From Blastocatellia bacterium (lineage in GTDB: Bacteria > Acidobacteriota > Blastocatellia > UBA7656): a DNA stretch of 64,000 nucleotides. Every line of letters begins with the position of its first letter. The first letter of the stretch is position 1. The stretch spans positions 23,695 to 87,694 of the forward strand of contig DASQDI010000068.1 in NCBI GenBank assembly GCA_035634255.1. Reading direction: 5' to 3'. Shown here one piece after another: positions 1 through 64,000 of the stretch. The translations under genes and the position numbers were made by a program. Below the pieces are notes generated by a model. That model ran no database searches. It was given only the letters and a program-made list of their open reading frames with translations, and was not told where the DNA came from.

Positions 1-34
1 CGGACGGTCAAAAAGCACTCAGGGAGGAGCCCTC

Positions 35-190
35 ATGGACAAGGAAAAGAGAAGGGATGATCGGGACGCGGAGAAGGCCGAGGACAAGGGGTTGAACGAA
101 GAGGTGGACGAGAGCCAGCAGGCGGCCGAGCTTCAGGTGGGGGAAGAGGACGAGCTCTCCAACCCATCGCGCTTCAGGCCCGACAGGTAG
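35..190 (+). CDS. Hypothetical small acidic protein (51 aa)
   Basis: ATG at 35 lies 7 nt after a strong SD (GGGAGGAG). The ORF runs to TAG 188-190 and is highly acidic. It is absent from the ORF track (<60 aa). No recognisable family. Confidence 0.25.
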   Translation: MDKEKRRDDRDAEKAEDKGLNEEVDESQQAAELQVGEEDELSNPSRFRPDR

Positions 191-209
191 ACTCTCAGGA
201 GCCTTTCAT

Positions 210-857
210 ATGTCGATTGATATATCTCGTCACTTCGTGCTCCGGAAGCTGCACCAGTTGACGGGCATATTACCTCTGGGCGTCTTCCTGCTCGAACACT
301 TCTACACGAACTCGAAGGCGCTCGGCCCGGATGGGGAGCGGCTCTTCAACGAAGCCGTGGCCGATTTGCAGAGCATCCCATACATAATCTTCGTCGAGGT
401 CTTCGGCATATTCATCCCCCTGATTTACCACGCGGTCTACGGCCTCGTCATCACGTACGAGGCGAGGCCGAACGTCGGGGCCTACGGGTACGGGCGCAAC
501 TGGATGTACTTCCTTCAGCGCGTCACCGGAATAATCCTCTTCGTCTTCATCACTTTTCACGTCCTCAACTTCCGGTTCGGGATGATCCCCGGCCTGAACA
601 ACACCTCCGTCGCCGAGCGGCCCGACCTCGCTTACAGCATAGTGCGCGGGGAGTTCCTCAACCCGATGATCTTTCTCATCTACGTGCTCGGGATAAGCTC
701 GACCACGTTCCACTTCGCGAACGGCCTGTGGCTCTTCCTGCTCGACTGGGGGGTAGCCGTCGGGCAGCGCGCCCAGAGGGTCGTCGGTTACGCCTGCGCC
801 GCGCTCGGCGTCGCGCTCACGATAGTCGGGATAAACGCGGCGCTCGCGTTCAGGTAG
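210..857 (+). CDS. sdhC: Succinate dehydrogenase / fumarate reductase cytochrome b subunit (b558 family, Bacillus-type)
   Basis: 215-aa polytopic membrane protein with conserved His in TM helices. It lies immediately upstream of sdhA and sdhB, with an AGGAG RBS. Confidence 0.8.
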   Translation: MSIDISRHFVLRKLHQLTGILPLGVFLLEHFYTNSKALGPDGERLFNEAVADLQSIPYIIFVEVFGIFIPLIYHAVYGLVITYEARPNVGAYGYGRNWMYFLQRVTGIILFVFITFHVLNFRFGMIPGLNNTSVAERPDLAYSIVRGEFLNPMIFLIYVLGISSTTFHFANGLWLFLLDWGVAVGQRAQRVVGYACAALGVALTIVGINAALAFR

Positions 858-869
858 CCTCGGACTGAC

Positions 870-2768
870 ATGGCAAAAGCTGACATAAGAATCGCGGTCG
901 TGGGCGGAGGGCTGGCCGGCCTGATGACGGCCATCAAGGTCGCCGAGCTGGGGCACAAAGTGGACCTCTTTTCGCTGGTCCCGGTCCGCCGGTCGCACTC
1001 GGTATGCGCGCAGGGCGGGATCAACGGCGCGGTCAACACCAAAGGCGAGGGCGACTCCCCCCTGGTCCATTTCGAGGACACGGTCTACGGGGGGGATTTT
1101 CTGGCCAACCAGACTCAGGTCAAAATGATGTGCGAGATGGCGCCGGCCATCATCTACATGTTCGACCGCATGGGCGTGCCCTTCTCGCGGACGCCCGAAG
1201 GGCTCATAGACTTTCGCAGGTTCGGGGGGACCAGGTTTCACCGCACGGCTTTCGCGGGCGCTTCGACCGGCCAGCAGTTGCTCTACGCTCTGGACGAGCA
1301 GGTGCGGCGCTTCGAGGCCGAGGGGCTGGTCACGAAGTACGAATTCTGGGAATTCCTCTCGCCGGTGATCGACGACAATCAGGTCTGCCGGGGGCTGACG
1401 GCGATGAACCTGCGCACTCTGGAGGTGCAGGCTTTCCCCTGCGACGCGGTGGTGATGGCCACGGGCGGCGTCGGCCTGATCTTCGGCAAATCGACGAACT
1501 CGGTCATATGCACCGGGTCGGCGCAGTCGGCGCTCTACCAGCAGGGCGTGAAGTACGCGAACGGCGAGTTCATTCAGGTGCACCCGACGGCGATACCGGG
1601 GGAAGACAAGCTCCGCCTGATGTCGGAGTCGGCGCGGGGGGAGGGGGGGCGTGTGTGGGTCCCGCGCAGGGGCGGGGACGAGCGCGACCCGGAGTCGATC
1701 CCGGAAGATGAGCGCTGGTACTTCCTCGAAGAGAAGTACCCGGCCTACGGCAATCTGGTGCCGCGCGACATCGCCACGCGCGAGATATTTCAGGTCTGTC
1801 AGGACGGCTTCGGGATCGGCGGCGGCAACATGGTCTACCTCGACCTGACGCACATCCCCGCCGAGGCGCTCGACCGGAAGCTCGGCGCGATCCTCGAAAT
1901 TTATGAGAAGTTCGTCGGCGAAGACCCGCGCCACACGCCGATGAAGATCTTCCCCGGAGTCCACTACACGATGGGCGGCATCTGGGTCGACGCCGACCAG
2001 ATGACGAACGTGCCCGGCATATTCGCGACCGGCGAGTGCGACTACTCGATTCATGGGGCCAACCGCCTCGGCGCGAATTCGCTCGTCAGCTGCATCTACG
2101 CGGGCGCGGTGGCCGGCCCGGCGGCGGTCGGGTACGCGACCGGCGACCGGCACGGGGAGACCTACAATGGCCTGCACGAGGGCGAAGCGCGGCGGCAGGC
2201 GGAGATCAACGAGCGGCTCAAGAACCAGCGCGGCCCGGAGAACGCTTACCTCCTGCACGAAGAGATGGGCGAGTGGATGACCGACAACGTCACCGTGATC
2301 CGCTACAACGGCAAGCTGGAAGAGACCGACGCGAAGTTGCAGGAGTTGATCGAGCGGTACGGCCGCGTAGACATTAACGAATCGGTCTACTGGTCCACGC
2401 AGGCGCTCCCCCACGCCCGCCACCTCTACAACATGCTCCAGCTGGCCCGCGTCATCACGCTCGGCGCGCTCAGGCGCAACGAGTCGCGTGGGGCGCACTA
2501 CAAGCCCGAGTTCCCCGAGCGCAACGACGCGGAGTTCCTCAAGACTACGATAGCCGTCTACACGCCCGAGGGGCCGGAGTTCAGCTACGAAGACGTGGAC
2601 ATCTCCCTAATCCCTCCGCGCCGGCGCGTGTACGACATCGTGAAAGAGGCGCCGAAGGTGGCCGGGGATCAGCCCCCGCCCGACGAGTTCCATGTCGAGG
2701 CGCACCTTGAGCGCGAGCGTAAAGATAAGCAGCACCCGTTCGAGGATTCGAGCAAGAACGTCACCTGA
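870..2768 (+). CDS. sdhA: Succinate dehydrogenase flavoprotein subunit
   Basis: N-terminal FAD dinucleotide-binding motif (RIAVVGGGLAGLMTA). 632 aa with family-typical active-site motifs; a long antisense ORF on the minus strand is an artefact. Confidence 0.95.
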   Translation: MAKADIRIAVVGGGLAGLMTAIKVAELGHKVDLFSLVPVRRSHSVCAQGGINGAVNTKGEGDSPLVHFEDTVYGGDFLANQTQVKMMCEMAPAIIYMFDRMGVPFSRTPEGLIDFRRFGGTRFHRTAFAGASTGQQLLYALDEQVRRFEAEGLVTKYEFWEFLSPVIDDNQVCRGLTAMNLRTLEVQAFPCDAVVMATGGVGLIFGKSTNSVICTGSAQSALYQQGVKYANGEFIQVHPTAIPGEDKLRLMSESARGEGGRVWVPRRGGDERDPESIPEDERWYFLEEKYPAYGNLVPRDIATREIFQVCQDGFGIGGGNMVYLDLTHIPAEALDRKLGAILEIYEKFVGEDPRHTPMKIFPGVHYTMGGIWVDADQMTNVPGIFATGECDYSIHGANRLGANSLVSCIYAGAVAGPAAVGYATGDRHGETYNGLHEGEARRQAEINERLKNQRGPENAYLLHEEMGEWMTDNVTVIRYNGKLEETDAKLQELIERYGRVDINESVYWSTQALPHARHLYNMLQLARVITLGALRRNESRGAHYKPEFPERNDAEFLKTTIAVYTPEGPEFSYEDVDISLIPPRRRVYDIVKEAPKVAGDQPPPDEFHVEAHLERERKDKQHPFEDSSKNVT

Positions 2769-2793
2769 CGGGCGCCGCTCAAAGGGAGGCGAT

Positions 2794-3540
2794 ATGGCAG
2801 ACACGATCAGGCTGAGGATCAGGAGGCAGGACTCACCCGACGCCCCGACCAGGTGGGAAGAGTTCGACGTTCCTTACCGCAAGGGCGAAAACGTTCTGAC
2901 CTGCCTGATGGACATTCAGAAGAGCCCCGTCACCTCCGGCGGGCGCAGGACCACCCCCGTCGTCTGGGAGTCGAACTGCCTGGAGGAAGTGTGCGGGTCG
3001 TGCTCGATGATAATAAATGGTCGCGCGCGGATGGGCTGCACGACTCTGGTCGATAAGATCGAAAAGCCGATCACGGTCGAGCCGCTGACGAAATTCCCGG
3101 TCGTCCGCGACCTCATGGTGGACCGCTCGCGCCTGTTCGACGGGTTCAGGAAGGTGCATGCCTGGATAGAGATCGACGGCACGCACGACCTCGGGCCGGG
3201 GCCGCGGGTGGCCCCGGAGGTTCAGGCGGCGCGCTACGACATGTCGCGCTGCATGGCTTGCGCCATCTGCCTCGAAGTCTGCCCGCAGGTGAATTCTCAC
3301 TCGAAGTTCATAGGCCCGGCCGCCCTGAATCAGGTCCGGCTCTTCAACACGCACCCCACCGGGAAGATGCAGAGGGACGCGCGGCTGACCGCCATCATGG
3401 GGCCGGGCGGCATAACCGACTGCGGCAACGCGCAAAATTGCGTCAAATCCTGTCCGAAAGAGATACCTCTGACGGACTCAATCGCCGGCCTCTACCGCGA
3501 GACGACCTGGTACGGGCTGCTGGGCTGGCTGAAGAAATGA
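2794..3540 (+). CDS. sdhB: Succinate dehydrogenase iron-sulfur subunit
   Basis: 2Fe-2S and 4Fe-4S/3Fe-4S cysteine clusters (CxxxxC...C, CMACAICLEVCP, CxxCxxC). ATG at 2794 follows a GGGAGG SD; the track ORF starts earlier in frame (2692). Confidence 0.9.
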   Translation: MADTIRLRIRRQDSPDAPTRWEEFDVPYRKGENVLTCLMDIQKSPVTSGGRRTTPVVWESNCLEEVCGSCSMIINGRARMGCTTLVDKIEKPITVEPLTKFPVVRDLMVDRSRLFDGFRKVHAWIEIDGTHDLGPGPRVAPEVQAARYDMSRCMACAICLEVCPQVNSHSKFIGPAALNQVRLFNTHPTGKMQRDARLTAIMGPGGITDCGNAQNCVKSCPKEIPLTDSIAGLYRETTWYGLLGWLKK

Positions 3541-3635
3541 CGGCCGCCCCGTTTACTGCCGTCTACTGGCATTCATGTTGCTTTATTTCCAGTGTGGCTC
3601 GATCTTGATGCAGTAATTTCGAACGAGGTCGCCAA

Positions 3636-4517
3636 ATGCAAGAAAAGATGCTCGGGGGACTCTCAATCAAAGAGCTTGCCGCCAGGACATGGCGGGAGGC
3701 GAACGAGGACAACATATTCGGGCGGGCGGCGGAATTGGCCTATTACTTTCTGCTCGCGCTCTTCCCGATGCTGATCTTCCTGACCAGCCTGGTGGGCTTC
3801 CTGCCCGGCGCGCAGGAAGGAATCCTGGACGCGGTCGCCAAGGCCGCGCCCTCCGACGCCATGACGCTCGTGCGAGAGACGCTCAACGATGTCGTGAGCA
3901 ATCGCAGCGGCGGGCTGATCTCTTTCGGTATTCTGGGGACCATCTGGGCGGCTTCGAGCGGGACGGCCGCGGTGATGGAAGCCCTCAATGACGCTTACGA
4001 GGCCGAAGAGGGGCGCGGGTTCATAAAGGTTCGGCTATTAGCCATCGGCATGACGGTGGCGCTGGCTCTGCTCATCGTCGGCGGCACGGCCCTGATCATG
4101 TTCGGGGACCGGTTCGCGCACTGGATCGCCGTCGCCTCGGGGCTCGGCCCGACCTTCGAGACCGTCTGGCATTACGTCGATTACGTCCTCGGGCTGGCCC
4201 TCATATCCCTGGGCTTGCAGGTGATCTATTACTTCGGGCCGAACCTTAAGCAGGATTGGGAATGGGTAACCCCCGGCGCGATTGTCGCCGTGGTCGCTCT
4301 CATAATCGTCTCGTTACTCTTCTCGCTTTACCTGAGGTTCGCCCCGAGCTACAGCGCGACGTACGGGAGCCTGGGCGCGGTCATCATATTGATGCTCTAC
4401 CTTTACCTCATCGGGCTTGTCGTGCTCGTGGGGGCCGAGATCAACTCGGAGATAAGGAAGGCCAACCACATACCGACGGTCGAAAAAGAGCCGAGCAATG
4501 ATTTGAAAGCGGCCTGA
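3636..4517 (+). CDS. YihY/BrkB (virulence factor BrkB / former RNase BN) family membrane protein
   Basis: Six predicted TM helices. N-terminal signature AAELAYYFLLALFP. About 290 aa, typical of the family. Confidence 0.8.
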   Translation: MQEKMLGGLSIKELAARTWREANEDNIFGRAAELAYYFLLALFPMLIFLTSLVGFLPGAQEGILDAVAKAAPSDAMTLVRETLNDVVSNRSGGLISFGILGTIWAASSGTAAVMEALNDAYEAEEGRGFIKVRLLAIGMTVALALLIVGGTALIMFGDRFAHWIAVASGLGPTFETVWHYVDYVLGLALISLGLQVIYYFGPNLKQDWEWVTPGAIVAVVALIIVSLLFSLYLRFAPSYSATYGSLGAVIILMLYLYLIGLVVLVGAEINSEIRKANHIPTVEKEPSNDLKAA

Positions 4518-4616
4518 GCGGTCCGAGGGATTTGAAGACAAGCATTGAGCAGGCGGCCGTCGCCGCCCGGAGATTTCTGTTGGACGCGCACAAAAGCAAG
4601 GGGGTACTTAAATAAA

Positions 4617-4967
4617 ATGGCGGTAAGGACAATTATCTATTTCTCACGGCTTAAGGACGGAGCTGAAGATGGCTTGATTAAAGATTTGAAGTCGTTCTTC
4701 CCGGCGGACGCGCTTCGCGACATGGAGGGGATCGAAAAGGTCACGATCTGCCAGGGTCACGGCACGTTCGCCGCCGTGGTCGAGTACGACGGGGATTTTG
4801 AGAAGATATACTACAGCTACATCTCGAACCCCGCGGTCCAGGCATTTCACAGGCAGATGGCCAACTACCTCGAAGATATTCCCGACTCTACGAAACCGGC
4901 GGACCTTCCGATAGTAGGGGACGTGCTTTACTGGGAAGGCTCGAAGGTAAGGGAAGCCGTGGGCTGA
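4617..4967 (+). CDS. Hypothetical small protein (~116 aa), possibly a ferredoxin-fold (TcmI/ABM-like) protein
   Basis: The ORF is in frame inside track ORF 4545..4967. ATG at 4617 has the better upstream context. Only weak similarity to small polyketide-cyclase/ABM-fold proteins. Confidence 0.5.
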   Translation: MAVRTIIYFSRLKDGAEDGLIKDLKSFFPADALRDMEGIEKVTICQGHGTFAAVVEYDGDFEKIYYSYISNPAVQAFHRQMANYLEDIPDSTKPADLPIVGDVLYWEGSKVREAVG

Positions 4968-4994
4968 AGTCTGAAGTCACCTGAAACCACTCAT

Positions 4995-5025
4995 CCTGGG
5001 AGCGCGCATTCATCGCGCTCCCAGG
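4995..5025. terminator. GC-rich perfect 12-bp hairpin between convergent genes
   Basis: CCTGGGAGCGCG-cattcat-CGCGCTCCCAGG. It lies between the 3' ends of the 4617..4967 (+) and 5043..5720 (-) genes. No clear U-tract. Confidence 0.4.
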
Positions 5026-5042
5026 CCGCATTCATCGACCGG

Positions 5043-5720
5043 TCACCTGGCGGTCGTCTCCCTGAATCTCATCTTTTCGGGCTCGTAAAACTGCCCTCGG
5101 CGCACGCCCGAGTTCGACGGCCCGGCCTCGATCATCTGCTTGAACCGGCGGAGGTCCTGCCTCACCATCGCCTTGGGGTCGCTTCGGGTCAGCCGGGCGA
5201 CCAGAGCGCCGATGGGTCCCGCGGGCAATCCGTAGCGCATCGTCACAAAGACGCGGGCGCCGTGTCGGGTCTCCTCGAAGCGCACCTCGCCGCTGTTGGA
5301 GACCTCGGCGGTGACCGACTTCCACGCGATCAACCGGCCGGGCAGGTCGTGCGTCACTTCGGCCTCCCATTCGATGCGCTGGCCGAGCGGCCCTTCCACG
5401 GACCAATGGTACGTGCGGTCGCCCGTCTTCCGCACCTCGCACACGTTGGGCATGAACCTCGGGAAATCCTCCATGCGGGACCACGTCGCATAAGCCTGCT
5501 CGCGCGAGGCCGCGACCTCGATCACATCCCGCACTTCGCGGGGTGCCGATGCGGATATAATGGGCACGCCCGCTACCGAGGCGAGGGTCTGCGTGGCGAT
5601 GCCCGCCCCCATGACCCCCACTATGGCTCCGGTGACGCCGCCCTTCCTGAACCCATAAAAGGCCAGGGCAGCCCCGGCCGCGGCGGTCGCCACCTGCGCT
5701 GCTTTCTCGTTTTTGCTCAT
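5043..5720 (-). CDS. SRPBCC (polyketide cyclase/dehydrase-like, START/Bet v1 fold) domain protein with N-terminal Gly-zipper membrane anchor
   Basis: N-terminal AxxxG/GxxxG-rich hydrophobic segment, then SRPBCC-like motifs (WSRMEDFPRFMP...YHWSVEGPLG...IAWKS). Confidence 0.7.
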   Translation of the reverse strand: MSKNEKAAQVATAAAGAALAFYGFRKGGVTGAIVGVMGAGIATQTLASVAGVPIISASAPREVRDVIEVAASREQAYATWSRMEDFPRFMPNVCEVRKTGDRTYHWSVEGPLGQRIEWEAEVTHDLPGRLIAWKSVTAEVSNSGEVRFEETRHGARVFVTMRYGLPAGPIGALVARLTRSDPKAMVRQDLRRFKQMIEAGPSNSGVRRGQFYEPEKMRFRETTAR

Positions 5721-5946
5721 CGTTCACACTCCCTGTTGACCGAAATAGCGGCCACCTGCCTGATAATTTAGATGATAAAAAAGGCCGCTCCCCACACAAA
5801 AAATGATAAAGAGCAACGATTATGCCAGCAAAGGCCGGCCCCAAATGAATAATACCGGGCCAGCGCCGCCGGGTGATTCACGCCGTATGACTTTTATTGA
5901 GACACCCTCCGTCAGAGGGCTTACGGGCCTGAGGCGGGAAGGGCTT

Positions 5947-6708
5947 TCAACCGGCGACTCGTGTGAGGCGGCGGGCGGGGGCCGCCGTGGCACTTTCCCG
6001 GTAAAGCTCGTATACGGCCTTCAGATCATCGCTCATAGCGAAGAGCCAGAGCGGGTAGAGGTCGAACAGTATGCCCCGCGCGCAGTCGAGGAACGCGCGG
6101 TTGGAGACGACCGGCTCCGAGGAGGCGAAATACTCTCCGACCGTGAAGCTCTCCAGCTTCATCCACCGGCGCGCGGTCTTCGGCAACGGCCACTTCATCA
6201 CTGGGCCGTCTTCCCCTCGGGTCAGCTCCCAGTACCGCCCCGTTATGTCTTGCTCGTCGAGGTACCTCTGGAATAGTCTCTGGTTCCTCTTTATGCCCTG
6301 CTGAATCCGCCCGACCCGCACCCTGTTGAAGAGGCCGGGGTAGAAGCCGACCGATACTCCGTGCTTATAGACTCCCACGGCGAGCAGGGGCTCGCTCGAC
6401 ACCCTGCGACCGCGCCGAGGGAAGCAGGAATAAAGGAATGGATTACAGGCGGGCAGGCTCTTATGAAGTTTCATGTCGTTGGTTATTCGGCTGACGGTTC
6501 GCCCGACGCGGGGCTCCGCCTCGAAATCCTGATTGAGGCCGCGCAGAAGGGTCCCCAGGTCCGACACGAGCGCCTTCACGGGCCGAAGCACGAGAGTTTC
6601 ATACTCGCGGCGGTGTTCTTCGATCCATTCTTTGCTGTTGTTTTCAGACAGGCGATTGAGGAAGCGAAACAGCTCCGCCGAGAATCCTTCGAAATGAACG
6701 TGCCCCAT
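5947..6708 (-). CDS. DUF2461 (TIGR02453) family protein
   Basis: Begins MGHVHFEGFSAELFRFLNRLSENNSKEWIEEHRREYE, typical of DUF2461. The track ORF extends 7 codons further upstream. Confidence 0.7.
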   Translation of the reverse strand: MGHVHFEGFSAELFRFLNRLSENNSKEWIEEHRREYETLVLRPVKALVSDLGTLLRGLNQDFEAEPRVGRTVSRITNDMKLHKSLPACNPFLYSCFPRRGRRVSSEPLLAVGVYKHGVSVGFYPGLFNRVRVGRIQQGIKRNQRLFQRYLDEQDITGRYWELTRGEDGPVMKWPLPKTARRWMKLESFTVGEYFASSEPVVSNRAFLDCARGILFDLYPLWLFAMSDDLKAVYELYRESATAAPARRLTRVAG

Positions 6709-7074
6709 CGCCTTCCTCTTGAGTATCAAAACTTACCCCGTGGTATGGGCGAGCTTAAAGGCTCCGCGTGCCGGATGTCAACCGCGGGCAGTCCGCTCGA
6801 ATGTGCGTAGAAATCGGCCCCATTATTGAAATCGACGGAGCCGCGTGTATCGTTCGATGCGCCCGCCGCTCTGATGAGACGGGCGCGGGACGGCGGCAGC
6901 CCGCCGAGTTGATTAGGGAGATTAATTCCGGAAGGGAGAATTTTATGAGAGAGCGATTCGTTGGATTGTTAGGATGTGGGCCATAGCCTCACGAAAGGGT
7001 GCCTTGTCTCGCGCCTCCCTTCCGCTTTTAATCAATGATTTGAATCGTGCCCGAGCAACCTGTAGAATTCAGAC

Positions 7075-8085
7075 GTGAACGAACCTTCTTACGTCAAGCT
7101 GCTTGAATCGGGAGAGCTGGCCGGGCGCGTCGACCTGCTGATGGGTATGCTCGCCAAGTGCCGGGTCTGCCCTCGCGATTGCGACATCGACCGCCTGAAG
7201 AACGAGGTGGCCGCGTGTTATTCGGGGCTGCTTCCCATAGTCTCCACGTACACCCCGCACTTCGGGGAAGAGCCGGCTCTGGTGGGGACCGGGGGGGCCG
7301 GCAATGTCTTTCTGGGCCTTTGCAACCTCCGATGCGTCTATTGCCAGAACTACCAGATCAGTCAGACCTTCAAGGAACAGCGCAAAAACGAAGTCTCGTT
7401 TGAGCGGCTGGCGGAGATGTACCTTGAGCTTCAGGGGAGGGGATGCCACAACGTCAACTGGGTCTCGCCCACGCACTTCGCTCCGCAACTCGCCAAATCC
7501 CTTTTGATCGCGGCGGAGCGCGGGTTACGCTTGCCCGTGGTTTATAACACCAACGCCTATGATTCGGTCGAAGTCCTCAAGCTGCTCGATGGCGTGGTCG
7601 ACATTTATCTGCCCGACCTCAAGTACAGCGAGGACGAGGCGGGTAGAGAGTACTCGAAGGTCACCGAGTATGTGCGCCATTCGCGCGCGAGCATCAAGGA
7701 GATGTACCGGCAGGTCGGAGACACGCTCGTTTACGGGGAAGATGGGCTGCTCAAGCGCGGGCTGATTATCCGCCTGCTCGTGCTGCCCAACGACATCGCG
7801 GGCGTCCGGGAATCACTTGCCTGGATACGTGAGGAGTTGTCCCCGAAGGTCGCCGTAAGCCTCATGGCGCAGTACTTCCCGACGAACAAGGTGGGCGCGG
7901 AGAGGTACCCGCTCATCTCTCGGAAGATAAGGTGGTCCGAATGGCTCACGGCCATCGAGCAGATGGAATCGCTCGGCCTCGAAGAAGGGTGGATGCAGGA
8001 TTTCGATTCCGCCTCCGAATACTACCGGCCCGACTTCGGCGACTCTAAGACCCCTTTCAAAGACATTGTCGATTTTCAATCTTGA
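7075..8085 (+). CDS. Radical SAM protein, PflX-like (COG1313; pyruvate formate-lyase-activating-enzyme homolog)
   Basis: GTG start. CxxxCxxC radical-SAM motif (CNLRCVYCQN) plus N-terminal CxxC, about 336 aa. Confidence 0.8.
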   Translation: MNEPSYVKLLESGELAGRVDLLMGMLAKCRVCPRDCDIDRLKNEVAACYSGLLPIVSTYTPHFGEEPALVGTGGAGNVFLGLCNLRCVYCQNYQISQTFKEQRKNEVSFERLAEMYLELQGRGCHNVNWVSPTHFAPQLAKSLLIAAERGLRLPVVYNTNAYDSVEVLKLLDGVVDIYLPDLKYSEDEAGREYSKVTEYVRHSRASIKEMYRQVGDTLVYGEDGLLKRGLIIRLLVLPNDIAGVRESLAWIREELSPKVAVSLMAQYFPTNKVGAERYPLISRKIRWSEWLTAIEQMESLGLEEGWMQDFDSASEYYRPDFGDSKTPFKDIVDFQS

Positions 8086-8240
8086 CGTAACGGGCTCCGG
8101 TGTACGATTTTGACTCGCAGGGGTCAGGCGAATATGAGCTAATCCTACCGTGTCGTCAGATTTGATGGCTGGCGGCAAAAAAATCTCTAAAGTCCAAGAA
8201 AAAAGGCACAAATTGGGAAAGTTATGCTAGAATACAAGCT

Positions 8241-8393
8241 ATGAAATGCCCAAAGTGCTTCAACCCCCTCCGACGTGTAAGTAGTACAGAGGATTCTGTA
8301 TGGTTTACTTGCCCGTTGGGTCATAGGTTCCACTCAGAGACAGGTAGCGGTATCAGTGATTCAGAAGGTCATCGTTACGCTGTATCGGAGTGA
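8241..8393 (+). CDS. Putative small zinc-ribbon protein (50 aa)
   Basis: MKCPKCFNPL...FTCPLGHRF has CxxC...CPxGH spacing. It lies in the AT-rich intergenic region, is not in the ORF track and is followed by a hairpin at 8400-8435. Speculative. Confidence 0.25.
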   Translation: MKCPKCFNPLRRVSSTEDSVWFTCPLGHRFHSETGSGISDSEGHRYAVSE

Positions 8394-8399
8394 GATTTA

Positions 8400-8435
8400 G
8401 CGGCTGCCTTCGTTCAAAAACGGAGGCAGCCGTAG
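8400..8435. terminator. Hairpin (GGCTGCCTtCG-TTCAAAAA-CGgAGGCAGCC) downstream of the minus-strand KGG gene
   Basis: Stem-loop located 3' of the minus-strand stress-protein gene (stop at 8489). Weak U-tract. Confidence 0.3.
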
Positions 8436-8488
8436 GGATTCATCCTCGAATTGATCACCCCGGACAATTAATCTCTTAAGTTCAGGCT

Positions 8489-8701
8489 TCAATCGGAAGT
8501 AAGGCCGCCAGGACTGCCTTTCTTGTCGCCCACGTGTGTGGACCGCTTGCCGCCTCCCTTTACTCCGCCCTCCTGTTGGCCGCCCATTCCGCCGCCGCCT
8601 TTACCGCCTTTGCTGCTTCTGTCCGCGGCTTCGCCCCCGGCCACATTCTTATCCTGCAAAGTGTCCTGCTCCGATTTCATCTTTGTTGCTTTCGGCATTG
8701 T
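8489..8701 (-). CDS. KGG-repeat general stress protein (YciG/ConJ-like), ~70 aa
   Basis: Gly/Lys-rich with KGG repeats (SKGGKGGGG...GGVKGGGKR...GDKKGSPGG). ATG at 8701 is preceded by a strong SD (GAGGGAGGAG). The track ORF is longer upstream. Confidence 0.7.
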   Translation of the reverse strand, partial: TMPKATKMKSEQDTLQDKNVAGGEAADRSSKGGKGGGGMGGQQEGGVKGGGKRSTHVGDKKGSPGGLTSD

Positions 8702-9154
8702 AATCTCCTCCCTCTTAAACTCCGCTCGATCAATTATCTGTTCACCCGCCTTTGTGAAGTGCAAGTAATATTCCAGAGTGAAAGACATTGCCAGGTGCTA
8801 AAAAGTTAACATTAAGCCCCCGGAGGCCGTCCGAAACTGATTCATAGTCGCGGCCTCATGTGTAAATGAATTGTAAAACTCCGTGGCAATTGAAAAAGTT
8901 AGAAAAATGTATGATTAATATTGATAGTTAGTCTTGCCTCGATTGCTCAACAAAGCTAAAACATAATTGCTTGAGTCTGGTAGGCTGGCGAATGGGGATA
9001 CATGTATCGTCTGGCCTACTCAAAACAGGTTAAGAATCGGGAACAAAGGGAAAAATCAGCCACCATGTCCAGGGCAGGGAGTGCTTAAGTGTATCCATGC
9101 CGAGGTCGTTGTTCGAGGCTTTGGCTCCAGCTTACGATTAAAGGAGTAGTTACG

Positions 9155-10573
9155 ATGGAAAGGCGAGCTACACAGGAGAGTCCGGTTGACCTTATAGACA
9201 GCGGTCAATTTCTAACGGCTGAGGAGATTTTTTCCGAGCGCAGGACCGACGACCCGATGGAGATGGTAGTCCGGTCCGAGGTCGCGATCTATTTCGACAG
9301 ACTGGATGATGGTGCGGACCTTCTGCAACAAGTGGCATCCCGGATCGGCGATATTGATGTGGCCGCGCGTTTCTCTCTGGCCAGAGGCCGCCTCGCGCTC
9401 TGGCAGGACGACGAGTCTCAGGCTAATACGCAGTTTCAGACGGCTTATCATTTTTACCTTTTTCGGAGCGATAATTTCGGCCTGAGCCAGGCCCTTCTCG
9501 GTCTGGCCAATCTGGCCAGGCGTCACGGCAATTATGAAGATGCGAAGTCGATGCTGGGCACGGCGCAGGAGGGCGTCAAAGGCCGCAGCAGCAGGAAGAT
9601 GGAATTCCTGCGCGGGATGATCACGGCGGAACAGGCCTCCCTGGCCGCCGACCGGGGCGAAGTCGATAACGCGGCCGAGTATTTTACCGAGGCCGCGCGA
9701 ATGCTGAAGGGGGCCGAGCGGGGGCGCTTTTACGCGAGGGCTCTCGTCGGCGCGGCCGACCTCAAATGCTCTCTGGGGGATTTTCAGGACTCTCTCGAAC
9801 TTTATAAGGAAGCGAACACTATTTTCGAGCGCTATGATGTGAAACGGGACAGGGCCGAGTGCCAGCTCAAGCTCGCCGAAGCTTTGATACGATTGAAGCG
9901 GTACGAGCGGGCCGAAAAACTCTCGGAAGAGAGCCGCGAACTGGTCACGGGCAACGATAAAGGCGAAAGCAGGGCCCTCTCCCTGCTCGCCCAGGTCGCG
10001 CTCCAGCAGAACGAGATAGACGAGGCCGCGAGCCGCGCGGTACTGGCGGTGGAGCTGGCCGACAAATCGGACTCTACCGGCACCCGCGCCTGCGCACGCA
10101 TCGCTCTGGGGCAGGTCAGGCTGGCCGAGCGCGATTTCAAACAGGCGACCGAAACTTTAAGGGAGGCCCTGGACCTCGCTCGCGCCTCGACCAATTTATC
10201 CGAGAATCGGCGGCTGGAGCTTGCGTCCATAATCTACCTTGCCGAGGCGTACCATAACGTCGATACGAGGGCGGGCCGGACCGAGCTTGTACGAGCCAGC
10301 GAAATACTCAACACTTTCGAAGACGCCTGGCTGGGAGATGAGTTCACCCGCGTGGCGGCAAAGTACGAGGAGCAGATCGTCTTCACCGACGATAACAGAC
10401 TCGTGTTCGATGGCAACCAGCTGCCGAGGTGGCAGGAGGCCAAGCGGACCCTTGAGGGCTTCCTCCTTCGCAACGCCCTGAGGCAGACCAACAACAGCCT
10501 CACGCGCGCCGCGCGAAAACTCGGGGTCTCGAAGGTGCACGTGCACAACCTGAAGAAGAAGCACGGCATTTAG
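9155..10573 (+). CDS. TPR-repeat regulatory protein with C-terminal Fis-type HTH (HTH_8)
   Basis: Multiple TPR-like helical repeats. C-terminal NNSLTRAARKLGVSKVHVHNLKKKHGI is a Fis-family HTH. No sigma54 AAA+ domain. ATG at 9155 has an AAAGGAG SD. Confidence 0.7.
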   Translation: MERRATQESPVDLIDSGQFLTAEEIFSERRTDDPMEMVVRSEVAIYFDRLDDGADLLQQVASRIGDIDVAARFSLARGRLALWQDDESQANTQFQTAYHFYLFRSDNFGLSQALLGLANLARRHGNYEDAKSMLGTAQEGVKGRSSRKMEFLRGMITAEQASLAADRGEVDNAAEYFTEAARMLKGAERGRFYARALVGAADLKCSLGDFQDSLELYKEANTIFERYDVKRDRAECQLKLAEALIRLKRYERAEKLSEESRELVTGNDKGESRALSLLAQVALQQNEIDEAASRAVLAVELADKSDSTGTRACARIALGQVRLAERDFKQATETLREALDLARASTNLSENRRLELASIIYLAEAYHNVDTRAGRTELVRASEILNTFEDAWLGDEFTRVAAKYEEQIVFTDDNRLVFDGNQLPRWQEAKRTLEGFLLRNALRQTNNSLTRAARKLGVSKVHVHNLKKKHGI

Positions 10574-10600
10574 ACCGCGCGGAGCGGGGATCAATAGGGG

Positions 10601-10640
10601 TAAAAAAAGAGGCCGCAATTCATCGCGGCCTCTAACCGTT
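10601..10640. terminator. Rho-independent-type terminator hairpin after the TPR-Fis gene
   Basis: AAAAAAAGAGGCCGC-aattcatc-GCGGCCTCT followed by aaccgtTTCT. A-run upstream and T-rich downstream, so possibly bidirectional. Confidence 0.5.
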
Positions 10641-10821
10641 TCTAAGGAGTTGAAACTGAGAAAATTCGGAAGCGGATGAAATACGCCGCCACCCGCCTCC
10701 CTTCCTTACCCTTGAAAATATCAGGTCGAAACTATAACTCAGAAGCAGTAATGCGTCTAATTCATTGTTATAATCCACATCATTAGAAATGCTGATGTCA
10801 GGGCGGCGTAAGGGGGAGATT

Positions 10822-11742
10822 ATGGAGTTGACGCATCTCAGGACCTTCCGGGAAGTGGCTGACACGTTGAATTTCACGCGGGCGGCCGAGCGCCTGCACC
10901 TCACGCAGTCGGCGGTGAGCCATCAGATCAAGTCTCTGGAATCCGAGCTTGACGAGCCGCTGTTCATAAGGGCGAAGCGCGGCGTGAAGCTAACGCAGGC
11001 CGGTAAGATCGCCCTCGAATACGCGGAGCGCATACTCGGCGACGCGGAGGCGTTGCGCGAGAGGCTCTCCGGGCGCGAGCACTCCCCGGTCGGGCGCGTG
11101 CGCGCGGCCGCCGCGACTCAGGCTTTCGTGCACCTGTTCGCCCCCCTCTTCGAGTAGTTCATGCGCATGCACACGGGGATCGAGGTCTCGTTTCGCACGA
11201 CGGTCAGCACGGAGCAGACCGTCTCCGACATCCTGAACGGGAAGGCCGACCTCGGCTTCGCCTCCCTGCCCGTTTATTCGCCCGCCCTTCAGGTCACCGA
11301 GTTATTCGAAGATGAGATCGTGCTCGTGGTGGGCCATAAGCATCAGCTCGCCTCCCGGTCCGAGGCGAGCATCGCCGACATCGAGCGCGACAGGCTGATA
11401 CTGTTCGAGCGCGGGGCCTCGATCCGCCACGCGACGGATGATTTCTTCAAGCAGGTCGGCATACGCCCGGACCTCGCCCTCGAATCCAACGACACCTACT
11501 TCATAAAGCTTATGGTCGAGCATGGGATGGGGATTTCTCTGCTGCCCGTCTGGGCCGTCCGCGACGAGGTGAGGGCCGGCAAGCTCGCGCGGTTGAGGAT
11601 CGACGGGCACAGGCTCCGCAGGTCGGTAGCCATGGTCTCTCTCGGAAAATTTCAGCCCTCCCCCACGCGCGCCTTCCACGGTTTCATCATCGAGCACAGG
11701 GAGAGGTTGCAGGCGATGGCGAAGGGCGAGGACTCGCAGTAG
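10822..11742 (+). pseudogene. LysR-family transcriptional regulator interrupted by an in-frame TAG (11155-11157)
   Basis: Track ORFs 10789..11157 (HTH, MELTHLRTFREVADTLNFTRAAERLHLTQSAVSHQIKSLE) and 11161..11742 (LysR substrate-binding domain) are in the same frame. They are separated only by TAG; the junction ...LFAPLFE*FMRMHTGIEVSF reads as a continuous LysR linker. Confidence 0.6.
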
Positions 11743-11759
11743 CCGCAGCCGACCGCCGG

Positions 11760-12998
11760 TTAAAGCAGGTACCTGCGGCGGACCATTTCGAGCGCCGCGG
11801 TCGAGGCGCGCCAGCGAATCAGGTGCCGGTCCCCGAGCAGGATCAGCCGCTTGTTCGACGACCCCACGTCGTCCGCGAGGCCGACGTAGACCGTCCCGAC
11901 GGGCACCGCCTCGGAGCCCCCGCCCGGCCCGGCCACGCCCGTCACGCTCAGGCCGATGGTCGCCCCCGAGCGCCCTTTGACCCCGCGCGCCATCGCTTCG
12001 GCGACTTCTCCGCTCACCGTGCCGTGGCGTTCGAGCGATTCCGCCTCGACGCCTAGCAGGCTCATCTTCGCTTCGCTCGTGTAGCTCACCACCGAGCCGA
12101 TGAAGTAATCGCTCGATCCCGGCACGCGGGTTATCCGCTCCGCGATCAGCCCCCCGGTGAGGCTTTCGGCCGTCGCGATTGTGTACTGCCTGAGCCTGAG
12201 TCTCTGGCCCACGACCTCTTCGAGCGACTCGCCTCGGGTGGAGTAGAGGTTGATCCCGATCTTATCTTCGAGCTTTCCCGACAATTCTTCGACGATCTCT
12301 TCGGCGCGCAGGAAAGTCTCGGCCGTCGCCTCAAGGTGTATCTCGATCTCCGAATCGGTGAAGAGAATCGTGGTAGTCGGGTTCGTGTACTCCCCGTAAA
12401 TGGGCGCGATCACGTCGTCGAGCTGGGACTCGCCCATGCCCGTCACCTTGAGCACGCGCTTCGCGATCCGAACGCCCCGCGACATCCGCTCAAGCTGGGG
12501 CATTACGTAATCGTCGAACATCGGGCGGTTTTCGCGCGGGGGGCCGGGCAGGAGCACGACGAGCCTGCCGTTCTGCTCCATCTTCATCCCCACCGCAGTG
12601 CCGTTGGGGTTCGGCAGGATCGCCGCGTCTCGGGGGATGAGCGCCTGCCGCTCGTTGTTGGGAGTCATCTGGTAACCCCTGCTAGTGATCCGCTCGCGTA
12701 TCCCCGCGAGCACCTCATAGTCGAGCGTGAGCTGCCGCCCGCACACGCGCGCGAAGACCTTGCGAGTGATGTCGTCCTCGGTCGGCCCCAGCCCCCCGGT
12801 CGAGATGATCACGTCGGAGCGGTTGAGCGCGTCGCGCACGACCTCTTCGAGTCTGGCCTCCTCGTCGCCGACGACAGTTTTCAGGTGCAGGCTCACCCCG
12901 ATGGAATTCAACCGCTCCGTCAGCCACAGTGAATTCGTGTCCACCCGGTGGGGCGTCAGCAGCTCCGAGCCGATGGCTATAATCTCCGCTTTCAGCAT
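11760..12998 (-). CDS. cinA: Competence/damage-inducible protein CinA (MocF-like N-domain + PncC NMN deamidase C-domain)
   Basis: 412 aa. N-terminal MLKAEIIAIGSELL and C-terminal CinA/PncC domain (ATAESLTGGLIAERIT). Confidence 0.9.
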   Translation of the reverse strand: MLKAEIIAIGSELLTPHRVDTNSLWLTERLNSIGVSLHLKTVVGDEEARLEEVVRDALNRSDVIISTGGLGPTEDDITRKVFARVCGRQLTLDYEVLAGIRERITSRGYQMTPNNERQALIPRDAAILPNPNGTAVGMKMEQNGRLVVLLPGPPRENRPMFDDYVMPQLERMSRGVRIAKRVLKVTGMGESQLDDVIAPIYGEYTNPTTTILFTDSEIEIHLEATAETFLRAEEIVEELSGKLEDKIGINLYSTRGESLEEVVGQRLRLRQYTIATAESLTGGLIAERITRVPGSSDYFIGSVVSYTSEAKMSLLGVEAESLERHGTVSGEVAEAMARGVKGRSGATIGLSVTGVAGPGGGSEAVPVGTVYVGLADDVGSSNKRLILLGDRHLIRWRASTAALEMVRRRYLL

Positions 12999-13000
12999 AG

Positions 13001-13732
13001 CTATTTGTAAAGTCCTCGCTCTCGAATGTATTGGGCGACGGCGGGCGGAACGAGCTTCTCGACCGACCCGCCCGCCCGCGCAAGCTCCCTGACTTCCGTG
13101 GCCGAGCGCTCGCCGAGGTCGGCGGGGAAGTCGAGGTAGAGAATCCTATCGGCAAAGCGCACCGGCTCGCCTGCAAGGAGGGCGCGGACCTCTGCCTCGC
13201 CCGCCCCCTTGCGGCCCGCCACGATCAGCCGACTGTGCGCAAGCAGGTGGCCGAGGGCCTGCTCGCGGCCCGCGAAATTTCTGTGGTACCGCCCCGTGTA
13301 CCTGCCTTCCGGGTCGAGCACGCGCTCGAATGTATCGAACCCCACGATGAAGTGCAAATCGGTTCCCTCGGGATAGATCAGGGCGAGGGCGTCGAGCAGG
13401 TCGACGAAGTAGGCGTGCGACGAAAGGCCCACGGACGTGCTCCGGTCATGTTCGAACGCGAGGTCGAGCATACTCAACCGATCTTCAAGAGAAGACTCAT
13501 ACCTGTCTTTGTCGGCATTCGCAACGCCCGCGAGCGCGACCGTCTCGTCGAGCGAAAAGGCGAGGGAGGCTCGCCGCATAAGCTCGGCGTGCGCGAGCGT
13601 GGGCGGGTTGAAGGAAGAGGCGAATATTCCGGGCCTTGAGCCCTTCGCATCCGCGCCGCGGATGAATTCGATCACGGGCCTCCGGCTGGCCTTCACCTTT
13701 TCGATGGCGGTTATAATCCTGGGGGTCTCCAT
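13001..13732 (-). CDS. Cytidylyltransferase-like nucleotidyltransferase, putative nicotinate/nicotinamide-mononucleotide adenylyltransferase
   Basis: FASSFNPPTLAH resembles the (H/T)xxH nucleotidyltransferase motif. Position between pgpA and cinA suggests NAD salvage. The specific function is inferred. Confidence 0.5.
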   Translation of the reverse strand: METPRIITAIEKVKASRRPVIEFIRGADAKGSRPGIFASSFNPPTLAHAELMRRASLAFSLDETVALAGVANADKDRYESSLEDRLSMLDLAFEHDRSTSVGLSSHAYFVDLLDALALIYPEGTDLHFIVGFDTFERVLDPEGRYTGRYHRNFAGREQALGHLLAHSRLIVAGRKGAGEAEVRALLAGEPVRFADRILYLDFPADLGERSATEVRELARAGGSVEKLVPPAVAQYIRERGLYK

Positions 13733-13733
13733 T

Positions 13734-14189
13734 TCAAAGCAAGCCGTATCGGGTGGCTGCCCAGAGCAGCAGGGCGGAGTAAACGCCCGCGAGCGCGTCG
13801 TCCGCCATAACGCCCCAGCCCCCGTGCATGGCTTCGAGCCTGCGGATCGGGTATGGCTTGAAGATGTCGAAGAGGCGGAAGAGGGCGAAGCCCGCGACCA
13901 CCCCCGCTATCGAATGGGCGAAGGCCAGGGGCGTGAGGGCGATCAACTGGCCGCTTATCTCGTCGATCACCACCTGACTCGGGTCATCGAGCCCGCTCAT
14001 CCTACAGGTACGGCCCGAAGCCCAAACGCCGAGCGCGAAGATCCCGACGTTCAGCAGGAGCAGTAAGACTAAACGCCCTGTCGCGCCGGGCACGAGCGCC
14101 GCGATGACAAAATATATCGCGACCCCTTCGACCGCCCCGAGGGTGCCGGGGGCGAAAGGAGAAAAGCCCGCGCCAGCGCCCGTAGCCAT
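13734..14189 (-). CDS. pgpA: Phosphatidylglycerophosphatase A
   Basis: PgpA membrane-domain motifs (GTLGAVEGVAIYFVI...FRLFDIFKPYPIRRLEA...GGWGVMADD). Confidence 0.85.
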   Translation of the reverse strand: MATGAGAGFSPFAPGTLGAVEGVAIYFVIAALVPGATGRLVLLLLLNVGIFALGVWASGRTCRMSGLDDPSQVVIDEISGQLIALTPLAFAHSIAGVVAGFALFRLFDIFKPYPIRRLEAMHGGWGVMADDALAGVYSALLLWAATRYGLL

Positions 14190-14258
14190 CAGGTGCGCCA
14201 GTCGGTCGGCAGAAGTGGCTGAGCTTTTTTCGATTCCGCGCTCTCCTGCTGCGAGGGC

Positions 14259-15623
14259 CTAGTCTCGGACTATGCGGCCGAGAAGGTCGTAATCGTGCGC
14301 CTCGGTTATCTCCACGTTGACGAAATCGCCGGGCCGCACGTCGAGCCCTTCGGGGACGTCGTTGATGAGGATCGAGCCGTCGACCTCCGGCGCCTGCGTC
14401 TCCATGCGCCCTTCGAGCAGGAGGTCGCTCTCCTTCGACCGGCCTTCGAGCAGGACCCTCACCCTCCGCCCGACCATCCGGCGGTTCCTGCGGCGGGACA
14501 ATCGCGCCTGCTCCTTCATCAGCCTCTTGCCCCGTCGCTCGGCCACGCGCGGGTCTATCTTCTCATCCAGACGGAACGCGGCGGAGTTCTCTTCGTCCGA
14601 ATAGGTGAAGACGCCGACCCGGTCGAACTCGGCCGTGCGGACGAAGTCGATGAGCTCGTCGAAGTCCTCCTCGCGCTCGCCGGGGAACCCGACGATGAAG
14701 GTCGTGCGGATGGCCACGCCGGGCACGCGCCGGCGGATGCGCTCGATCAGCCTCTCGTACGACGAGCGGCTCCCGCCCCGCCTCATGCGGGCGAGCATCC
14801 TGCGGCTCGCGTGCTGGAGCGGGATGTCGAAGTACTTGCAGACGTTCGGGCGCTCGGCCATCACGCGCAGCAGTCCGTCGGTGATCGCGGTCGGGTAGCA
14901 GTACATGAACCTCACCCATTCGACTCCGGGCACCGCGGCTATGGAATCGACCAGGCGCGCGAGGCCGTCCGCGAGATTCAGGTCGGCCCCGTAGGTGGTC
15001 GTGTCCTGCGAGATGAGCACGAACTCCCTGACGCCCTGAGCCGACAGTATCTCCACTTCCCTGATGATCGACTCGGGCGAGCGGCTGCGAAAGCTGCCGC
15101 GAAGCTTCGGGATGATGCAGAAAGCGCACGTGTGGTCGCACCCTTCGGCTATCTTCACGTAGGCCGTGTAGGGGGCGGTGGCGCGCAGGCGCGGCGTGGT
15201 CTCGTCGTAAAGGTAGAGCTCGGGCGCGGACGCGCCTTCGCTGTAGATGGGGAGCGCCCTGCGCCCATTCGGCTCCGCGGCCGACAGTATCTCTTCGAGC
15301 TGGTTCACGCCGACGCACGCGTCGATCTCCGGGATCTCGCGCTGAAGCTCGTCCCTGTACCGCTCGACGAGGCAGCCGGCGACGACCAGCCGCTTGAGGT
15401 TGCCCGACTCCTTCAGCCCGGCCATCTCTATGATGGTGTCGACGGACTCCTGCCGCGCGGAGTCGATGAACCCGCACGTGTTGACCACGAGCAGGTCCGC
15501 CGCCTTCGCGTCCGCCGTCAGCTCGTAGCCCTGGCGCGAAAGGAGCCCCATCATCACCTCGCTGTCAACGAGGTTCTTCGGGCACCCCAGACTTATCATC
15601 CCCACTTTCTTCTTGTCGCTCAT
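14259..15623 (-). CDS. rimO: Ribosomal protein S12 methylthiotransferase RimO (MiaB-family radical SAM + TRAM)
   Basis: MTTase N-domain (VGMISLGCPKNLVDSE), radical-SAM CxxxCxxC (CDHTCAFCIIP) and C-terminal TRAM domain. Confidence 0.9.
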   Translation of the reverse strand: MSDKKKVGMISLGCPKNLVDSEVMMGLLSRQGYELTADAKAADLLVVNTCGFIDSARQESVDTIIEMAGLKESGNLKRLVVAGCLVERYRDELQREIPEIDACVGVNQLEEILSAAEPNGRRALPIYSEGASAPELYLYDETTPRLRATAPYTAYVKIAEGCDHTCAFCIIPKLRGSFRSRSPESIIREVEILSAQGVREFVLISQDTTTYGADLNLADGLARLVDSIAAVPGVEWVRFMYCYPTAITDGLLRVMAERPNVCKYFDIPLQHASRRMLARMRRGGSRSSYERLIERIRRRVPGVAIRTTFIVGFPGEREEDFDELIDFVRTAEFDRVGVFTYSDEENSAAFRLDEKIDPRVAERRGKRLMKEQARLSRRRNRRMVGRRVRVLLEGRSKESDLLLEGRMETQAPEVDGSILINDVPEGLDVRPGDFVNVEITEAHDYDLLGRIVRD

Positions 15624-15737
15624 TCGCCTCTCTCGTCCCGACAGAGCCAGCCCGGCCCGGTCGCGGAAACGATTATGTTACCCGATTTCTACGTCTTAAA
15701 TAAAGGTGAATTAAATCAGAGGGCGGACGGGCACTCT

Positions 15738-15953
15738 ATGGAGATGTCAGAAATAGGCCAGTTGATAGCAATATTAAGCGTCGGGTTGATTAAACTGGTC
15801 TGGATATGGATGCTGATCGACTGCGCCATGAATGAGCCGCCGGGGAGCGATAAGGTACTCTGGATACTACTAATGGTCTTCACCGGCTGCATCGGCGGGC
15901 TCATCTATTTTTACGTGCGGCGGCCCCGGCGTATAAAGAAGTTCGACAGGTAG
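15738..15953 (+). CDS. PLD-nuclease N-terminal (PLDc_N/DUF-like) small membrane protein
   Basis: 71 aa with two TM segments and a WxxLI...GPLLY-like motif (IWMLIDCAMNEP...GGLIYFYVRRP). It is the 3' tail of an otherwise antisense track ORF (14295..15953). Confidence 0.6.
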   Translation: MEMSEIGQLIAILSVGLIKLVWIWMLIDCAMNEPPGSDKVLWILLMVFTGCIGGLIYFYVRRPRRIKKFDR

Positions 15954-15964
15954 CCGCGGGCCGC

Positions 15965-16912
15965 TCACTCCTGGTAGGTGCTGCGGCTGGCGCGCACGAT
16001 GGCACCCTCCCTTTTCACTTCGACGCGGAGCTGGCGCGGGCGATTGTCGCGCTTAGCGCGCTCTTTAGGGTAGTAAGCCAGGGTGTAGCTCGACCTGATC
16101 TCTTCGGCGATGGCCTTGAAGACCGGGGTGAAGTTGCTCGTGTCGGCCGAAAAGTCGGCCCCGCCCGTGAGCGGCACGATCCGCGAGACATCCAGCAAAG
16201 TCATGATCCGCTCCGTCGAGCCGTACCCGTACGACGGTATGGTGATCGAGTAGACCGTCACCCCCTGCTCGTTCGCGCGCTGGATCAGGTCGCGCTGGTC
16301 GACCGTGTCCACCGAGTCGATGCCGTCCGTGATCACGACGACTATGCGGCGCAGCCGGCGGTTGCTCCGGTAACGCGGCGCGCGCTTGAGCATCGCGATC
16401 GCGCGGTCAATCGACGCGAACAGCCTCGTGGACCCATTGCTCCCCGCCACTTTCTGGAAAGCCTGCCCGATCTTTTTCGAGTCGCTCGTGAAGTCTTGAA
16501 GGACGCGCAGCTCGTTGTTGAACGTGAGGACCGCGAAGACCGACTCGGGCCGCACGAGCTGCGTGAAGCTCAGGGCCGCCTCGCGCTGCTTGACCAGCTC
16601 CTCGGGCTTCATGCTGCCGGAGTTGTCCAGGGCGAAGACCACGGCGAGGGGCCGCGTGAGGGCCGCCGCCTCGCTCGCCTCGAAGAAGTCGAGCTTTTGC
16701 GGCTCGTTGTCCTCGTAGACCACGAAGTCTTCCTGCTTCAGGTTCCGGATGAAGTTCCCATCCCTGTCCATCACCGTCGCGTCGACGGTGACCAGATCGG
16801 TCCGGAGCTTGATAGGCTCGTCGGACTGGCGGGCCAGGGAGGGCGAAGAGGTGAGGCCGGGCGCGACCAGCAGCGCTCCCGCCACAAGCAGTGCGATAAA
16901 ACTTCTAATCAT
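15965..16912 (-). CDS. VWA-domain protein, VWFA-related acidobacterial-type (TIGR03436-like)
   Basis: Signal peptide, then a VWA domain with MIDAS-like DxSGS (FALDNSGSM). Family-typical TDGxD and C-terminal motifs. Confidence 0.75.
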   Translation of the reverse strand: MIRSFIALLVAGALLVAPGLTSSPSLARQSDEPIKLRTDLVTVDATVMDRDGNFIRNLKQEDFVVYEDNEPQKLDFFEASEAAALTRPLAVVFALDNSGSMKPEELVKQREAALSFTQLVRPESVFAVLTFNNELRVLQDFTSDSKKIGQAFQKVAGSNGSTRLFASIDRAIAMLKRAPRYRSNRRLRRIVVVITDGIDSVDTVDQRDLIQRANEQGVTVYSITIPSYGYGSTERIMTLLDVSRIVPLTGGADFSADTSNFTPVFKAIAEEIRSSYTLAYYPKERAKRDNRPRQLRVEVKREGAIVRASRSTYQE

Positions 16913-17071
16913 AAACAGCTATTCCCGGACGTGGTTCGCTAATATACTTCGTCAGACTCGCATACGGTGCCCGCGCGCCTTCAGTTCCGGACCGGCATGA
17001 AGACCGGTAAAAGGTTAGCACGCGCTCATTCGAGATTCAATATTGGCCGCCCGGCGCGGCGGGGGCGAAAA

Positions 17072-17100
17072 TTGACGGCGTGATGGCGCGGTGATAGACT
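17072..17100 (+). promoter_or_regulatory. Candidate sigma70-type promoter (-35 TTGACG / 17-nt spacer / -10 TAGACT) upstream of the trm112-like / heptosyltransferase genes
   Basis: Sequence match only, about 28 nt upstream of the GTG at 17128. Confidence 0.3.
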
Positions 17101-17127
17101 TGACCGCTCGAATACAGGAGGTCCGAA

Positions 17128-17298
17128 GTGCCGGTAAGCGAAAGATTGCTTGAGATTCTCGCCTGCCCCGTCTGCAAGGTGAAGGTCGAGCTGAAGCCGG
17201 ACGGGAGCGGCTTGAAGTGCGGCGAGTGCAGGCGCGTCTACCCCATACGCGACGACATACCCGTGATGCTCATCGACGAGGCAGTGATTGAAGAGTGA
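17128..17298 (+). CDS. Trm112-like (UPF0434) zinc-ribbon protein, 56 aa
   Basis: VPVSERLLEILACPVCKVKVELKPDGSGLKCGECRRVYPIRDDIPVMLIDEAVIEE is the canonical Trm112/UPF0434 pattern. GTG start follows an AGGAGG SD. Absent from the ORF track; overlaps a likely spurious minus-strand ORF. Confidence 0.75.
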   Translation: MPVSERLLEILACPVCKVKVELKPDGSGLKCGECRRVYPIRDDIPVMLIDEAVIEE

Positions 17299-18416
17299 CC
17301 GTACCCGCGCAGCACTCGGCAGAAGTTGATTCACGGCCCGACTGGTCGCTTATTCAGCGTGCCCTCTTCATCCGCCTGCGGTCCATCGGCGATACAGTGC
17401 TTATGACCCCCTGCCTCGCGGCCCTGAAATCCTGGAGGCCCGACATCAGAATAGCCGTCGTCGCCGAGCCCCTGGCCGCGCCCCTGCTCGAAGACCACCC
17501 GCTCGTGGATGAGCTGATCACGGCGGGCCCGGACCTCTCTTCGCGGGCGCGGCTGATCTCGGGGCTGCGGCGCGGGCGCTTCGACATCACGTTCAACCTG
17601 CACGGGGGGACGACGGCGACCATCATCTCGGCGCTTTCCGGGGCCCGGCACACGGTGGGCTATCGCGGGTACCGCTGCTCCTTCCTGCTCTCGCGCAGAG
17701 CCCCGCCGCCCGACAGCCTGCTCGGGCGCTCGCGCGTGCACAGCGTCGAGCAGCAGCTCGCTTTATTGCGGTGGGCCGGAGTGCCGTGGCCTCAGGGCGG
17801 CCCGCGCCTCAGCCTGAAGGTGTCGCCCGAGGCCGAAGCGTCCGTGCGGGAGCGGCTCTCCGCCTGCCGCGCGAGCGAGATGGGGGACGGCCCGGCGCTC
17901 GCGCCTTTCGCCTGCCTCGCGCCCTCGGCCGCGATGAAGTCCAAGCAGTGGTCCCCGCAAGGGTTCGCTGAAGTCGCTGACCACCTGCGCGAGAGGTGGC
18001 ACCTGCCGTCCGTCGTCATAGAAGGCCCCGGGCAGGAGCACGTGGCCGGCGAAGTGGTGCGAAGCTCGCGGACGAAGCCTCCGATCATTTCCGGGTTGAG
18101 CCTGAAAGAGCTGATCGCCCTGACGAATCGGGCCGCCATCTTCGTCGGCAACGACAGCGGCCCGATGCACATCGCGGCGGCCCTTGAGCGGCCCATCGTA
18201 GCGGTCTTCGGGTCCTCCAATTCGGACGTCTGGCACCCCTGGGCGCGGTCCCCTTACCGGGTCGTGAAAGCCCGCCCGTCGGGCCCGGCGTCCGGGGAAG
18301 AAGGCGATCCGATAGATTCCATTCCGCCCGGAGAGGTCCTCGCCCGCGTCGACGAGGTGATGCGAGAGCGGGCCGAAGCGCGCGCCGGGAAGGGGGAGGC
18401 TTTCAAAGAAGCTTAG
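17295..18416 (+). CDS. Glycosyltransferase family 9 (LPS heptosyltransferase)
   Basis: GT9 N-terminal motif (IRLRSIGDTVLMTPCLAAL). GTG start overlaps the trm112-like stop (GTGA). Confidence 0.8.
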   Translation: MTVPAQHSAEVDSRPDWSLIQRALFIRLRSIGDTVLMTPCLAALKSWRPDIRIAVVAEPLAAPLLEDHPLVDELITAGPDLSSRARLISGLRRGRFDITFNLHGGTTATIISALSGARHTVGYRGYRCSFLLSRRAPPPDSLLGRSRVHSVEQQLALLRWAGVPWPQGGPRLSLKVSPEAEASVRERLSACRASEMGDGPALAPFACLAPSAAMKSKQWSPQGFAEVADHLRERWHLPSVVIEGPGQEHVAGEVVRSSRTKPPIISGLSLKELIALTNRAAIFVGNDSGPMHIAAALERPIVAVFGSSNSDVWHPWARSPYRVVKARPSGPASGEEGDPIDSIPPGEVLARVDEVMRERAEARAGKGEAFKEA

Positions 18417-18499
18417 AGATTAGAAAGGGAGAGGCCGGGCCGGGAGCCGATCAGGTTGAGCATTTATTTAAGCGGGTAGCTCCCCGGCCATTTATTCTT

Positions 18500-19486
18500 A
18501 TGATTACCCTGACTGGCGAGCGGGCCAGAGCTCTGACCGACAATTTTTCGGGCAAACGGATCGCGGTGCTCGGGGACCTGATGCTGGACGAGTTCATCTG
18601 GGGGCGCGTGCGCCGGATATCGCCCGAAGCTCCGGTGCCCGTGGTCGAGGTGGACCGCCAGACGATTGCCCTGGGCGGAGCGGGCAACGTCGTCTCGAAT
18701 CTGGTCGCGCTCGGGGCGAGCCCGCGCCCTTTAGGGGTGATAGGCGCGGACCTCGAAGCGGAGAAGCTGGCGATGGCTTTTCGCTCCCTCGGGGTCGGCA
18801 CCGATGGCCTCGTGTCGGATCAGGGCCGCCCGACCACGCTCAAGACCCGCATCATCGCGCACAACCAGCAGGTGGTCCGCGCCGACCGCGAGAGCCGCTC
18901 CCCCATCTCCCCCCAGATCGAGGACAGAATTCTTGAGGCCCTGCACAAGGAGATGGAGGCCATCGACGCCATCGTCATCTCGGATTACAACAAGGGGCTG
19001 CTCACGCCCCGCTTGCTATCAAGGGTGCTCGACGCGGCGCGCGCGCGCGACCTCATAGTCTGCCTCGACCCGAAGCTGCGCAGCTTCGTTCATTACCAGC
19101 CCCTCACAATCATCACCCCCAACAACCAGGAGGCCGCGGAGGCCGCGGGCGTGGCTATCGAGGACGAGGAGAGCCTCGTCGAGGCCGGCCGGAAGATACT
19201 CGCCTCGGTAGACTGTCGCGCGCTGCTTGTGACGCGCGGGGAAGAGGGCATGACCCTGTTCACCGACCGGGGGGATGTCACGCACATACCGACCGTCGCG
19301 CGCGAGGTCTACGACGTGACGGGCGCGGGCGATACGGTGATCGCCACGCTCGCGCTCGCGCTCGCCGCCGGCGCGACGCTCGCGGAGTCGGCCGTGATGG
19401 CCAACCACGCCGCGGGCGTCGTGGTGGGCAAGCTCGGCACGGCCACGGTCGACCGAGAAGAGCTGCTGGCGACCATCGGGGGGTGA
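18500..19486 (+). CDS. hldE: D-glycero-beta-D-manno-heptose-7-phosphate kinase (RfaE/HldE domain I; PfkB family)
   Basis: PfkB carbohydrate-kinase motifs (GGAGNV..., DVTGAGDT). Similar to the HldE kinase domain, in an LPS-heptose context. Confidence 0.8.
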   Translation: MITLTGERARALTDNFSGKRIAVLGDLMLDEFIWGRVRRISPEAPVPVVEVDRQTIALGGAGNVVSNLVALGASPRPLGVIGADLEAEKLAMAFRSLGVGTDGLVSDQGRPTTLKTRIIAHNQQVVRADRESRSPISPQIEDRILEALHKEMEAIDAIVISDYNKGLLTPRLLSRVLDAARARDLIVCLDPKLRSFVHYQPLTIITPNNQEAAEAAGVAIEDEESLVEAGRKILASVDCRALLVTRGEEGMTLFTDRGDVTHIPTVAREVYDVTGAGDTVIATLALALAAGATLAESAVMANHAAGVVVGKLGTATVDREELLATIGG

Positions 19487-19564
19487 ATAGTCTTGACGCG
19501 CGCCTCCGCCGCGTAGTTTCATTAATGACTTGAGCCGGATGTTGTAGTCCAACGGAGTTATAAA

Positions 19565-20881
19565 ATGAGTGCTGAGTTATTGAGCAAAATCATCGAGCGT
19601 CGCGCGGTCGTCGGCGTGATCGGCCTCGGGTACGTCGGCTTGCCTCTCGCGGTCGAGTTCGGGCGCGGCGGCTTCACGGTGATCGGGTTCGAGGTGGACG
19701 AGCCGCGCATCGAGATCATCAACTCCGGCAGGTCCTACATCCCCGACGTGCCGACCGACATGGTCAGAGCGCTCGTCGGGCGCGGTAAGTTCTCCGCGAC
19801 CACCGATTTTTCGAGGCTCAAAGAGACCGACGCCGTGATCATCTGCGTGCCGACGCCGCTCCGCAAAACCAAAGAGCCCGACATCTCTTACATACTGGCC
19901 GCCTCCGAGCAGTTGCGCTCCACCCTGCACTCGCCCCAGCTGATCGTGCTGGAATCGACCACCTACCCGGGCACGACCGACGAGGTGCTGCGCCCGATGC
20001 TCGAAGAGACGGGCCTCGCCCTCGACAAGGATTTTTACCTCGCTTTCTCACCCGAGCGCGTCGACCCCGGCAACAAGAACTTCCAGACCAACAACATCCC
20101 GAAAGTCGTGGGCGGGGTGTCGGCCATGTCGACGGAGATCGCGGCGGCCCTTTATCAAACGATAGTCGAGCGGGTCCACAAGGTTTCGAGCGCGCGCGTG
20201 GCGGAGACGGCGAAGCTGCTCGAAAACACTTTCCGCTCGGTGAACATCGCCCTCGTGAACGAGATGGCGCAGCTCTGCTACCACCTCGGGATAGACTCGT
20301 GGGACGTGATCCAGGCGGCGGCGACCAAGCCGTTCGGCTTCATGCCCTTCTACCCCGGCCCAGGCATCGGCGGCCACTGCATCCCGCTCGACCCGCACTA
20401 CCTCTCATGGAAGGCGCGGCTCCACGGATTCGAGGCCCGCTTCATAGGGCTGGCCGAGGAGGTCAACTCGCACATGCCGCGCCACGTCGTGCAGCTGATA
20501 CAGGACGGGCTCAACGAGGCGGGGAAGCCCGTCAAGGGCTCGCGCCTGCTCGTGCTGGGCGCGGCCTACAAGCGAGACATAAACGACGTGCGCGAGTCGC
20601 CCGCGCTCGGCATAGTGGATCAGCTCATCCACAAGGGCGCGCTCGTCAGCTATCACGACCCGTTCATCCCGGAGATGAATCTGGACGGCAAGGGCGTGCT
20701 CGCGAGCGTCCCGCTCACGGACGAGGCCCTGTCCGAGTGCGACTGCGTCTGCATAGTCACGGACCATTCCTCGGTGGATTACTCGCGCGTCGTGCGGCTG
20801 GCCCCGTTCATCGTCGACACGCGCAACGTCACGCGCAAGCTCGGGATGCCCGAGCACGAGTCTAAAATAATCAGACTGTGA
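19565..20881 (+). CDS. Nucleotide-sugar dehydrogenase (UDP-glucose/GDP-mannose dehydrogenase family; WbpA/WecC-like)
   Basis: N-terminal Rossmann motif VGVIGLGYVGLPLA and catalytic Cys region (GGHCIPLDP). Confidence 0.85.
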   Translation: MSAELLSKIIERRAVVGVIGLGYVGLPLAVEFGRGGFTVIGFEVDEPRIEIINSGRSYIPDVPTDMVRALVGRGKFSATTDFSRLKETDAVIICVPTPLRKTKEPDISYILAASEQLRSTLHSPQLIVLESTTYPGTTDEVLRPMLEETGLALDKDFYLAFSPERVDPGNKNFQTNNIPKVVGGVSAMSTEIAAALYQTIVERVHKVSSARVAETAKLLENTFRSVNIALVNEMAQLCYHLGIDSWDVIQAAATKPFGFMPFYPGPGIGGHCIPLDPHYLSWKARLHGFEARFIGLAEEVNSHMPRHVVQLIQDGLNEAGKPVKGSRLLVLGAAYKRDINDVRESPALGIVDQLIHKGALVSYHDPFIPEMNLDGKGVLASVPLTDEALSECDCVCIVTDHSSVDYSRVVRLAPFIVDTRNVTRKLGMPEHESKIIRL

Positions 20882-21073
20882 GAATGGCGCGCGCGTCTAA
20901 CCCCTGAGGCCATCTCCCGAAGTCATGAGAGGCTCGCCCGCGCCCGCCGGTCATTTATTATATTTTGCTTATAAAGCGGGGCGGGAATCGCGACATAATA
21001 CTCAACCTGTGTTAGATTTTATGGCGGCCCGAAACCACCGTCTCTTCCATATGAAGTGAGTGGATCGTGAACT

Positions 21074-22033
21074 TTGCATAGATCGAAATTTTTACTAATG
21101 GTTCTCCTGCTGGCAGCCGGCTCGTGCAAAGGGGAATCGGGTTCACCACAGCTTAACGCGCGCTGGGCCCAGGGGGCGAACGTGACGAACCTGGACCTGC
21201 TCGGGGTCGATTTCATCGACGAACGGCTCGGGTGGGCCGTCGGGGACATAGAGCCCGGGGGGAGCACGAGCGGCTCGGTCCATCACACATCCGACGGCGG
21301 CCGGACGTGGGGGAAGGTAGCCAACACGACGGAGATATTTGAAGCGGTGCAGTTCGTGAGCCCCACCCGCGGCTGGATCGCAGGGTACGGCGGCACGATC
21401 CAGAGGACCGACGACGGGGGACGGACCTGGGCGAGGCAGAGGGTCGAGCGCGAGGGCGAGGTGCTCAACTCCGTCTTCTTCCTCGACAACCAGCGCGGGT
21501 GGGTCGTGGGCGGGAGCGGGCTCGTCTTCCGCACGGCCGACGGAGGCGAGACGTGGGAGGTCCTCCCGACCGGGCGGCTCGAAGACCTCTGGGACATAAA
21601 GTTCTCGTCCGCCGACCGCGGCTGGATCGTCGGCGAAGAGGGTTTGATACTCGGCACCGCAGACGGCGGCAGGAGTTGGGAGGTCCAGTCTTCGGGCACC
21701 CAGAATGCCCTCTTCGGCCTCGCGGCCACGCCCGGGGGGCTTGTGATCGCGGTCGGGGACAAAGGGACGGTCCTTCGCAGCGAGGACGGGAAGAGCTGGT
21801 CCCCGGCGGACTCGAAGACCGGGGCGACCCTCAACGCGGTGGCGGCGGCCGGCGGTAACGTTTTCTGGGCCGTGGGCGCGAAGGGCGCGACGACCGGCTC
21901 GGCCGACGGCGGGCGCACCTGGACCCCGATCTCTCCGGTGACCGGGCGCGACCTGATCTCGGTAGATTTGACGGGGCCCTCGCACGGAGTTGCGGTGGGC
22001 GCGCGCGGGTCGACGCAGAGGCTTGAGCCCTGA
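21074..22033 (+). CDS. Ycf48/photosystem-II-assembly-factor-like BNR beta-propeller lipoprotein
   Basis: Signal peptide with a Cys (LLAAGSC). Repeated S/TxDGGxTW BNR-like motifs (6-7 blades). TTG start at 21074, or ATG at 21098. Confidence 0.7.
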   Translation: MHRSKFLLMVLLLAAGSCKGESGSPQLNARWAQGANVTNLDLLGVDFIDERLGWAVGDIEPGGSTSGSVHHTSDGGRTWGKVANTTEIFEAVQFVSPTRGWIAGYGGTIQRTDDGGRTWARQRVEREGEVLNSVFFLDNQRGWVVGGSGLVFRTADGGETWEVLPTGRLEDLWDIKFSSADRGWIVGEEGLILGTADGGRSWEVQSSGTQNALFGLAATPGGLVIAVGDKGTVLRSEDGKSWSPADSKTGATLNAVAAAGGNVFWAVGAKGATTGSADGGRTWTPISPVTGRDLISVDLTGPSHGVAVGARGSTQRLEP

Positions 22034-22090
22034 GGCTGATCTTAATCTCAAATCGAAATTTTAAGTCCGAGTACATTAGGGAGTCTGTTT

Positions 22091-22864
22091 ATGTTTACAA
22101 GAAGTGTCCGAACCTTTCTTGCGCTCGCGGTCGTGGCTTTCGCCGTCTTCAGCGGAGTACGCACGACGGACGCGCACCACGCGGTGCTGCGTTTCAATCT
22201 GGAAGAGATGGCGGTGACGGCGGAGCGCATCTTCGTCGGCCGCTGCGTCTCCGTCGAAGAGACCGAAGAGATGATCGCTCAGGGCATGATGCCCGTCACG
22301 CGCTACACGTTCGAGGTCGAGCGCGCGATCAAGGGGCGCTTGCCCCGGGTCGTCACCTTCACGCAGCTGGGCCACCCCGCGCGCCGCTCCGTCGGCAAGG
22401 GCGGCGTCCCGAGCAAAGGGAGGGTCAACCCCGGCCCGAAATCATTCTTCCACGCGACGCGAGAGTACAAGGTCGGGGAGCGGTCCGTACTCTTTCTCAT
22501 CAAGGAGTACACGGACGGCAAAGTCACGCGCCCGGTCGGACTCTACCAGGGGGTGTTCGAGGTGTCGCGCATGCCTTCGGGCAAAGAGGTCGTGCGCAAC
22601 AGCATAAACAACAGCGGCCTGTTCACGGCTCCTTACAACGGCACGAGGATGAAGGAATCGGACGCCCGCGTAATCTTTCCCGAACGCGACTCCGCGGGCG
22701 ACGGGCGCTCGAACGTCGGCCCCGAAGCCGAGTCGCTCAGGAGCAAGCGCGGGGCCCTGCCGCTCGACGAATTCCTGGGGCTCGTGGAGAGGGTCGTCGA
22801 GGTCCACGGGGGTGAGAAGGGCGTCATAGTCAGAGGACCCGACAAAGGAGCAGTACAGCAATGA
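22091..22864 (+). CDS. Hypothetical secreted protein
   Basis: Signal peptide, no recognisable family. Its stop overlaps the start of the next gene (ATGA). Confidence 0.6.
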   Translation: MFTRSVRTFLALAVVAFAVFSGVRTTDAHHAVLRFNLEEMAVTAERIFVGRCVSVEETEEMIAQGMMPVTRYTFEVERAIKGRLPRVVTFTQLGHPARRSVGKGGVPSKGRVNPGPKSFFHATREYKVGERSVLFLIKEYTDGKVTRPVGLYQGVFEVSRMPSGKEVVRNSINNSGLFTAPYNGTRMKESDARVIFPERDSAGDGRSNVGPEAESLRSKRGALPLDEFLGLVERVVEVHGGEKGVIVRGPDKGAVQQ

Positions 22865-24714
22865 TCAGCCGTCTATTAAATATTCGCGTAAATATTCGCG
22901 CAGCTTTTTCAGTGTCGGTCCCGGCCCTGGCCCTCGCCCTCATCATGGGCACGGCGGACGCCGGCGGGCCTAACAGCATCAATGAAGAGACCGGGCGGCC
23001 CGTGCTCTGGGCCCGCTCGGAAGTCAGGGGCGGCGCGCTCAACTCGCGGACGGTCGACGCGGATGGCCGCGTCCTCTACCGCGTCGACTCCGGGCCGCTC
23101 GGCACCATCCCGAACGCGGAGGCGGTCGCGCTCGCCGATCACATATTCGGCCTCTATAGCAACATACCGGGCTCGACGCTCGACTTCGTGAACGCGGGGC
23201 CGATCCTCGACCCCGCGACGGGGCAGCCGGTCGATGTCAACGGGAGCAACTTCGGGAAATTCCTCAGCTCCAACAACCCGACCTTTCAGAACCCGATCAT
23301 ATTCGACACGAACGGCGACCTCACCAGATCGATCACGGGCGACAGAGACGTGCTCGGGCTCGCGGGCGTCATAGCGCTCAGCGAAGATGAGAGCGAAGTC
23401 TACGAGGCCGTCGTCATACTGAACGGGGCCGTGGTCGGGGCGCTCGGCGGGAAGGTACCGTTTCAAGGCATATTCACCCACGAGTTCGGCCACTTCGCCG
23501 GGCCGCTCGACCACTCACAGATCAACGGCAACATCGCCTCCGACGGCGACGGCGTGACGATGCCCGCGGGGTTCGACCGGGTGTCGGCCTTCGACCTCTA
23601 CACGCCTTTCACGGAGACCATGTACCCGTTCTTCTTCCCGCCCGGATCGAGCCCGGTCCCCGGCAACTCGGCGCTCGTCTCCAAGGGCTTCAGCAACTCC
23701 GGCTTCTTCATCGCCTCGCTCGACATGGACACGAGCAACGCCATGTCGAACCTGTACCCGACGCCCGAGTACCTCGCGCAGCACGGGGCCATCGAGGGGC
23801 GCGTGCTGATTCGGACCGCGAGCGGCGACTTCCCCGTCACGGGGATCAACGTCGTCGCGCGCCGCATAGACCGGGCGGGCGCTTATCCGCCCTCGCCCAC
23901 CACGCTCGCCTTCCCCGGCAACCAGATCCCGGTCACGGAAGGGGTGCCCGACATCCCCGTCGGGCAGGACGCCACCGACCCGCTCGCGACCGCCGCGAGC
24001 ACGGTCACGGGGTACGAGCTTCCGGGAGGCGCTTACCGGATACAGGGGCTCCCGCCGGGCCAGTACATCGTCGAGGTCCAGCGGATCAACCCGCAGGCGC
24101 TCGACGGGTCGGGCATCGGGCCTCTGGCCAGCTTATTCCAGTTCCCGCTCGCCATCGAAGAGTTCTACAACGGCGCTCTCGAATCGGGCAGGTCGACCGA
24201 CGTGGCGAGCGCGTTCACGGCCGTCACGGTGAACGCGAACGACACGACGCCGAACATCGACATAGTCCTCAACATCAGCGACGCGCCCGGATCGAATCTG
24301 GCCGAAAGAGAGTCGAACGATAAGACGAAGAAGGCGCAAAAACTGGGCAACCTCCCGGGAGAGCTGGCGGGCGCGGCCAGCGCTCTGGACTCCTCGTTGC
24401 TGAGGATGACCTTCCCCGACGGCTCGACGGACAACATAGAGGACCTGTACAGCTTCACCCTGACGGCTCCGCGCGTCGTTTACATAATACTTGAGCCGAC
24501 ATCAGGCTCGGGCGACCTCGATCTTTACCTCTTCAACTCGGCGGTGAGCAAGAAGAAGACCAGCATCAATGATCCTAACCTGATCGATTTCAGCCTCAGC
24601 TTCGCTTCAACCGAGTTCATCCCGATAGAGCTCCCGCCGGGCACTTACATAATCGGGGTGACCGCCTTCGACGGCAGCCAGAATTACAGGCTGCGCGTGC
24701 TCCCGTCGCCTTAA
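22861..24714 (+). CDS. Secreted zinc metalloprotease (HExxH, metzincin-like Met-turn) with C-terminal PPC (pre-peptidase C-terminal) domain
   Basis: HEFGHFAGPLDH motif and a downstream ETMYP Met-turn. The C-terminal ~100 aa is PPC-like (DLYSFTL...GDLDLYLF...YIIGV). Confidence 0.65.
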   Translation: MISRLLNIRVNIRAAFSVSVPALALALIMGTADAGGPNSINEETGRPVLWARSEVRGGALNSRTVDADGRVLYRVDSGPLGTIPNAEAVALADHIFGLYSNIPGSTLDFVNAGPILDPATGQPVDVNGSNFGKFLSSNNPTFQNPIIFDTNGDLTRSITGDRDVLGLAGVIALSEDESEVYEAVVILNGAVVGALGGKVPFQGIFTHEFGHFAGPLDHSQINGNIASDGDGVTMPAGFDRVSAFDLYTPFTETMYPFFFPPGSSPVPGNSALVSKGFSNSGFFIASLDMDTSNAMSNLYPTPEYLAQHGAIEGRVLIRTASGDFPVTGINVVARRIDRAGAYPPSPTTLAFPGNQIPVTEGVPDIPVGQDATDPLATAASTVTGYELPGGAYRIQGLPPGQYIVEVQRINPQALDGSGIGPLASLFQFPLAIEEFYNGALESGRSTDVASAFTAVTVNANDTTPNIDIVLNISDAPGSNLAERESNDKTKKAQKLGNLPGELAGAASALDSSLLRMTFPDGSTDNIEDLYSFTLTAPRVVYIILEPTSGSGDLDLYLFNSAVSKKKTSINDPNLIDFSLSFASTEFIPIELPPGTYIIGVTAFDGSQNYRLRVLPSP

Positions 24715-24779
24715 AGAGCCGGCGCGATGGAACTGAAGAGGCGGCTACTACGGCCGCCTCTTCAGTCGCTCCCTCACGC

Positions 24780-25844
24780 TCAGGGCTTCCGCCGCTTCTG
24801 CTTCTCTTTCTCTTCCTTCTCCATCTGCCGCCGCTTTTCCGCCTCTTCCTGAAGCTCCAATAAAGTAGGCAGCCTGTCCGCGAAAGTGACCTCTTCGCGG
24901 TAGGTCGAGTGGACCGGCCTGCCGTTGAGGAGCGCGGGCGTGAAGACGTACTGGCGGAAGGCGTCCACCGCGCGGTCATCTATGGAAGGGTCGAGCGAGC
25001 GGAGCACGCGGATGTTCGTCACCCTACCTTCGGGAGTTATTACTCCCCCGAGCAGCACGGCCCCCTTGACCCCGCGCCCCGTCTCGAACTTCGGCGTGAC
25101 GCGCTCGGTCACGGACGGGGGGGTGAAGCGGTCGCCTTCCTTCAACTCGACGGGGCTCCCGAACTTATCGACGGGGCGCGCCAGTTCTTCGGGCCTGTCG
25201 CGGAGGCTTGAGACGGGCACGATCTCCGGCGTGACCGATATCAGGATCACCCTCTCCGACGGGACGCCCTCCTGCCGGCCGCTCGCCCCGGTGCGGTAAT
25301 CGACGCCGAACATCCCGCGCCCGCCCCGGAGCAACACGGTCTCGAAGTTCCCGAACTCGACCTCACGCGCGTCGAGCAGTGGGCCGTTATCGAAGGCCGC
25401 TTTCACGTCCAGCTTGAGATACCCGCGCGCCACTTTTCGCGGGATTATCGAAAGCTCCAAATACTTGTCGCCGACCCTCACCGCGTCGTCGAACCTCTCG
25501 TCGCCGCGGAGCCCGACCGAGCGCACATGCCGGACCTCTACGCCTTCGAGCTTGTTGTTCTCCCTGAGGTGCGCCATCTCTTCTTTCGCGCTCGAAAAAG
25601 TCGAAGAGAGCCGCACGACCTCTTCCAGAGATGGCGAACGCGCCGGGTCGTACTGGTAGACCGCGTAAGTCAGGTTGACCCCGAACGCGCGCCCCGAAGG
25701 GCGGCCGCCCGCCGCCCCGCTCTGCGCGAGGCCGACGCTTCCCAGCGCCGCGAGCAGGCAGGCGGAGAGGGCGATTATTTGAATGGCCCTTCGGAGAATC
25801 GCTAATCTTACCGACGGTGCCGGGCTCTTGCCGCAATCGATCAT
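24780..25844 (-). CDS. Secreted protein with TonB C-terminal-like domain and K/E-rich tail
   Basis: TonB_C-like segment (GRVTNIRVLRSLDPSIDDRAVDAFRQYVFTPALLNGRPV). C-terminal EKEEKEKQKRRKP tail. Confidence 0.55.
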   Translation of the reverse strand: MIDCGKSPAPSVRLAILRRAIQIIALSACLLAALGSVGLAQSGAAGGRPSGRAFGVNLTYAVYQYDPARSPSLEEVVRLSSTFSSAKEEMAHLRENNKLEGVEVRHVRSVGLRGDERFDDAVRVGDKYLELSIIPRKVARGYLKLDVKAAFDNGPLLDAREVEFGNFETVLLRGGRGMFGVDYRTGASGRQEGVPSERVILISVTPEIVPVSSLRDRPEELARPVDKFGSPVELKEGDRFTPPSVTERVTPKFETGRGVKGAVLLGGVITPEGRVTNIRVLRSLDPSIDDRAVDAFRQYVFTPALLNGRPVHSTYREEVTFADRLPTLLELQEEAEKRRQMEKEEKEKQKRRKP

Positions 25845-25856
25845 GTCGTCTCCTCT

Positions 25857-26732
25857 TCACTCACCTTCCGGGCGGGCCTGCTCTCGTTCGGACATCAGCT
25901 GCCTGTAGGCTTCGCTCTTGGAGATGCCCCGCCCGCGCGCGGCCCGCTTGAGCGCGGTCATCTGGTCTATTTTATCGCGCTCCATCAGGGATTCTACTTC
26001 CGACAATAGAGAGATCGGCCCGGACTCGGCTTTTTGCGCCTGCGCGCCGTCGGGCGGGGGGCCGACGATCAGGACAAGCTCGCCCCTGACCGTCGCCTCG
26101 CCGAGGGCGGAGAGCAAGTCCGAAAGCCTGCCCCGCATGAATTGCTCGTGCAGCTTGGTCAACTCGCGCGCGAGCACCGACTCCCGGTCGCCGAGCAGGT
26201 CGAGCGCGTCTTTGACCGTCTCCTTTATTCTGTGGGGAGATTCGTAAAAGATCAGGGTCGATCTTACCCGCGCGAGGTCAGACAGCCGCGCGCGGCGAGC
26301 GCCCCCGCGGGCGGGCAGGAAACCCGCGAAGAAGAAGTCGGAGACCGCGAGCCCCGACGCCGAGAGCGCCGTTATGAGCGCCGAAGCCCCCGGCAGGGGG
26401 ACCACCGCGACGCCCCGGTCAATCGACTCTCTAACGATTCGATAGCCGGGGTCGGATATCAGAGGGGTGCCCGCGTCCGAGACGAGAGCGATGTTCGCGC
26501 CCGCCAGCAGTTTCCCGACCAGCTCTTCGGCCCGCTCGCGCTCGTTGTGCTCGTGATAGCTCACGGTCGGCCTGTTGATCTGAAAATGCGACAGGAGCTT
26601 CCTCGTGTGCCGCGTGTCTTCGCACGCCACCAGATCAACCTCCCTGAGCACGCGCAGGGCTCTGAGCGAGATGTCTTCGAGGTTGCCTATAGGCGTCGCG
26701 ATCAGGTAGAGAGTGCCCGGCATATTGAGCAT
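25857..26732 (-). CDS. rsmI: 16S rRNA (cytidine1402-2'-O)-methyltransferase
   Basis: LYLIATPIGNLEDISLRALRVL...VACEDTRHTRKLL is the RsmI signature. Confidence 0.9.
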   Translation of the reverse strand: MLNMPGTLYLIATPIGNLEDISLRALRVLREVDLVACEDTRHTRKLLSHFQINRPTVSYHEHNERERAEELVGKLLAGANIALVSDAGTPLISDPGYRIVRESIDRGVAVVPLPGASALITALSASGLAVSDFFFAGFLPARGGARRARLSDLARVRSTLIFYESPHRIKETVKDALDLLGDRESVLARELTKLHEQFMRGRLSDLLSALGEATVRGELVLIVGPPPDGAQAQKAESGPISLLSEVESLMERDKIDQMTALKRAARGRGISKSEAYRQLMSEREQARPEGE

Positions 26733-26754
26733 CCTGAGGGCCGCTCCGGGCCGG

Positions 26755-27189
26755 TCATACCACTTCGAGCGCGGAGGTGCATTGCGGGCAGCGCCTTGCC
26801 TGGACCGGGATGCTTGAGAAGCAGTACTCGCACGCCTTGACCGTGGGCGGCAGGTCTTCCGGGCGGCGCTTCATTCGGTTTATCGCCTTGATGATGAGGA
26901 AGATGACGAAGGCGATTATGAGAAACTCAATGGCGGCCTGAATGAACTGCCCGTAGTTGATGGTGGGGAGGCTCGCCGCCTTCGCCTCCGCGAGCGTCGC
27001 GGGGTTGCCCCGCAGGGCGACGAAGAGGCCCGCGAAATCTATCCCGCCCATGAGCAGCCCGATTGGCGGCATCAGTATGTCGTTGACCAGAGAGGTGACG
27101 ATCCTGCCGAACGCCGCGCCGATGATGACCGCGACCGCAAGGTCTATCACGTTCCCCCTTGCGATGAACTCCTTGAATTCTCTCAGCAT
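26755..27189 (-). CDS. mscL: Large-conductance mechanosensitive channel MscL with C-terminal CxxC...CxxC zinc-ribbon tail
   Basis: MLREFKEFIARGNVIDLAVAVIIGAAFGRIV is the canonical MscL TM1. The tail is CEYC...CPQC. Confidence 0.85.
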   Translation of the reverse strand: MLREFKEFIARGNVIDLAVAVIIGAAFGRIVTSLVNDILMPPIGLLMGGIDFAGLFVALRGNPATLAEAKAASLPTINYGQFIQAAIEFLIIAFVIFLIIKAINRMKRRPEDLPPTVKACEYCFSSIPVQARRCPQCTSALEVV

Positions 27190-27587
27190 CGTGAGATTCT
27201 CCTTTCATGTCGAAGTCCGCGGGTAGAGTTCTCTGGAACGGATTCTAGCTGATCGGGAAGCCGTGTAGAAGCTTGATACCTGCAATCGGCGCGACGCCGG
27301 AAAAGGTCGGCTTCAACCCACGGGCGGGGAGGCGGTACACGAAGTCGAGGACATGCGCGCGGCGGTTAAGAAAAATGCCGGGCGGAGTCCGTCGCGGGTG
27401 CCCCTTATATTTTGCGCTTAAGATTGCGCCACAAATGCAAATCTGGTCTAATAATCGCGGTCCATATCTCGTAGTAGTTTGGGTGCCCTTTGGCTCAGGT
27501 TGTTATTCGTTCCTTCAAGTCTCGCTCTGGTGACTCAGATCGACCCTTTATAAGTGACGATAGCCGCTGCCTCTGAAATTACGCTGT

Positions 27588-30500
27588 GTGAGGAAAGCTG
27601 TGCGAAATACTCTCTCCGGTAGTAAGGCGGTTGTCTGCCTCGCGGTATCTTTTTTCGCCCTCATGGGCCTGCTCCCCTCCCGGCCCGGATCGACGGGCGC
27701 GCGAGTCGCGGCTTCGGCCGCGGGAGATTCAAGGGTCGGCCCCGGCCGCTCCGGGGAGGAGATCGAAGACCGGGTCAGGGATTCGTATGGGAAGCTGCCT
27801 CTCATGTTCGAGGCGAACGTCGGGCAGGCCGATTCGAAGGTGGACTTCCTCTCGCGGGGCGCGGGCTACAGCGTGTTCATAAGCTCGACCGAAGCCGTCT
27901 TCGCTATGTCGCACTCGTCTGCTTCCGACGACTCCGACGCCGGAAAGAAGGCCTCTCTGCTCCGCATGAGACTCGTGGGGGCGAGCCCGCACGCCCGGCC
28001 CGAGGGGCTTGAGCTGATGGAGGGCACGAGCAACTACTTCGTGGGCGGGGACGAAAAGAAGTGGCGCACGGCCATCCCCAACTATGGCAGAGTGCTCTAC
28101 AGGCAGGTCTACGCGGGAATAGACGTGTCTTATTACGGCAACCAGAGGGAGCTTGAATACGACTTCATAGTGGCTCCGGGAGCCAGTTCCAAGGCGATCA
28201 GGCTGGAATTCAAGGGGGCGCGGCGGATGCGCGTCGACGAGGCCGGCGACCTGCTGCTGGGCACGGCCGCGGGCGAGATGAGGCAGCGCAGGCCCGTCGC
28301 CTATCAGGAGGTTGACGGCGCGAGGCGGAGCGTCGAGGCGCGGTACGTGATCAGGGGCAGGAATAAGGTCAGCCTGAAGGTCGGCGCGTACGACGCGAGC
28401 AGGCCGCTCGTCATCGACCCGGTATTCAGCTATTCGACCTTCCTCGGCGGGGTCGCCGAAGAGACGGCCAGAGGCATCAGATTAGATTCGGACGGCAACG
28501 CCTACGTCACCGGGCGCACCCGGTCCGCCGGCTTTCCAAAGACTGTTGGCTCTTTCGACCCGACGTACAATGAAGGGGCCGACATATTCGTCACCAAATT
28601 AAATGCGGACGGCTCGGGCCTGATCTACTCGACTTTCATCGGCGGGGCGCGCGACGAGGAAGGGTTCGGCATCGCCCTCGACCCGTCGAACAACGCTTAC
28701 GTGACCGGGTTCACGAGGTCGAACGATTTCCCCACCACGCCGGGGGCGTTCCAGCCGCAGCCCTCTTTAAATGTCGACACTGAAGCCTTCGCGATCAAGT
28801 TGAACTCCGCGGGCTCGGCCCTTGTTTACTCAACCTATTTAGGGGGCGACGGGACCGATCAGGGGAACGGCATCGCCGTGGACGCGGAGGGCTTCGCTTA
28901 CGTGACGGGGGCGACCGCCTCCCTGAATTTCGACACGACTCCGGGCGCGTTTCAAAACACGATTGAGGGTAACGTGGCCTTCGGCGACGCCTTCATCACC
29001 CGGCTGAATCAAGGCGGCACGGGCCTCATGTATTCGACCTACCTCGGGGGCACGAATTTCGATACGGCCTTAGGCATTGACGTGGACGCGGCGGGCCTCG
29101 CTTACGTCGCCGGCACGACGCGCTCGGTGGACTTCGACACGACTCCGGGTGCGTTCCAGACCACATTCATCACCGACGGCGGGTTCAACTTCAGCGACGC
29201 TTTCGTAACGAAGGTGAACAGCAACGGCACGGGGCTGATCTATTCCACCTACGTCGGAGACATCGGCGAGGAGACGGCGCGAGGCATCCATGTCAACTCG
29301 GCGGGGGAAGCGTACGTGGTCGGGAACAGCGATTCGCAGAGGTTCCCCACGACTCCGGGAGCCCTGCGGGTGGCCAACAAAGGCGTGGTCGGGTCCGCGA
29401 ACGGGGGGGCCGGCTGGTCCTCTCTGAATGCTGAAATGCCTGACCTTTCAATCCAGACTACGTTCATTAACACCGTAGTCATCGACCCGTCCACGCCCTC
29501 GACGATCTACGCCGCCACGTCCGAAACGGGCGTCTTCAAGAGCACGAATGGCGGCGGAAGCTGGGCCGCGATGAACTCGGGCCTGCCGGAAGAGGATCTG
29601 AGGACCCTCTCCCTCGCCATAGACCCGTCCGCCCCGTCCACTCTATATGTCGGCACGCACTTCAGGGGCGTTTTTAAGACCACGGACGGCGGGGCATCCT
29701 GGCAGGAGATCAACAACGGTCAGACCGATCCGAGGATATTCGAAGTCGCGGTGGACCCGAGCACGCCTTCGACGATTTATAACGGGAGCGAATTCGGCGT
29801 CTTCAAGAGCACAGACGCAGGCGCGCACTGGGCGCGCATTAATTCGGGGCTCTCGATCAGCTTGAGCGTGTCGGTGTTCATAGACCCATCCAACCCCTCA
29901 ACCGTTTATGGCGGGGCGGGCTCCAACGGCATCATCAAGAGCACGGACGGCGGAGCCACGTGGCGGGAGACGGGGATACCTGATGACTTCCTCGACTCTA
30001 TGGCTATACATCCGGTGACGGGCACCCTGTTCGCGAGTAATGGCGCGGGGCTTATAAAAAGCACGGATGGCGCGGCCACGTGGAGCGCGGTCGACTCGGA
30101 CCTTACCCGCAGAACCATCAGCCACCTGGCGATCCAGCCGAGCGACCCTTCCATAATGTACGCGGGGACGATCAACGGGGTCATCAAATCGACCGACGGA
30201 GGGGATACGTGGAGCGAGGCAAATGCCGGGCTCATAGGGTCCTGGGTCAGGACCGTTTCCATCGACCCGGTCAATAGCTCGACGGTCTATGCGGGCTTGA
30301 ACGATGGCAACGTAGACGCATTCGCATTGAAGCTGAACGCGGGAGGCACGGCCCTGGTCTATTCAACGTTGCTCGGCGGCGCGGGCAATGAACAGGCTCA
30401 TGCCGTGGACGTGGACTCATCCGGAAACGCCTACGTCGCCGGCGCGGCATTTTCCAGTACATTTCCCGTCACCCGCGGGCTCAGCCCTTTTAGAGGCGGC

Positions 30501-32333
30501 TTCACCGACGCATTCGTATCGAAGCTGAACCCGTCGGCCTCGGCTCTGGTCTACTCGACGTGCGTCGGCGGCCCGAGGCAGGATACGGCTTTCGCCGTGG
30601 CCGTAGACTCCGCCGAAAGCTGCCACGTCGTGGGGACATCCTCTTCCCCGGAATTTCCTACGACCCCGGGAGCATTCCAGCCCGTGATAGCCGGCACCCC
30701 GCCCGGAGGTTCCGCCGACGCCTTCATATCAAAGCTTCAGCCCGAGCCCGTGCTGCGAACCGACCTCAGCGTCACGATGACCGGGCCGGCAGAGAGCATC
30801 GCGGGCCACGGAGTGGTTCACACCATCAAGGTGACCAACGACGGCGACGAAGATGCGGTATCCATCGTGGTCTCGACCGACATGCCCCCATCCCTGATAT
30901 TGAGTTCGTGTGAAGGCGATTCGTGCACAGAGGTGCTAAACGATGTCAGGTTCGACATACCGTTCCTCGCCCCCGGCCAGAGCGCAGACTTCTCCTTCAC
31001 CTCCTCCATAGCGTGTAACGTCCAGTTCCCGGCGACTATCACCTCGACGGCCAGGGTCAGCTCTCTGTCCATCGACCCGAACGCGGCGAATGATTCCGCC
31101 TCGTTCACTTTTACGGCCACGACTCCCCCAGGCTTTATCGACCCGTCCGAATTCACCATCCCATCGGAAGGCGGCTCGTCGGGCTTCGTCGTCATCAATG
31201 GGTCAGGCTGCGCCTGGAATGCCGTGAGCAACGTCGATTGGATCACCATAATCGATGGCACCGGTTGCTGCGACAGCGGCGGCGTCTCTTACAGAGTGGA
31301 CCTCAACCCCGGCCCCCCTCGCGTCGGCACGATCAGCGTCGTGGGGCGGACCTTCACCGTCCATCAGGAGGCCGGATTCAGCGCGGGGGGCTTTATAGGC
31401 GTCCCGGTCAACATCGGAATCCTCGGGATTCCGGGCGTGACTGTGACTTTTACCAGAGTTAGCGGCACGGGGGCCCTCCCCGCGCCCGTCACCACCAACG
31501 CCTTCGGCAACTGGTCCCAGACCGGTTTCGAATTCGGCACCACCTATCGCGCCACCCCGGCGAAACGCCGCTTCACCTTCGCCCCGACTTCCACGGACTT
31601 CAGCGCGAGGGAGATGGGGATCGACTTCACCGGATCGAAGAACGCCGATACGGCCGGCGTGTTCCGCCCGTCGGACGGGTCCCTCTTCCTCAAAAACACG
31701 AACGGCACCGGCTTCGCGGATACCTTCCTCACCTATGGCATCCCCGGCGACTATCCCGTGACCGGAGACTGGGACGGCGACGGCATAGATACAATCGGCG
31801 TGTACCGTGGCGGCACCTTCTTCCTGAGGAACTCCAACACCAATGGCTTCGCCGATGTGGTCGCCGCCTTCGGCCTGCCCGGAGACCAGCCGGTGGTGGG
31901 CGACTGGGATGGTGACGGCATAGACACAATCGGGGTCTTCCGCGAGGGAGTATTTCTGCTCCGCAACTCTAACACGACGGGCGACCCGGAGACCGTCTTC
32001 GTACTCGGGAACCCCGGAGACGTGGGCATAGCGGGAGACTGGGACGGCGACGACATCGTGACGACGGGCGTATTCCGCCCCTCTAACGGAGCCTTGTTCT
32101 TGAAGAACACGAACTCAACTGGATTCGCTGACATCGTGTTGACGTACGGGCTGCCGGGAGACAAGCCCGTGGTCGGAGACTGGAACCGAGATGGGAGGGA
32201 CACGATAGGCGTCTACCGTCAGGGCACGTTCTTCCTGAGGAATTCGAATACCAACGGCTTTGCGGACATCGTGTTTACTCTCGGTGTTCCCGAGGACCAC
32301 CCGATAGCGGGCGACTGGAACGGGCTGCCCTGA
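27588..32333 (+). CDS. Giant secreted multi-repeat protein (1581 aa): SBBP beta-propeller repeats, BNR-like repeats, DUF11, Ig/BACON-like domain, C-terminal FG-GAP-like tandem repeats
   Basis: Signal peptide. Repeated YSTxLGG...GxxIAVDxxGNAYVTGxTxSxDFPTTPGAFQ units (SBBP), and about 10 xSTDGGxxW BNR-like units. A DUF11-like segment (DLSVTMTGP...VTNDGDEDA). Five C-terminal ~45-aa GDWDGDGxDTIGVFR repeats. GTG start at 27588, or more likely the GTG at 27600 after a GAGGA SD. Confidence 0.8.
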   Translation: MRKAVRNTLSGSKAVVCLAVSFFALMGLLPSRPGSTGARVAASAAGDSRVGPGRSGEEIEDRVRDSYGKLPLMFEANVGQADSKVDFLSRGAGYSVFISSTEAVFAMSHSSASDDSDAGKKASLLRMRLVGASPHARPEGLELMEGTSNYFVGGDEKKWRTAIPNYGRVLYRQVYAGIDVSYYGNQRELEYDFIVAPGASSKAIRLEFKGARRMRVDEAGDLLLGTAAGEMRQRRPVAYQEVDGARRSVEARYVIRGRNKVSLKVGAYDASRPLVIDPVFSYSTFLGGVAEETARGIRLDSDGNAYVTGRTRSAGFPKTVGSFDPTYNEGADIFVTKLNADGSGLIYSTFIGGARDEEGFGIALDPSNNAYVTGFTRSNDFPTTPGAFQPQPSLNVDTEAFAIKLNSAGSALVYSTYLGGDGTDQGNGIAVDAEGFAYVTGATASLNFDTTPGAFQNTIEGNVAFGDAFITRLNQGGTGLMYSTYLGGTNFDTALGIDVDAAGLAYVAGTTRSVDFDTTPGAFQTTFITDGGFNFSDAFVTKVNSNGTGLIYSTYVGDIGEETARGIHVNSAGEAYVVGNSDSQRFPTTPGALRVANKGVVGSANGGAGWSSLNAEMPDLSIQTTFINTVVIDPSTPSTIYAATSETGVFKSTNGGGSWAAMNSGLPEEDLRTLSLAIDPSAPSTLYVGTHFRGVFKTTDGGASWQEINNGQTDPRIFEVAVDPSTPSTIYNGSEFGVFKSTDAGAHWARINSGLSISLSVSVFIDPSNPSTVYGGAGSNGIIKSTDGGATWRETGIPDDFLDSMAIHPVTGTLFASNGAGLIKSTDGAATWSAVDSDLTRRTISHLAIQPSDPSIMYAGTINGVIKSTDGGDTWSEANAGLIGSWVRTVSIDPVNSSTVYAGLNDGNVDAFALKLNAGGTALVYSTLLGGAGNEQAHAVDVDSSGNAYVAGAAFSSTFPVTRGLSPFRGGFTDAFVSKLNPSASALVYSTCVGGPRQDTAFAVAVDSAESCHVVGTSSSPEFPTTPGAFQPVIAGTPPGGSADAFISKLQPEPVLRTDLSVTMTGPAESIAGHGVVHTIKVTNDGDEDAVSIVVSTDMPPSLILSSCEGDSCTEVLNDVRFDIPFLAPGQSADFSFTSSIACNVQFPATITSTARVSSLSIDPNAANDSASFTFTATTPPGFIDPSEFTIPSEGGSSGFVVINGSGCAWNAVSNVDWITIIDGTGCCDSGGVSYRVDLNPGPPRVGTISVVGRTFTVHQEAGFSAGGFIGVPVNIGILGIPGVTVTFTRVSGTGALPAPVTTNAFGNWSQTGFEFGTTYRATPAKRRFTFAPTSTDFSAREMGIDFTGSKNADTAGVFRPSDGSLFLKNTNGTGFADTFLTYGIPGDYPVTGDWDGDGIDTIGVYRGGTFFLRNSNTNGFADVVAAFGLPGDQPVVGDWDGDGIDTIGVFREGVFLLRNSNTTGDPETVFVLGNPGDVGIAGDWDGDDIVTTGVFRPSNGALFLKNTNSTGFADIVLTYGLPGDKPVVGDWNRDGRDTIGVYRQGTFFLRNSNTNGFADIVFTLGVPEDHPIAGDWNGLP
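31656..32330 (+). repeat. Intragenic tandem repeat (5 x ~135 bp) encoding FG-GAP-like units
   Basis: DNA-level tandem periodicity visible (…ggagactgggacggcgacggcatagatacaatcggcgtgtaccg…, recurring about every 135 bp). Confidence 0.7.
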
Positions 32334-32578
32334 GGCGAAAAGCCGCGCCGGCAAAGCGCCCCTCCCGCTCGATTAATAAGTTGCGGGAGGGCGATGAGAC
32401 GGGCTAAAATTACAGGCTCATCTGGCTAGCCGGGTCAATAATATTAGATATATCCCCAGTAAATCAGCCTGGATAAAAGTTTGACTAGAGCCACGGAGCT
32501 ACTTTATAGTGTGCCAGATTTTAAATAATGCTCAATAAGTTGTGGTCCTGACCGTCTGCTTCTGCCACGAGGTACCGA

Positions 32579-35500
32579 ATGTTTAGATTGGAAAAGTTAG
32601 AGATCAGCGGCTTCAAATCGTTCGCCGACCGCACCTCGCTCGTCTTCGGGGAGGGGATAACCGGCGTCGTCGGCCCGAACGGCTGCGGGAAGAGCAACAT
32701 CGCGGAGGCCATCTCGTGGGTGCTCGGCGAGCAGTCGGCCAAGAACCTGCGCGGCGGCAAGATGGAAGACGTGATTTTCAACGGCACGCGCGACCGCAAG
32801 CCCGTGGGGCTGGCCGAAGTCACGCTCACTCTCGTCGCCATCGAAGACATAGCCGCGCGCGACTCCGACGACGGGAAGGACGCCCAGGACGAATACGAAG
32901 ACGTGGTCGAAAAGGCCGAGCGCGCCGCCCAATCCGCCCGCGACCTCGTTCAGGGGATAACGCGGGAGGCGTCTCAGGAGGCCGCGCGCGAAGGCGAGGG
33001 TTCGGAGCCCTCCGCGTCGGCCGCGGTCGAGTCGGATCAAACGGCCCCGCTCGCGGGCGGGCCGGACGCGGAGCAACCCCAGGCGGCTCAGACGGAACCG
33101 CAGACTAAGGCGGCCGACCGCAGCCGCGCGAAGACGCCCCGCAGGCGAAAGGCGGTCGCCGTCTCCGCGGGCGAGCGCATCAGCGTGGGCCGCAGGCTCT
33201 ACCGCACGGGGGACAGCGACTACCTGATGAATGGCCGCCCGTGCCTCCTCAGGGACATTCAGGATTTATTCGCGGGCACGGGGCTGGGCGGCTCGCATTA
33301 CGCGATCATCGAGCAGGGGCGGATAGGGCAGATACTCTCGTCCAAGCCGCTCGACCGCCGCGCGCTCATCGAGGAAGCAGCGGGCATAACCAAATTCAAA
33401 ACGCGAAAGCGCTCCGCGGAATTGAAGCTCGAATCCGCGAAGCAGAACCTATCGCGGCTCAACGACATCATCTCCGAGGTGGAGCGGCAGGTGAACAGCC
33501 TCAAGCGGCAGGCGCAGAAGGCGCGCCGCTACAGGCGCTTGCGCGAAGAGATGCGCAGCCTGCAAAAGCTCACCTTCACCGCCGACTACTACAGGCTCAA
33601 CGCGGCCATCGAGCGGATCGCCGGGGAGTTCGAGTCGGCGGGGGCGAATCAGAGGGAACTGGACGCGCGGCTCGTCGAGCGCGAGACCGAGTACCGCGCG
33701 GTCTCCGCCGAGGCGCGGGCGGCCGAGGACGGTCTTTCGGCCCTCCGCGAGCAGGCCGCAGCCATCGAGCTTGAGGCCGACCGCGCGCGCAATCGCAGGG
33801 CTTTCGAAGAGCAGCAGCTTAAAGAATTGTCCGCCCGCATCGAGGAGCTCGAACGCGACCAGCAGGCCTTGTCGGAGCGGCTCTCCATGCTCGAAGCCGA
33901 GGCCGAACGCCGGGCGTCGGACCTGAAATCGCTTGAGACGGAGGTCTCTTTCGAGCAGGTCGATCTGCTGAATCGCGAGGGCGAGTACCAGGCCGAGCTC
34001 GCCCGGCTCAGGGAGGCCGAGAGCGAAATCGAGCAACTGCGCCAGCGGCTCGTTTCGGAGATCGGCATGACCGAGCGCCTGCGGAACACCGGCGCGAGCC
34101 TCGAAGACACGCTCCGCCGCGTCGTGCTCAAGCAGACCAACCTCCACTCCGAGATGGAGCGCGCGGAGGCCCGGCAGTCCGAGGCCGCGAGCGAATACGC
34201 GCGCGTGGGCTCGGAAGTCGAAGACAACCGCGTGAGGCTGCTCGACCTGTCGGCGCGCATCTCGGAGCGCTCGACGCAACTCTCCGCGCTCAGGGAGCAG
34301 GAGGAGGATTACCGCTCGCGGCTCTCGGCCATTCACGGCGAGCGCACCTCGGCGGAGCACAGGCTCCTGTCACTCGAAGAGGTGGACGCGCACCGCTCTT
34401 ACTACTCCGACGCGGTCCAGCAGGTGCTCTCGCCCGAGCAGGCGGCTCGCATAAACGGGCTCGGCACCCTCGCCGACTTCGTCGAGGTCGAGGCGCAGTA
34501 CGAGCGCCTGATTGAGAGCCTTTTCGGGCGGGAGCTTCAGTGCGTGCTCGTGCCGACCATAGACGACGCGCTCGCGGGCGTGGAGTACATAAAGGCTTCG
34601 GAGCTTGGGCGGGGCGCGTTCCTTGTCGTCGGGCTGCACGGGGGCGAAGGCGAGCCCTCCGATTTCCTCGTGGAGTCTCCCGCCGGCGACGGCGCGGTCA
34701 CGGAGATGATCTCGATTGACCGCCAGCTGCCGCCCGCGCGAAGCCTCGACGCCGACGTAGGGACGGAACTTTACTCGGAGAACCGGAGCTTCGCCGAAGA
34801 GATATTTGATGAAAAGATTCTCGGCGGGGACGCCGAAACGGAGGGCGACGAGCCGGCCGAGAGCTTCGACGAGGCGGTGCGGGTCTCGTACGACGAGGCG
34901 TCCGCGCCCGCCGAAGGGAACCTCGCCGAAGACCGCGCGCGGCGCGAGCAGTTCGACCGCGAGGCTGCCGTGAGCGCGGGCAGGTTTCAGCTCGACGTGT
35001 TGCGCGCCATAGACCTGCTCAGGCTGCGGCCGGAGATTAAGACGGTAGTCGAGCGCGCTTTTCCTGAAAAATGCGCCGCCTACGTCGTTCCTGATATCGA
35101 GGCCGCGCTCCAACTCTCCATCGAGAACGCCTCGCGCGTCTACGTCACGTACGAAGGGGAGCAGGTCGTCAACGGCCGCCTGATAGTGACCGGCGCGCAG
35201 GCGGGGCAGAAGGGCACGTCCCTGCTCGGCCTCAAGCGCGAGATCAAAGAGCTGAGGGTGAGGACCGTTGAGCTGCGGGCCGAAGAGGGGCGGCTTTCGG
35301 AGCAGCTCTCGGGGGCGCGTCAGCAGTTTCAGGAGGTCGAAGGCGAGACCTCTTCGCTCGACCTCGAATTGCGCGAGCACGAGAAGGCCGTGGCCGCGCG
35401 CGACTCGCAACTGGAGGGGCTCGCCCGCGACCTGGAGCGCGCGCGGCAGCACGTGCGCGTGGTCGAGGCGGAGCTTGAGCAGACGGCCGACGAGCGGGCT

Positions 35501-36841
35501 GATCTCGAATCGCGGATCCTGCGACTGGGCGAGGAGCTGAAGGCGGCCGAAGCCTCCCGCGACATCGTGCAGCAGTCGCTCACGTCCGCGCAGTCCGCAT
35601 TCCTCGAAATGCGCGGCAAGGTCGAGCAGATGTCGGAGCAGCTCTCAAGCGCGCGCGCTTCGGTCGCCGCCCGCGTCGAGCGGTTGCAGGCCGCGCGCTC
35701 CGAGGTGCGGAGGATAGAGAACGAGTCGGAAGAGCTTCGCGGGCGGATCAACCGCAACCGGCTTGAGCTTTACGAGAGCCACGGCCGCGCGGAGCAGTTG
35801 ACCGAGTCGCGCGCGGAAGCCGAGACGACCGCCGCGCGCTTCGAGGCCGAGCAGGCGGGGCTCGCGCAGGAGATCGGCGTCGCCGGGGAGGCCATGGCTT
35901 CCGCCCGCGCGCGCGCGGACGAGCTCGAAAAGATGCTCACGGAGCTGAGGCAGGCGGCGGGCGCGGCGCACGAGCGGCGCGGGCAGATCGAGGTCGAGCG
36001 CGCGCGCATAGAGTCGGAAGCCGAGCACCTGACCCGCTCCTGTTTTTCGGAGCTCGCCATGTCGCTCGAAGACGTGGTCACGAGCGTCGAGCTGGGGCAG
36101 GCCGCGCGGCAGTTCTCCGCCGACGACGAGCCGGAGCCCGCGCAGGCCGAAGCGCCGGAGGGCGAGCCTCAGGCGGCCTCAGACTCCGGCATCGACATCG
36201 ACGCGGCGAAGGCGCGGCTCGACGAGCTGAGGGTGAAGATCGACGAGATGGGGCCCGTGAACATGATGGCGCTCGAAGAGCTTGAGGAGTCGGACCAGCG
36301 ATTCACTTTCCTCTCCGAGCAGCGGCGCGATATCCTTGACTCGATCAAGCTGACGGAAGAGGCCCTGTCGGAGATCAAGCGCCGGTCGCGCGAGCGGTTC
36401 CGCCACGCCTTCATGCACGTCAACCGGAACTTCCAGGAGATGTTCGTGGAGCTGTTCGGGGGCGGGCGCGGCGAGATGATCCTCATCGACGAGGAAGACG
36501 TTCTCGAATCGGGGATCGACCTGATCGCGCAGCCGCCCGGAAAGAGGTTGCAGAACGTCCTGCTCCTGAGCGGCGGCGAGAAAGCGATGGCGGCAATCGC
36601 CCTCGTGCTCGCGATATTCCAGTACCGGCCGTCGCCCTTCTGCATACTCGACGAGGTCGACGCGCCGCTCGACGAGATGAACGTGGGCCGCTTCTCGAAT
36701 AAAGTTATCGAGATGAGCGAGGGCACGCAGTTCCTCGTCATCACTCACAACAAGCGCACGATGGAAGCGGCGCGCGCCCTGTACGGCGTCACGATGGAAG
36801 AGCCCGGCGTTTCCAAGCTGGTCTCTGTAAAGTTCGAGTAG
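32579..36841 (+). CDS. smc: Chromosome partition protein Smc (1420 aa, with low-complexity insertions)
   Basis: N-terminal Walker A (GPNGCGKSNI). Coiled coils, hinge, and C-terminal signature/Walker B (LSGGEKAMAAIALVLAIF...ILDEVDAPLD). It is longer than typical because of an acidic insert near the head and an insert near the hinge. Confidence 0.9.
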   Translation: MFRLEKLEISGFKSFADRTSLVFGEGITGVVGPNGCGKSNIAEAISWVLGEQSAKNLRGGKMEDVIFNGTRDRKPVGLAEVTLTLVAIEDIAARDSDDGKDAQDEYEDVVEKAERAAQSARDLVQGITREASQEAAREGEGSEPSASAAVESDQTAPLAGGPDAEQPQAAQTEPQTKAADRSRAKTPRRRKAVAVSAGERISVGRRLYRTGDSDYLMNGRPCLLRDIQDLFAGTGLGGSHYAIIEQGRIGQILSSKPLDRRALIEEAAGITKFKTRKRSAELKLESAKQNLSRLNDIISEVERQVNSLKRQAQKARRYRRLREEMRSLQKLTFTADYYRLNAAIERIAGEFESAGANQRELDARLVERETEYRAVSAEARAAEDGLSALREQAAAIELEADRARNRRAFEEQQLKELSARIEELERDQQALSERLSMLEAEAERRASDLKSLETEVSFEQVDLLNREGEYQAELARLREAESEIEQLRQRLVSEIGMTERLRNTGASLEDTLRRVVLKQTNLHSEMERAEARQSEAASEYARVGSEVEDNRVRLLDLSARISERSTQLSALREQEEDYRSRLSAIHGERTSAEHRLLSLEEVDAHRSYYSDAVQQVLSPEQAARINGLGTLADFVEVEAQYERLIESLFGRELQCVLVPTIDDALAGVEYIKASELGRGAFLVVGLHGGEGEPSDFLVESPAGDGAVTEMISIDRQLPPARSLDADVGTELYSENRSFAEEIFDEKILGGDAETEGDEPAESFDEAVRVSYDEASAPAEGNLAEDRARREQFDREAAVSAGRFQLDVLRAIDLLRLRPEIKTVVERAFPEKCAAYVVPDIEAALQLSIENASRVYVTYEGEQVVNGRLIVTGAQAGQKGTSLLGLKREIKELRVRTVELRAEEGRLSEQLSGARQQFQEVEGETSSLDLELREHEKAVAARDSQLEGLARDLERARQHVRVVEAELEQTADERADLESRILRLGEELKAAEASRDIVQQSLTSAQSAFLEMRGKVEQMSEQLSSARASVAARVERLQAARSEVRRIENESEELRGRINRNRLELYESHGRAEQLTESRAEAETTAARFEAEQAGLAQEIGVAGEAMASARARADELEKMLTELRQAAGAAHERRGQIEVERARIESEAEHLTRSCFSELAMSLEDVVTSVELGQAARQFSADDEPEPAQAEAPEGEPQAASDSGIDIDAAKARLDELRVKIDEMGPVNMMALEELEESDQRFTFLSEQRRDILDSIKLTEEALSEIKRRSRERFRHAFMHVNRNFQEMFVELFGGGRGEMILIDEEDVLESGIDLIAQPPGKRLQNVLLLSGGEKAMAAIALVLAIFQYRPSPFCILDEVDAPLDEMNVGRFSNKVIEMSEGTQFLVITHNKRTMEAARALYGVTMEEPGVSKLVSVKFE

Positions 36842-36862
36842 GGAAGCACCGGGGAATTCTTT

Positions 36863-37669
36863 ATGGGTGTACACAGTGAAGCGCAAAAGGCGCGCCCTTC
36901 GGGGCGCGGGGGCCGGGGCCCGGAGCCGAAAGCGGCGCGCGTGCCGGCCGCGATCTCGGCCCTGATGGCCTGCCTCTTCTCCCTCTCCTTTGTTCCGGGT
37001 CCGGGCCCGCACGCGCGGGCCGGGGCTCAAGGATTGGATAAACCTGTCGCGGCCGAGACTCGGGCGTCTTCCGATTCGAGCTTCAGTTACAGGTTCGAGA
37101 ACCCGCGCTTTGTCATCCCCCTGCTGGAGGTCGACGTGTCGGCCGACGGCAGCGGGCAGGTCCGGTTCAAGCGCGGCGAGTCCGACGAGATAATCGATTT
37201 CAATCTCAAGCTCAGCCCCCCGACCCTCGCGCGCATCCGCGAGCTTCTCGACAGCTCGCACTTTTTCGACTCGACCGAAGAGTACCAGAGCAAGAGGGAC
37301 TTCTCTTACCTCGGGTGGATGACGATCTCCGCGCGGCAGGGCGGGCGCGAGCGCACGGTCCGGTTCAATCACACGGCCAACCTTGAGATGAAGGAGCTGG
37401 CGGACATCTTCCGCGCCATCGGCACTCAGGGCATGCACCTGTTCAACATCGAGACGAGCCAGGAGTACCAGCCGCTCGATCTGCCGGGCCAGCTTCAGGC
37501 GCTAGAAAACGACCTGCGCCTTCAGAGGGTGGCGGAGCCGGACCGGATGCTCTCCGTGCTGCGCGAGATAGCCGGGAACGACACCGCGCCCCTGATCGCC
37601 CGCAACCATGCTTCGCGCATCGTCTCCGCGATTGAAAAGAAGAAGTTCAAATCGATGCTGGATAAGTGA
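36863..37669 (+). CDS. Hypothetical secreted protein
   Basis: Hydrophobic N-terminus. No recognisable family. Confidence 0.5.
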   Translation: MGVHSEAQKARPSGRGGRGPEPKAARVPAAISALMACLFSLSFVPGPGPHARAGAQGLDKPVAAETRASSDSSFSYRFENPRFVIPLLEVDVSADGSGQVRFKRGESDEIIDFNLKLSPPTLARIRELLDSSHFFDSTEEYQSKRDFSYLGWMTISARQGGRERTVRFNHTANLEMKELADIFRAIGTQGMHLFNIETSQEYQPLDLPGQLQALENDLRLQRVAEPDRMLSVLREIAGNDTAPLIARNHASRIVSAIEKKKFKSMLDK

Positions 37670-37722
37670 CTTCGGGGAGGGGTTGACGAGCGCGCGATAA
37701 AATCTCCGGGGCGGTTCCTGCG

Positions 37723-39075
37723 TTGACCGCCCCGGAGAAATCCCACATCGGTTTCATTATGTTCATCCCACGCGGCAAGGCCATACATGAAAATCTTGCG
37801 ACGAGCTTCGTGCTGCTCGAGGCCCTCGTCGAGGACCTGTGCGAAGGCGGCTTTTCGGGGGCGGTCGAGATAACCCTGCGCGATACCGACGGCCACGTGA
37901 TAATAGACCGGGGGAAGCTGGCGGCCGCCATCGAAAGGCGGGAAGGCGGCGGCTACTCGCGAACGTCCGTGGCCGAGCTCGCGGCCATGTCGCGCCGCGA
38001 GCGGGGCCGCGTGTCGGTCTACGGGTTCTCGGAAGGCGTCGCCTCCGCCATCGCGAGTCGCTTCCTCGCGCAGCCCCTCTACACCAACCTGAGCACCGAT
38101 TTCGCCGACCTCGAAAAGATGCTTATGAAGCTCAGCCGCGAGCGGGACCGCCAGTGGTTCGTCGAAATCACCGTCGCCGGCGGCAAGGTCACGTTGATTC
38201 ACCTGATGGATGATCGTTGCCGGATCGTGACGGAAGAGGCGGAATCGCCGGGCTCCGACCGCGACGGCCTGGACCCGTCTGAGAACAGGGCGCTCGGAGA
38301 CCTGCTCTCCGAAGTCAACCGTCAGGGCGGTATGTTCGATGTCTACTTCGCGCGACTGGACGCGGCGGCTGACTCCGCGGAGACGCTCGGGCCGGAAGAA
38401 AAACTTCCCGAGCTGCGGGCCGACGAGCCGGAGCCTTCGACCACTCAACACGCTGCGCCTGCCATGCCCGTCACGGAAGACCCGCCCCGAGCCCCGTTTG
38501 ACGAGGACGCTCACACTCCTTTTCAAACGCCCGAGCCCGCTTCGACCGCGGGCGAGCCGGATAAACCGGATGAAATAGAACTGGGCGCGGACGCGAGCGA
38601 GAGCGCGCCCGACCCGACCCCCCCCGCGAGTGCGGGGCGGGCCGCCTCCCTGCCGCGCTCCGGCGCTCTGAAAGACGCGGAAGCGATGGTTGAGATCAAG
38701 CGGCTGATGGGAGAGATCGCCCGCACCATCGAGGTCTCCACGCAGGCAATCGAGCAGCGCGACAGCTTCTCGATGTACCTCCGCACGGGGCAATTGAAGA
38801 TCGCGGACCGCTACCCGTTCCTCGACCCGTTCGGGGCGGAGTTCGAATACCTCGGGGGCGAGATCGCCTTCGTCGGGCGGGCGAAACCCGAGGAGTTTAT
38901 CGCGGGGCTCACGGAAGCTCTCAGGCTCGCCGTGGTCGGCGTGGCCGAATCGAGCCTCCAGACTTCGCGGCTCCGGGCGCGAATCGCGGAAGACCTGCGC
39001 GGCCTCCTGGATCGCAACCGGGCCGAGCTGGAACGCTACGGCCTTGATGGCTCCATACAGGAGATTGTTGGGTAG
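37723..39075 (+). CDS. Hypothetical protein with DUF4388-like N-terminal domain(s) and a Pro/Glu-rich linker
   Basis: LATSFVLLEALVEDLCEGGFSGAVEITLRDTDGHVIIDRGKLAAA resembles the DUF4388 pattern. TTG start at 37723, or ATG at 37759. Stop TAG 39073-75 directly abuts repeat A. Confidence 0.5.
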   Translation: MTAPEKSHIGFIMFIPRGKAIHENLATSFVLLEALVEDLCEGGFSGAVEITLRDTDGHVIIDRGKLAAAIERREGGGYSRTSVAELAAMSRRERGRVSVYGFSEGVASAIASRFLAQPLYTNLSTDFADLEKMLMKLSRERDRQWFVEITVAGGKVTLIHLMDDRCRIVTEEAESPGSDRDGLDPSENRALGDLLSEVNRQGGMFDVYFARLDAAADSAETLGPEEKLPELRADEPEPSTTQHAAPAMPVTEDPPRAPFDEDAHTPFQTPEPASTAGEPDKPDEIELGADASESAPDPTPPASAGRAASLPRSGALKDAEAMVEIKRLMGEIARTIEVSTQAIEQRDSFSMYLRTGQLKIADRYPFLDPFGAEFEYLGGEIAFVGRAKPEEFIAGLTEALRLAVVGVAESSLQTSRLRARIAEDLRGLLDRNRAELERYGLDGSIQEIVG

Positions 39076-39232
39076 GGGCCGGTGGTCAGTAGTCGGGGGC
39101 CAGAGCGGGGGACGGCGGCCCTCAGTCCCGTTAATGATTCGAGACTCTCTTTATTGAATCCCTTTCGATTTAATCAAAATCCTCGGGAGCATCACCGGCT
39201 CCTGACCCCCGACCACTGACCACTGCCACCGC
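39076..39232. repeat. GC-armed hairpin repeat element, copy A (MITE/REP-like)
   Basis: Long inverted arms (GGTGGTCAGTAGTCGGGGG / CCCCCGACCACTGACCAC) flank a lower-GC core (…gattcgagactctctttattgaatccctttcgatttaatcaaaatcctcggga…). The core is shared with copies B and C. Confidence 0.7.
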
Positions 39233-40150
39233 TTCCGCGAAGGCTTCGGGCTCATTCCCGAATCTGTTGATCCACGTCACGCCGGGCCAGGCCCGCCACC
39301 AACTCAACTGGCGCTTGGCGTAGTGCCGCGTATCCAGCTTCATCTGATTGAGCGCGTCTTCGCGCGTGCGCACGCCGCGAAGGTGCTCGACGACGCGGCG
39401 GTAGCCGTGGGCCTGAAACGCCTTCGCATTCCACGGGACCCCCGACCCGATGAGCGACTCGACCTCCTCGACCAGCCCGGCTTCAAACATATGATCGGCC
39501 CGCTCGTTTATGCGGGCGTAGAGCAGGTTTCGCGGAGGGTTGAGGGCGATCACCCGGATTCGCGGGGCGAAGTCGGGCGGCTCGGGCGTGACGGGCTGCG
39601 CCTCCGACAACCGCTCGCCCGTTTGAAAATAGACTTCGACCGCGCGCATGGTGCGCGACCAGTCGCGCGGGCTCAGGCGCGAGGCCGACTGCGGGTCCAC
39701 GCGTCGAAGCAGGTCGTGCAGGTGGGTCGCGCCGCGCCGGTCGCGCAGCCGGATTAAACGGTCCCGAAGGCGCGGGTCGGTCTTCGGGCCTTCGAAAAGA
39801 GGCTGCACTATCGCCCTCAAGTAAAAGCCCGTGCCGCCCGCGAGCAGGGGGACGCGCCCGCGAGATTCGATCTCGCGGATGAGCTCCGTGGCCTCGCGCG
39901 CGTAATCGCCCGCGGTGAAATTCTCGACCGGCTCGACTATGTCGATCAGGTGGTGGGGGATCCCCTGCCGCTCCGCGGGGGGGACTTTCGCCGTGGCGAT
40001 CTGAATCCCGCGGTAGACCTGGACCGAGTCGAGATTGATGATCTCGCCGCCGAGGGCGCGCGCCAATTTTATGGCGAGCTCGCTCTTGCCGGAAGCCGTC
40101 GGGCCTACGATCACCGGTATTGGTCCGGGTCTTTTTTGATCTTCCATCAA
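39170..40150 (-). CDS. miaA: tRNA dimethylallyltransferase
   Basis: P-loop GPTASGKS and the DSVQVYRGIQIATAKV motif. The last ~17 codons (VVSGRGSGAGDAPEDFD*) are encoded by the right arm of repeat A. Confidence 0.9.
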   Translation of the reverse strand: MMEDQKRPGPIPVIVGPTASGKSELAIKLARALGGEIINLDSVQVYRGIQIATAKVPPAERQGIPHHLIDIVEPVENFTAGDYAREATELIREIESRGRVPLLAGGTGFYLRAIVQPLFEGPKTDPRLRDRLIRLRDRRGATHLHDLLRRVDPQSASRLSPRDWSRTMRAVEVYFQTGERLSEAQPVTPEPPDFAPRIRVIALNPPRNLLYARINERADHMFEAGLVEEVESLIGSGVPWNAKAFQAHGYRRVVEHLRGVRTREDALNQMKLDTRHYAKRQLSWWRAWPGVTWINRFGNEPEAFAEAVAVVSGRGSGAGDAPEDFD

Positions 40151-41088
40151 TCAGAGATTGCGTCGCCCGTCGAGAGGCGCGCCCCGTTGAGAAAGTCGCG
40201 CGCCGGTGTCCTCCGCTTCCCTTCGATCTGCAACTCCTCGATCAGGAGCGCGGAGCCTCCCGCGCAGGCGACCGTAAAGCCGGACTTGCCGGTCGCGGTT
40301 ATCGTCGCGGGCGCGGCCGAGGCGGGGAGGGCTTCGTCTTCGCGCGCGCGCCAGATGATAAGCCTCCCGCCGCGAAAGGTCGTGAAAGTTCCGGGCCACG
40401 GCTGGAAGGCCCGCACGCGGTTGACTATCTCTCGCGCGGGCATCCGCCAGTCTATCAACCCATCCTCACGTTTCAGGATGGGGGCATAGGTGGCGCGGGC
40501 GTCGTCCTGCGCTTCGGGGACCACCCCGCCGTCCGCGATGACCGGCAGCGTCTCCGACAGCAGGTCGGCCCCGACCCCCGCGAGTCTCGACAGGAGTTCG
40601 GGCGCGGTCTCTTCGGGGCCGATGGCGACGGAGCGCTTTGCGAACATCGGCCCGGTGTCGAGGCCCGCCTCCATCTGCATTATGGTGACGCCCGTCTCGC
40701 TCTCGCCGCGCGCGATGGCCCAGTTCACGGGGGCCGCGCCCCTGTACTTCGGCAGGAGAGATGCGTGGACGTTGATGCAGCCGAGCCTCGGGATCGCGAG
40801 CATCCACTCGGGCAGTATCTTCCCGTAAGCGGCGACGACGCAGGCGTCGGGCGCGACCTCGGCGAAGACGGCGCGCACCTCTTCGTTCGTTTTGATCCTG
40901 GCCGGCTGGTGGACCGCGAGGTTGTGTTCGAGCGCGAATGTCTTGACGGGGGGCGGCTGCAACTTATTGCCCCGGCCCGCGGGCTTGTCGGGCTGGGTGA
41001 ATACGGCCTCGACTTGGTGCCCCCCTTCGACGAGCCGCGCGAGCGACGGCACTGCGAATTCCGGGGTGCCCATGAAGATCAGTCTCAT
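40147..41088 (-). CDS. fmt: Methionyl-tRNA formyltransferase
   Basis: MRLIFMGTPEFAV...HASLLPKYRGAAPV is the Fmt signature. Its stop overlaps the miaA start. Confidence 0.9.
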   Translation of the reverse strand: MRLIFMGTPEFAVPSLARLVEGGHQVEAVFTQPDKPAGRGNKLQPPPVKTFALEHNLAVHQPARIKTNEEVRAVFAEVAPDACVVAAYGKILPEWMLAIPRLGCINVHASLLPKYRGAAPVNWAIARGESETGVTIMQMEAGLDTGPMFAKRSVAIGPEETAPELLSRLAGVGADLLSETLPVIADGGVVPEAQDDARATYAPILKREDGLIDWRMPAREIVNRVRAFQPWPGTFTTFRGGRLIIWRAREDEALPASAAPATITATGKSGFTVACAGGSALLIEELQIEGKRRTPARDFLNGARLSTGDAISD

Positions 41089-41110
41089 ACTCTATGTCAT
41101 ACCAGATAAA

Positions 41111-41262
41111 GGGGGCAGGGGCCAGTGGCCGGGGGTCAGGAGTCAGGGGCTAAAGGAGGAGCATTCCAGATCCTATTTACGGAATTCCGTTCGAGTAAAT
41201 CGAAATCTCGGGTGGCGTCCCCGGCTCCCGACTCCTGACCACTGGCCCCTGATCCTTGATCC
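41111..41262. repeat. GC-armed hairpin repeat element, copy B
   Basis: Arms CAGGGGCCAGTGGCCGGGGGTCAGGAGTCAGGGG / CCCGACTCCTGACCACTGGCCCCTG. Core cattccagatcctatttacggaattccgttcgagtaaatcgaaatctcggg. Lies between the divergent fmt (-) and dapA-like (+) starts. Confidence 0.7.
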
Positions 41263-41333
41263 CTCTATAATCTCAATTTACTGTCTTGGCTGAAACCATG
41301 CGGTGGGGCAAGGCGTAAAGTAGAGCGACGCAT

Positions 41334-42239
41334 ATGAAAAACATTCACCTGAACGGAATACTGCCGCCGCTGACCACGCCGTTCGATGACCGCGGAGACC
41401 TCGATTCAGAAGGGCTATCGGAGAACGTCTCGCGGTACAACGAGGCGGGGCTGGCGGGGTACGTGGCCCTCGGCTCGAACGGGGAGGCCGTACACCTTTC
41501 GGCGGACGAGCGGATGAAAGTCGTGGAGACGATCAGGCGCGCGGCCGCCCCTAATATGACTCTGGTGGTTGGAATCAACGAGAGCTCCGCCCGCGCGGCC
41601 ATCGAGGCGTCGAAGGCGGCGGCGGGCCTCGGCGCGGACGCGCTTCTGGTCATCACTCCGTATTTTTACAAATCTTTGATGACTCAGGAGACTCTGCTGA
41701 GATACTTTACCGAGGTTGCCGATAGTGTGCCCGTGCCTGTGTTGGTCTACAACGTGCCGCAGAATACGGGCGTCGTCATCGACCCCGCGACGATAGCGGC
41801 GCTGGGCGAGCACGAGCGGATCATCGGAGTGAAGGACAGCGCGGGCAATATGGGGGCCATCTCCAACACCATTCGTCTCACCCCTTCCGGGTTCGCCGTG
41901 ATGACAGGGAACGGGGGCATCCTTTACCCCTCGCTTATGATGGGAGCGACCGGGGCTATCCTGGCCGTCGCGTGCGCCGCGCCGCGCGCCTGCGTGGACC
42001 TGTATGACGCGACCCGCTCGGGCGACCACGCGAGGGCGCGCGAGCTTCAGAATCGTCTCGCGCCTCTATCGCACATAGTGACGGCGGGGCTGGGCGTCCC
42101 CGGGTTGAAGGCGGCCCTTGAGATGGCGGGGCTCGTCGGCGGGGCCCCCCGCTCTCCGCTAACTCCACTGGCCCCCGAGGGCAGGGAGAAGGTCAGGGCC
42201 ATAATGCGACAGACGGGGCTGTTCCCCGGTATGGAATGA
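41334..42239 (+). CDS. Dihydrodipicolinate synthase / N-acetylneuraminate lyase family (DapA-like) lyase
   Basis: Class I aldolase DHDPS-family motifs (GSNGE..., GVKDSAGN with Schiff-base Lys). Confidence 0.75.
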   Translation: MKNIHLNGILPPLTTPFDDRGDLDSEGLSENVSRYNEAGLAGYVALGSNGEAVHLSADERMKVVETIRRAAAPNMTLVVGINESSARAAIEASKAAAGLGADALLVITPYFYKSLMTQETLLRYFTEVADSVPVPVLVYNVPQNTGVVIDPATIAALGEHERIIGVKDSAGNMGAISNTIRLTPSGFAVMTGNGGILYPSLMMGATGAILAVACAAPRACVDLYDATRSGDHARARELQNRLAPLSHIVTAGLGVPGLKAALEMAGLVGGAPRSPLTPLAPEGREKVRAIMRQTGLFPGME

Positions 42240-42260
42240 CGTAGGTCGATTGGAATTCTA

Positions 42261-43970
42261 ATGAACGATCCCGAATGTAAAGACCTGGAAGCCGCAGCCG
42301 ACAGGCTCGCGGACGCCCTGCGATTCACGAGCATACCGCGCACGAGTCGCCTCTTTAATGACTTCCTTTACGACTATGAAAAGGTCGCGCGTTTTTACGC
42401 GAGCTGCGGGCGGTCCGTCTCGCCCCTGGCCGAGCACGCGCGCAAGGTGGGCGCGCAGGAGTTCGACCGCGCGCGCGTGCCCGACGCGCTTGAGCGGATA
42501 AACCGCCGCGCCGGCTCGTCCGAGCTCACCTTCAGGCACATAGAGATGCTCCGCCATCCGGGGTCGGTCGCCATCGTCACGGGCCAGCAGGCGGGGTTGT
42601 TCACCGGCCCGCTCTACACGATTCACAAGGCCCTGACCGTGATCAAGCTGGCCTCGTGTTTACGCGGGCAGGGGGTGGAAGCGGTGCCGGTGTTCTGGGT
42701 CGCGAGCGAAGACCACGACTACGAAGAGGTGAATCACGTCCGACTCGTCGATCAGGAAGGCAGGCTGAAAGAGATTCGTTACGAGCCGTCTGACCGTCCG
42801 CCCGACGTTCCGGTGGGCCGCGTACTCCTGACCGACAACATCTCCGAGGCCATCGACGAGTTCGTCTCGCAGCTCCCGCCGTCGGAGTTCATGCCCGAGA
42901 TCGAGCGGGACCTGCGGGAAGCCTACGCTCCGGGCACGGGGTTCGCGGACGCCTTCGCCAAATTGATGGCCCGCATGTTCAGGGACTACGGGGTGGTGCT
43001 GATCGACCCTCTCGATGAGGGGCTCAAGCAGGTGGCCGCGCCGCTCTACTCGCGCGCCATCGAGAAGTCGGGCGAGATCGCGCGCGCCCTGGTCGGGCGG
43101 AGCCGCGAGCTCGAAGAGGCGGGCTATCACGCGCAGGTCAAGGTGTCGGAAGACATGGTCCCGCTCTTCATCCTGGACGAAGGGCGGCGCGTGGCCCTGG
43201 TCGAGCACGAGGGCCGCTTCTGGGTGAAGGGGTCGAACCGCTCGTTCGACAGCCAGGAACTCGCGGACCTGGCGCGGCGCTGCCCGAACTGCTTCAGCCC
43301 GAACGTGACTATGAGGCCGGTCGTGCAGGACTACCTGCTGCCCGTCGCCTCATACGTCGGGGGGCCGGCCGAGGTCGCCTACTTCGCGCAACTGCGCGCG
43401 GTCTACGAGACGCTTGAGAGGCAGGAGCCGTGCGTGCTGCCGCGCGCGAGCTTCACCATAATCGAGGGGCGGCATCAGAAGACTTTGCAGAAGTACAACC
43501 TTAAGGTCGAAGACTTCTTCGAGGGCCTCCACCCCGCGATAACTAAGGTGGTCGAGGAGAGCCTCGACCGCGGCACCTCGCAAACTTTCGACGAGACGGA
43601 GCGCGTCTTCAACGAGCAGCTCGACAGGCTCGATGAGTCGCTGCGCCAGGCCGACTCCACGCTCGCCGACTCCGTGAAGCGCGCGAAGGAGAAAGTGCTT
43701 TACCAGATAGAGCACCTCCGCACGCGCTTCGTGCACGCGAGCGCGCGGCGCGAAGAGGCCGCCTTCCGGCAGGTCGAGCGGGCCTACACGACCCTCTTCC
43801 CTAACAAGAACCTTCAGGAGCGCGAGCTTAACGCTTACTACCTCCTCTCGCGCTACGGCCATAACCTGATCGAGGAGCTTTACGAGGCGGCCGACATCGG
43901 CTACTCGAACCACCGCCTGCTCTACGCGGGCGGCGTAGCCTCGCAGGTGGTGAATCAGGACCGCCGCTAG
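42261..43970 (+). CDS. bshC: Bacillithiol biosynthesis cysteine-adding enzyme BshC (YllA family)
   Basis: VTGQQAGLFTGPLYTIHKAL is the BshC signature. About 570 aa. The final codons and stop are embedded in the left arm of repeat C. Confidence 0.8.
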   Translation: MNDPECKDLEAAADRLADALRFTSIPRTSRLFNDFLYDYEKVARFYASCGRSVSPLAEHARKVGAQEFDRARVPDALERINRRAGSSELTFRHIEMLRHPGSVAIVTGQQAGLFTGPLYTIHKALTVIKLASCLRGQGVEAVPVFWVASEDHDYEEVNHVRLVDQEGRLKEIRYEPSDRPPDVPVGRVLLTDNISEAIDEFVSQLPPSEFMPEIERDLREAYAPGTGFADAFAKLMARMFRDYGVVLIDPLDEGLKQVAAPLYSRAIEKSGEIARALVGRSRELEEAGYHAQVKVSEDMVPLFILDEGRRVALVEHEGRFWVKGSNRSFDSQELADLARRCPNCFSPNVTMRPVVQDYLLPVASYVGGPAEVAYFAQLRAVYETLERQEPCVLPRASFTIIEGRHQKTLQKYNLKVEDFFEGLHPAITKVVEESLDRGTSQTFDETERVFNEQLDRLDESLRQADSTLADSVKRAKEKVLYQIEHLRTRFVHASARREEAAFRQVERAYTTLFPNKNLQERELNAYYLLSRYGHNLIEELYEAADIGYSNHRLLYAGGVASQVVNQDRR

Positions 43971-44092
43971 GCGGAAGGAAGGGGCATTTCAGATTCCCTT
44001 TATGGGATCCGTTTCGAGTAAATCGAAATCTCGGGTTCCACCACTGGTCCCTGGCTCCTGACTCCTGGCCGCTGAGGCCGGCCACTGATGCC
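43940..44092. repeat. GC-armed hairpin repeat element, copy C (left arm overlaps the bshC 3' end)
   Basis: Core catttcagattccctttatgggatccgtttcgagtaaatcgaaatctcggg is nearly identical to copy B. Right arm ccactggtccctggctcctgactcctggcc; the left-arm homolog lies within the bshC terminal codons. Confidence 0.6.
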
Positions 44093-44128
44093 TTGCCCTC
44101 TCCGTCCCGCGAAGATAAACTTTGCGAC

Positions 44129-45181
44129 ATGGGGACTACCGAAAGCAGACTGCCTTACTTCAAGCAGGTAAATACGCTCGCGCCGGTTGTTTCCAACCCG
44201 CCTGTCTGCCTTTATCTGGAGACGACGAATCGTTGCAATCTGCTTTGCCAGCATTGCCCGCGAACCTTCGCGTCGGTCGAGCGGCCCGCCGACCTCTCTT
44301 TCGAAAAGATGAAGATGATCGTCGAGCAGGTCCCGAACCTGAAGCAGGCCGTGCTGCACGGGATCGGGGAGCCTCTGATAAATAAAGAATTGCCGCAGAT
44401 CATCCGCTACCTCAAGGACCGCGGAGTCTACGTCCTCTTCAACTCCAACGGCACGATGCTCTACCCCCACATCCAGAAGGAGCTGATCGAGAGCGGCCTC
44501 GACGAGTACCGCGTGTCGCTCGACGCCGCCGACGCCGAGACGTTCGCGAAAGTGCGGGGGCTCCCGCGCTTCAATCTCATCGTCAAGAACGTGCGCGAAT
44601 TCGTCGCGCTCAAGAAAGAGCGGGGCGTCGAAAACCCGAAGCTCTCGCTCTGGCTCGTCGGTATGAAGGAGACGCTCGAAGAGTTGAACGCCTTCGTCCG
44701 GCTCGCGCGCGACATGGGCGTGGGGGAAGTCTACCTCCAGCGGCTCGTCTTCTTCGAGGATGGGCAGCACGGTCAGGGCCTCGCCCGCTCGGACCAGGCG
44801 TTGTTCGGCGCGGTGAGCGACGAGGAGGCCGGGCTCATCGCCGGGGCGCACGCCCTGGCCGACGAGATAGGGGTCGCTTTCCACGCGTCGGGGGCGGCCT
44901 CGCCCGAGCAGAGCTTGATGCCGCGCGACTCGGGGCAGCCGTGGAGCCTGTGCCGGCGGCCGTGGACTCTTATGTACATCACGGCGAACGGCAACGTCCT
45001 GCCCTGCTGCATCTCCCCATTCGCCGAGCGCGATTACGACTCGCTCATCTTGGGCAACGTCTTCGAGCGGCCCCTGATGGACATCTGGAACGATCACCTT
45101 TATCGGAAATTCAGGGACGACCTGCAAAGCGATCACCCTCCGAGCGCATGCAGGAACTGCGGCGTGCGATGGAGCCTGTGA
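44129..45181 (+). CDS. Radical SAM / SPASM-domain protein (orphan maturase-like)
   Basis: CxxxCxxC ([14 protein letters not shown]) and a Cys-rich C-terminal SPASM-like region (CRRPW...LPCCISPF...CRNCG). ATG at 44129; the track ORF starts at 44093. Confidence 0.75.
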
Positions 45182-45219
45182 GTCATCTCGATCATCAGGG
45201 AGTGAAAGGAGCCGGATTC

Positions 45220-46047
45220 ATGAAGCGAATCCTCATAACCGGGCTGTTGCTGGCAGCTTTGCCGCTCGGAGCTTTCGGGCAGGCGAAGGGGAGGAGGGCA
45301 GCGAGGGTTAACAGGGCCGGGCAGGCGTCCGCCGAGGCCGAGTTGAGAACGGCGCAACGCCAGTGGCTCGATGCGTACCTCAAGGGAGACGCCGTTCAGC
45401 TCGCGCGGCTCACAAGTGACGACTTCGTCTCGACCGGCCACGACGGGAAGGTCTCGGGTAAGGAAGAGGCGCTGGCCGTGGTGAAGGCGGGCAACGCCAC
45501 GCCCGACGCGATTGAGGCGGACGACATTCGCGTGCGCCTTTACGGCAACACGGCCGTCGTGACCGGGACCACCGCTTACAAAAAAGGCGGCAGCGTGGTG
45601 GGCCGGGTCAGGTACACGCAGGTCTGGGTTAAGCGCGCGCCCGGCCGCTGGCAGACGGTTTCATGGCATGGGACCGCGTACAGGCCCTCCTTGGCGGACG
45701 TGAAGGGGACGGTGACAACTCCGTCCGGCCTGAAGTATTTCGACCATGTGGTCGGCACGGGCGAGAGCCCGAAGCAGGGCCAGCAAGTCATCGTCCATTA
45801 CACCGGCACGCTCGAAGACGGGACTAAGTTCGACAGCTCGCTCGACAGGGGCCAGCCGTTCCAGTTCAACATCGGCATGGGGCAGGTAATAAGAGGGTGG
45901 GACGAAGGCTTGATGACGATGAAGGTCGGGGGCAAGCGCAGGCTCATCATCCCGCCCGACCTGGGTTACGGCGCGCGCGGCGCGGGGGGCGTAATTCCGC
46001 CCAACGCCACTCTCATATTCGAAGTGGAGTTGTTGGGCGTCAAGTGA
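45220..46047 (+). CDS. Secreted FKBP-type peptidyl-prolyl cis-trans isomerase fused to N-terminal DUF4440/SnoaL-like domain
   Basis: Signal peptide. NTF2-like domain. C-terminal FKBP motifs ([16 protein letters not shown]...[17 protein letters not shown]). GGAG SD before ATG 45220. Confidence 0.8.
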
Positions 46048-46090
46048 TCCGGCGAGCGGATTAACAGGGGATTAACGGCGGCTAATTTTC

Positions 46091-47065
46091 ATGTCTAAGG
46101 GTCATCACGAGCATCCTCATCACCACCACCACCACGGCTCCGGCAGCAACCGGAAGCGCCTGGCCATCGTGCTCGCCCTGACATTCACTTACATGCTGGC
46201 CGAGATCGCCGGGGGGCTCATCACCAACTCGCTCGCCCTGCTCTCGGACGCGGGCCACATGTTTACGGACGTGGCGGCGCTCGCCCTCGCGATGTTCGCC
46301 CTATGGTTCGCCGCGCGGCCCGTCAACCCCAAGAAGACCTACGGCTACTACCGGATGGAGATACTGGCGGCCCTGGCGAATGGGGTCGCGCTCGTCGTCA
46401 TCTCGCTCCTGATTTTTTACGAGGCGGTGCGGCGCATCAAGGAGCCCCAGGAAGTCGAAGGCTTCGAGATGACGCTCATCGCCGCCGGGGGGCTCGCGAT
46501 AAACGGGATCAGCGCGTGGCTGCTTCGCGCGGCCTCCGAAGAGAACCTGAACATACGGGGGGCCTTCCTGCACGTCGTAAGCGACGCTCTGGGGTCGGTG
46601 GGGGCGATAGCCGCGGGGCTCTCAATCTGGCTCTGGGGCTGGACGATGGCCGACCCCGTCATAAGCGTCGCGATGTGCCTGCTGATAATCTATAGCGCGT
46701 GGCAATTGATACGCGAGTCGGTCAACATACTGCTCGAAGGCACCCCCTCGCACATAAACATCCGCGCGGTGATCGACTCCATGCACGAAGTCGCGGGCGT
46801 CGCGGACGTTCACGACCTCCACGTCTGGACGATCAGCTCGGGCAAGGAGGCCCTGTCGGCCCACGTGACGGTAGCGGCGGGCGCGTCGCACAGGGAGACG
46901 CTCGAAGCTTTGCAGAAGAGGCTGCAATCGGTATTTAATATCGGGCACGTGACGCTTCAACTGGAATTGCCGGACGAGACCGGCGAAGAGAACGTAAAGC
47001 TCTATCAAATCGTCAGCAGGAGTCAGTCGGAGGTTGATGCGACAAGCACTCGCGGTAGCCGCTAA
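46091..47065 (+). CDS. Cation diffusion facilitator family transporter (CzcD/ZitB-like) with His-rich N-terminus
   Basis: HHHHHH N-terminal stretch, six TM helices, CDF signature, and a C-terminal cytoplasmic domain. Confidence 0.85.
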   Translation: MSKGHHEHPHHHHHHGSGSNRKRLAIVLALTFTYMLAEIAGGLITNSLALLSDAGHMFTDVAALALAMFALWFAARPVNPKKTYGYYRMEILAALANGVALVVISLLIFYEAVRRIKEPQEVEGFEMTLIAAGGLAINGISAWLLRAASEENLNIRGAFLHVVSDALGSVGAIAAGLSIWLWGWTMADPVISVAMCLLIIYSAWQLIRESVNILLEGTPSHINIRAVIDSMHEVAGVADVHDLHVWTISSGKEALSAHVTVAAGASHRETLEALQKRLQSVFNIGHVTLQLELPDETGEENVKLYQIVSRSQSEVDATSTRGSR

Positions 47066-47768
47066 AGCGCCTCTGTCAGGGAAGGTGAAGACCAGGCTGC
47101 ACTCTTTTCTTTCCTCGGATGACGCGACCGAACTTTACAGGTGCTTCCTCAAGGACACGCTCGCTCTGATGGAAAGCGTCCCCGGAACCGACATCGTCAT
47201 CTCTTACACCCCGGAGGGGGCGGAGCACCTCTTCGAGGGGATAGCGGGCGCGCGCCATCGGCTGCTGCTCCAACGGGGCGAGAGCTTCGGGGACAAGCTC
47301 TTTCACGCGCTCGCGGACCTGCTCTCTGAAGGCTTCGCGAGCGCGGCCATCATGGACGCGGACAGCCCGACGCTCCCGCGCGAGTTCCTCGCCCGCGCCT
47401 TCGAAGAGCTGGCCCGGCCCGGCGACCGGGTGGTGCTCGGCCCGGCGGCCGATGGCGGGTATTACCTGATCGGAATCAAGCACCCTCACCGGCAGTTGTT
47501 CGAGCGGATAACCTGGTCGTCCGAGCTCGTGCTCGGGGAGACCGTCGCGCGCGCGCGGGAGGTCGGGCTCGAAGTGACGCTCCTGCCCGAGTGGTACGAT
47601 GTAGACAGCGCGGGCGAGTTCGAGCGGTTGAAAGCCGACATATTCGAAAGCTCTAGCCCGCGCCCAGGCGTCCGGGCCGGGGGTGCCGCGGGAGATCACG
47701 CCCCGGCGTTTCATACGCGCCGTTTCATAATGTCGCGGTGGCCCGAAGGCGGCAACCACTCGAAATGA
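47034..47768 (+). CDS. DUF2064 / TIGR04282-family putative glycosyltransferase
   Basis: N-terminus ALAVAAKAPLSGKVKTRL is typical of DUF2064. Overlaps the CDF gene 3' end by 32 nt. Confidence 0.65.
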   Translation: MMRQALAVAAKAPLSGKVKTRLHSFLSSDDATELYRCFLKDTLALMESVPGTDIVISYTPEGAEHLFEGIAGARHRLLLQRGESFGDKLFHALADLLSEGFASAAIMDADSPTLPREFLARAFEELARPGDRVVLGPAADGGYYLIGIKHPHRQLFERITWSSELVLGETVARAREVGLEVTLLPEWYDVDSAGEFERLKADIFESSSPRPGVRAGGAAGDHAPAFHTRRFIMSRWPEGGNHSK

Positions 47769-49249
47769 GTCAGACCCTCGAAAAAAATAAGGCCGCGAAT
47801 GCTGCCCGGAATGATGAGTCGGGCGATGGGCCGAGCAGGGCGCGGCCCTTTCTCCCCATCGGCCTCCTGCCCTTCGCCCTGACCGCGCTCGGATCGGTGA
47901 GCGCATGGCTTTACGATTTCGCGGGGTTCCTTCAGAGCTTCGGGCAGGGGGTCGCCGTTTACACCGCCACCTTCATCGCGCAGTTCGCGCTCTACCTCGG
48001 GGCCTGCTACCTTGTGCTGAGGAGGGAGAATTCCGGGCGGTCATTCTCGCATGGGTGGGTCGCGCTCGTCGTGATCCTGGCCTTCGCGACGGTTTTCCGG
48101 GCGCAGCTTATCGACCAGCCCCCTTATCTTTCGACCGACGTTTACCGCTACGTCTGGGACGGGCGCGTGCAGTCGGAAGGCATAAACCCTTACCGCTACC
48201 TCCCCGTCGCCGAAGAGCTGGCCCACCTGAGAGACGACCACATATACCCTCAGATCAATCGCCGCGAGTTCGCGCACACGATCTATCCGCCCGCCGCGCA
48301 GGCCATCTTTCTGGCCGCAAACCTCGCGCGGCCTTCGAGCGTCTCGGGATTCAAAGCCGCCATGTCTCTGTTCGACGCTCTGGCGGCGCTCGCTCTCGCT
48401 CTGGCCCTCGCGCGCGCGGGCCTCGACCCCGCGCGCGTCGTGATCTTCGCGTGGCACCCGCTCGTCATCTGGGAGTCCGCGCACAGTGGTCACATAGAAT
48501 CGGCCGCCATGGCCTTCCTGGCGCTCGCGCTCCTCGCGTGGACGTATGACAGGCGCGCGCTCGCGGGCGTGGCCCTCGCCATCGCGACGCTCGTGAAGCT
48601 GTACCCGGCGCTGCTGCTCCCGCTCTTCATAACCAGGCGTGACGCGAGCGATCCCCGAGAGCAAAACGTCCCTCCGGTGCGCGGGCCATTTCGACTGTCC
48701 GGGCTATTTCAGCGGCTCAGCTATTGGGCCGTCTTCGCGTTCGCCGCGACCGTCGCGCTAGCTTACGTCCCATACATCGGCGCGGGGTGGGGGGTCCTGG
48801 GGTACCTGCCGGAGTACTTTAAAGAGGAAGGTTTCGTGCACGCGGGAAACCGTTACCTGCTGCTGGCGCTCGCGAGAAAGGCGCTCCCTCTGCCCACCCT
48901 GGCCTATTCGATCACCGCCGCGCTCGCGCTCGCGGGCTTCGCGGCGTGGCTGCTCTTCGGCAAGCGACGCGACGTGATCGACGTGGCGCGCGGGGCCTCG
49001 GCGATGATCGGGCTCTTTTTGATTTTGAGCAGCCCGCGCTATGGATGGTACATCGCCTGGATAATCCCTTTTCTGGTCTTCGCGCCGTCGGCCGGGTGGC
49101 TTTACCTTACGGGCGCGTCGGTGTTGTTGTATCTTTTATGGCTGACGGGCGATTACCCGAACGTCCCGCTGTGGCTCGGGGCGGCGATATACCTGCCCGC
49201 GCTGGTCCTGCTCGCGTGGGAGCGCGTGCGCGTGCGGTTTTCCATGTGA
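47765..49249 (+). CDS. Polytopic membrane protein, DUF2029/GT87-like (PimE-type mannosyltransferase family)
   Basis: Many TM helices. YRYVWDGR...GINPY motif characteristic of the DUF2029/GT87 family. ATGA overlap with the upstream gene. Confidence 0.6.
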   Translation: MSQTLEKNKAANAARNDESGDGPSRARPFLPIGLLPFALTALGSVSAWLYDFAGFLQSFGQGVAVYTATFIAQFALYLGACYLVLRRENSGRSFSHGWVALVVILAFATVFRAQLIDQPPYLSTDVYRYVWDGRVQSEGINPYRYLPVAEELAHLRDDHIYPQINRREFAHTIYPPAAQAIFLAANLARPSSVSGFKAAMSLFDALAALALALALARAGLDPARVVIFAWHPLVIWESAHSGHIESAAMAFLALALLAWTYDRRALAGVALAIATLVKLYPALLLPLFITRRDASDPREQNVPPVRGPFRLSGLFQRLSYWAVFAFAATVALAYVPYIGAGWGVLGYLPEYFKEEGFVHAGNRYLLLALARKALPLPTLAYSITAALALAGFAAWLLFGKRRDVIDVARGASAMIGLFLILSSPRYGWYIAWIIPFLVFAPSAGWLYLTGASVLLYLLWLTGDYPNVPLWLGAAIYLPALVLLAWERVRVRFSM

Positions 49250-49254
49250 CTCTT

Positions 49255-50058
49255 ATGACAACGGACGGTTTCGAATTCGATTTCAATGAGCGCGCGCTCG
49301 AGGGCCGGGTGGTCCTGGTGGCGGGCGGCACGGGCGGGCTCGGCAGCGCCACGGTCGCTCTGCTGGCGCGCGAGGGCGCGACCGTCGTGGCCGGATACCT
49401 GAAGGGGCGGGAGCGCGCCGAAGCCCTGAAACAGGCCGTGGAAGCCAGATACGGGAAGGCTATACATCTGGTCGAGGGCGACATATCCGACCCCGAGGCG
49501 CGCGCGCGGTACGTTGAGACGGCGGACGCGCTAGGCGACGGGCTTTACGCGATGGTCTGCTTCACCGGAGACCCGGCCAGAGTTAAGTTCGACGACGTGA
49601 CCGACGCGGACCTTCACGCCTCGATGCAGGAGAATTACATAGCGCCCATACTGCTCGCGCGCGAGGCGGGCCTTGCGGTCCGGGCGCGGGGGACCGGGGG
49701 CGCGATAGTGCTACTGTCGACGATGCAGGCGGTGGCGGTCTTCGAATCGAGCGTCAACTACGCGGGGCCGAAGACGGCCCTGATACAGGCCGCGCGCATA
49801 ATGGCGAAGCAGTGGGGCGGCCCGCGGGGCGTTCGCGTCAACGTCATCGCGCCGGGCGTGAACCGCGCGGGGATGGCCCTGAAGTCCATCGAGTCGGGCA
49901 AGTACGATTTCTACATCGAGCAGCAGATCATCCCGCGTTTCGGGAGGCCGGAGGACGTGGCCCGCGTGGCCCGCCTGCTCGTCGAGCCCGACAATTACAT
50001 CACGGGGCAGGTCATCACCGTCGATGGCGGCCTGACCCTTCGCCGCGACCGTAGCTGA
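49255..50058 (+). CDS. SDR-family oxidoreductase
   Basis: Rossmann motif VAGGTGGLGSA and a YxxxK-type catalytic region. Confidence 0.8.
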   Translation: MTTDGFEFDFNERALEGRVVLVAGGTGGLGSATVALLAREGATVVAGYLKGRERAEALKQAVEARYGKAIHLVEGDISDPEARARYVETADALGDGLYAMVCFTGDPARVKFDDVTDADLHASMQENYIAPILLAREAGLAVRARGTGGAIVLLSTMQAVAVFESSVNYAGPKTALIQAARIMAKQWGGPRGVRVNVIAPGVNRAGMALKSIESGKYDFYIEQQIIPRFGRPEDVARVARLLVEPDNYITGQVITVDGGLTLRRDRS

Positions 50059-50079
50059 AAAGAGGAGACCATCAGGGTA

Positions 50080-51660
50080 ATGAAATTCGCTTCTCGCATC
50101 TCCCGGCAAAGCGCGCGGGTCGTCGCAGTGCTCCTCCTCGCCCTCCCATTCTCGGGGGCGCAGACAGCCCGCACGCAAAAGCCCGCCTTAAGTAAGGAAG
50201 TCAAAGCCGCCCTCGACCGGGTCTCGGCGGAGTCTTTGAAAGGCCACCTCTCTTTCATCGCGTCCGATTTGCTCGAAGGGCGCAACACGCCTTCGCCGGG
50301 GCTCGACATAGCCGCGAGCTACATCGCGGCGCAGTTCCGCCGCGCGGGGCTTGAGCCGGTGGGGGACGACGGGTACTACCAGACGGCGAACTGGCTCCTG
50401 ATGGAGCGCGATGTAAAAGCATTCAACCTCGTCTTCGAGGATTCCGGTAAGGCCACTAGCGTCGGCATTGATCGCGTGAGCCTTCCCAACTCCGTCTCCG
50501 CGACGGTGTCGGGCGCGAGCCTCTTTAAGGTCGACTACAAAGACGCGGCCCTGCTCGCCGTGCTCCAGCCCTCTGACATCGAAGGGAAGGCCGTGATTAC
50601 GGACATACCGGACTTTCAGAGCGAGACGGGCGCGCGCCGCTCGGAGATTTTTCGAACCATGGGCGAGTTCGTCAATAAGATTTCCGGTTTGAAGCCCGCG
50701 CTCGTGCTCTCCGTCAATCGGAGTAACCCGACTGGCACCGGGGCCGGCGCGGGCCGTCTGATCGATCCTGAAAACCGCCCGGCTGCCCCCCCCGCTTCCC
50801 GCATGGGCATCGTCTCCGTGCACGACCCTGAAGTCGTCAGGCTGTACGACTCTCTGAAGCCGGGCCTTTCAACCGCGACTGTTTCGGCCCGGCTCGGCGG
50901 GTTCGTCGAAAAGGGCGTCAAGCTGCGGAACGTGGTCGGCTTACTTCGGGGCTCCGACCCGGTCTTGAAGGACACCTATGTGCTCCTCACGGCCCACTAC
51001 GACCACATAGGCGTGCGGCCTTTCGGGGAAGGGGACCGCATAAACAACGGGGCCAACGATGACGGCAGCGGCACCGTCTCCCTGATCGAGATCGCGTCGG
51101 CGCTCTCCCGGCTCAACCCTCGCCCGCGGCGCAGCATCCTGTTTATGGCCTTCTTCGGCGAAGAGAAAGGGCTGCTCGGGTCGCGTTACTATGGCCGCCA
51201 CCCGGTATTCCCTATAGAGAAGACCGTGGCCGACGTAAACCTTGAGCAGGTGGGCCGCACCGACGACAGCGAGGGGCCGCAGGTCGGGACCGCCGCGCTC
51301 ACGGGCTTCGATTACTCTGACGTGGGAACCATCTTCAAGACGGCGGGCGAGATGGTCGGAGTCAGGGTCTACAAGCACGAGCGCAACAGCGACGCCTTTT
51401 TCAGCCGCAGCGATAATCAGGCGCTCGCGGACCAGGGGGTCCCCGCGCACACTCTGAGCGTCTCTTATAATTTCCCCGATTATCACGGCGTCGGCGACCA
51501 CTGGGAGAAGATCGATTACGTCAACATGGAAAAGATCAACCGGTTGATCGCGCTCGGGCTGCTGATGATCGCGAATAATAAAGAAGAGCCGAAGTGGAAC
51601 GAGGCCAACCCCTCAGCGGCCCGTTACCTCAAGGCCTGGAGGGACCGCCGCGCGCAATAG
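50080..51660 (+). CDS. Secreted M28-family peptidase with PA-like insert
   Basis: Signal peptide. Zn-binding motifs (HYDHIG..., NGANDDGSGTVSLIEIA, FFGEEKGLLGS). AAGAGGAG SD. Confidence 0.85.
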   Translation: MKFASRISRQSARVVAVLLLALPFSGAQTARTQKPALSKEVKAALDRVSAESLKGHLSFIASDLLEGRNTPSPGLDIAASYIAAQFRRAGLEPVGDDGYYQTANWLLMERDVKAFNLVFEDSGKATSVGIDRVSLPNSVSATVSGASLFKVDYKDAALLAVLQPSDIEGKAVITDIPDFQSETGARRSEIFRTMGEFVNKISGLKPALVLSVNRSNPTGTGAGAGRLIDPENRPAAPPASRMGIVSVHDPEVVRLYDSLKPGLSTATVSARLGGFVEKGVKLRNVVGLLRGSDPVLKDTYVLLTAHYDHIGVRPFGEGDRINNGANDDGSGTVSLIEIASALSRLNPRPRRSILFMAFFGEEKGLLGSRYYGRHPVFPIEKTVADVNLEQVGRTDDSEGPQVGTAALTGFDYSDVGTIFKTAGEMVGVRVYKHERNSDAFFSRSDNQALADQGVPAHTLSVSYNFPDYHGVGDHWEKIDYVNMEKINRLIALGLLMIANNKEEPKWNEANPSAARYLKAWRDRRAQ

Positions 51661-51965
51661 AGACGCGGCCCGCGCTCACGTTAATCATCCCAAACTATCT
51701 GCACAGATTGCTCCCGGACCTGCAATCGAAGCACATGGAGCCAGCGCCCCTGTCCTGTAATCCACACAGCCGGGCCTCGGACCCTATTTGAATTTCATAC
51801 ACAGCGATGCGTAACTGAAGCTGCCGCAACCGCGAGCGCCCGCCGGCAGGGAGTCGGGCGGCCCGATCCCATAGCGGCGCGCCAGTTGCTCTAGTGTCGA
51901 AGGGAATACGTGTGAAGTCGAAAGGCTGTAATATTAATAGAGCGCGGGTGAGGCACTAAAGCAGT

Positions 51966-52598
51966 ATGCAATTGAACTTTATTCTTTTATGGGAAATCTG
52001 GCGCACTCTGAGGCGTCTGGGCGGGCTGGGTCTTATTCTGATGGGTCTGGTCGATAGCTCCGTGATCCCGACTCCGGGAGGTCAGGACGCTCTGACTATA
52101 ATGCTGGCGGCGGGAGAGAAGGACTGGTGGCCTTACTATGGCTTGATGGCCGCGCTAGGCTCGGTGCTCGGCGGGTACGTGACGTATCGGCTCGGGCGCA
52201 AAGGCGGGGAGGAAGCTCTGGAGCAGCGCCTCTCCAAGCGCAAGCGCGAGCGCGTCAAACGGATATTCGAGAAGTGGGGATTCGGGGCGGTCTTTGTTCC
52301 GGCAATAATGCCGCCGCCCGTACCTATAAGCCCCTTCCTGCTGAGCGCGGGGGCGATGGACTACCCGATAAAGAAATACCTGCTCGCTCTGTCGGCGGGG
52401 CGGGTCCTCAGGTTCGGTCTGGTCGCGTATTTTGCTTCGATATATGGGCGGCGGGTGCTGAGGTTCTTCGCCGATAATTACATGACGGTCATCGTCGTGA
52501 CGGTGAGCCTCGCCGTGATCGGGGTGGTGGTCTTCCTCGCTTATCGCGCGCGGCGCAAGAAGGCCGAGGACCATTCCCCCTCTCCGAGCCCAGGTTGA
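51966..52598 (+). CDS. DedA/YqaA-family (VTT/SNARE-associated) membrane protein
   Basis: Four to five TM helices. Conserved DedA-family motif region. Confidence 0.7.
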   Translation: MQLNFILLWEIWRTLRRLGGLGLILMGLVDSSVIPTPGGQDALTIMLAAGEKDWWPYYGLMAALGSVLGGYVTYRLGRKGGEEALEQRLSKRKRERVKRIFEKWGFGAVFVPAIMPPPVPISPFLLSAGAMDYPIKKYLLALSAGRVLRFGLVAYFASIYGRRVLRFFADNYMTVIVVTVSLAVIGVVVFLAYRARRKKAEDHSPSPSPG

Positions 52599-53206
52599 TG
52601 CGTGAGATTGATGGCGGAGGGGACAGGGCTCGAACACTCTTAGAATTTCGAGCCCTTTGCTATACTGCGCCGGTGAATCCAAAGAGCTTGGAGATAAGAG
52701 AACGGTACATCGCGAACCCCAACAAATGTCTCACCTGTAATAAGCCGATTCTTCCTCAACCGGGGCAACGCCTTTTTAATGTACGTCAGAAAAAATTCTG
52801 TAATAGCTCCTGCGCGGCCTCCTTCAATAACCGTCTTTTTCCTAAGAAGAGATTGGCGAGAAAAATCTGTATAACGTGCCTTCAGGGATTCTCTCCTCAC
52901 AACCACCGAATCAAAACCTGTACCGCGTGCCGACCAGCCCGCTCCAGGCCACGCAGGTTAGGTGATTTGACTAGGAAGGAGGTGAGTCGCGTAATCCTCG
53001 GTAGGCATGTGCTACGAGCTATGGTTAATCGACCTAAAGTCTGTGCCATCTGCGGGTATGACAAGTTTGTCGATGTTTGTCACATTAAGCCCGTGGCCTC
53101 TTTCCCGACACAAGCTAAGTTGAGAGAAATCAACGCGCCTGAGAATCTCGTTTATATGTGTCCGAATCATCACCGAGAATATGATCGTGGGCTCTTAAAT
53201 CTCAAC

Positions 53207-53215
<9 letters not shown>
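52595..53215 (+). CDS. HNH endonuclease-domain protein with N-terminal Cys-rich region, in a low-GC patch
   Basis: C-terminal HNH motif (CAICGYDKFVDVCHIKPV...NLVYMCPNHHREYD). Local GC is roughly 48% versus ~67% elsewhere. Its stop overlaps the 3' end of tRNA-Ser. The true start may be internal (for example the GTG near 52676). Confidence 0.6.
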
Positions 53216-53288
<73 letters not shown>

Positions 53289-53420
53289 CTATTTACTGAG
53301 TTGCAGACAAGAGAGTATAGGCGATGCCGCGTCGAGTTATCAAGATGAGCCTGGATCAATATTGGGCGGTTATCCTGACCTCCGCGGTTGGGTAAACAGG
53401 AAGACGCGGGCAAAAAAATA

Positions 53421-53454
53421 ACGGAAGAGGCACTCGGGCGAGTTTCCCTTCCGT
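53421..53454. terminator. Hairpin flanked by an A-run and a T-run (bidirectional terminator-like)
   Basis: AAAAAAATA-ACGGAAGAGG...CCCTTCCGT-TTTCT. Lies downstream of the HNH gene on the plus strand. Confidence 0.35.
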
Positions 53455-54182
53455 TTTCTGCGTCCCTTCAATGGTTGTGTCCCTCAACCAGAGAAGAAGA
53501 GGAGGTTATTTGACAGCCACAATCCAAATTCCCTCATGGTTGCCGAGTTGACGGGACAATACCATAACTATTAGTTCCAATAATACCGTCGTCTCTCTAA
53601 AAGCAAAGAAAAGTATCACCGCGACCCGCCCGTAAACTTCGGTTTTCAATACAGTAAGCTGGAATACCAATATATTGGGCATGAGCCGGTACTAGTGCGA
53701 CGAACGTTACCCCATGATGGGTTTGGGGCGGGAATCCTGTTTCAGGGGCGAAAAAGAGACGCCTTCAGGGGTCGCGCGAAGGGCGAGATGGCGGGCAGGG
53801 CAGCCATAAAAAGATTGCGGAGCCGCGGATTTTTTGAAAAAGCAAGAGCAGGCAAGGGTAGAGAATCGCCCGGCCCTCAATTTTCCGCGCCCGCGAACGG
53901 GCAACGCTTTTCGCGCGGGAACATCAAAGTCGTCGCGCGAACTGTCAGCCTCGGGCCCTCTGGAAAGGCGGGCGGCCATTATGTAATTACTTTTTACAAC
54001 AGGCGGGTTGTGTTATTATGCGCGCGATAGCGGAACTGATTAACCGTCCCTTACCGGAGCCCGTCGCTGCTGGCCTTACCTGATCGGGACCGCGTTTCAG
54101 ATAAGAACCGCGCCGGGAATATGTCTAAACTCTCTGTCGGAACAAGCGGGTGAGCACCTGAACCCTGAGTCGTAGAGGTAAT

Positions 54183-56753
54183 ATGAGCATGAAATCATCG
54201 CACCGCGTGAGGGAGGGCCTTTCGCTGGCCATTCTCTTCATACTGATAGCGCCCGTCCTCATACCCTATCAGGTGATAGCAGCCCCTCGGGTCCCGGAGC
54301 ATGCTCGGGGCTCCGTCGCGCAACAGGGTGATCCCGAAGAAGAGTCGGCGACTTTGGACAGCCTGCTCCCGGCCGAGAGCTACGCCCTTTACGGCGAAGT
54401 GCGAAACGTGGGGCAGCAGATCATGTCGGGCGGTTTCAGAAGCGTATTCGAGACTCTGCTGCCGCTGATGGGCGAAGTGCCGAAGGAGTTGTCCCGGACC
54501 ATAATGTTCGCCTCGGCGCATGCGAAGGAGCTGTCGCAGTCCCGCATGGTCCTGGCCACCATGCCCACCCGCCGGGATATTCCTCCGGCGTTCATAGCTA
54601 TCGAACTCTCTTCTTCGGAAGTCGCCAGGGAGTTCGAGCCTGATTTCAAAGAGTTCTTGACATCTCTGCTTATGCCCGTGCCGTCGCCTGCTCCGGCGGG
54701 CTCAGGCAAAGGCTCTGACACTGCCGACGCGCAACAGTCCGGGCCCGCGCCTTTCTTCATCAAGAGAATGGGCCGGGTCGTGGCCTTCTCGAATATGCCC
54801 TTCACCCTCAAGCAACTCAGGCCGGAGGGTCAAAAGCTTCTCTCCGACGACCAGTACTTTCGGGACGCGCGCGCTCATTTTGCTTCGGAAGACCTGTTCG
54901 TCTATTATGACAGCGCCCAGTACGCGCGGGCATCGAAGCGGGCGTATGAAGAAGTCACGAAGGCGGAAGCAACAGAAGTGACGCCGGACCTGGGCCGCCC
55001 CCGCATCCCGGCGCAGGCCTCTCCGGGAACTCCCCTGATAACCGGCGAGTTCGTCGTGGAGGAAGAAGCGCCCGCCCCTCCGACTCCTGAAGAGGAGAAG
55101 CCGGAGAAGAAAGAAGAGTCTGAAAAGAAAGATGGGGCCGAGAAGAAACAGGAGCCCGCGAAAGCTGCTGCGACGCCTGCCGCCGCGCCCGCGACGAAAG
55201 GCGAGCCTCATGCTACGGCTCCTGCCGATCACAAAAAGATAGAGGAAGAGGCGGCCTTGATCGTCAGGCAATCGCTGCCACCGGACCTGCCGACTCCGCC
55301 CCCGCCGCCGGCCGACTCGGGCCCTTCGAACGGCATGCAGATCTTCGACATGATGATGAACACGATCTTCAGCGGAATGTCGAGCCAGCAGGTCGAATCC
55401 TACGAGTCGATAGGGCTCGGGCTCGCGTTCGAAGGAGATACTTTTGCCGTTCGCGCCCTCTTCCTAAGTTCTCCGGGCGCGCAGGTCGCCGCAATTCCTT
55501 TCCTGCCGTTCCTCGTCTCCGGCCCGCCCATCTCGCTCGCGGCGGCCAATTATATGCCGTCGGACGCGGAGATATTCGTGAGCGGCTCTCTGGACATTCC
55601 GCGAATTTTCGGCGAGTTTTATCCGGCTCTCGGCAATGTGAGCCCCTCTCAGGGTGGCCCTAAAACGGCGTCCGGAGCGAGGGGCCGGAGGAGACAGCCG
55701 GAAGTGAGCAACACCTTTGAAGCGCGGGTCGCCGCCTTTGAAAAGAAGCGCCGCGTTAAGATAAGAGAAGAGTTGCTCCCGGCTGTCGGCAACGAAGTGG
55801 CCCTGGCCTTGCCCGCGCGCGCTTTCTCCGGCCAGGGCGCGCCCGCCGCGCCCGAGCAGGCGACCGCGCAGATCGGGCCTATGTTAGTTATATCGATTCA
55901 AAATAAGCCGCTCTTGCGGCCGCACATCCCGGCCGTGCTCGAACTGTTCGATATCATTAAACCCGGAGAGAAGGTCGCGATTGAGAAGCGGGGCGAGATC
56001 GAGATCAATCGTTACGCGAGCGCGTCGTTCGCGCTGGTGGATGATTTCCTGATAGCCGCGCAGGACGTGAGGGACGTTCGCCGTGCGCTCGACGCTCGCT
56101 CGCGCGGCGAAACGCTCGGGGCCAGCAAAGAGTTCCGCGACTACGCGCGGTGGCAGCCGCGCCACCTGCTGAACCAGCTTCACGTTTCAAGCTCGATCAT
56201 GAAAGGCGTGCTCGACGACGCGAGGAAGGCGGCCGCCAAAGGGGATGACCGCACGAAAGACTTTTTCGCCCAGCTCAACTTCGCGCCCGAGCCGATCTCT
56301 TACGCGGCGTCCATGGAAGTGCTCGGCGCTCAGCATGAGATTCGCTTGCCGAAAAACCTGATCGTCACCTTAATCGCTTCCATGCTCGTCTCGGCGAATC
56401 AGTCTATCGTGCCGAGAAACGAGATGAACGCGAAGAGCATGCTGTCAATGGTGAATGCATTTCAGGAGATGCATTACATGGAGCACGGGCGCTACGCGAC
56501 GCCGGAGGAGCTTAAGAAAGTAGGGCCGGATATAGAGGCGAGTTCAGAAAGTTCAGGGTACCGGTTCGAGCTCGTGGTCGGGGGAGGAAAGTACCATGCC
56601 ACGGCGACGCCGATAGAGTATGGCAAGACCGGCAGGCTCTCTTTTTATACCGACGAGACGGGCGTGGTCAGAGAAGGCGACCACGGCGGAGGCCGGGCCT
56701 CCGCGCAGGACAAGGCCGTGGAGGGCTTTCCGAATAACTCGAATCGGCGATGA
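54183..56753 (+). CDS. Large secreted/membrane-anchored protein (DUF3352-like) with Pro/Lys/Glu-rich linker and C-terminal type-IV-pilin-like domain
   Basis: N-terminal signal/TM. Low-complexity EEKPEKKEESEKK/PPPP region. The C-terminal ~110 aa match the acidobacterial pilin pattern (hydrophobic helix, then NEMNAKSMLSMVNAFQEMHY, then SGYRFELVVGGGKYHATATPIEYGKTGRLSFYTDETGVVR). The DUF3352 assignment is low confidence. Confidence 0.6.
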   Translation: MSMKSSHRVREGLSLAILFILIAPVLIPYQVIAAPRVPEHARGSVAQQGDPEEESATLDSLLPAESYALYGEVRNVGQQIMSGGFRSVFETLLPLMGEVPKELSRTIMFASAHAKELSQSRMVLATMPTRRDIPPAFIAIELSSSEVAREFEPDFKEFLTSLLMPVPSPAPAGSGKGSDTADAQQSGPAPFFIKRMGRVVAFSNMPFTLKQLRPEGQKLLSDDQYFRDARAHFASEDLFVYYDSAQYARASKRAYEEVTKAEATEVTPDLGRPRIPAQASPGTPLITGEFVVEEEAPAPPTPEEEKPEKKEESEKKDGAEKKQEPAKAAATPAAAPATKGEPHATAPADHKKIEEEAALIVRQSLPPDLPTPPPPPADSGPSNGMQIFDMMMNTIFSGMSSQQVESYESIGLGLAFEGDTFAVRALFLSSPGAQVAAIPFLPFLVSGPPISLAAANYMPSDAEIFVSGSLDIPRIFGEFYPALGNVSPSQGGPKTASGARGRRRQPEVSNTFEARVAAFEKKRRVKIREELLPAVGNEVALALPARAFSGQGAPAAPEQATAQIGPMLVISIQNKPLLRPHIPAVLELFDIIKPGEKVAIEKRGEIEINRYASASFALVDDFLIAAQDVRDVRRALDARSRGETLGASKEFRDYARWQPRHLLNQLHVSSSIMKGVLDDARKAAAKGDDRTKDFFAQLNFAPEPISYAASMEVLGAQHEIRLPKNLIVTLIASMLVSANQSIVPRNEMNAKSMLSMVNAFQEMHYMEHGRYATPEELKKVGPDIEASSESSGYRFELVVGGGKYHATATPIEYGKTGRLSFYTDETGVVREGDHGGGRASAQDKAVEGFPNNSNRR

Positions 56754-56832
56754 GAGAAGGGGCATGCGGGGAGAACTTCGAAGGCTTCGCGGGCGCGCGG
56801 AGTCTGTCCCCCGACCGCCGGCTCGCCCCGGC

Positions 56833-58365
56833 TCACGCTATCTTTCTCAGGCCCCATCGGTAGAGCACTTTCGCGAGTGTCCTGAAGCGGTTCTGCCATT
56901 TTTCGGTGTACGGGTACCACCACCAGTCGCTTTTCAGAGGCAGCATGTCCCAGTTGATGTGCTTCATTTTGACGAACTCGAAAAGGCCGGCGCTGCCGTG
57001 CGTCACTCCCGTGCCGCTCTCTTTCACGCCGAACCACGGGGTCCGCGCGGCCCCATGGGTGTAGAGCGCGTCGTTTATGATGACGGTGCCCGCTTCGATC
57101 TTTCTAGCGATGCGCCTCCCGCGCTCGTTATCTCCGGTCCAGACTGAAGCGAGCAGGCCGTAGCGCGTGCTGTTGGCTTCGCGTATCGCTTCCGCCTCGT
57201 CCTTGACCACCATGATCGGCAGCACCGGCCCGAAGGTCTCTTCCGTCATCACGCTCATCGAGCTGTTCACGTCCACTAGCACCGTGGGCTCGAAGAAATA
57301 CCCGCCCAGGTCCTCGCGGCGGCGCGCGCCGACGAGCACCCGCGCGCCCTTCGCCACCGCGTCCGCGACCTGCTCGCTCACGACGTTCAACTGGTTCTCG
57401 TTGGCGAGCGGCCCAACGTCCACCGAGCAATCCGACGTGGGCGGGCCGAGCCGCAGCTTCTTCACCTCTTCGACCACGGCCGATATGAACTTCTCCGCGA
57501 TGGGCTCCATCACGTAGAGCCTCTCGACCGACGCGCAGACCTGCCCGCAGTTGACGAACGCGCCCCAGACCGCGCCCTTCACCGTGCGCTCGAACAGGGC
57601 GTCCTCGCAGACGATCATCGGGTCCTTCCCCCCGAGCTCAAGGACCACGGGCTTCAGCCGCTTCGCGGCGCTTTCGGCGATCTTCTTCCCGGTGCGGATC
57701 GAGCCCGTGAAGAATACCTTGTCCACGGAGGATTCGACCAAGGCCGCGCCCGTCGTCCCGTCGCCCTGCACGACTTCGAGCACCCCCTCCGGGAACCCGG
57801 CGGCGGCGAACAGCCTCCTGATCGCGTCCCCGACCAGGGGCGTGAACTCCGACGGCTTGAGCACGACCGCGTTGCCCGCCATCACCGCCATGACCACCTC
57901 CCCCACGGGGATCGAGAAGGGGAAGTTCCAGGGGCTTATGACCCCGACCACCCCGAGCGGCTCGTAGGTTATCATCGAGCGCTTGTTGCGGAAGACGGCG
58001 AGGGTGAACCTCTCGTCGCGCAGTATCCGCTCCGACTTCGCGGCGTAGTGGCTCATCAGGTCCATCACCATGAACACTTCGGTCGTGAGCGCCTCGAACT
58101 TCGGCTTGCCCGTCTCGTCGGAGATTATGTTGATGATCTCGTTCTGCCTCTCGTAAAGCATCCGCCGCAGCTTCAAAACGTACCGCGCGCGGTTCCGGAA
58201 CGAGAGCGCGGCCCACGCGGGCTGGGCCGCGCGGGCGCGGGCCACCGCCGCCTCCACGTCCGGACCTGTGCCGAGGCGGAAGCGCCCGAGCTCTTCGAGC
58301 GTTGCGGGATTGAGGGAGACTACCTCGCTATGACGTGCGTCGGCGACTGACACCTTTGCATTCAT
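56833..58365 (-). CDS. NAD(P)-dependent aldehyde dehydrogenase
   Basis: ALDH-family catalytic motifs (ELGGK, VNCGQVCAS). 510 aa. Confidence 0.9.
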   Translation of the reverse strand: MNAKVSVADARHSEVVSLNPATLEELGRFRLGTGPDVEAAVARARAAQPAWAALSFRNRARYVLKLRRMLYERQNEIINIISDETGKPKFEALTTEVFMVMDLMSHYAAKSERILRDERFTLAVFRNKRSMITYEPLGVVGVISPWNFPFSIPVGEVVMAVMAGNAVVLKPSEFTPLVGDAIRRLFAAAGFPEGVLEVVQGDGTTGAALVESSVDKVFFTGSIRTGKKIAESAAKRLKPVVLELGGKDPMIVCEDALFERTVKGAVWGAFVNCGQVCASVERLYVMEPIAEKFISAVVEEVKKLRLGPPTSDCSVDVGPLANENQLNVVSEQVADAVAKGARVLVGARRREDLGGYFFEPTVLVDVNSSMSVMTEETFGPVLPIMVVKDEAEAIREANSTRYGLLASVWTGDNERGRRIARKIEAGTVIINDALYTHGAARTPWFGVKESGTGVTHGSAGLFEFVKMKHINWDMLPLKSDWWWYPYTEKWQNRFRTLAKVLYRWGLRKIA

Positions 58366-58453
58366 GGACCACTCCTTATTGCTTCTTCCATTCTGTTAAA
58401 TCAGCAACTGTCGGCGCGGCGGAGGTGCTCGGCCCCCGCTTCGGTGACTAACC

Positions 58454-59113
58454 TCAACCGTCCCCTGTTTTTTTATGTTGTGCGAGCACTTTAACTAAAT
58501 CCACGGGTAAGTCAAGCGCAAGATGAGGGGATTCGGCCATGAGCCTCTCGCGGCTGGCCCCGCCCCACATCGCGGCGGCGGTGTAGGTCCCGGCCCGGTG
58601 GCCCATCAAAATGTCGGCGGGGCTGTCGCCGATCACGAGAGTGTTTCGCGGGTCCGCGCCCAGGTCGCTCATCGCGCGGAGCACCCCGTCTGGCGCGGGC
58701 TTCGGGTGTGGCACGTCGTCCCCCCAGACGGCCGAGTGGAAGAGCGGGCGCAGTCCCGTGATGTCCAGCTCGATCTCCCCGGCCCTGCGCGGTTTCAGGG
58801 AGACGATGGCCGTGCGCGCCCGGCGCTCGTTGAGGTGTTCGAGCAGCTCGAAGATCCCGTCGTAGGCGATCAGGTGGTGGTGATGGTTGGCGTAGTAGAA
58901 CTCCTCGAAGCTGACCAGCATCTCTTCCAGCATCTCTTCGGAGTACCTGCGGAGCACTTCCTGAGGGGTCATGTTCCAGAAGTCGCGGAATTCGGAGTCG
59001 TCGATCTCGAGGCCCGTGTGCAGCCTGATCGAATGCCCGAAGGCTTCGCGGTAGGCGCGCTCGGAGTGGGCGAGCGTGCCGTCGAAGTCGAATATGAAGC
59101 AGTCGAGGTCCAT
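58454..59113 (-). CDS. HAD-superfamily hydrolase (phosphoglycolate-phosphatase-like)
   Basis: Motif I FDFDGTL and a C-terminal GDSxxD motif. Confidence 0.8.
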   Translation of the reverse strand: MDLDCFIFDFDGTLAHSERAYREAFGHSIRLHTGLEIDDSEFRDFWNMTPQEVLRRYSEEMLEEMLVSFEEFYYANHHHHLIAYDGIFELLEHLNERRARTAIVSLKPRRAGEIELDITGLRPLFHSAVWGDDVPHPKPAPDGVLRAMSDLGADPRNTLVIGDSPADILMGHRAGTYTAAAMWGGASRERLMAESPHLALDLPVDLVKVLAQHKKTGDG

Positions 59114-59199
59114 AGGAAATCACGAGCCGCCGGCCTGCGGCGGGCCGGTGGGTCCGGTCGCAGAGCGGCGGCTCCTTTATTCGCTTTCGCGCGCTCCGG

Positions 59200-60057
59200 T
59201 TACTGAGCCAGCTTGACCGAGACTTTCGACGTCTCCACGACCGAGCCCCCGCGCGAGCGCGACACTCCGGGGGGGCCGGGCGATACGTTCGCCAAACGGC
59301 CTTCGAGCCGCGTCTCGGTCATGGCTTCGGTGATGCGGCTCGACGCGACATCGTAGACGAAGCGCGTCGAGCCCTCGCCTTTAGCGATGACGTTGACGTT
59401 GAGTGGCCCCGCGTCGGTCGTGAGTATCGACGCGCCGCTCTGGTCCAGGGTGATCGCGCCTTCGATTGAAGCGGTGTCGCCGAGGGACGACAGTTTATAG
59501 AGGACAGATGGGCTCTTCGAGATGTCGGCGAGGCTCTGCGAATAAAAGAAGCCGCGGGGGCCGGGCTTCCAGTCCTGCCCGACGCCGACTTCGCCTTTCG
59601 GGAGCCAGCCGCCGAGCGACAGCAGTATCTCGGCCAGCCCGACGCGCGCGGCCTCCTCGGGCATCGAGACCTTGAGCACCTCCCCGAATTCGTCGAGCGT
59701 CAGATCGACCTGTTTCCCCGCGAGCTTGCCAGCGAGGGTGGGCACCTCGACCCCGTTCACCAGCGTGCGCGCCGAGATTGCTTCAATGACGGCTTCCTGA
59801 TTGATCTGCCCGGCGGCGCGGGCTTCGACCGTGCGGACGAGGACCGTGGCGGACAGCTCTTTGCGGACTTTGTTGCTCAGCCCGTCGGGGCCTTGGGGAG
59901 TGACCGAAGTATCGACGGCCGCGGTTATGACGTACCGGGTCTCCTGCCCGGCCTTGTCGTTGAGCTTGAGCAGCACGCGCCCGTCCTGCGCCGAGGCGCT
60001 TGCCCCGAGGCCGGATATGATAGCCATTACGAATGCGGTTCTGATCCTGTTAATCAT
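59200..60057 (-). CDS. Hypothetical secreted protein
   Basis: Signal peptide (MINRIRTAFVMAIISGLGASASA). No recognisable family. Confidence 0.5.
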   Translation of the reverse strand: MINRIRTAFVMAIISGLGASASAQDGRVLLKLNDKAGQETRYVITAAVDTSVTPQGPDGLSNKVRKELSATVLVRTVEARAAGQINQEAVIEAISARTLVNGVEVPTLAGKLAGKQVDLTLDEFGEVLKVSMPEEAARVGLAEILLSLGGWLPKGEVGVGQDWKPGPRGFFYSQSLADISKSPSVLYKLSSLGDTASIEGAITLDQSGASILTTDAGPLNVNVIAKGEGSTRFVYDVASSRITEAMTETRLEGRLANVSPGPPGVSRSRGGSVVETSKVSVKLAQ

Positions 60058-60110
60058 CCCTCTCCTCGTTGATTGGAGATTCTCTCCATTTAATCGCTAC
60101 TGGTTGATCC

Positions 60111-61022
60111 CTACTGGCCCCCGCCGGTGTAATCGCCCATGACCCGGAACTTGTCGTAGCGAAGCGAGATCCGCTCGGAGTCCGGGAGGTCGGAGACCGA
60201 GGCGAGGGCCGAGGCGAGGTGCGCGCTCAGCAGGTCGCCCATCTTCTGGTGGTCCGCGTGCGCCCCCCCCCTCGGCTCGGGAACTATCTCGTCTATCAGG
60301 CCGAACTGTAGCAGGTCGGGCGCGGTCATCCGCAAGGCGCGCGCGGCCTGCTCCGCGTAGGTCGAGTCGCGCCAGAGTATCGAGGCGCAGCCTTCGGGCG
60401 TGATGACCGAGTAGACGGCGTTCTCAAGCATCAGTATCCTGTCCCCCACGCCGATGGCGAGCGCGCCGCCCGAGCCGCCTTCGCCCGTGACCGTGACTAT
60501 GATCGGCACGCGCAGCTTGGCCATCTCGCGGAGGTTGAAGGCGATGGCCTCGGCCTGCCCGCGCTCCTCGGCGTCGATGCCCGGATAGGCTCCGGGGGTG
60601 TCGATGAAGGTGAAGACGGGGCGGCGGAACTTCTCGGCCAGCTTCATCGCGCGGAGCGCTTTGCGGTAGCCTTCCGGTTTCGGCATGCCGAAATTGCGCT
60701 GCTGCCTCTGCTTCGTGGTGCGGCCCTTCTGGTGGCCTATGACCACGCAGGGCACGCCCTGGAACCTGGCGAGGCCCGCGATGATCGCCGGGTCGTCCCC
60801 GAAGCGGCGGTCGCCGTGCAGCTCCACGAAGTCCGTGAAGATCAGGTCGATATAATCGAGCGTGTACGGGCGGTCGGAATGGCGCGCGAGCTTGACGCGC
60901 TCCCACGCATTCGGCTCGGGCCTGTCGGCGGTCAGGTTCGACGCTTCGGACTCCTTCAGGCGGCGGCGAATCTCGTCCGTCGAATCGTCGCCGGTAGCTA
61001 CCTTCATCTTCTTTTCGGCCAT
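60111..61022 (-). CDS. accA: Acetyl-CoA carboxylase carboxyltransferase subunit alpha
   Basis: Conserved AccA core ([10 protein letters not shown]...[11 protein letters not shown]...[12 protein letters not shown]). Confidence 0.9.
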
Positions 61023-61215
61023 AATTAAATAAGAACAGCGGTCGAGTCGTTAGCTTAAACCGGCCCGCCCTGAATGCGGCGGGCACGGGCGAAAGGCTAT
61101 TTTAGATCAAACGCGCGCGCTTGGCACCCTCATCTTGACACCGCGCGCGCGCCGCTGATAAAGTCGCCACTCGCGCAGCCACCATCTCTCGCACCATACA
61201 GGAGGTCCGAACCGC

Positions 61216-62601
61216 ATGGCGACGTTCAATGGTATAGAAGTTCCATCCGAGGGTCAAAAGATAACCGTGGATGGAGCGAAGCTGGTCGTCCCCGACAGGC
61301 CCGTCATCCCCTTCATAGAGGGCGACGGCACCGGGCGCGACATCTGGGCCGCCTCGCGGAGGGTCTTCGACGCGGCGGTCGAGAAAGCTTACAGGGGGAG
61401 CCGCCGCGTGGTCTGGTACGAGATATTCGCCGGGGAGAAGGCCTTCAATAAATTCGGCGAATGGCTGACGGACGATTCCGTAAAGGCTATAGCCGAATAC
61501 GTGGTCGCGATCAAAGGCCCGCTCACCACCCCCGTCGGCGGGGGCATCCGCAGCCTCAACGTCACGCTCCGGCAGGTGCTCGACCTATACGCCTGCGTGC
61601 GGCCGGTCCGCTACTTCAACGGGGTGCCGTCGCCGGTCAGGCACCCGGAGAACGTCGACGTGGTCATCTTCCGCGAAAACACCGAGGACGTTTACGCGGG
61701 CGTAGAATTCGTCTCCGGCAGCGAGCGCGCTCTGGAACTGCTCTCCCTGCTCAACGACAAGTTCGGCTACAGGGTCCGCACGGACAGCGGCATAGGCATC
61801 AAGCCCATCTCGCCCACGGGGACCAAGCGGCTCGTCAGGCGCGCGATCCGCTACGCGCTCGATTTCAACCGCCCTTCGGTCACGCTCGTCCACAAGGGGA
61901 ACATCATGAAGGTCACCGAGGGCGCCTTCCGCGACTGGGGCTACGAGCTCGCGCGCGAAGAGTTCAGGGGCGACGTAGTGACCGAGCGCGAGACATGGAT
62001 CCTCGACAACCGCGAGAAGAACCCCTCGATCACCGAGGAAGAGAACGCGCGCGCCATCGAGCCGGGCTTCGACCAGATGTCGCCTACGCAGCGCGAGGCC
62101 CTGGTCGAAGAGATACGGCGGACGCTCGGCACCATCGGGGAGTCGCACGGCAATGGCGAGTGGAAGAGGAAGCTGCTCGTGAAGGACCGGATCGCCGACT
62201 CGATGTTCCAGCAGATCCTCATCCGGCCCGACGAGTACTCCGTCGTCGCCACGCCGAACCTGAACGGCGATTACATATCCGACGCGGCGGCGGCCCAGGT
62301 GGGCGGCCTGGGAATGGCTCCGGGAGCCAATATCGGGGACGGGGCGGCGGTCTTCGAGGCCACGCACGGCACCGCGCCCAAGTACGCCGACAAGGACGTC
62401 ATCAACCCATCTTCGGTGATCCTGTCGGGCGTCATGATGTTCGAGCACATGGGCTGGCGCGAGGTGTCCCAGAGCATCGTAGACGCGCTCACGAAGACCG
62501 TCGGGCAGAAGCGCGTGACCTACGACCTGCACCGACAGATGGAGGGCGCGACCAAGCTCAGGACGAGCGAGTTCGCCTCCGCCATCATCGAGAACATGTA
62601 G
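61216..62601 (+). CDS. icd: NADP-dependent isocitrate dehydrogenase (homodimeric prokaryotic type)
   Basis: Conserved IDH motifs ([18 protein letters not shown]). 461 aa, with an inserted segment. Confidence 0.9.
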
Positions 62602-62723
62602 AAGGGCCGATTGCGGGGGCCGCTCCCGCAACGCCCGCCTCGTTCGATCATTTATTCAAATCTTTCATTTTTCATTGCACCCCCGGCTTTTATAATCGTT
62701 CATGCCTGAGCGAGGGTACGATT

Positions 62724-64000
62724 ATGAAAAGCATCTGTGCGGTCTTCATCATTCTATTAGCGGGCGTTGCGGCGCGCGGCGGGCAGGCGGAAGATTTCCC
62801 CAGGGGCCGCGTCATTGAAAAGGTCCCCTGCAAGTCCGACCCGAAGCTGAGCTACACGCTCTACCTGCCGTCGAATTACACGCCGGAAAGAAGGTGGCCC
62901 GTGCTCTACTGCTTCGACCCGGCGGCGCGCGGCTCCCGGCCGGTGGAGCGGTTCAAAGACGCGGCCGAAAAATACGGCTACATAGTCGCGGGCTCGAACG
63001 ATTCGCGCAACGGCCCGAGCCAGCCGGTCGTCACCCTCATCGCGGCCATGTGGGACGACACGCAGGCGCGGTTCGCGATTGACAAGAGGCGCATCTACAC
63101 GGCGGGCCATTCGGGGGGCGCGCGCGTGGCCATGCGCGCGGGCCTGATGTGCAAGTCCTGCGTGGCCGGAGTCATCGCCTGCGGGGCGGGCTTCCCGCCG
63201 GACATCCCGCCCTCCGCCTCCACGTCCTTCGCCGTTTACGGGGTGCTCGGCATCGACGATTTCAACTTTCCCGAGATGAGAAGACTCGACGAGACGCTCG
63301 ACGGGCTCGGCATCCCGCACCGCGTGGAGACGTTCGAGGGCCCGCACCAGTGGGCTCCGAGCGACGCCTGCACGGAAGCCATAGAGTGGATGGAAGTCCA
63401 GGCCATGAAGTCGGGCAGGCGCGAAAAGGATTCGAAGCTGATCGCCGACTTGTTCGCGAAGAGGGACGCGAAGGCGCGCGGCTTCGAAGAAGCCGGGAGG
63501 CCCTACGATTCATACCGCGCTTACGCGGCGATTGCCGAAGACTTCAAGGGGCTGATCGACGTGAGCGCGGTCGAACTGAAGGCCGCGCGGCTGAAGGACT
63601 CGAAAGAAGTTAAACAGGGCGCGAAGGACGAGAAAGAGCAGATCAGAAAACAGCTCAAATACTCGGAAGATATCAAGGCCATCGGGAGCAGGTTTCTGAG
63701 CCCCGAGGAGCGCGGGGACGCCGTCCTTGAGCTGAGGAGGATCGCGTCGGATTTGCAGAAGAGGTCCAAAGTACCGGAAGACACGGGGGACCGGAGGCTC
63801 GCGCGCCGCACCCTGCATCAGGTGAACGCGGAGCTTTATGAATCGGCCCTCTACCTCTACCGGAACCAGCCGGAGCTGATGGTGGTGAATCTCGAAGTCG
63901 CTTCCGAGATCACCCCTTATCCTTACGTGTTTTACGAACTCGCCTGCGCCTACTCGCTCAAAGGCGACAGGAAGAAGGCCATCGAGACGTTGAAGAAGAG
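62724..64000 (+). CDS. Secreted alpha/beta-hydrolase (esterase / PHB-depolymerase-like) with C-terminal helical/TPR-like region; truncated by the window end
   Basis: Signal peptide. GHSGG (GxSxG) nucleophile elbow. The ORF continues past position 64000. Confidence 0.65.
   Translation, partial: MKSICAVFIILLAGVAARGGQAEDFPRGRVIEKVPCKSDPKLSYTLYLPSNYTPERRWPVLYCFDPAARGSRPVERFKDAAEKYGYIVAGSNDSRNGPSQPVVTLIAAMWDDTQARFAIDKRRIYTAGHSGGARVAMRAGLMCKSCVAGVIACGAGFPPDIPPSASTSFAVYGVLGIDDFNFPEMRRLDETLDGLGIPHRVETFEGPHQWAPSDACTEAIEWMEVQAMKSGRREKDSKLIADLFAKRDAKARGFEEAGRPYDSYRAYAAIAEDFKGLIDVSAVELKAARLKDSKEVKQGAKDEKEQIRKQLKYSEDIKAIGSRFLSPEERGDAVLELRRIASDLQKRSKVPEDTGDRRLARRTLHQVNAELYESALYLYRNQPELMVVNLEVASEITPYPYVFYELACAYSLKGDRKKAIETLKK

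Follow-up and report, generated by a model that had tools for sequence, protein, structure and literature searches.

Introduction

Soils are rich in Acidobacteria, whose genomes code for many giant secreted proteins with no assigned role. One family of these are the SBBP proteins (PF06739 + PF25778; HYP27020.1 and P0002-P0064 in our set), which share a core of DUF7948, SBBP, Sortilin/BNR, SBBP, DUF11 and BACON, followed by a variable C-terminal slot that holds a five-blade module, classical FG-GAP (x6), SLH (x3), DUF4214 or other repeats. Relatives of the single parts are known from other systems. Seven-bladed Asp-box propellers, such as Ycf48, the domains of GH74 enzymes, Reut_B4987 (PDB 3b7f) and DAIP (PDB 5fzp), carry SxDxGxTW boxes, and the active cleft of GH74 lies between two such propellers. 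Nesting is found in DDB1 / CPSF160-type proteins, which are eukaryotic and intracellular and have three WD40-like propellers; there an entire propeller emerges from the chain of another propeller, which then resumes.

The VCBS / FG-GAP supercluster, which includes PVL and integrin alpha, is characterized by four-strand blades with a Dx[DN]x[DN]G loop, by FG ... G-x-P at the blade junction, by a signal-peptide-bearing host protein and by Ig-like companions (Pereira and Lupas 2021, PMC8023676). The UmbA propellers of the Streptomyces umbrella toxin particles (PDB 9oee) are C-terminal, swappable modules on secreted proteins; these lectin propellers were experimentally shown to confer cell-surface glycan targeting, and 5-, 6- and 7-bladed propeller families have been catalogued (PMC13274773). 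Finally, DUF11 was renamed CLIPPER, a domain that typifies the stalks of adhesins and in some cases lacks an isopeptide bond; CLIPPER fibrillar adhesins are built of a head, an Ig-like stalk, in which the domain is found in tandem, and a C-terminal attachment part (bioRxiv 10.1101/2025.04.25.650565). Here we describe a gene of a soil-type acidobacterium, a Blastocatellia bacterium, whose product is a very large, all-beta member of the SBBP family. It lies in a stretch of 64,000 nucleotides, which we call the window, and its features are collected in the table.

Features of the large SBBP gene and of its flanks, with positions in the window
Feature	Position	Strand	Basis
Divergent intergenic region, mscL / large gene	27190..27587	.	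ORF list
Longest ORF	27588..32333	+	1581 aa from GTG; ORF list
Signal-peptide-like N-terminus	27588..27719	+	Basic n-region, 16-residue hydrophobic stretch AVVCLAVSFFALMGLL, possible ASA|A cleavage site
DUF7948 domain, residues 74-279 (206 aa)	27807..28424	+	Pfam PF25778
SBBP propeller, blades 1-4 and strands 1-3 of blade 5, residues 282-599	28431..29384	+	Pfam SBBP, AlphaFold
Seven-bladed Asp-box (BNR/Sortilin-like) propeller in SBBP blade 5, residues 600-906	29385..30305	+	Pfam, AlphaFold, homologue gap
SBBP closing strand of blade 5 (DAFALKLN, residue 910) and blades 6-7, residues 907-1052	30306..30743	+	Pfam, motifs, AlphaFold, homologue gap
DUF11 / CLIPPER Ig-like domain, residues 1059-1174	30762..31109	+	Pfam PF01345
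BACON-like Ig domain, residues 1183-1261	31134..31370	+	Pfam BACON PF13004, just under cut-off
CarboxypepD_reg / SdrD_B-like beta-sandwich, residues about 1275-1345	31410..31622	+	Weak matches, tentative
Five-bladed VCBS/FG-GAP-like propeller, residues 1348-1581	31629..32330	+	AlphaFold, Foldseek, hhalign, loop conservation
Stem-loop GCGCCCCTCCCGC ... GCGGGAGGGCG	32357..32393	+	24 nt past stop codon; without T-run

The gene and its surroundings

The gene is real and intact, and its longest reading frame has exactly the coordinates and length given in the first-pass annotation. The true start is likely the GTG at 27600, which is preceded by a Shine-Dalgarno-like GAGGAAA at 27590-27596 and gives a protein of 1577 aa. 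The NCBI entry HYP27020.1, “SBBP repeat-containing protein [Blastocatellia bacterium]”, is 100% identical, also has 1577 aa and starts 4 codons later than the longest frame. A frame broken by assembly errors in the repetitive 3' region had been named as a possible weakness, but the frame runs without interruption over 4.7 kb. Since, in addition, no DNA tandem repeats were detected in 27000-32700 by Tandem Repeats Finder, the five C-terminal repeat units are just 53-72% identical in DNA, and one 1574-aa homologue, 55% identical, spans 99% of the protein, collapse of the assembly is unlikely. As the DNA comes from a metagenome-assembled genome and the gene contains internal repeats, an artefact or a pseudogene, made of mis-joined repetitive DNA in a metagenome bin, has to be considered; besides the points above, the GC content of the gene is uniform with its flanks, homologues from independent assemblies have equal order and length, and the AlphaFold models of both regions are confident, and we regard the chance of an artefact as close to negligible.

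The 398 bp upstream of the gene are non-coding, in agreement with the 400-bp leader reported earlier, but they are a divergent intergenic region that the gene shares with mscL, which lies on the - strand with its start codon at 27189 (Pfam MscL match E 8e-44). The promoter scan of this region found no + strand promoter and a single sigma-70-like site, on the - strand at 27269-27242, facing mscL. A riboswitch or leader RNA was rejected, as an Rfam search of leader and gene gave no match in the leader at E <= 1; the sole match at this threshold was a chance viral pseudoknot inside the ORF, on the opposite strand. The hairpin announced behind the gene is present, but its folding is barely better than that of shuffled sequence (z = -1.9; 8/200 shuffles fold as well), and it was not flagged by the terminator scan, which found no canonical terminator 3' of the gene. 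No conserved neighbourhood that would hint at partners was found, and the idea of operon partners was rejected because the P0013 and P0005 loci share no neighbours with the window. None of the protein's domains has an extra copy elsewhere in the window. A TonB_C gene in the vicinity points to a cell with an outer membrane.

Family membership and the N-terminus

The first-pass annotation regarded the architecture as the most unusual one of the window. This cannot be maintained, as NCBI already carries an annotation of the protein and its domain order recurs in dozens of proteins from Acidobacteriota, with 40-55% identity over 93-100% of the length. It therefore belongs to an annotated, widespread family and is a tidy example of it rather than a discovery. 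In the literature we found neither functional reports on SBBP, DUF7948, PF06739 or nested propellers nor experimental results on any acidobacterial SBBP/DUF7948 protein.

The signal-peptide-like segment was judged by eye from the translation, and the homologues possess equivalent hydrophobic N-termini, which suggests that the protein is exported by the Sec pathway. A lipoprotein was rejected, as the only N-terminal Cys comes after just three hydrophobic residues, and no recognizable sorting signal or outer-membrane anchor was found in the protein. The DUF7948 domain, absent from the earlier anatomy, stands N-terminal to SBBP and is matched over the whole profile (1-214 of 214; E 2.7e-65, 220.8 bits vs cut-off 27); a sequence search found no PDB relative of it.

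A propeller inserted in a propeller

The SBBP family was correctly recognized in the earlier annotation (Pfam PF06739, 103.6 bits vs gathering score 20.5), but instead of about seven units before and three after the BNR part there are seven in all, with five stretches N-terminal (blade starts at residues 282, 347, 414, 482 and 552) and two C-terminal. In the AlphaFold model of residues 277-1068 (pLDDT 89.5, pTM 0.89) the SBBP repeats are predicted to form a closed seven-bladed propeller of 7 x 4 strands, with pLDDT mostly above 90.

The part between these units has repeated S-x-D-x-G-x-T-W boxes, one per blade, as is characteristic of BNR / Asp-box propellers. Six strict boxes are situated at residues 652-868 and a degenerate one, SANGGAGW, near residue 603, which gives seven blades and not the ten or so counted previously. 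The proposed relation to BNR and sortilin blades was recovered with Sortilin-Vps10 (PF15902, 62.9 bits vs 33), while the whole-protein score of BNR (PF02012) is marginally below cut-off (24.9 vs 27). The best Sortilin-Vps10 stretch covers only profile positions 4-117 of 446, and where sortilin has a ten-bladed propeller followed by 10CC modules, here the 307 residues make up seven blades and a 10CC module is absent. The likeness to Sortilin-Vps10 is at the level of the Asp-box blade only.

The two propellers are not tandem neighbours, as had been assumed. Five homologues that have SBBP only align colinearly with the protein, with a single clean 307-residue gap at residues 600-906, and the strand pattern of the AlphaFold model agrees with this. 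Comparison of homologues and predicted structure together show the Asp-box propeller as an insertion in SBBP blade 5, between strands 3 and 4. Such nesting is like that of the DDB1 / CPSF160-type proteins, with the difference that the protein here is secreted and bacterial and that SBBP is paired with Asp-box. The inserted propeller also differs in its nesting from the known seven-bladed Asp-box propellers, with which it shares boxes, blade number and sequence matches down to 8.5e-16 (3b7f; GH74 and Ycf48 were matched as well).

These matches bring up the question of an extracellular enzyme, in which the Asp-box (GH74/sialidase-like) or the SBBP (CylK-like) propeller would be catalytic and the other domains would serve as carbohydrate-binding or spacer parts. 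The NCBIfam model “F510_1955 family glycosylhydrolase” matches at E 4.5e-38, xyloglucanases of GH74, the alkylating enzyme CylK and 3b7f, a BNR “glycosyl hydrolase”, are among the Foldseek and PDB matches, and the C-terminal module is frequently fused to enzymes. However, the NCBIfam score (NF045728) of 130.9 bits is under the cut-off of 175 and comes from three partial stretches, the pattern that a series of Asp-box blades should give. BNR_2 of the sialidase type reaches just 13.6-18 bits vs 31.4, and the structures of CylK and GH74 share only 12-15% identity with the protein. There is one Asp-box propeller in place of the GH74 pair, and its blades are regular and near the consensus, like those of the non-catalytic Ycf48. 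As the protein consists of beta-propeller and Ig-like modules only, with no catalytic family above cut-off, catalysis is probably absent and we consider an enzyme quite improbable.

Ig-like spacers

The DUF11 (CLIPPER) assignment of the first-pass annotation was confirmed above the curated Pfam cut-off (51.6 bits vs 24.6, profile positions 1-113 of 114), and no PDB sequence, 9IFR included, matched this domain. In CLIPPER an intramolecular Lys-Asn isopeptide bond is formed with the help of a catalytic Asp, and the Lys sits in a DLxxTK motif. The first strand here is DLSVTMTG, with what appears to be Met at the Lys position of the motif, which makes a stabilizing isopeptide bond doubtful. The organization resembles that of CLIPPER fibrillar adhesins in head, Ig-like stalk and C-terminal attachment logic, but there is one CLIPPER copy instead of a tandem stalk.

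The proposed Ig/BACON-like module is 1 bit under the Pfam cut-off in this protein (PF13004, 24.0 bits vs 25), while the aligned, orthologous segment of the closest homologue, P0002, reaches 41.7 bits. The earlier anatomy had left out a further domain ahead of the C-terminal repeats, which we tentatively describe as CarboxypepD_reg-like: SdrD_B matches it weakly here (E 0.016-0.018), and CarboxypepD_reg gives E 1.6e-6 in the P0002 segment (28.8 bits vs 32.3). Among full-length homologues it is present only in P0002 and the protein studied here, and it is also found in the L004 cassette.

The C-terminal five-bladed propeller

The C-terminus is composed of five GDW(D/N)GDG repeats of 45-47 aa each, modelled by AlphaFold as five blades with 20 strands (pLDDT 96, pTM 0.91) and with loops of the form G-D-W-[DN]-G-[DN]-G-x-D-T; the terminal strand AGDWNGLP probably closes the ring. 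The number of repeats given earlier is thus confirmed. Their FG-GAP-like nature is recovered only by profile-profile (hhalign) and structure comparison and not by the Pfam FG-GAP models, which stay under cut-off (FG-GAP_3 PF13517 E 0.25, 12.4 bits vs 26.9; no PF01839 match). Compared with the C-termini of homologues that bear PF01839/PF13517, the module aligns over 217 columns (hhalign prob 99.9%, E 7.3e-33), and only 3/71 proteins with the module reach FG-GAP at E <= 1e-3. The DxDxDG-like loop is conserved over 69 sequences with the consensus D(97-100%)-W-[DN]-G-[DN]-G and corresponds to the AB loop that binds metal in the VCBS supercluster (PMC8023676), and these loops, judging by the motif, probably bind calcium.

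All features of this supercluster that were listed above, from the four-strand blades to the Ig-like companions, are present here. The differences are five blades of 45 aa instead of seven of about 60, by which the module also departs from integrin alpha, a last Asp one position earlier in the loop (DWDGDGxDT vs DxDxDGxxD), and a location always at the extreme C-terminus, with the conserved end G[DN]W[DN]GxP. The closest solved folds according to Foldseek are the UmbA4 lectin propeller with teichuronic acid (E 2.8e-7, 20% identity), ITFG2, PVL/PAL, which are fungal GlcNAc lectins, RSL and integrin alpha-V; the TM-scores are low (0.4-0.5) because the blade numbers differ. No credible PDB sequence match was obtained with the module as single sequence or as profile, and a match to the Jep protease at E 5e-4 was rejected as a low-complexity coincidence. 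The UmbA propellers, the best structural match, are likewise C-terminal, swappable modules on secreted proteins, although no sequence-level match to UmbA was found, and the propeller of UmbA4 is 6-bladed and, within its toxin particle, follows a trypsin-like domain, while here there are neither umb genes nor a toxin domain.

Secreted proteins of great diversity, from bacteria as well as archaea, end in a propeller of this type, which occurs in at least 26,000 protein clusters at 50% identity. The conserved end closes 102 of 142 unrelated proteins, and the fusion partners of the module in 71 proteins come from 58 different Pfam families, for the most part enzymes that act outside the cell and domains of Ig type. 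It occurs in monoderms, diderms and archaea, which makes one shared envelope ligand unlikely. It is possible, though on balance rather unlikely, that the five-bladed propeller, as defined by blades of 45 aa, G-D-W-[DN]-G-[DN]-G loops and the end G[DN]W[DN]GxP, is a distinct prokaryote-wide module outside the Pfam/NCBIfam models that works as a calcium-dependent glycan anchor, a functional counterpart of SLH. If this were so, hundreds of different secreted enzymes and adhesins of Acidobacteriota, Chloroflexota, Actinomycetota and some archaea would be kept at the cell surface or within the matrix by this module.

Possible function

We propose, at about an even chance, that the product of the gene is a binding protein without enzymatic activity, which this Gram-negative Blastocatellia bacterium exports by the Sec pathway and which has a fibrillar-adhesin layout. 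DUF7948 and the seven-bladed SBBP propeller, with the seven-bladed Asp-box propeller emerging from the strand 3-4 loop of blade 5, would form the head, and the three Ig-like spacers (CLIPPER/DUF11, BACON and CarboxypepD_reg-like) the stalk. The five-bladed C-terminal propeller would be a lectin-like attachment module, a tether to a glycan of the cell surface or the extracellular matrix; both glycan binding and the role as anchor are suggested by analogy with the related folds.

Alternatively, the protein could be part of a released, matrix- or target-binding lectin complex, in which the C-terminal propeller is the ligand-seeking end, like a carbohydrate-binding module or UmbA lectin, and which would cross-link other cells or polysaccharides of the environment or of a biofilm. 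This would be in accordance with the nearest solved fold, UmbA4, which targets wall polymers of other cells, with the presence of the module in phyla of very different envelopes, archaea too, with the absence of an anchor motif, and with fusion partners that include peptidoglycan hydrolase types (M23, glucosaminidase, SpoIID, CAP). However, SLH domains replace the module in close homologues, which points to attachment to the own envelope, at least in those organisms, and a released lectin is in our view the less likely reading.

The surface adhesin or polymer-binding scaffold suggested in the first-pass annotation is thus compatible with all findings, namely the signal-peptide-like N-terminus, the modules of propeller and Ig type only, CLIPPER and the lectin-like fold, even though the claimed rarity, blade counts and topology were wrong.

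Conclusions

These findings refine annotation and leave current understanding unchanged. The locus provides a clean, fully resolved domain map for one family of giant secreted Acidobacteria proteins, and the insertion of one propeller in another is conserved across the SBBP family. Standard domain libraries miss the five-bladed VCBS-like module at the end of the protein, which is a mark of secreted proteins from many phyla.

Nested propellers in the head of the protein

Judged by the curated cut-offs of Pfam, four families are present in the product of the gene studied: DUF7948, which the first-pass annotation had overlooked, and SBBP (103.6 bits), Sortilin-Vps10 (62.9 bits, its BNR part) and DUF11 (51.6 bits), which it had proposed. 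Its Ig/BACON-like module falls one bit short of the cut-off in the protein itself (24.0 versus 25), but the stretch aligned to it in the closest homologue reaches 41.7 bits; it is the same domain, slightly below threshold here. The beta-sandwich before the C-terminal repeats looks like a CarboxypepD_reg/SdrD_B domain.

The earlier order of seven SBBP units, ten BNR blades and three SBBP units has to be replaced. By pattern matching, SBBP blades start at seven positions, residues 282, 347, 414, 482, 552, 925 and 989, and DAFxxKLN, the fourth-strand motif expected to close blade 5, occurs at residue 910, immediately C-terminal to the Asp-box region. In an AlphaFold model of residues 277-1068 with 30 homologues as input (pLDDT 89.5, pTM 0.89), the SBBP strands form seven blades of four, with strands 1-3 of blade 5 separated from strand 4 by a block of about 330 residues, which consists of six whole Asp-box blades and one divided between its ends, seven in all. 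Independently, five DUF7948+SBBP homologues that lack the Asp-box domain are colinear with the protein except for one clean 307-residue gap at positions 600-906. Predicted strand order and gap together place a seven-bladed Asp-box propeller inside a loop of the fifth blade of a single seven-bladed SBBP propeller. This insertion of a propeller in a propeller, conserved across the family, is a modestly new detail. The Asp-box part is similar to Reut_B4987 (3b7f, E 8.5e-16), GH74 domains, Ycf48 and DAIP. It is unlikely that the head is an enzyme, as no catalytic family passes threshold (BNR_2, 13.6-18 bits versus 31.4; NF045728, 130.9 versus 175).

The C-terminal five-bladed module

The protein ends in five repeats of 45-47 residues that share 40-71% identity, and a terminal GDWNGLP. 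AlphaFold, given an alignment of 68 relatives, predicts 20 strands arranged as a five-bladed propeller (pLDDT 96, pTM 0.91). Its best PDB match in Foldseek is the Streptomyces UmbA4 lectin propeller with teichuronic acid (9oee, E 2.8e-7), followed in order by ITFG2 (an FG-GAP protein), BBS9, PVL and PAL (integrin-like fungal GlcNAc lectins), RSL and integrin alpha-V, with TM-scores of only 0.4-0.5, as expected for five blades superposed on six or seven. The term “FG-GAP-like” used earlier is correct as a superfamily statement, because the module profile matches the C-terminal arrays of full-length homologues with Pfam FG-GAP and FG-GAP_3 (probability 99.9%, E 7.3e-33) and the loop is of VCBS type. 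The loop consensus of 69 sequences, G-D-W-[DN]-G-[DN]-G-x-D-T-I-G, whose first Asp is 97-100% conserved, corresponds to the metal-binding DxDxDG AB loop by which Pereira and Lupas defined the VCBS supercluster, including PVL, integrins and tachylectins (PMC8023676), and the propeller falls within this supercluster. Membership in the Pfam family did not hold, since Pfam misses FG-GAP in the protein (FG-GAP_3, E 0.25), and the propeller has five blades instead of seven.

The gene and its surroundings

The reading frame was recovered at the coordinates first proposed, on the + strand, and its GC content is uniform with that of its flanks. Its product is 100% identical to HYP27020.1 in NCBI nr (“SBBP repeat-containing protein [Blastocatellia bacterium]”, on a 104-kb contig), which is four residues shorter (1577 aa) and starts at GTG 27600. 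A Shine-Dalgarno-like motif lies five bases 5' of this codon, within the first codons of the longest frame, and 27600 is more likely the true start than 27588.

Features of the gene, its product and its neighborhood
Feature	Position	Strand	Remarks
Gene (longest ORF)	27588..32333	+	1581 codons, GTG start
Shine-Dalgarno-like GAGGAAA	27590-27596	+	
DUF7948	residues 74-279	+	Pfam, E 2.7e-65
CarboxypepD_reg/SdrD_B-like	residues 1275-1345	+	about 75 residues; E 1.6e-6 in homologue, weak in this protein
Upstream region	398 bp	.	intergenic
TTG ORF	27273-27533		86 codons
Stem-loop	32357-32393	+	downstream of the gene
PPC (pre-peptidase) domain protein	22861-24714		617 aa, PPC at C-terminus; just upstream
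TonB_C-domain protein	24780-25844		just upstream
SMC-like gene	32579-36841		1420 aa; downstream

A frame broken by assembly errors in the repetitive 3' region, considered earlier, is unlikely because Tandem Repeats Finder reported no DNA repeat, the DNA of the five repeat units is only 53-72% identical, a homologue 1574 aa long and 55% identical spans 99% of the protein with dozens more spanning 93-100%, and both AlphaFold models of its parts are confident. That the gene is an artefact is thus highly improbable.

The gene stands alone between divergent mscL and smc, and the loci of two homologues have unrelated neighborhoods. What was taken for a 400-bp leader is the intergenic stretch between two divergent genes, shared with mscL, toward which a promoter-like site is oriented, and no Rfam element was found in it; the TTG ORF that fills much of it is unsupported and probably arose by chance in DNA of high GC content. 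The downstream hairpin exists, but it lacks a T-run and surpasses shuffled sequence by only a small margin. The TonB_C protein fits a diderm envelope, and together with the PPC gene it is consistent with a diderm exporting many proteins. The SMC-like protein has an acidic, low-complexity stretch shortly after its N-terminal ATPase head. Elsewhere in the window, an 856-aa ORF (54183-56753) has no Pfam match at E <= 1e-5, and GC is 0.53-0.54, versus about 0.63, at 8001-10000, overlapping a TPR-repeat protein gene (9089-10573), and at 52001-54000, which holds the window's only tRNA, tRNA-Ser(TGA) (53206-53288).

Family, proposed function and spread of the module

The architecture had been called the most unusual of the window; the protein is already annotated in NCBI, and its architecture recurs in many Acidobacteriota. 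About half of the top 120 full-length matches carry DUF7948, SBBP and Sortilin-type calls together. Among 30 numbered homologues compared, the head and the DUF11-BACON stalk are common to all and the last module differs: the five-blade module ends P0002 (the closest), P0004-P0010, P0012, P0014, P0015 and others, six classical FG-GAP repeats end P0013, P0016 and others, and the remaining ends include longer FG-GAP variants, further repeats, DUF4214 (P0031) and three SLH domains (P0032). SLH domains are envelope anchors, and it is mainly their presence in the same slot that suggests, by analogy, an attachment role for the propeller.

CLIPPER/DUF11 is known from the stalks of fibrillar adhesins (bioRxiv 10.1101/2025.04.25.650565), and UmbA lectin propellers are swappable and confer binding to cell-wall glycopolymers (PMC13274773). 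In a model to which we give about half of our credence, the protein would be a Sec-exported, non-catalytic binding protein with a head of DUF7948 and the nested propellers, a stalk of CLIPPER (DUF11), BACON and CarboxypepD_reg-like domains, and a lectin-like propeller for attachment, which probably binds calcium. Its export, its binding of metal and glycan, and whether it attaches to the producer's own surface or to a target or matrix are inferences; a propeller directed at external targets would be an alternative, distinctly less probable.

An exhaustive HMMER search found the C-terminal module in 26,003 representatives of 50%-identity clusters at E <= 1e-3; the stricter threshold of E <= 1e-30 leaves 5,244. 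Neither Pfam nor NCBIfam has a model for it. It lies almost always at the extreme C-terminus, G[DN]W[DN]GxP being the protein end in 102 of the 142 new representatives retrieved from the best 150 of the 26,003 matches. N-terminal parts of 71 such proteins carry 58 different Pfam families, including metallophosphoesterases, fn3, PMP repeats, glucosaminidase, reprolysin, subtilase and CAP; M23 and SpoIID fusions come from another list of matches. At least 561 loci are present in species-representative genomes, including those of Acidobacteriota, Chloroflexota, Actinomycetota, Clostridia, Planctomycetota, Verrucomicrobiota and Proteobacteria and, among archaea, Methanoregulaceae, Methanoperedenaceae and Woesearchaeota, and several MAGs have multiple copies on different contigs. 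That so common a five-bladed module escapes standard domain libraries is also modestly new. One locus (L004, positions 250-3714; Blastocatellia MAG contig DATLMR010000432.1) encodes a 1154-aa protein in which the same BACON-like, CarboxypepD_reg-like and propeller cassette, 79% identical in its propeller segment, stands behind an unrelated N-terminal part, which points to shuffling of entire C-terminal cassettes among secreted proteins.

Follow-up and report, generated by a model that had tools for sequence, protein, structure and literature searches.

An inverted heptamer repeat between the divergent fmt and DHDPS-family genes of a Blastocatellia bacterium: probable filler between conserved candidate promoters

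In a 64,000-nucleotide stretch of DNA from a Blastocatellia bacterium (the window), fmt and a DHDPS-family gene diverge from a short gap, and that gap is filled by the strongest local inverted repeat of the window. The original prediction, which called the DHDPS-family gene dapA-like and the repeat copy B, proposed that the element may act as a portable promoter or terminator for the units on either side. We asked whether copy B supplies the promoters of these genes or lies between promoters that do not depend on it.

Anatomy of copy B

We found that the arms and core of copy B cover essentially all of the fmt-DHDPS gap, as had been claimed. The spacings given for its two sides, about 22 and 70 bp, agree with the 21 nt that we counted between the fmt ATG and the first heptamer (41110) and the 68 nt from the end of the right arm (41265) to the DHDPS ATG. 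The AT-rich words described in the core are present too (TATTTAC at 41174-41180 and GTAAAT at 41195-41200). The label copy B is justified, since an nhmmer profile of the core and right arm found exactly three diverged copies in the window, at 41148-41254 (E 1e-32), 43971-44077 (E 6e-32), and 39137-39226 (E 6e-25), and 0 in the other 59 kb. The implied likeness of the copies holds for the shared core and right arm but not for the whole element, because copy C lacks the left arm and with it the long hairpin (fold z = -1.25). Table 1 gives the coordinates.

The arms are tandem heptamer arrays, with the G-rich unit CAGGGGY on the left and the complementary unit on the right, and they surround an AT-rich core of about 65 nt. 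Divided into heptamers, the copy B left arm is AGGGGGC AGGGGCC AGTGGCC GGGGGTC AGGAGTC AGGGGCT, and the right arm, as its reverse complement, is GAGGGAT CAAGGAT CAGGGGC CAGTGGT CAGGAGT CGGGAGC CGGGGAC. TRF reported period-7 arrays in all three copies (41110-41150, 5.9 copies; 39202-39229, 4.1 copies; 44050-44069, 2.9 copies), and the arm word GGTCAGGAGTCAGGGG occurs 9 times with up to 3 mismatches, against 0.76 expected. The arms of copy B are 76% complementary over 45 nt (41106-41150 with 41224-41268) and 82% over the inner 33 nt (41116-41148 with 41219-41251), with 70 to 73 nt between them. The left arm also contains, as a sequence motif only, four G-tracts of the quadruplex type (G3+) at 41111-41149.

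The predicted single-strand fold of copy B has an energy of -87.1 kcal/mol (z = -5.3), and 0 of 200 shuffles were as stable; the opposite strand folds at -82.2 kcal/mol (z = -5.2). Arms folded singly gave z values of +0.33, -0.01, +0.65, and +0.22, and the cores of copies B and A folded alone had no significant structure (z = -0.67 and +0.26). Because neither the arms nor these cores fold alone, the structural signal is arm-to-arm pairing. Copies A and B have 20 stem pairs in common, none of them broken and 3 with compensatory double changes. All six mismatches in the inner arms of copy B are of the transition type, 3 G.T and 3 A.C, and are thus symmetric between strands. This symmetry is consistent with an originally perfect DNA palindrome that point mutations have eroded. 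Strand-specific RNA selection, for which we compared G.U with A.C mismatches, was rejected because the counts are equal.

A second sample of the same population (L002; Logan SRR9290673) differs from the window by 14 single-nucleotide polymorphisms in 11.9 kb, with 0 indels and an unchanged number of heptamers. Copy B itself has a single difference, a T/G site in its left arm (41136) whose G allele disrupts a T-A stem pair.

Table 1. Features of the fmt-DHDPS gap and its surroundings (window coordinates)
Feature	Positions	Strand	Description
copy A	~39076-39232	+	both arms and core; 17 extra nt in core; fold z = -4.1
miaA	39170-40150	minus	IPPT domain; follows fmt
fmt	40147-41088	minus	ORF; Pfam Formyl_trans_N 1.2e-41, Formyl_trans_C 3.8e-29
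fmt start codon (ATG)	41086-41088	minus	N terminus MRLIFMGTPEF kept in relatives
fmt-DHDPS gap	41089-41333	divergent	exact interval from fmt start codon to DHDPS-family ATG
candidate fmt -10, TATGAC	41096-41101	minus	7 nt before ATG; outside copy B
copy B	41106-41268		imperfect inverted repeat of ~160 nt filling the gap
copy B left arm	41110-41150	+	about six G-rich heptamers; TRF period 7, 5.9 copies
fmt -35 position, TGGCCC	41119-41124	minus	within left-arm heptamers
window excess over L008	41131-41241		111 nt; inner heptamers of both arms and core
copy B core	41151-41215	+	AT-rich; palindrome ACGGAATTCCGT and small hairpin TTCGA-GTAAA-TCGAA; common to copies A and C
24-nt block TTCGAGTAAATCGAAATCTCGGGT	41190-41213 (B), 44013-44036 (C)	+	blastn 24/24 between B and C
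copy B right arm	41216-41265	+	about seven C-rich heptamers
DHDPS -35 position, CTGGCC/TGGCCC	41242-41248	+	within outer right-arm heptamers
candidate DHDPS-family/bshC -10, TATAAT	41266-41271	+	invariant in nine genomes, L010 included
DHDPS-family leader	41272-41333	+	CTCAATTTA ... CTGAAACC ... GGCGTAAAG ... ATG; from the alignment and L011-L015
DHDPS-family gene	41334-42239	+	Pfam; followed by bshC
bshC	42261-43970	+	downstream of DHDPS-family gene
copy C	~43971-44091	+	core and right arm; between bshC stop (43970) and radical-SAM/SPASM promoter
candidate leaderless radical-SAM promoter	44093-44131	+	TTGCCC (44093-44098), 17 nt, TAAACT (44116-44121), 7 nt, ATG (44129)

Candidate promoters and site B in related genomes

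Protein searches with Fmt and the DHDPS-family sequence placed the window in an uncultured, Blastocatellia-like soil acidobacterium. We compared site B with the corresponding loci of nine Blastocatellia-like genomes (L003 and L008 to L015), counting L002 apart as a member of the window population. Identity to the window is 83% in L008, 81% in L003 and L009, and 72% in L010 for Fmt, and 93% in L011 and L012, 92% in L013, 87% in L014, and 83% in L015 for the DHDPS-family protein. The core of copy B was absent from all nine loci in nhmmer searches, even where the DHDPS-family proteins are 92 to 93% identical.

In contrast to the core, the candidate -10 boxes are kept. In five genomes (the window, L008, L009, L014, and L015), TATGAC precedes the fmt ATG by 7 nt, and the variants TATATT in L003 and TATGAA in L010 both lie 6 nt from the ATG. 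As a putative -10, a box so placed implies a leaderless or near-leaderless fmt mRNA. Other TAnAAT boxes in the window lie 6 to 14 nt from start codons (for example, 7063 to 7075 and 10769 to 10789), making such mRNAs plausible here; this pattern suggests that leaderless or short-leader mRNAs may be common in this organism. Eight relatives conserve the leader of about 60 nt that belongs to the DHDPS-family gene (CTCAATTT…CTGAAACC…small hairpin…GGCGTAAAG). Rfam gave no match for this leader, which could be an uncharacterized cis-regulatory one.

Upstream of the -10 boxes, both candidate promoters have TGGCCC in the -35 position at 17-nt spacing, within the symmetric sequence CACTGGCCCCTG, and as a -35 this hexamer is a weak match (3/6 to TTGACA). 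At the -35 position of the DHDPS-family gene, genomes with heptamers have CTGGCC/TGGCCC and heptamer-free genomes have TTGCGC/TTGCGT; at that of fmt, the hexamer is TGGCCC, TGGCCT, or TGGCAC with heptamers versus TTGAAA without. Thus, the original prediction that any promoter here must lie within the element or be shaped by it stands for the -35 positions, both of which fall in the outer heptamers, but not for the -10 boxes, which are not in the core. Its suggestion that the AT-rich words of the core act as -10 elements found no support, since the candidate boxes TATAAT and TATGAC flank the core and are retained in genomes that lack it. A role as terminator fared no better. A consensus scan of 38900-44300 found no promoter-like or terminator-like site in copies A, B, or C, and no T-run follows any of their arms, as the U-tract of an intrinsic terminator would require. 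Inspection of the core by eye, together with the scan, found nothing convincing as an IHF site or sigma-70 hexamer.

We found that 3 to 5 GCCnCTG-type units abut TATAAT in six genomes (the window, L003, L008, L011, L013, and L015), in varying number. On this comparison, the heptamers of the outer right arm (41242-41265) form an ancestral tract next to the promoter, so that causation runs opposite to what a portable promoter would predict. Between the conserved core block and the -10 box there are 52 nt at copy B and 79 nt at copy C, and no gene lies downstream of copy A. Thus, the core does not have the fixed geometry that an upstream promoter module would need.

The sequence between the two -10 boxes varies widely, measuring 53 nt in L008, 54 in L015, 123 in L009, 142 in L014, 164 in the window, about 180 in L003, and 339 in L010. 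These inter-box sequences are mutually unrelated: L003, L009, L014, L010, L011, and L013 carry filler, and L015 has almost none. Site B of L008 consists of a 3+3-heptamer mini-hairpin alone, versus about 6+7 units in the window, and L008 aligns to window positions 41089-41130 (83%) and 41242-41280 (85%) with nothing between. The difference could reflect either an insertion in the window lineage or loss of the center in L008. In L011/L012 and in L013, fmt is not the neighbor of the DHDPS-family gene; a co-directional gene for a 269-aa protein lies upstream of it in L012, and an AT-rich unrelated stretch does so in L013. The breakpoint just upstream of the heptamer tract in these genomes points to a rearrangement hotspot. 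Separately, positions 1 to ~35 of the L008 contig (JGI 3300028831, Ga0309995_10213297) are an Illumina adapter, AGATCGGAAGAGCGTCGTGTAGGGAAAGAGTGT, fused within the DHDPS-family gene, a case of contamination in a public metagenome contig.

Copies A and C and known repeat classes

The three copies lie in the same orientation within 5 kb, and their pairwise identity over the shared unit of core and right arm is 69 to 77%. Copy A occupies a convergent gap between the 3' end of miaA and a gene for a 450-aa protein of unknown identity, whose stop is at 39075. The frame of miaA (minus strand, 39170-39232) crosses the copy A right arm and reaches its stop within the core, at 39170. Because the frame runs into the repeat, the last ~20 residues of MiaA (ending in …AVAVVSGRGSGAGDAPEDFD before the stop) are element-encoded. 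This site is empty in L003 and L009, so arms and core are present or absent there as one. The L002 assembly ends exactly at the first base of the copy A core (window position 39136); this break may be repeat-induced, by more copies elsewhere, or reflect a polymorphism or a drop in coverage in the G-rich arm.

Copy C adjoins the candidate radical-SAM promoter, around which the sequence CCTTGC.CTCTC.GTCC.GCG.AA.ATAAACTTTGCG.CATGG is kept in L003. Site C of L003 has G-rich and C-rich heptamers around a different center, and L003 BshC is 8 residues longer than that of the window (L003 positions ~4496-4530) because its frame continues into the G-rich array. An "alternative core" common to sites B and C of L003 was considered and rejected, as we found no significant similarity between the two. 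A 378-aa open reading frame at 44000-45136 (minus strand) seems to enter copy C, but it has no Pfam match, is antisense to the radical-SAM gene, and is spurious; we note it as an annotation trap. The 24-nt block that is identical in copies B and C is diverged in copy A (about 19/24). In copies that are otherwise about 75% alike, this identity hints at recent gene conversion or constraint.

Beyond these loci, the matches of a degenerate core pattern with 20 specified bases to GTDB representatives, JGI metagenomes, and IMG/VR were all due to chance; five loci that it retrieved (L001 and L004 to L007) were rejected for the wrong GC content and for having no arms. Plasmid and phage collections had no blastn match to the element. 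Among 5.8 billion proteins, a profile built from the in-frame translations of the three copies and meant to catch spurious open reading frames over other copies found nothing, and Rfam at permissive E values gave one 21-bit chance match to a miRNA hairpin model with a gathering score of 99. No record reaching past the ends of the window was found with its terminal genes or the 313-aa Fmt. We found no credible open reading frame in the element and no transposase, RAYT, or integrase among the 43 open reading frames of the window. Two other frames of the window are worth recording. A TAG at 11155-11157 divides a LysR-type regulator into two adjacent frames, HTH_1 (10789-11157) and LysR_substrate (11161-11742), and 10789-11742 is thus either a pseudogene or a sequencing or assembly error. 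Positions 27588-32333 encode a 1,581-aa protein with DUF7948, SBBP beta-propeller, sortilin/BNR, and DUF11 domains and internal DNA repeat families of 92 to 263 nt, probably a large surface protein.

The closest known kind of repeat is the inverted G-rich heptamer pairs of Xanthomonas and Nostoc. The heptamers GGGAATC in Xanthomonas and GGGGA(C/T)T in Nostoc (STRR type) are mostly intergenic, lie near gene ends, and vary in unit number between close relatives, and the arrays have at least four G-tracts, as a G-quadruplex would need (Rehm et al. 2015, PMC4692102). In Xanthomonas, 70 to 75 loci have one array per strand, convergent and capable of forming a stem-loop or cruciform (PMC4692102). 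Reporter work in Nostoc suggested that promoter-adjacent heptamer arrays can modulate the access of regulators (bioRxiv 10.1101/2022.06.06.494920). As in those pairs, the arms described here are head-to-tail G-rich heptamers by both TRF and register, opposite-strand arrays are paired in copies A and B, and unit number at site B differs between relatives while staying constant within the population (L002). In contrast, copy C has the right array alone, the unit is CAGGGGY/GGGGYCA, the phylum is Acidobacteriota, and a repeated AT-rich core of about 65 nt, absent from that description, lies between the arrays. The copies are apparently the first record of inverted G-rich heptamer arrays in Acidobacteriota, and this element would add a repeated core to the known class of heptamer simple sequence repeats (SSRs).

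Palindromic intergenic repeats of the MITE type that influence adjacent genes, such as the Correia elements of Neisseria and the enterobacterial ERIC/IRU sequences, are non-coding, 100 to 170 nt long, and built of long imperfect terminal inverted repeats (TIRs) round a distinct center. Correia and ERIC/IRU elements occupy gaps of every gene orientation, vary in presence among relatives, and in some cases enter the ends of neighboring reading frames. Copy B resembles MITEs in its dimensions (arms of 33 to 45 nt, 76 to 83% complementary, about 160 nt overall; 50 to 500 nt for the class). The copies also share with Correia- and ERIC-type repeats presence/absence variation, occurrence in all gap orientations, and reading-frame read-through, here into the MiaA tail. 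The copies seen are three and clustered. Unlike MITEs, they have no target-site duplication and no cognate transposase in the window, their arms are SSR units rather than a unique TIR, and at site B the outer part of the right arm is host sequence of ancestral origin. The search for a duplication at A and B, against the L003, L009, and L008 sites, is a weak negative, as the heptamers blur the borders. Unlike Correia-type elements, moreover, the element itself contributes no promoter hexamers.

REP units are self-palindromes of 20 to 40 bp (stem of 5 to 13 bp) with an unpaired GTAG/CGTC tag at one end, mobilized by an associated RAYT (Y1 transposase), in families from phyla that, as reported, do not include Acidobacteria (Di Nocera et al. 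2013, PMC3733652). Two inverted units with a spacer of 20 to 100 nt, sometimes conserved, make a REPIN, which can form one large stem-loop (PMC3733652; Bertels & Rainey 2011, PMC3116915). Copies A and B are likewise intergenic, with inverted units, a conserved spacer, and a predicted large stem-loop for the whole. We nevertheless rejected this reading, since the arms are not self-palindromic (z of about 0), the GTAG/CGTC tag is inconsistent (copy A begins after GGGTAG, and copy B has neither GTAG nor CGTC at either end), and the window encodes no RAYT.

Explanations for the repeat and their implications

Because the -10 boxes lie at or outside the edges of the element and are kept in relatives without the core, we favor the view that copy B is probably variable filler between conserved back-to-back promoters, as the local form of a lineage-specific, non-coding, two-layer repeat. 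A Correia-like portable promoter module, whose own or junction-made outward -35/-10 elements would drive fmt-miaA and the DHDPS/bshC unit, is improbable. It would account for an element that fills the gap, for the same hexamer at both -35 positions in the outer heptamers, and for copies B and C lying directly upstream of a plus-strand promoter in the same orientation. It would not account for the placement of the -10 boxes beyond the core and their conservation in nine genomes without it, for an outer right arm older than the element, or for a consensus scan with no promoter-like site in any copy. Relatives without heptamers, moreover, have better -35 hexamers (TTGAAA and TTGCGC), copy A, in its convergent gap, has no gene to drive, and the spacing from core to -10 is unequal (52 versus 79 nt), all of which speaks against a promoter carried by the element. 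We regard as equally improbable a shared operator in which the ACGGAATTCCGT palindrome and the TTCGAGTAAATCGAAATCTCGGG block bind a regulator or nucleoid protein for the miaA-fmt, DHDPS-bshC, and radical-SAM units. The confinement of all copies to one 5-kb gene cluster, the block identical between B and C, and the short palindromes of the core are what such an operator would predict. Yet a regulon site is expected to be conserved, and no relative has the core despite keeping the genes and promoter boxes; copy A is flanked by two gene 3' ends, distances to promoters are not fixed, and the palindrome is lost in A (TTGAATCCC) and altered in C (GGGATCC).

Roles as terminator, 3'-end stabilizer, or RNase III target have been proposed for REP, ERIC, and Correia repeats. 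An RNA-level hairpin of this kind, acting mainly at A (convergent 3' ends) and C (intercistronic), is unlikely here. The long stems of A and B are very stable on either strand, A and C lie downstream of plus-strand genes, and compensatory changes maintain pairing. Against this, no U-tract follows the arms, the terminator scan was negative at all three copies, copy C without a left arm has no long stem, and the mismatches show no G.U strand bias. Copy B, being upstream of both -10 boxes, is probably not transcribed, which also counts against an RNA hairpin. A small RNA or micro-ORF in the core is scarcely credible. Its plus-strand frame, I-x-D-S/P-L/I-Y, is kept in three copies and follows a Shine-Dalgarno-like AAGGAGG in B and C (41153-41159 in B), and 7 of the 14 core differences fall at third codon positions, but this excess is not significant. 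B and C have no canonical start (ATT), A differs in stop and length, and 0 of 5.8 billion proteins share words with the translation; nor is there an Rfam match, a promoter or terminator, or a core in any relative.

In the variable-filler model, the first layer consists of the inverted arrays of the G-rich heptamer SSR, which pair into an imperfect stem of 35 to 45 bp, and the second is the AT-rich core of about 55 to 70 nt between them. The right-hand array beside the DHDPS -10 is old, found next to the promoter in most relatives, with a unit number that drifts in a slippage-like manner. The core and inner heptamers (41131-41241, 111 nt) would sit inside an L008-type 3+3 mini-hairpin, moving the promoters from about 53 to 164 nt apart and leaving the -10 boxes untouched. 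The core with its C-rich array recurs at two further gaps within 5 kb. The most likely modes of spread are transposition of a non-autonomous, MITE-like kind and exchange between heptamer arrays through recombination or template switching; with the three copies so close together, a purely local segmental micro-duplication may also account for them. In place of the TTGAAA/TTGCGC of heptamer-free relatives, the outer heptamers would provide a weak TGGCCC -35, and the palindrome could extrude as a cruciform, or form a G-quadruplex (G4), between the divergent genes. The effect of copy B on expression is probably small. The core itself is likely to be dispensable filler without a conserved promoter box, although the 24-nt identity between B and C counts against dispensability and is left unexplained by neutral decay.

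It is also conceivable, but a long shot, that the core and C-rich heptamers are an undescribed tiny mobile element that homes into promoter-adjacent heptamer-SSR hairpins. Entry could be into the loop of a pre-existing mini-palindrome, as L008 compared with the window suggests, or by array recombination. If this were true, compact back-to-back promoters would be split by a cruciform/G4 insulator responsive to the supercoiling of divergent transcription.

On the variable-filler reading that we prefer, copy B is a caution: a regulatory-looking palindrome fills a divergent promoter region, and nine relatives show that the boxes are older than it and independent of the core. The gap between the two promoters appears to be freely replaced across relatives, and the -35/spacer region of a conserved promoter incorporates one of the heptamer arrays. 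Should slippage of the heptamers alter promoter strength or spacing, this locus would be a simple natural system for SSR-tuned promoters in a poorly studied phylum.
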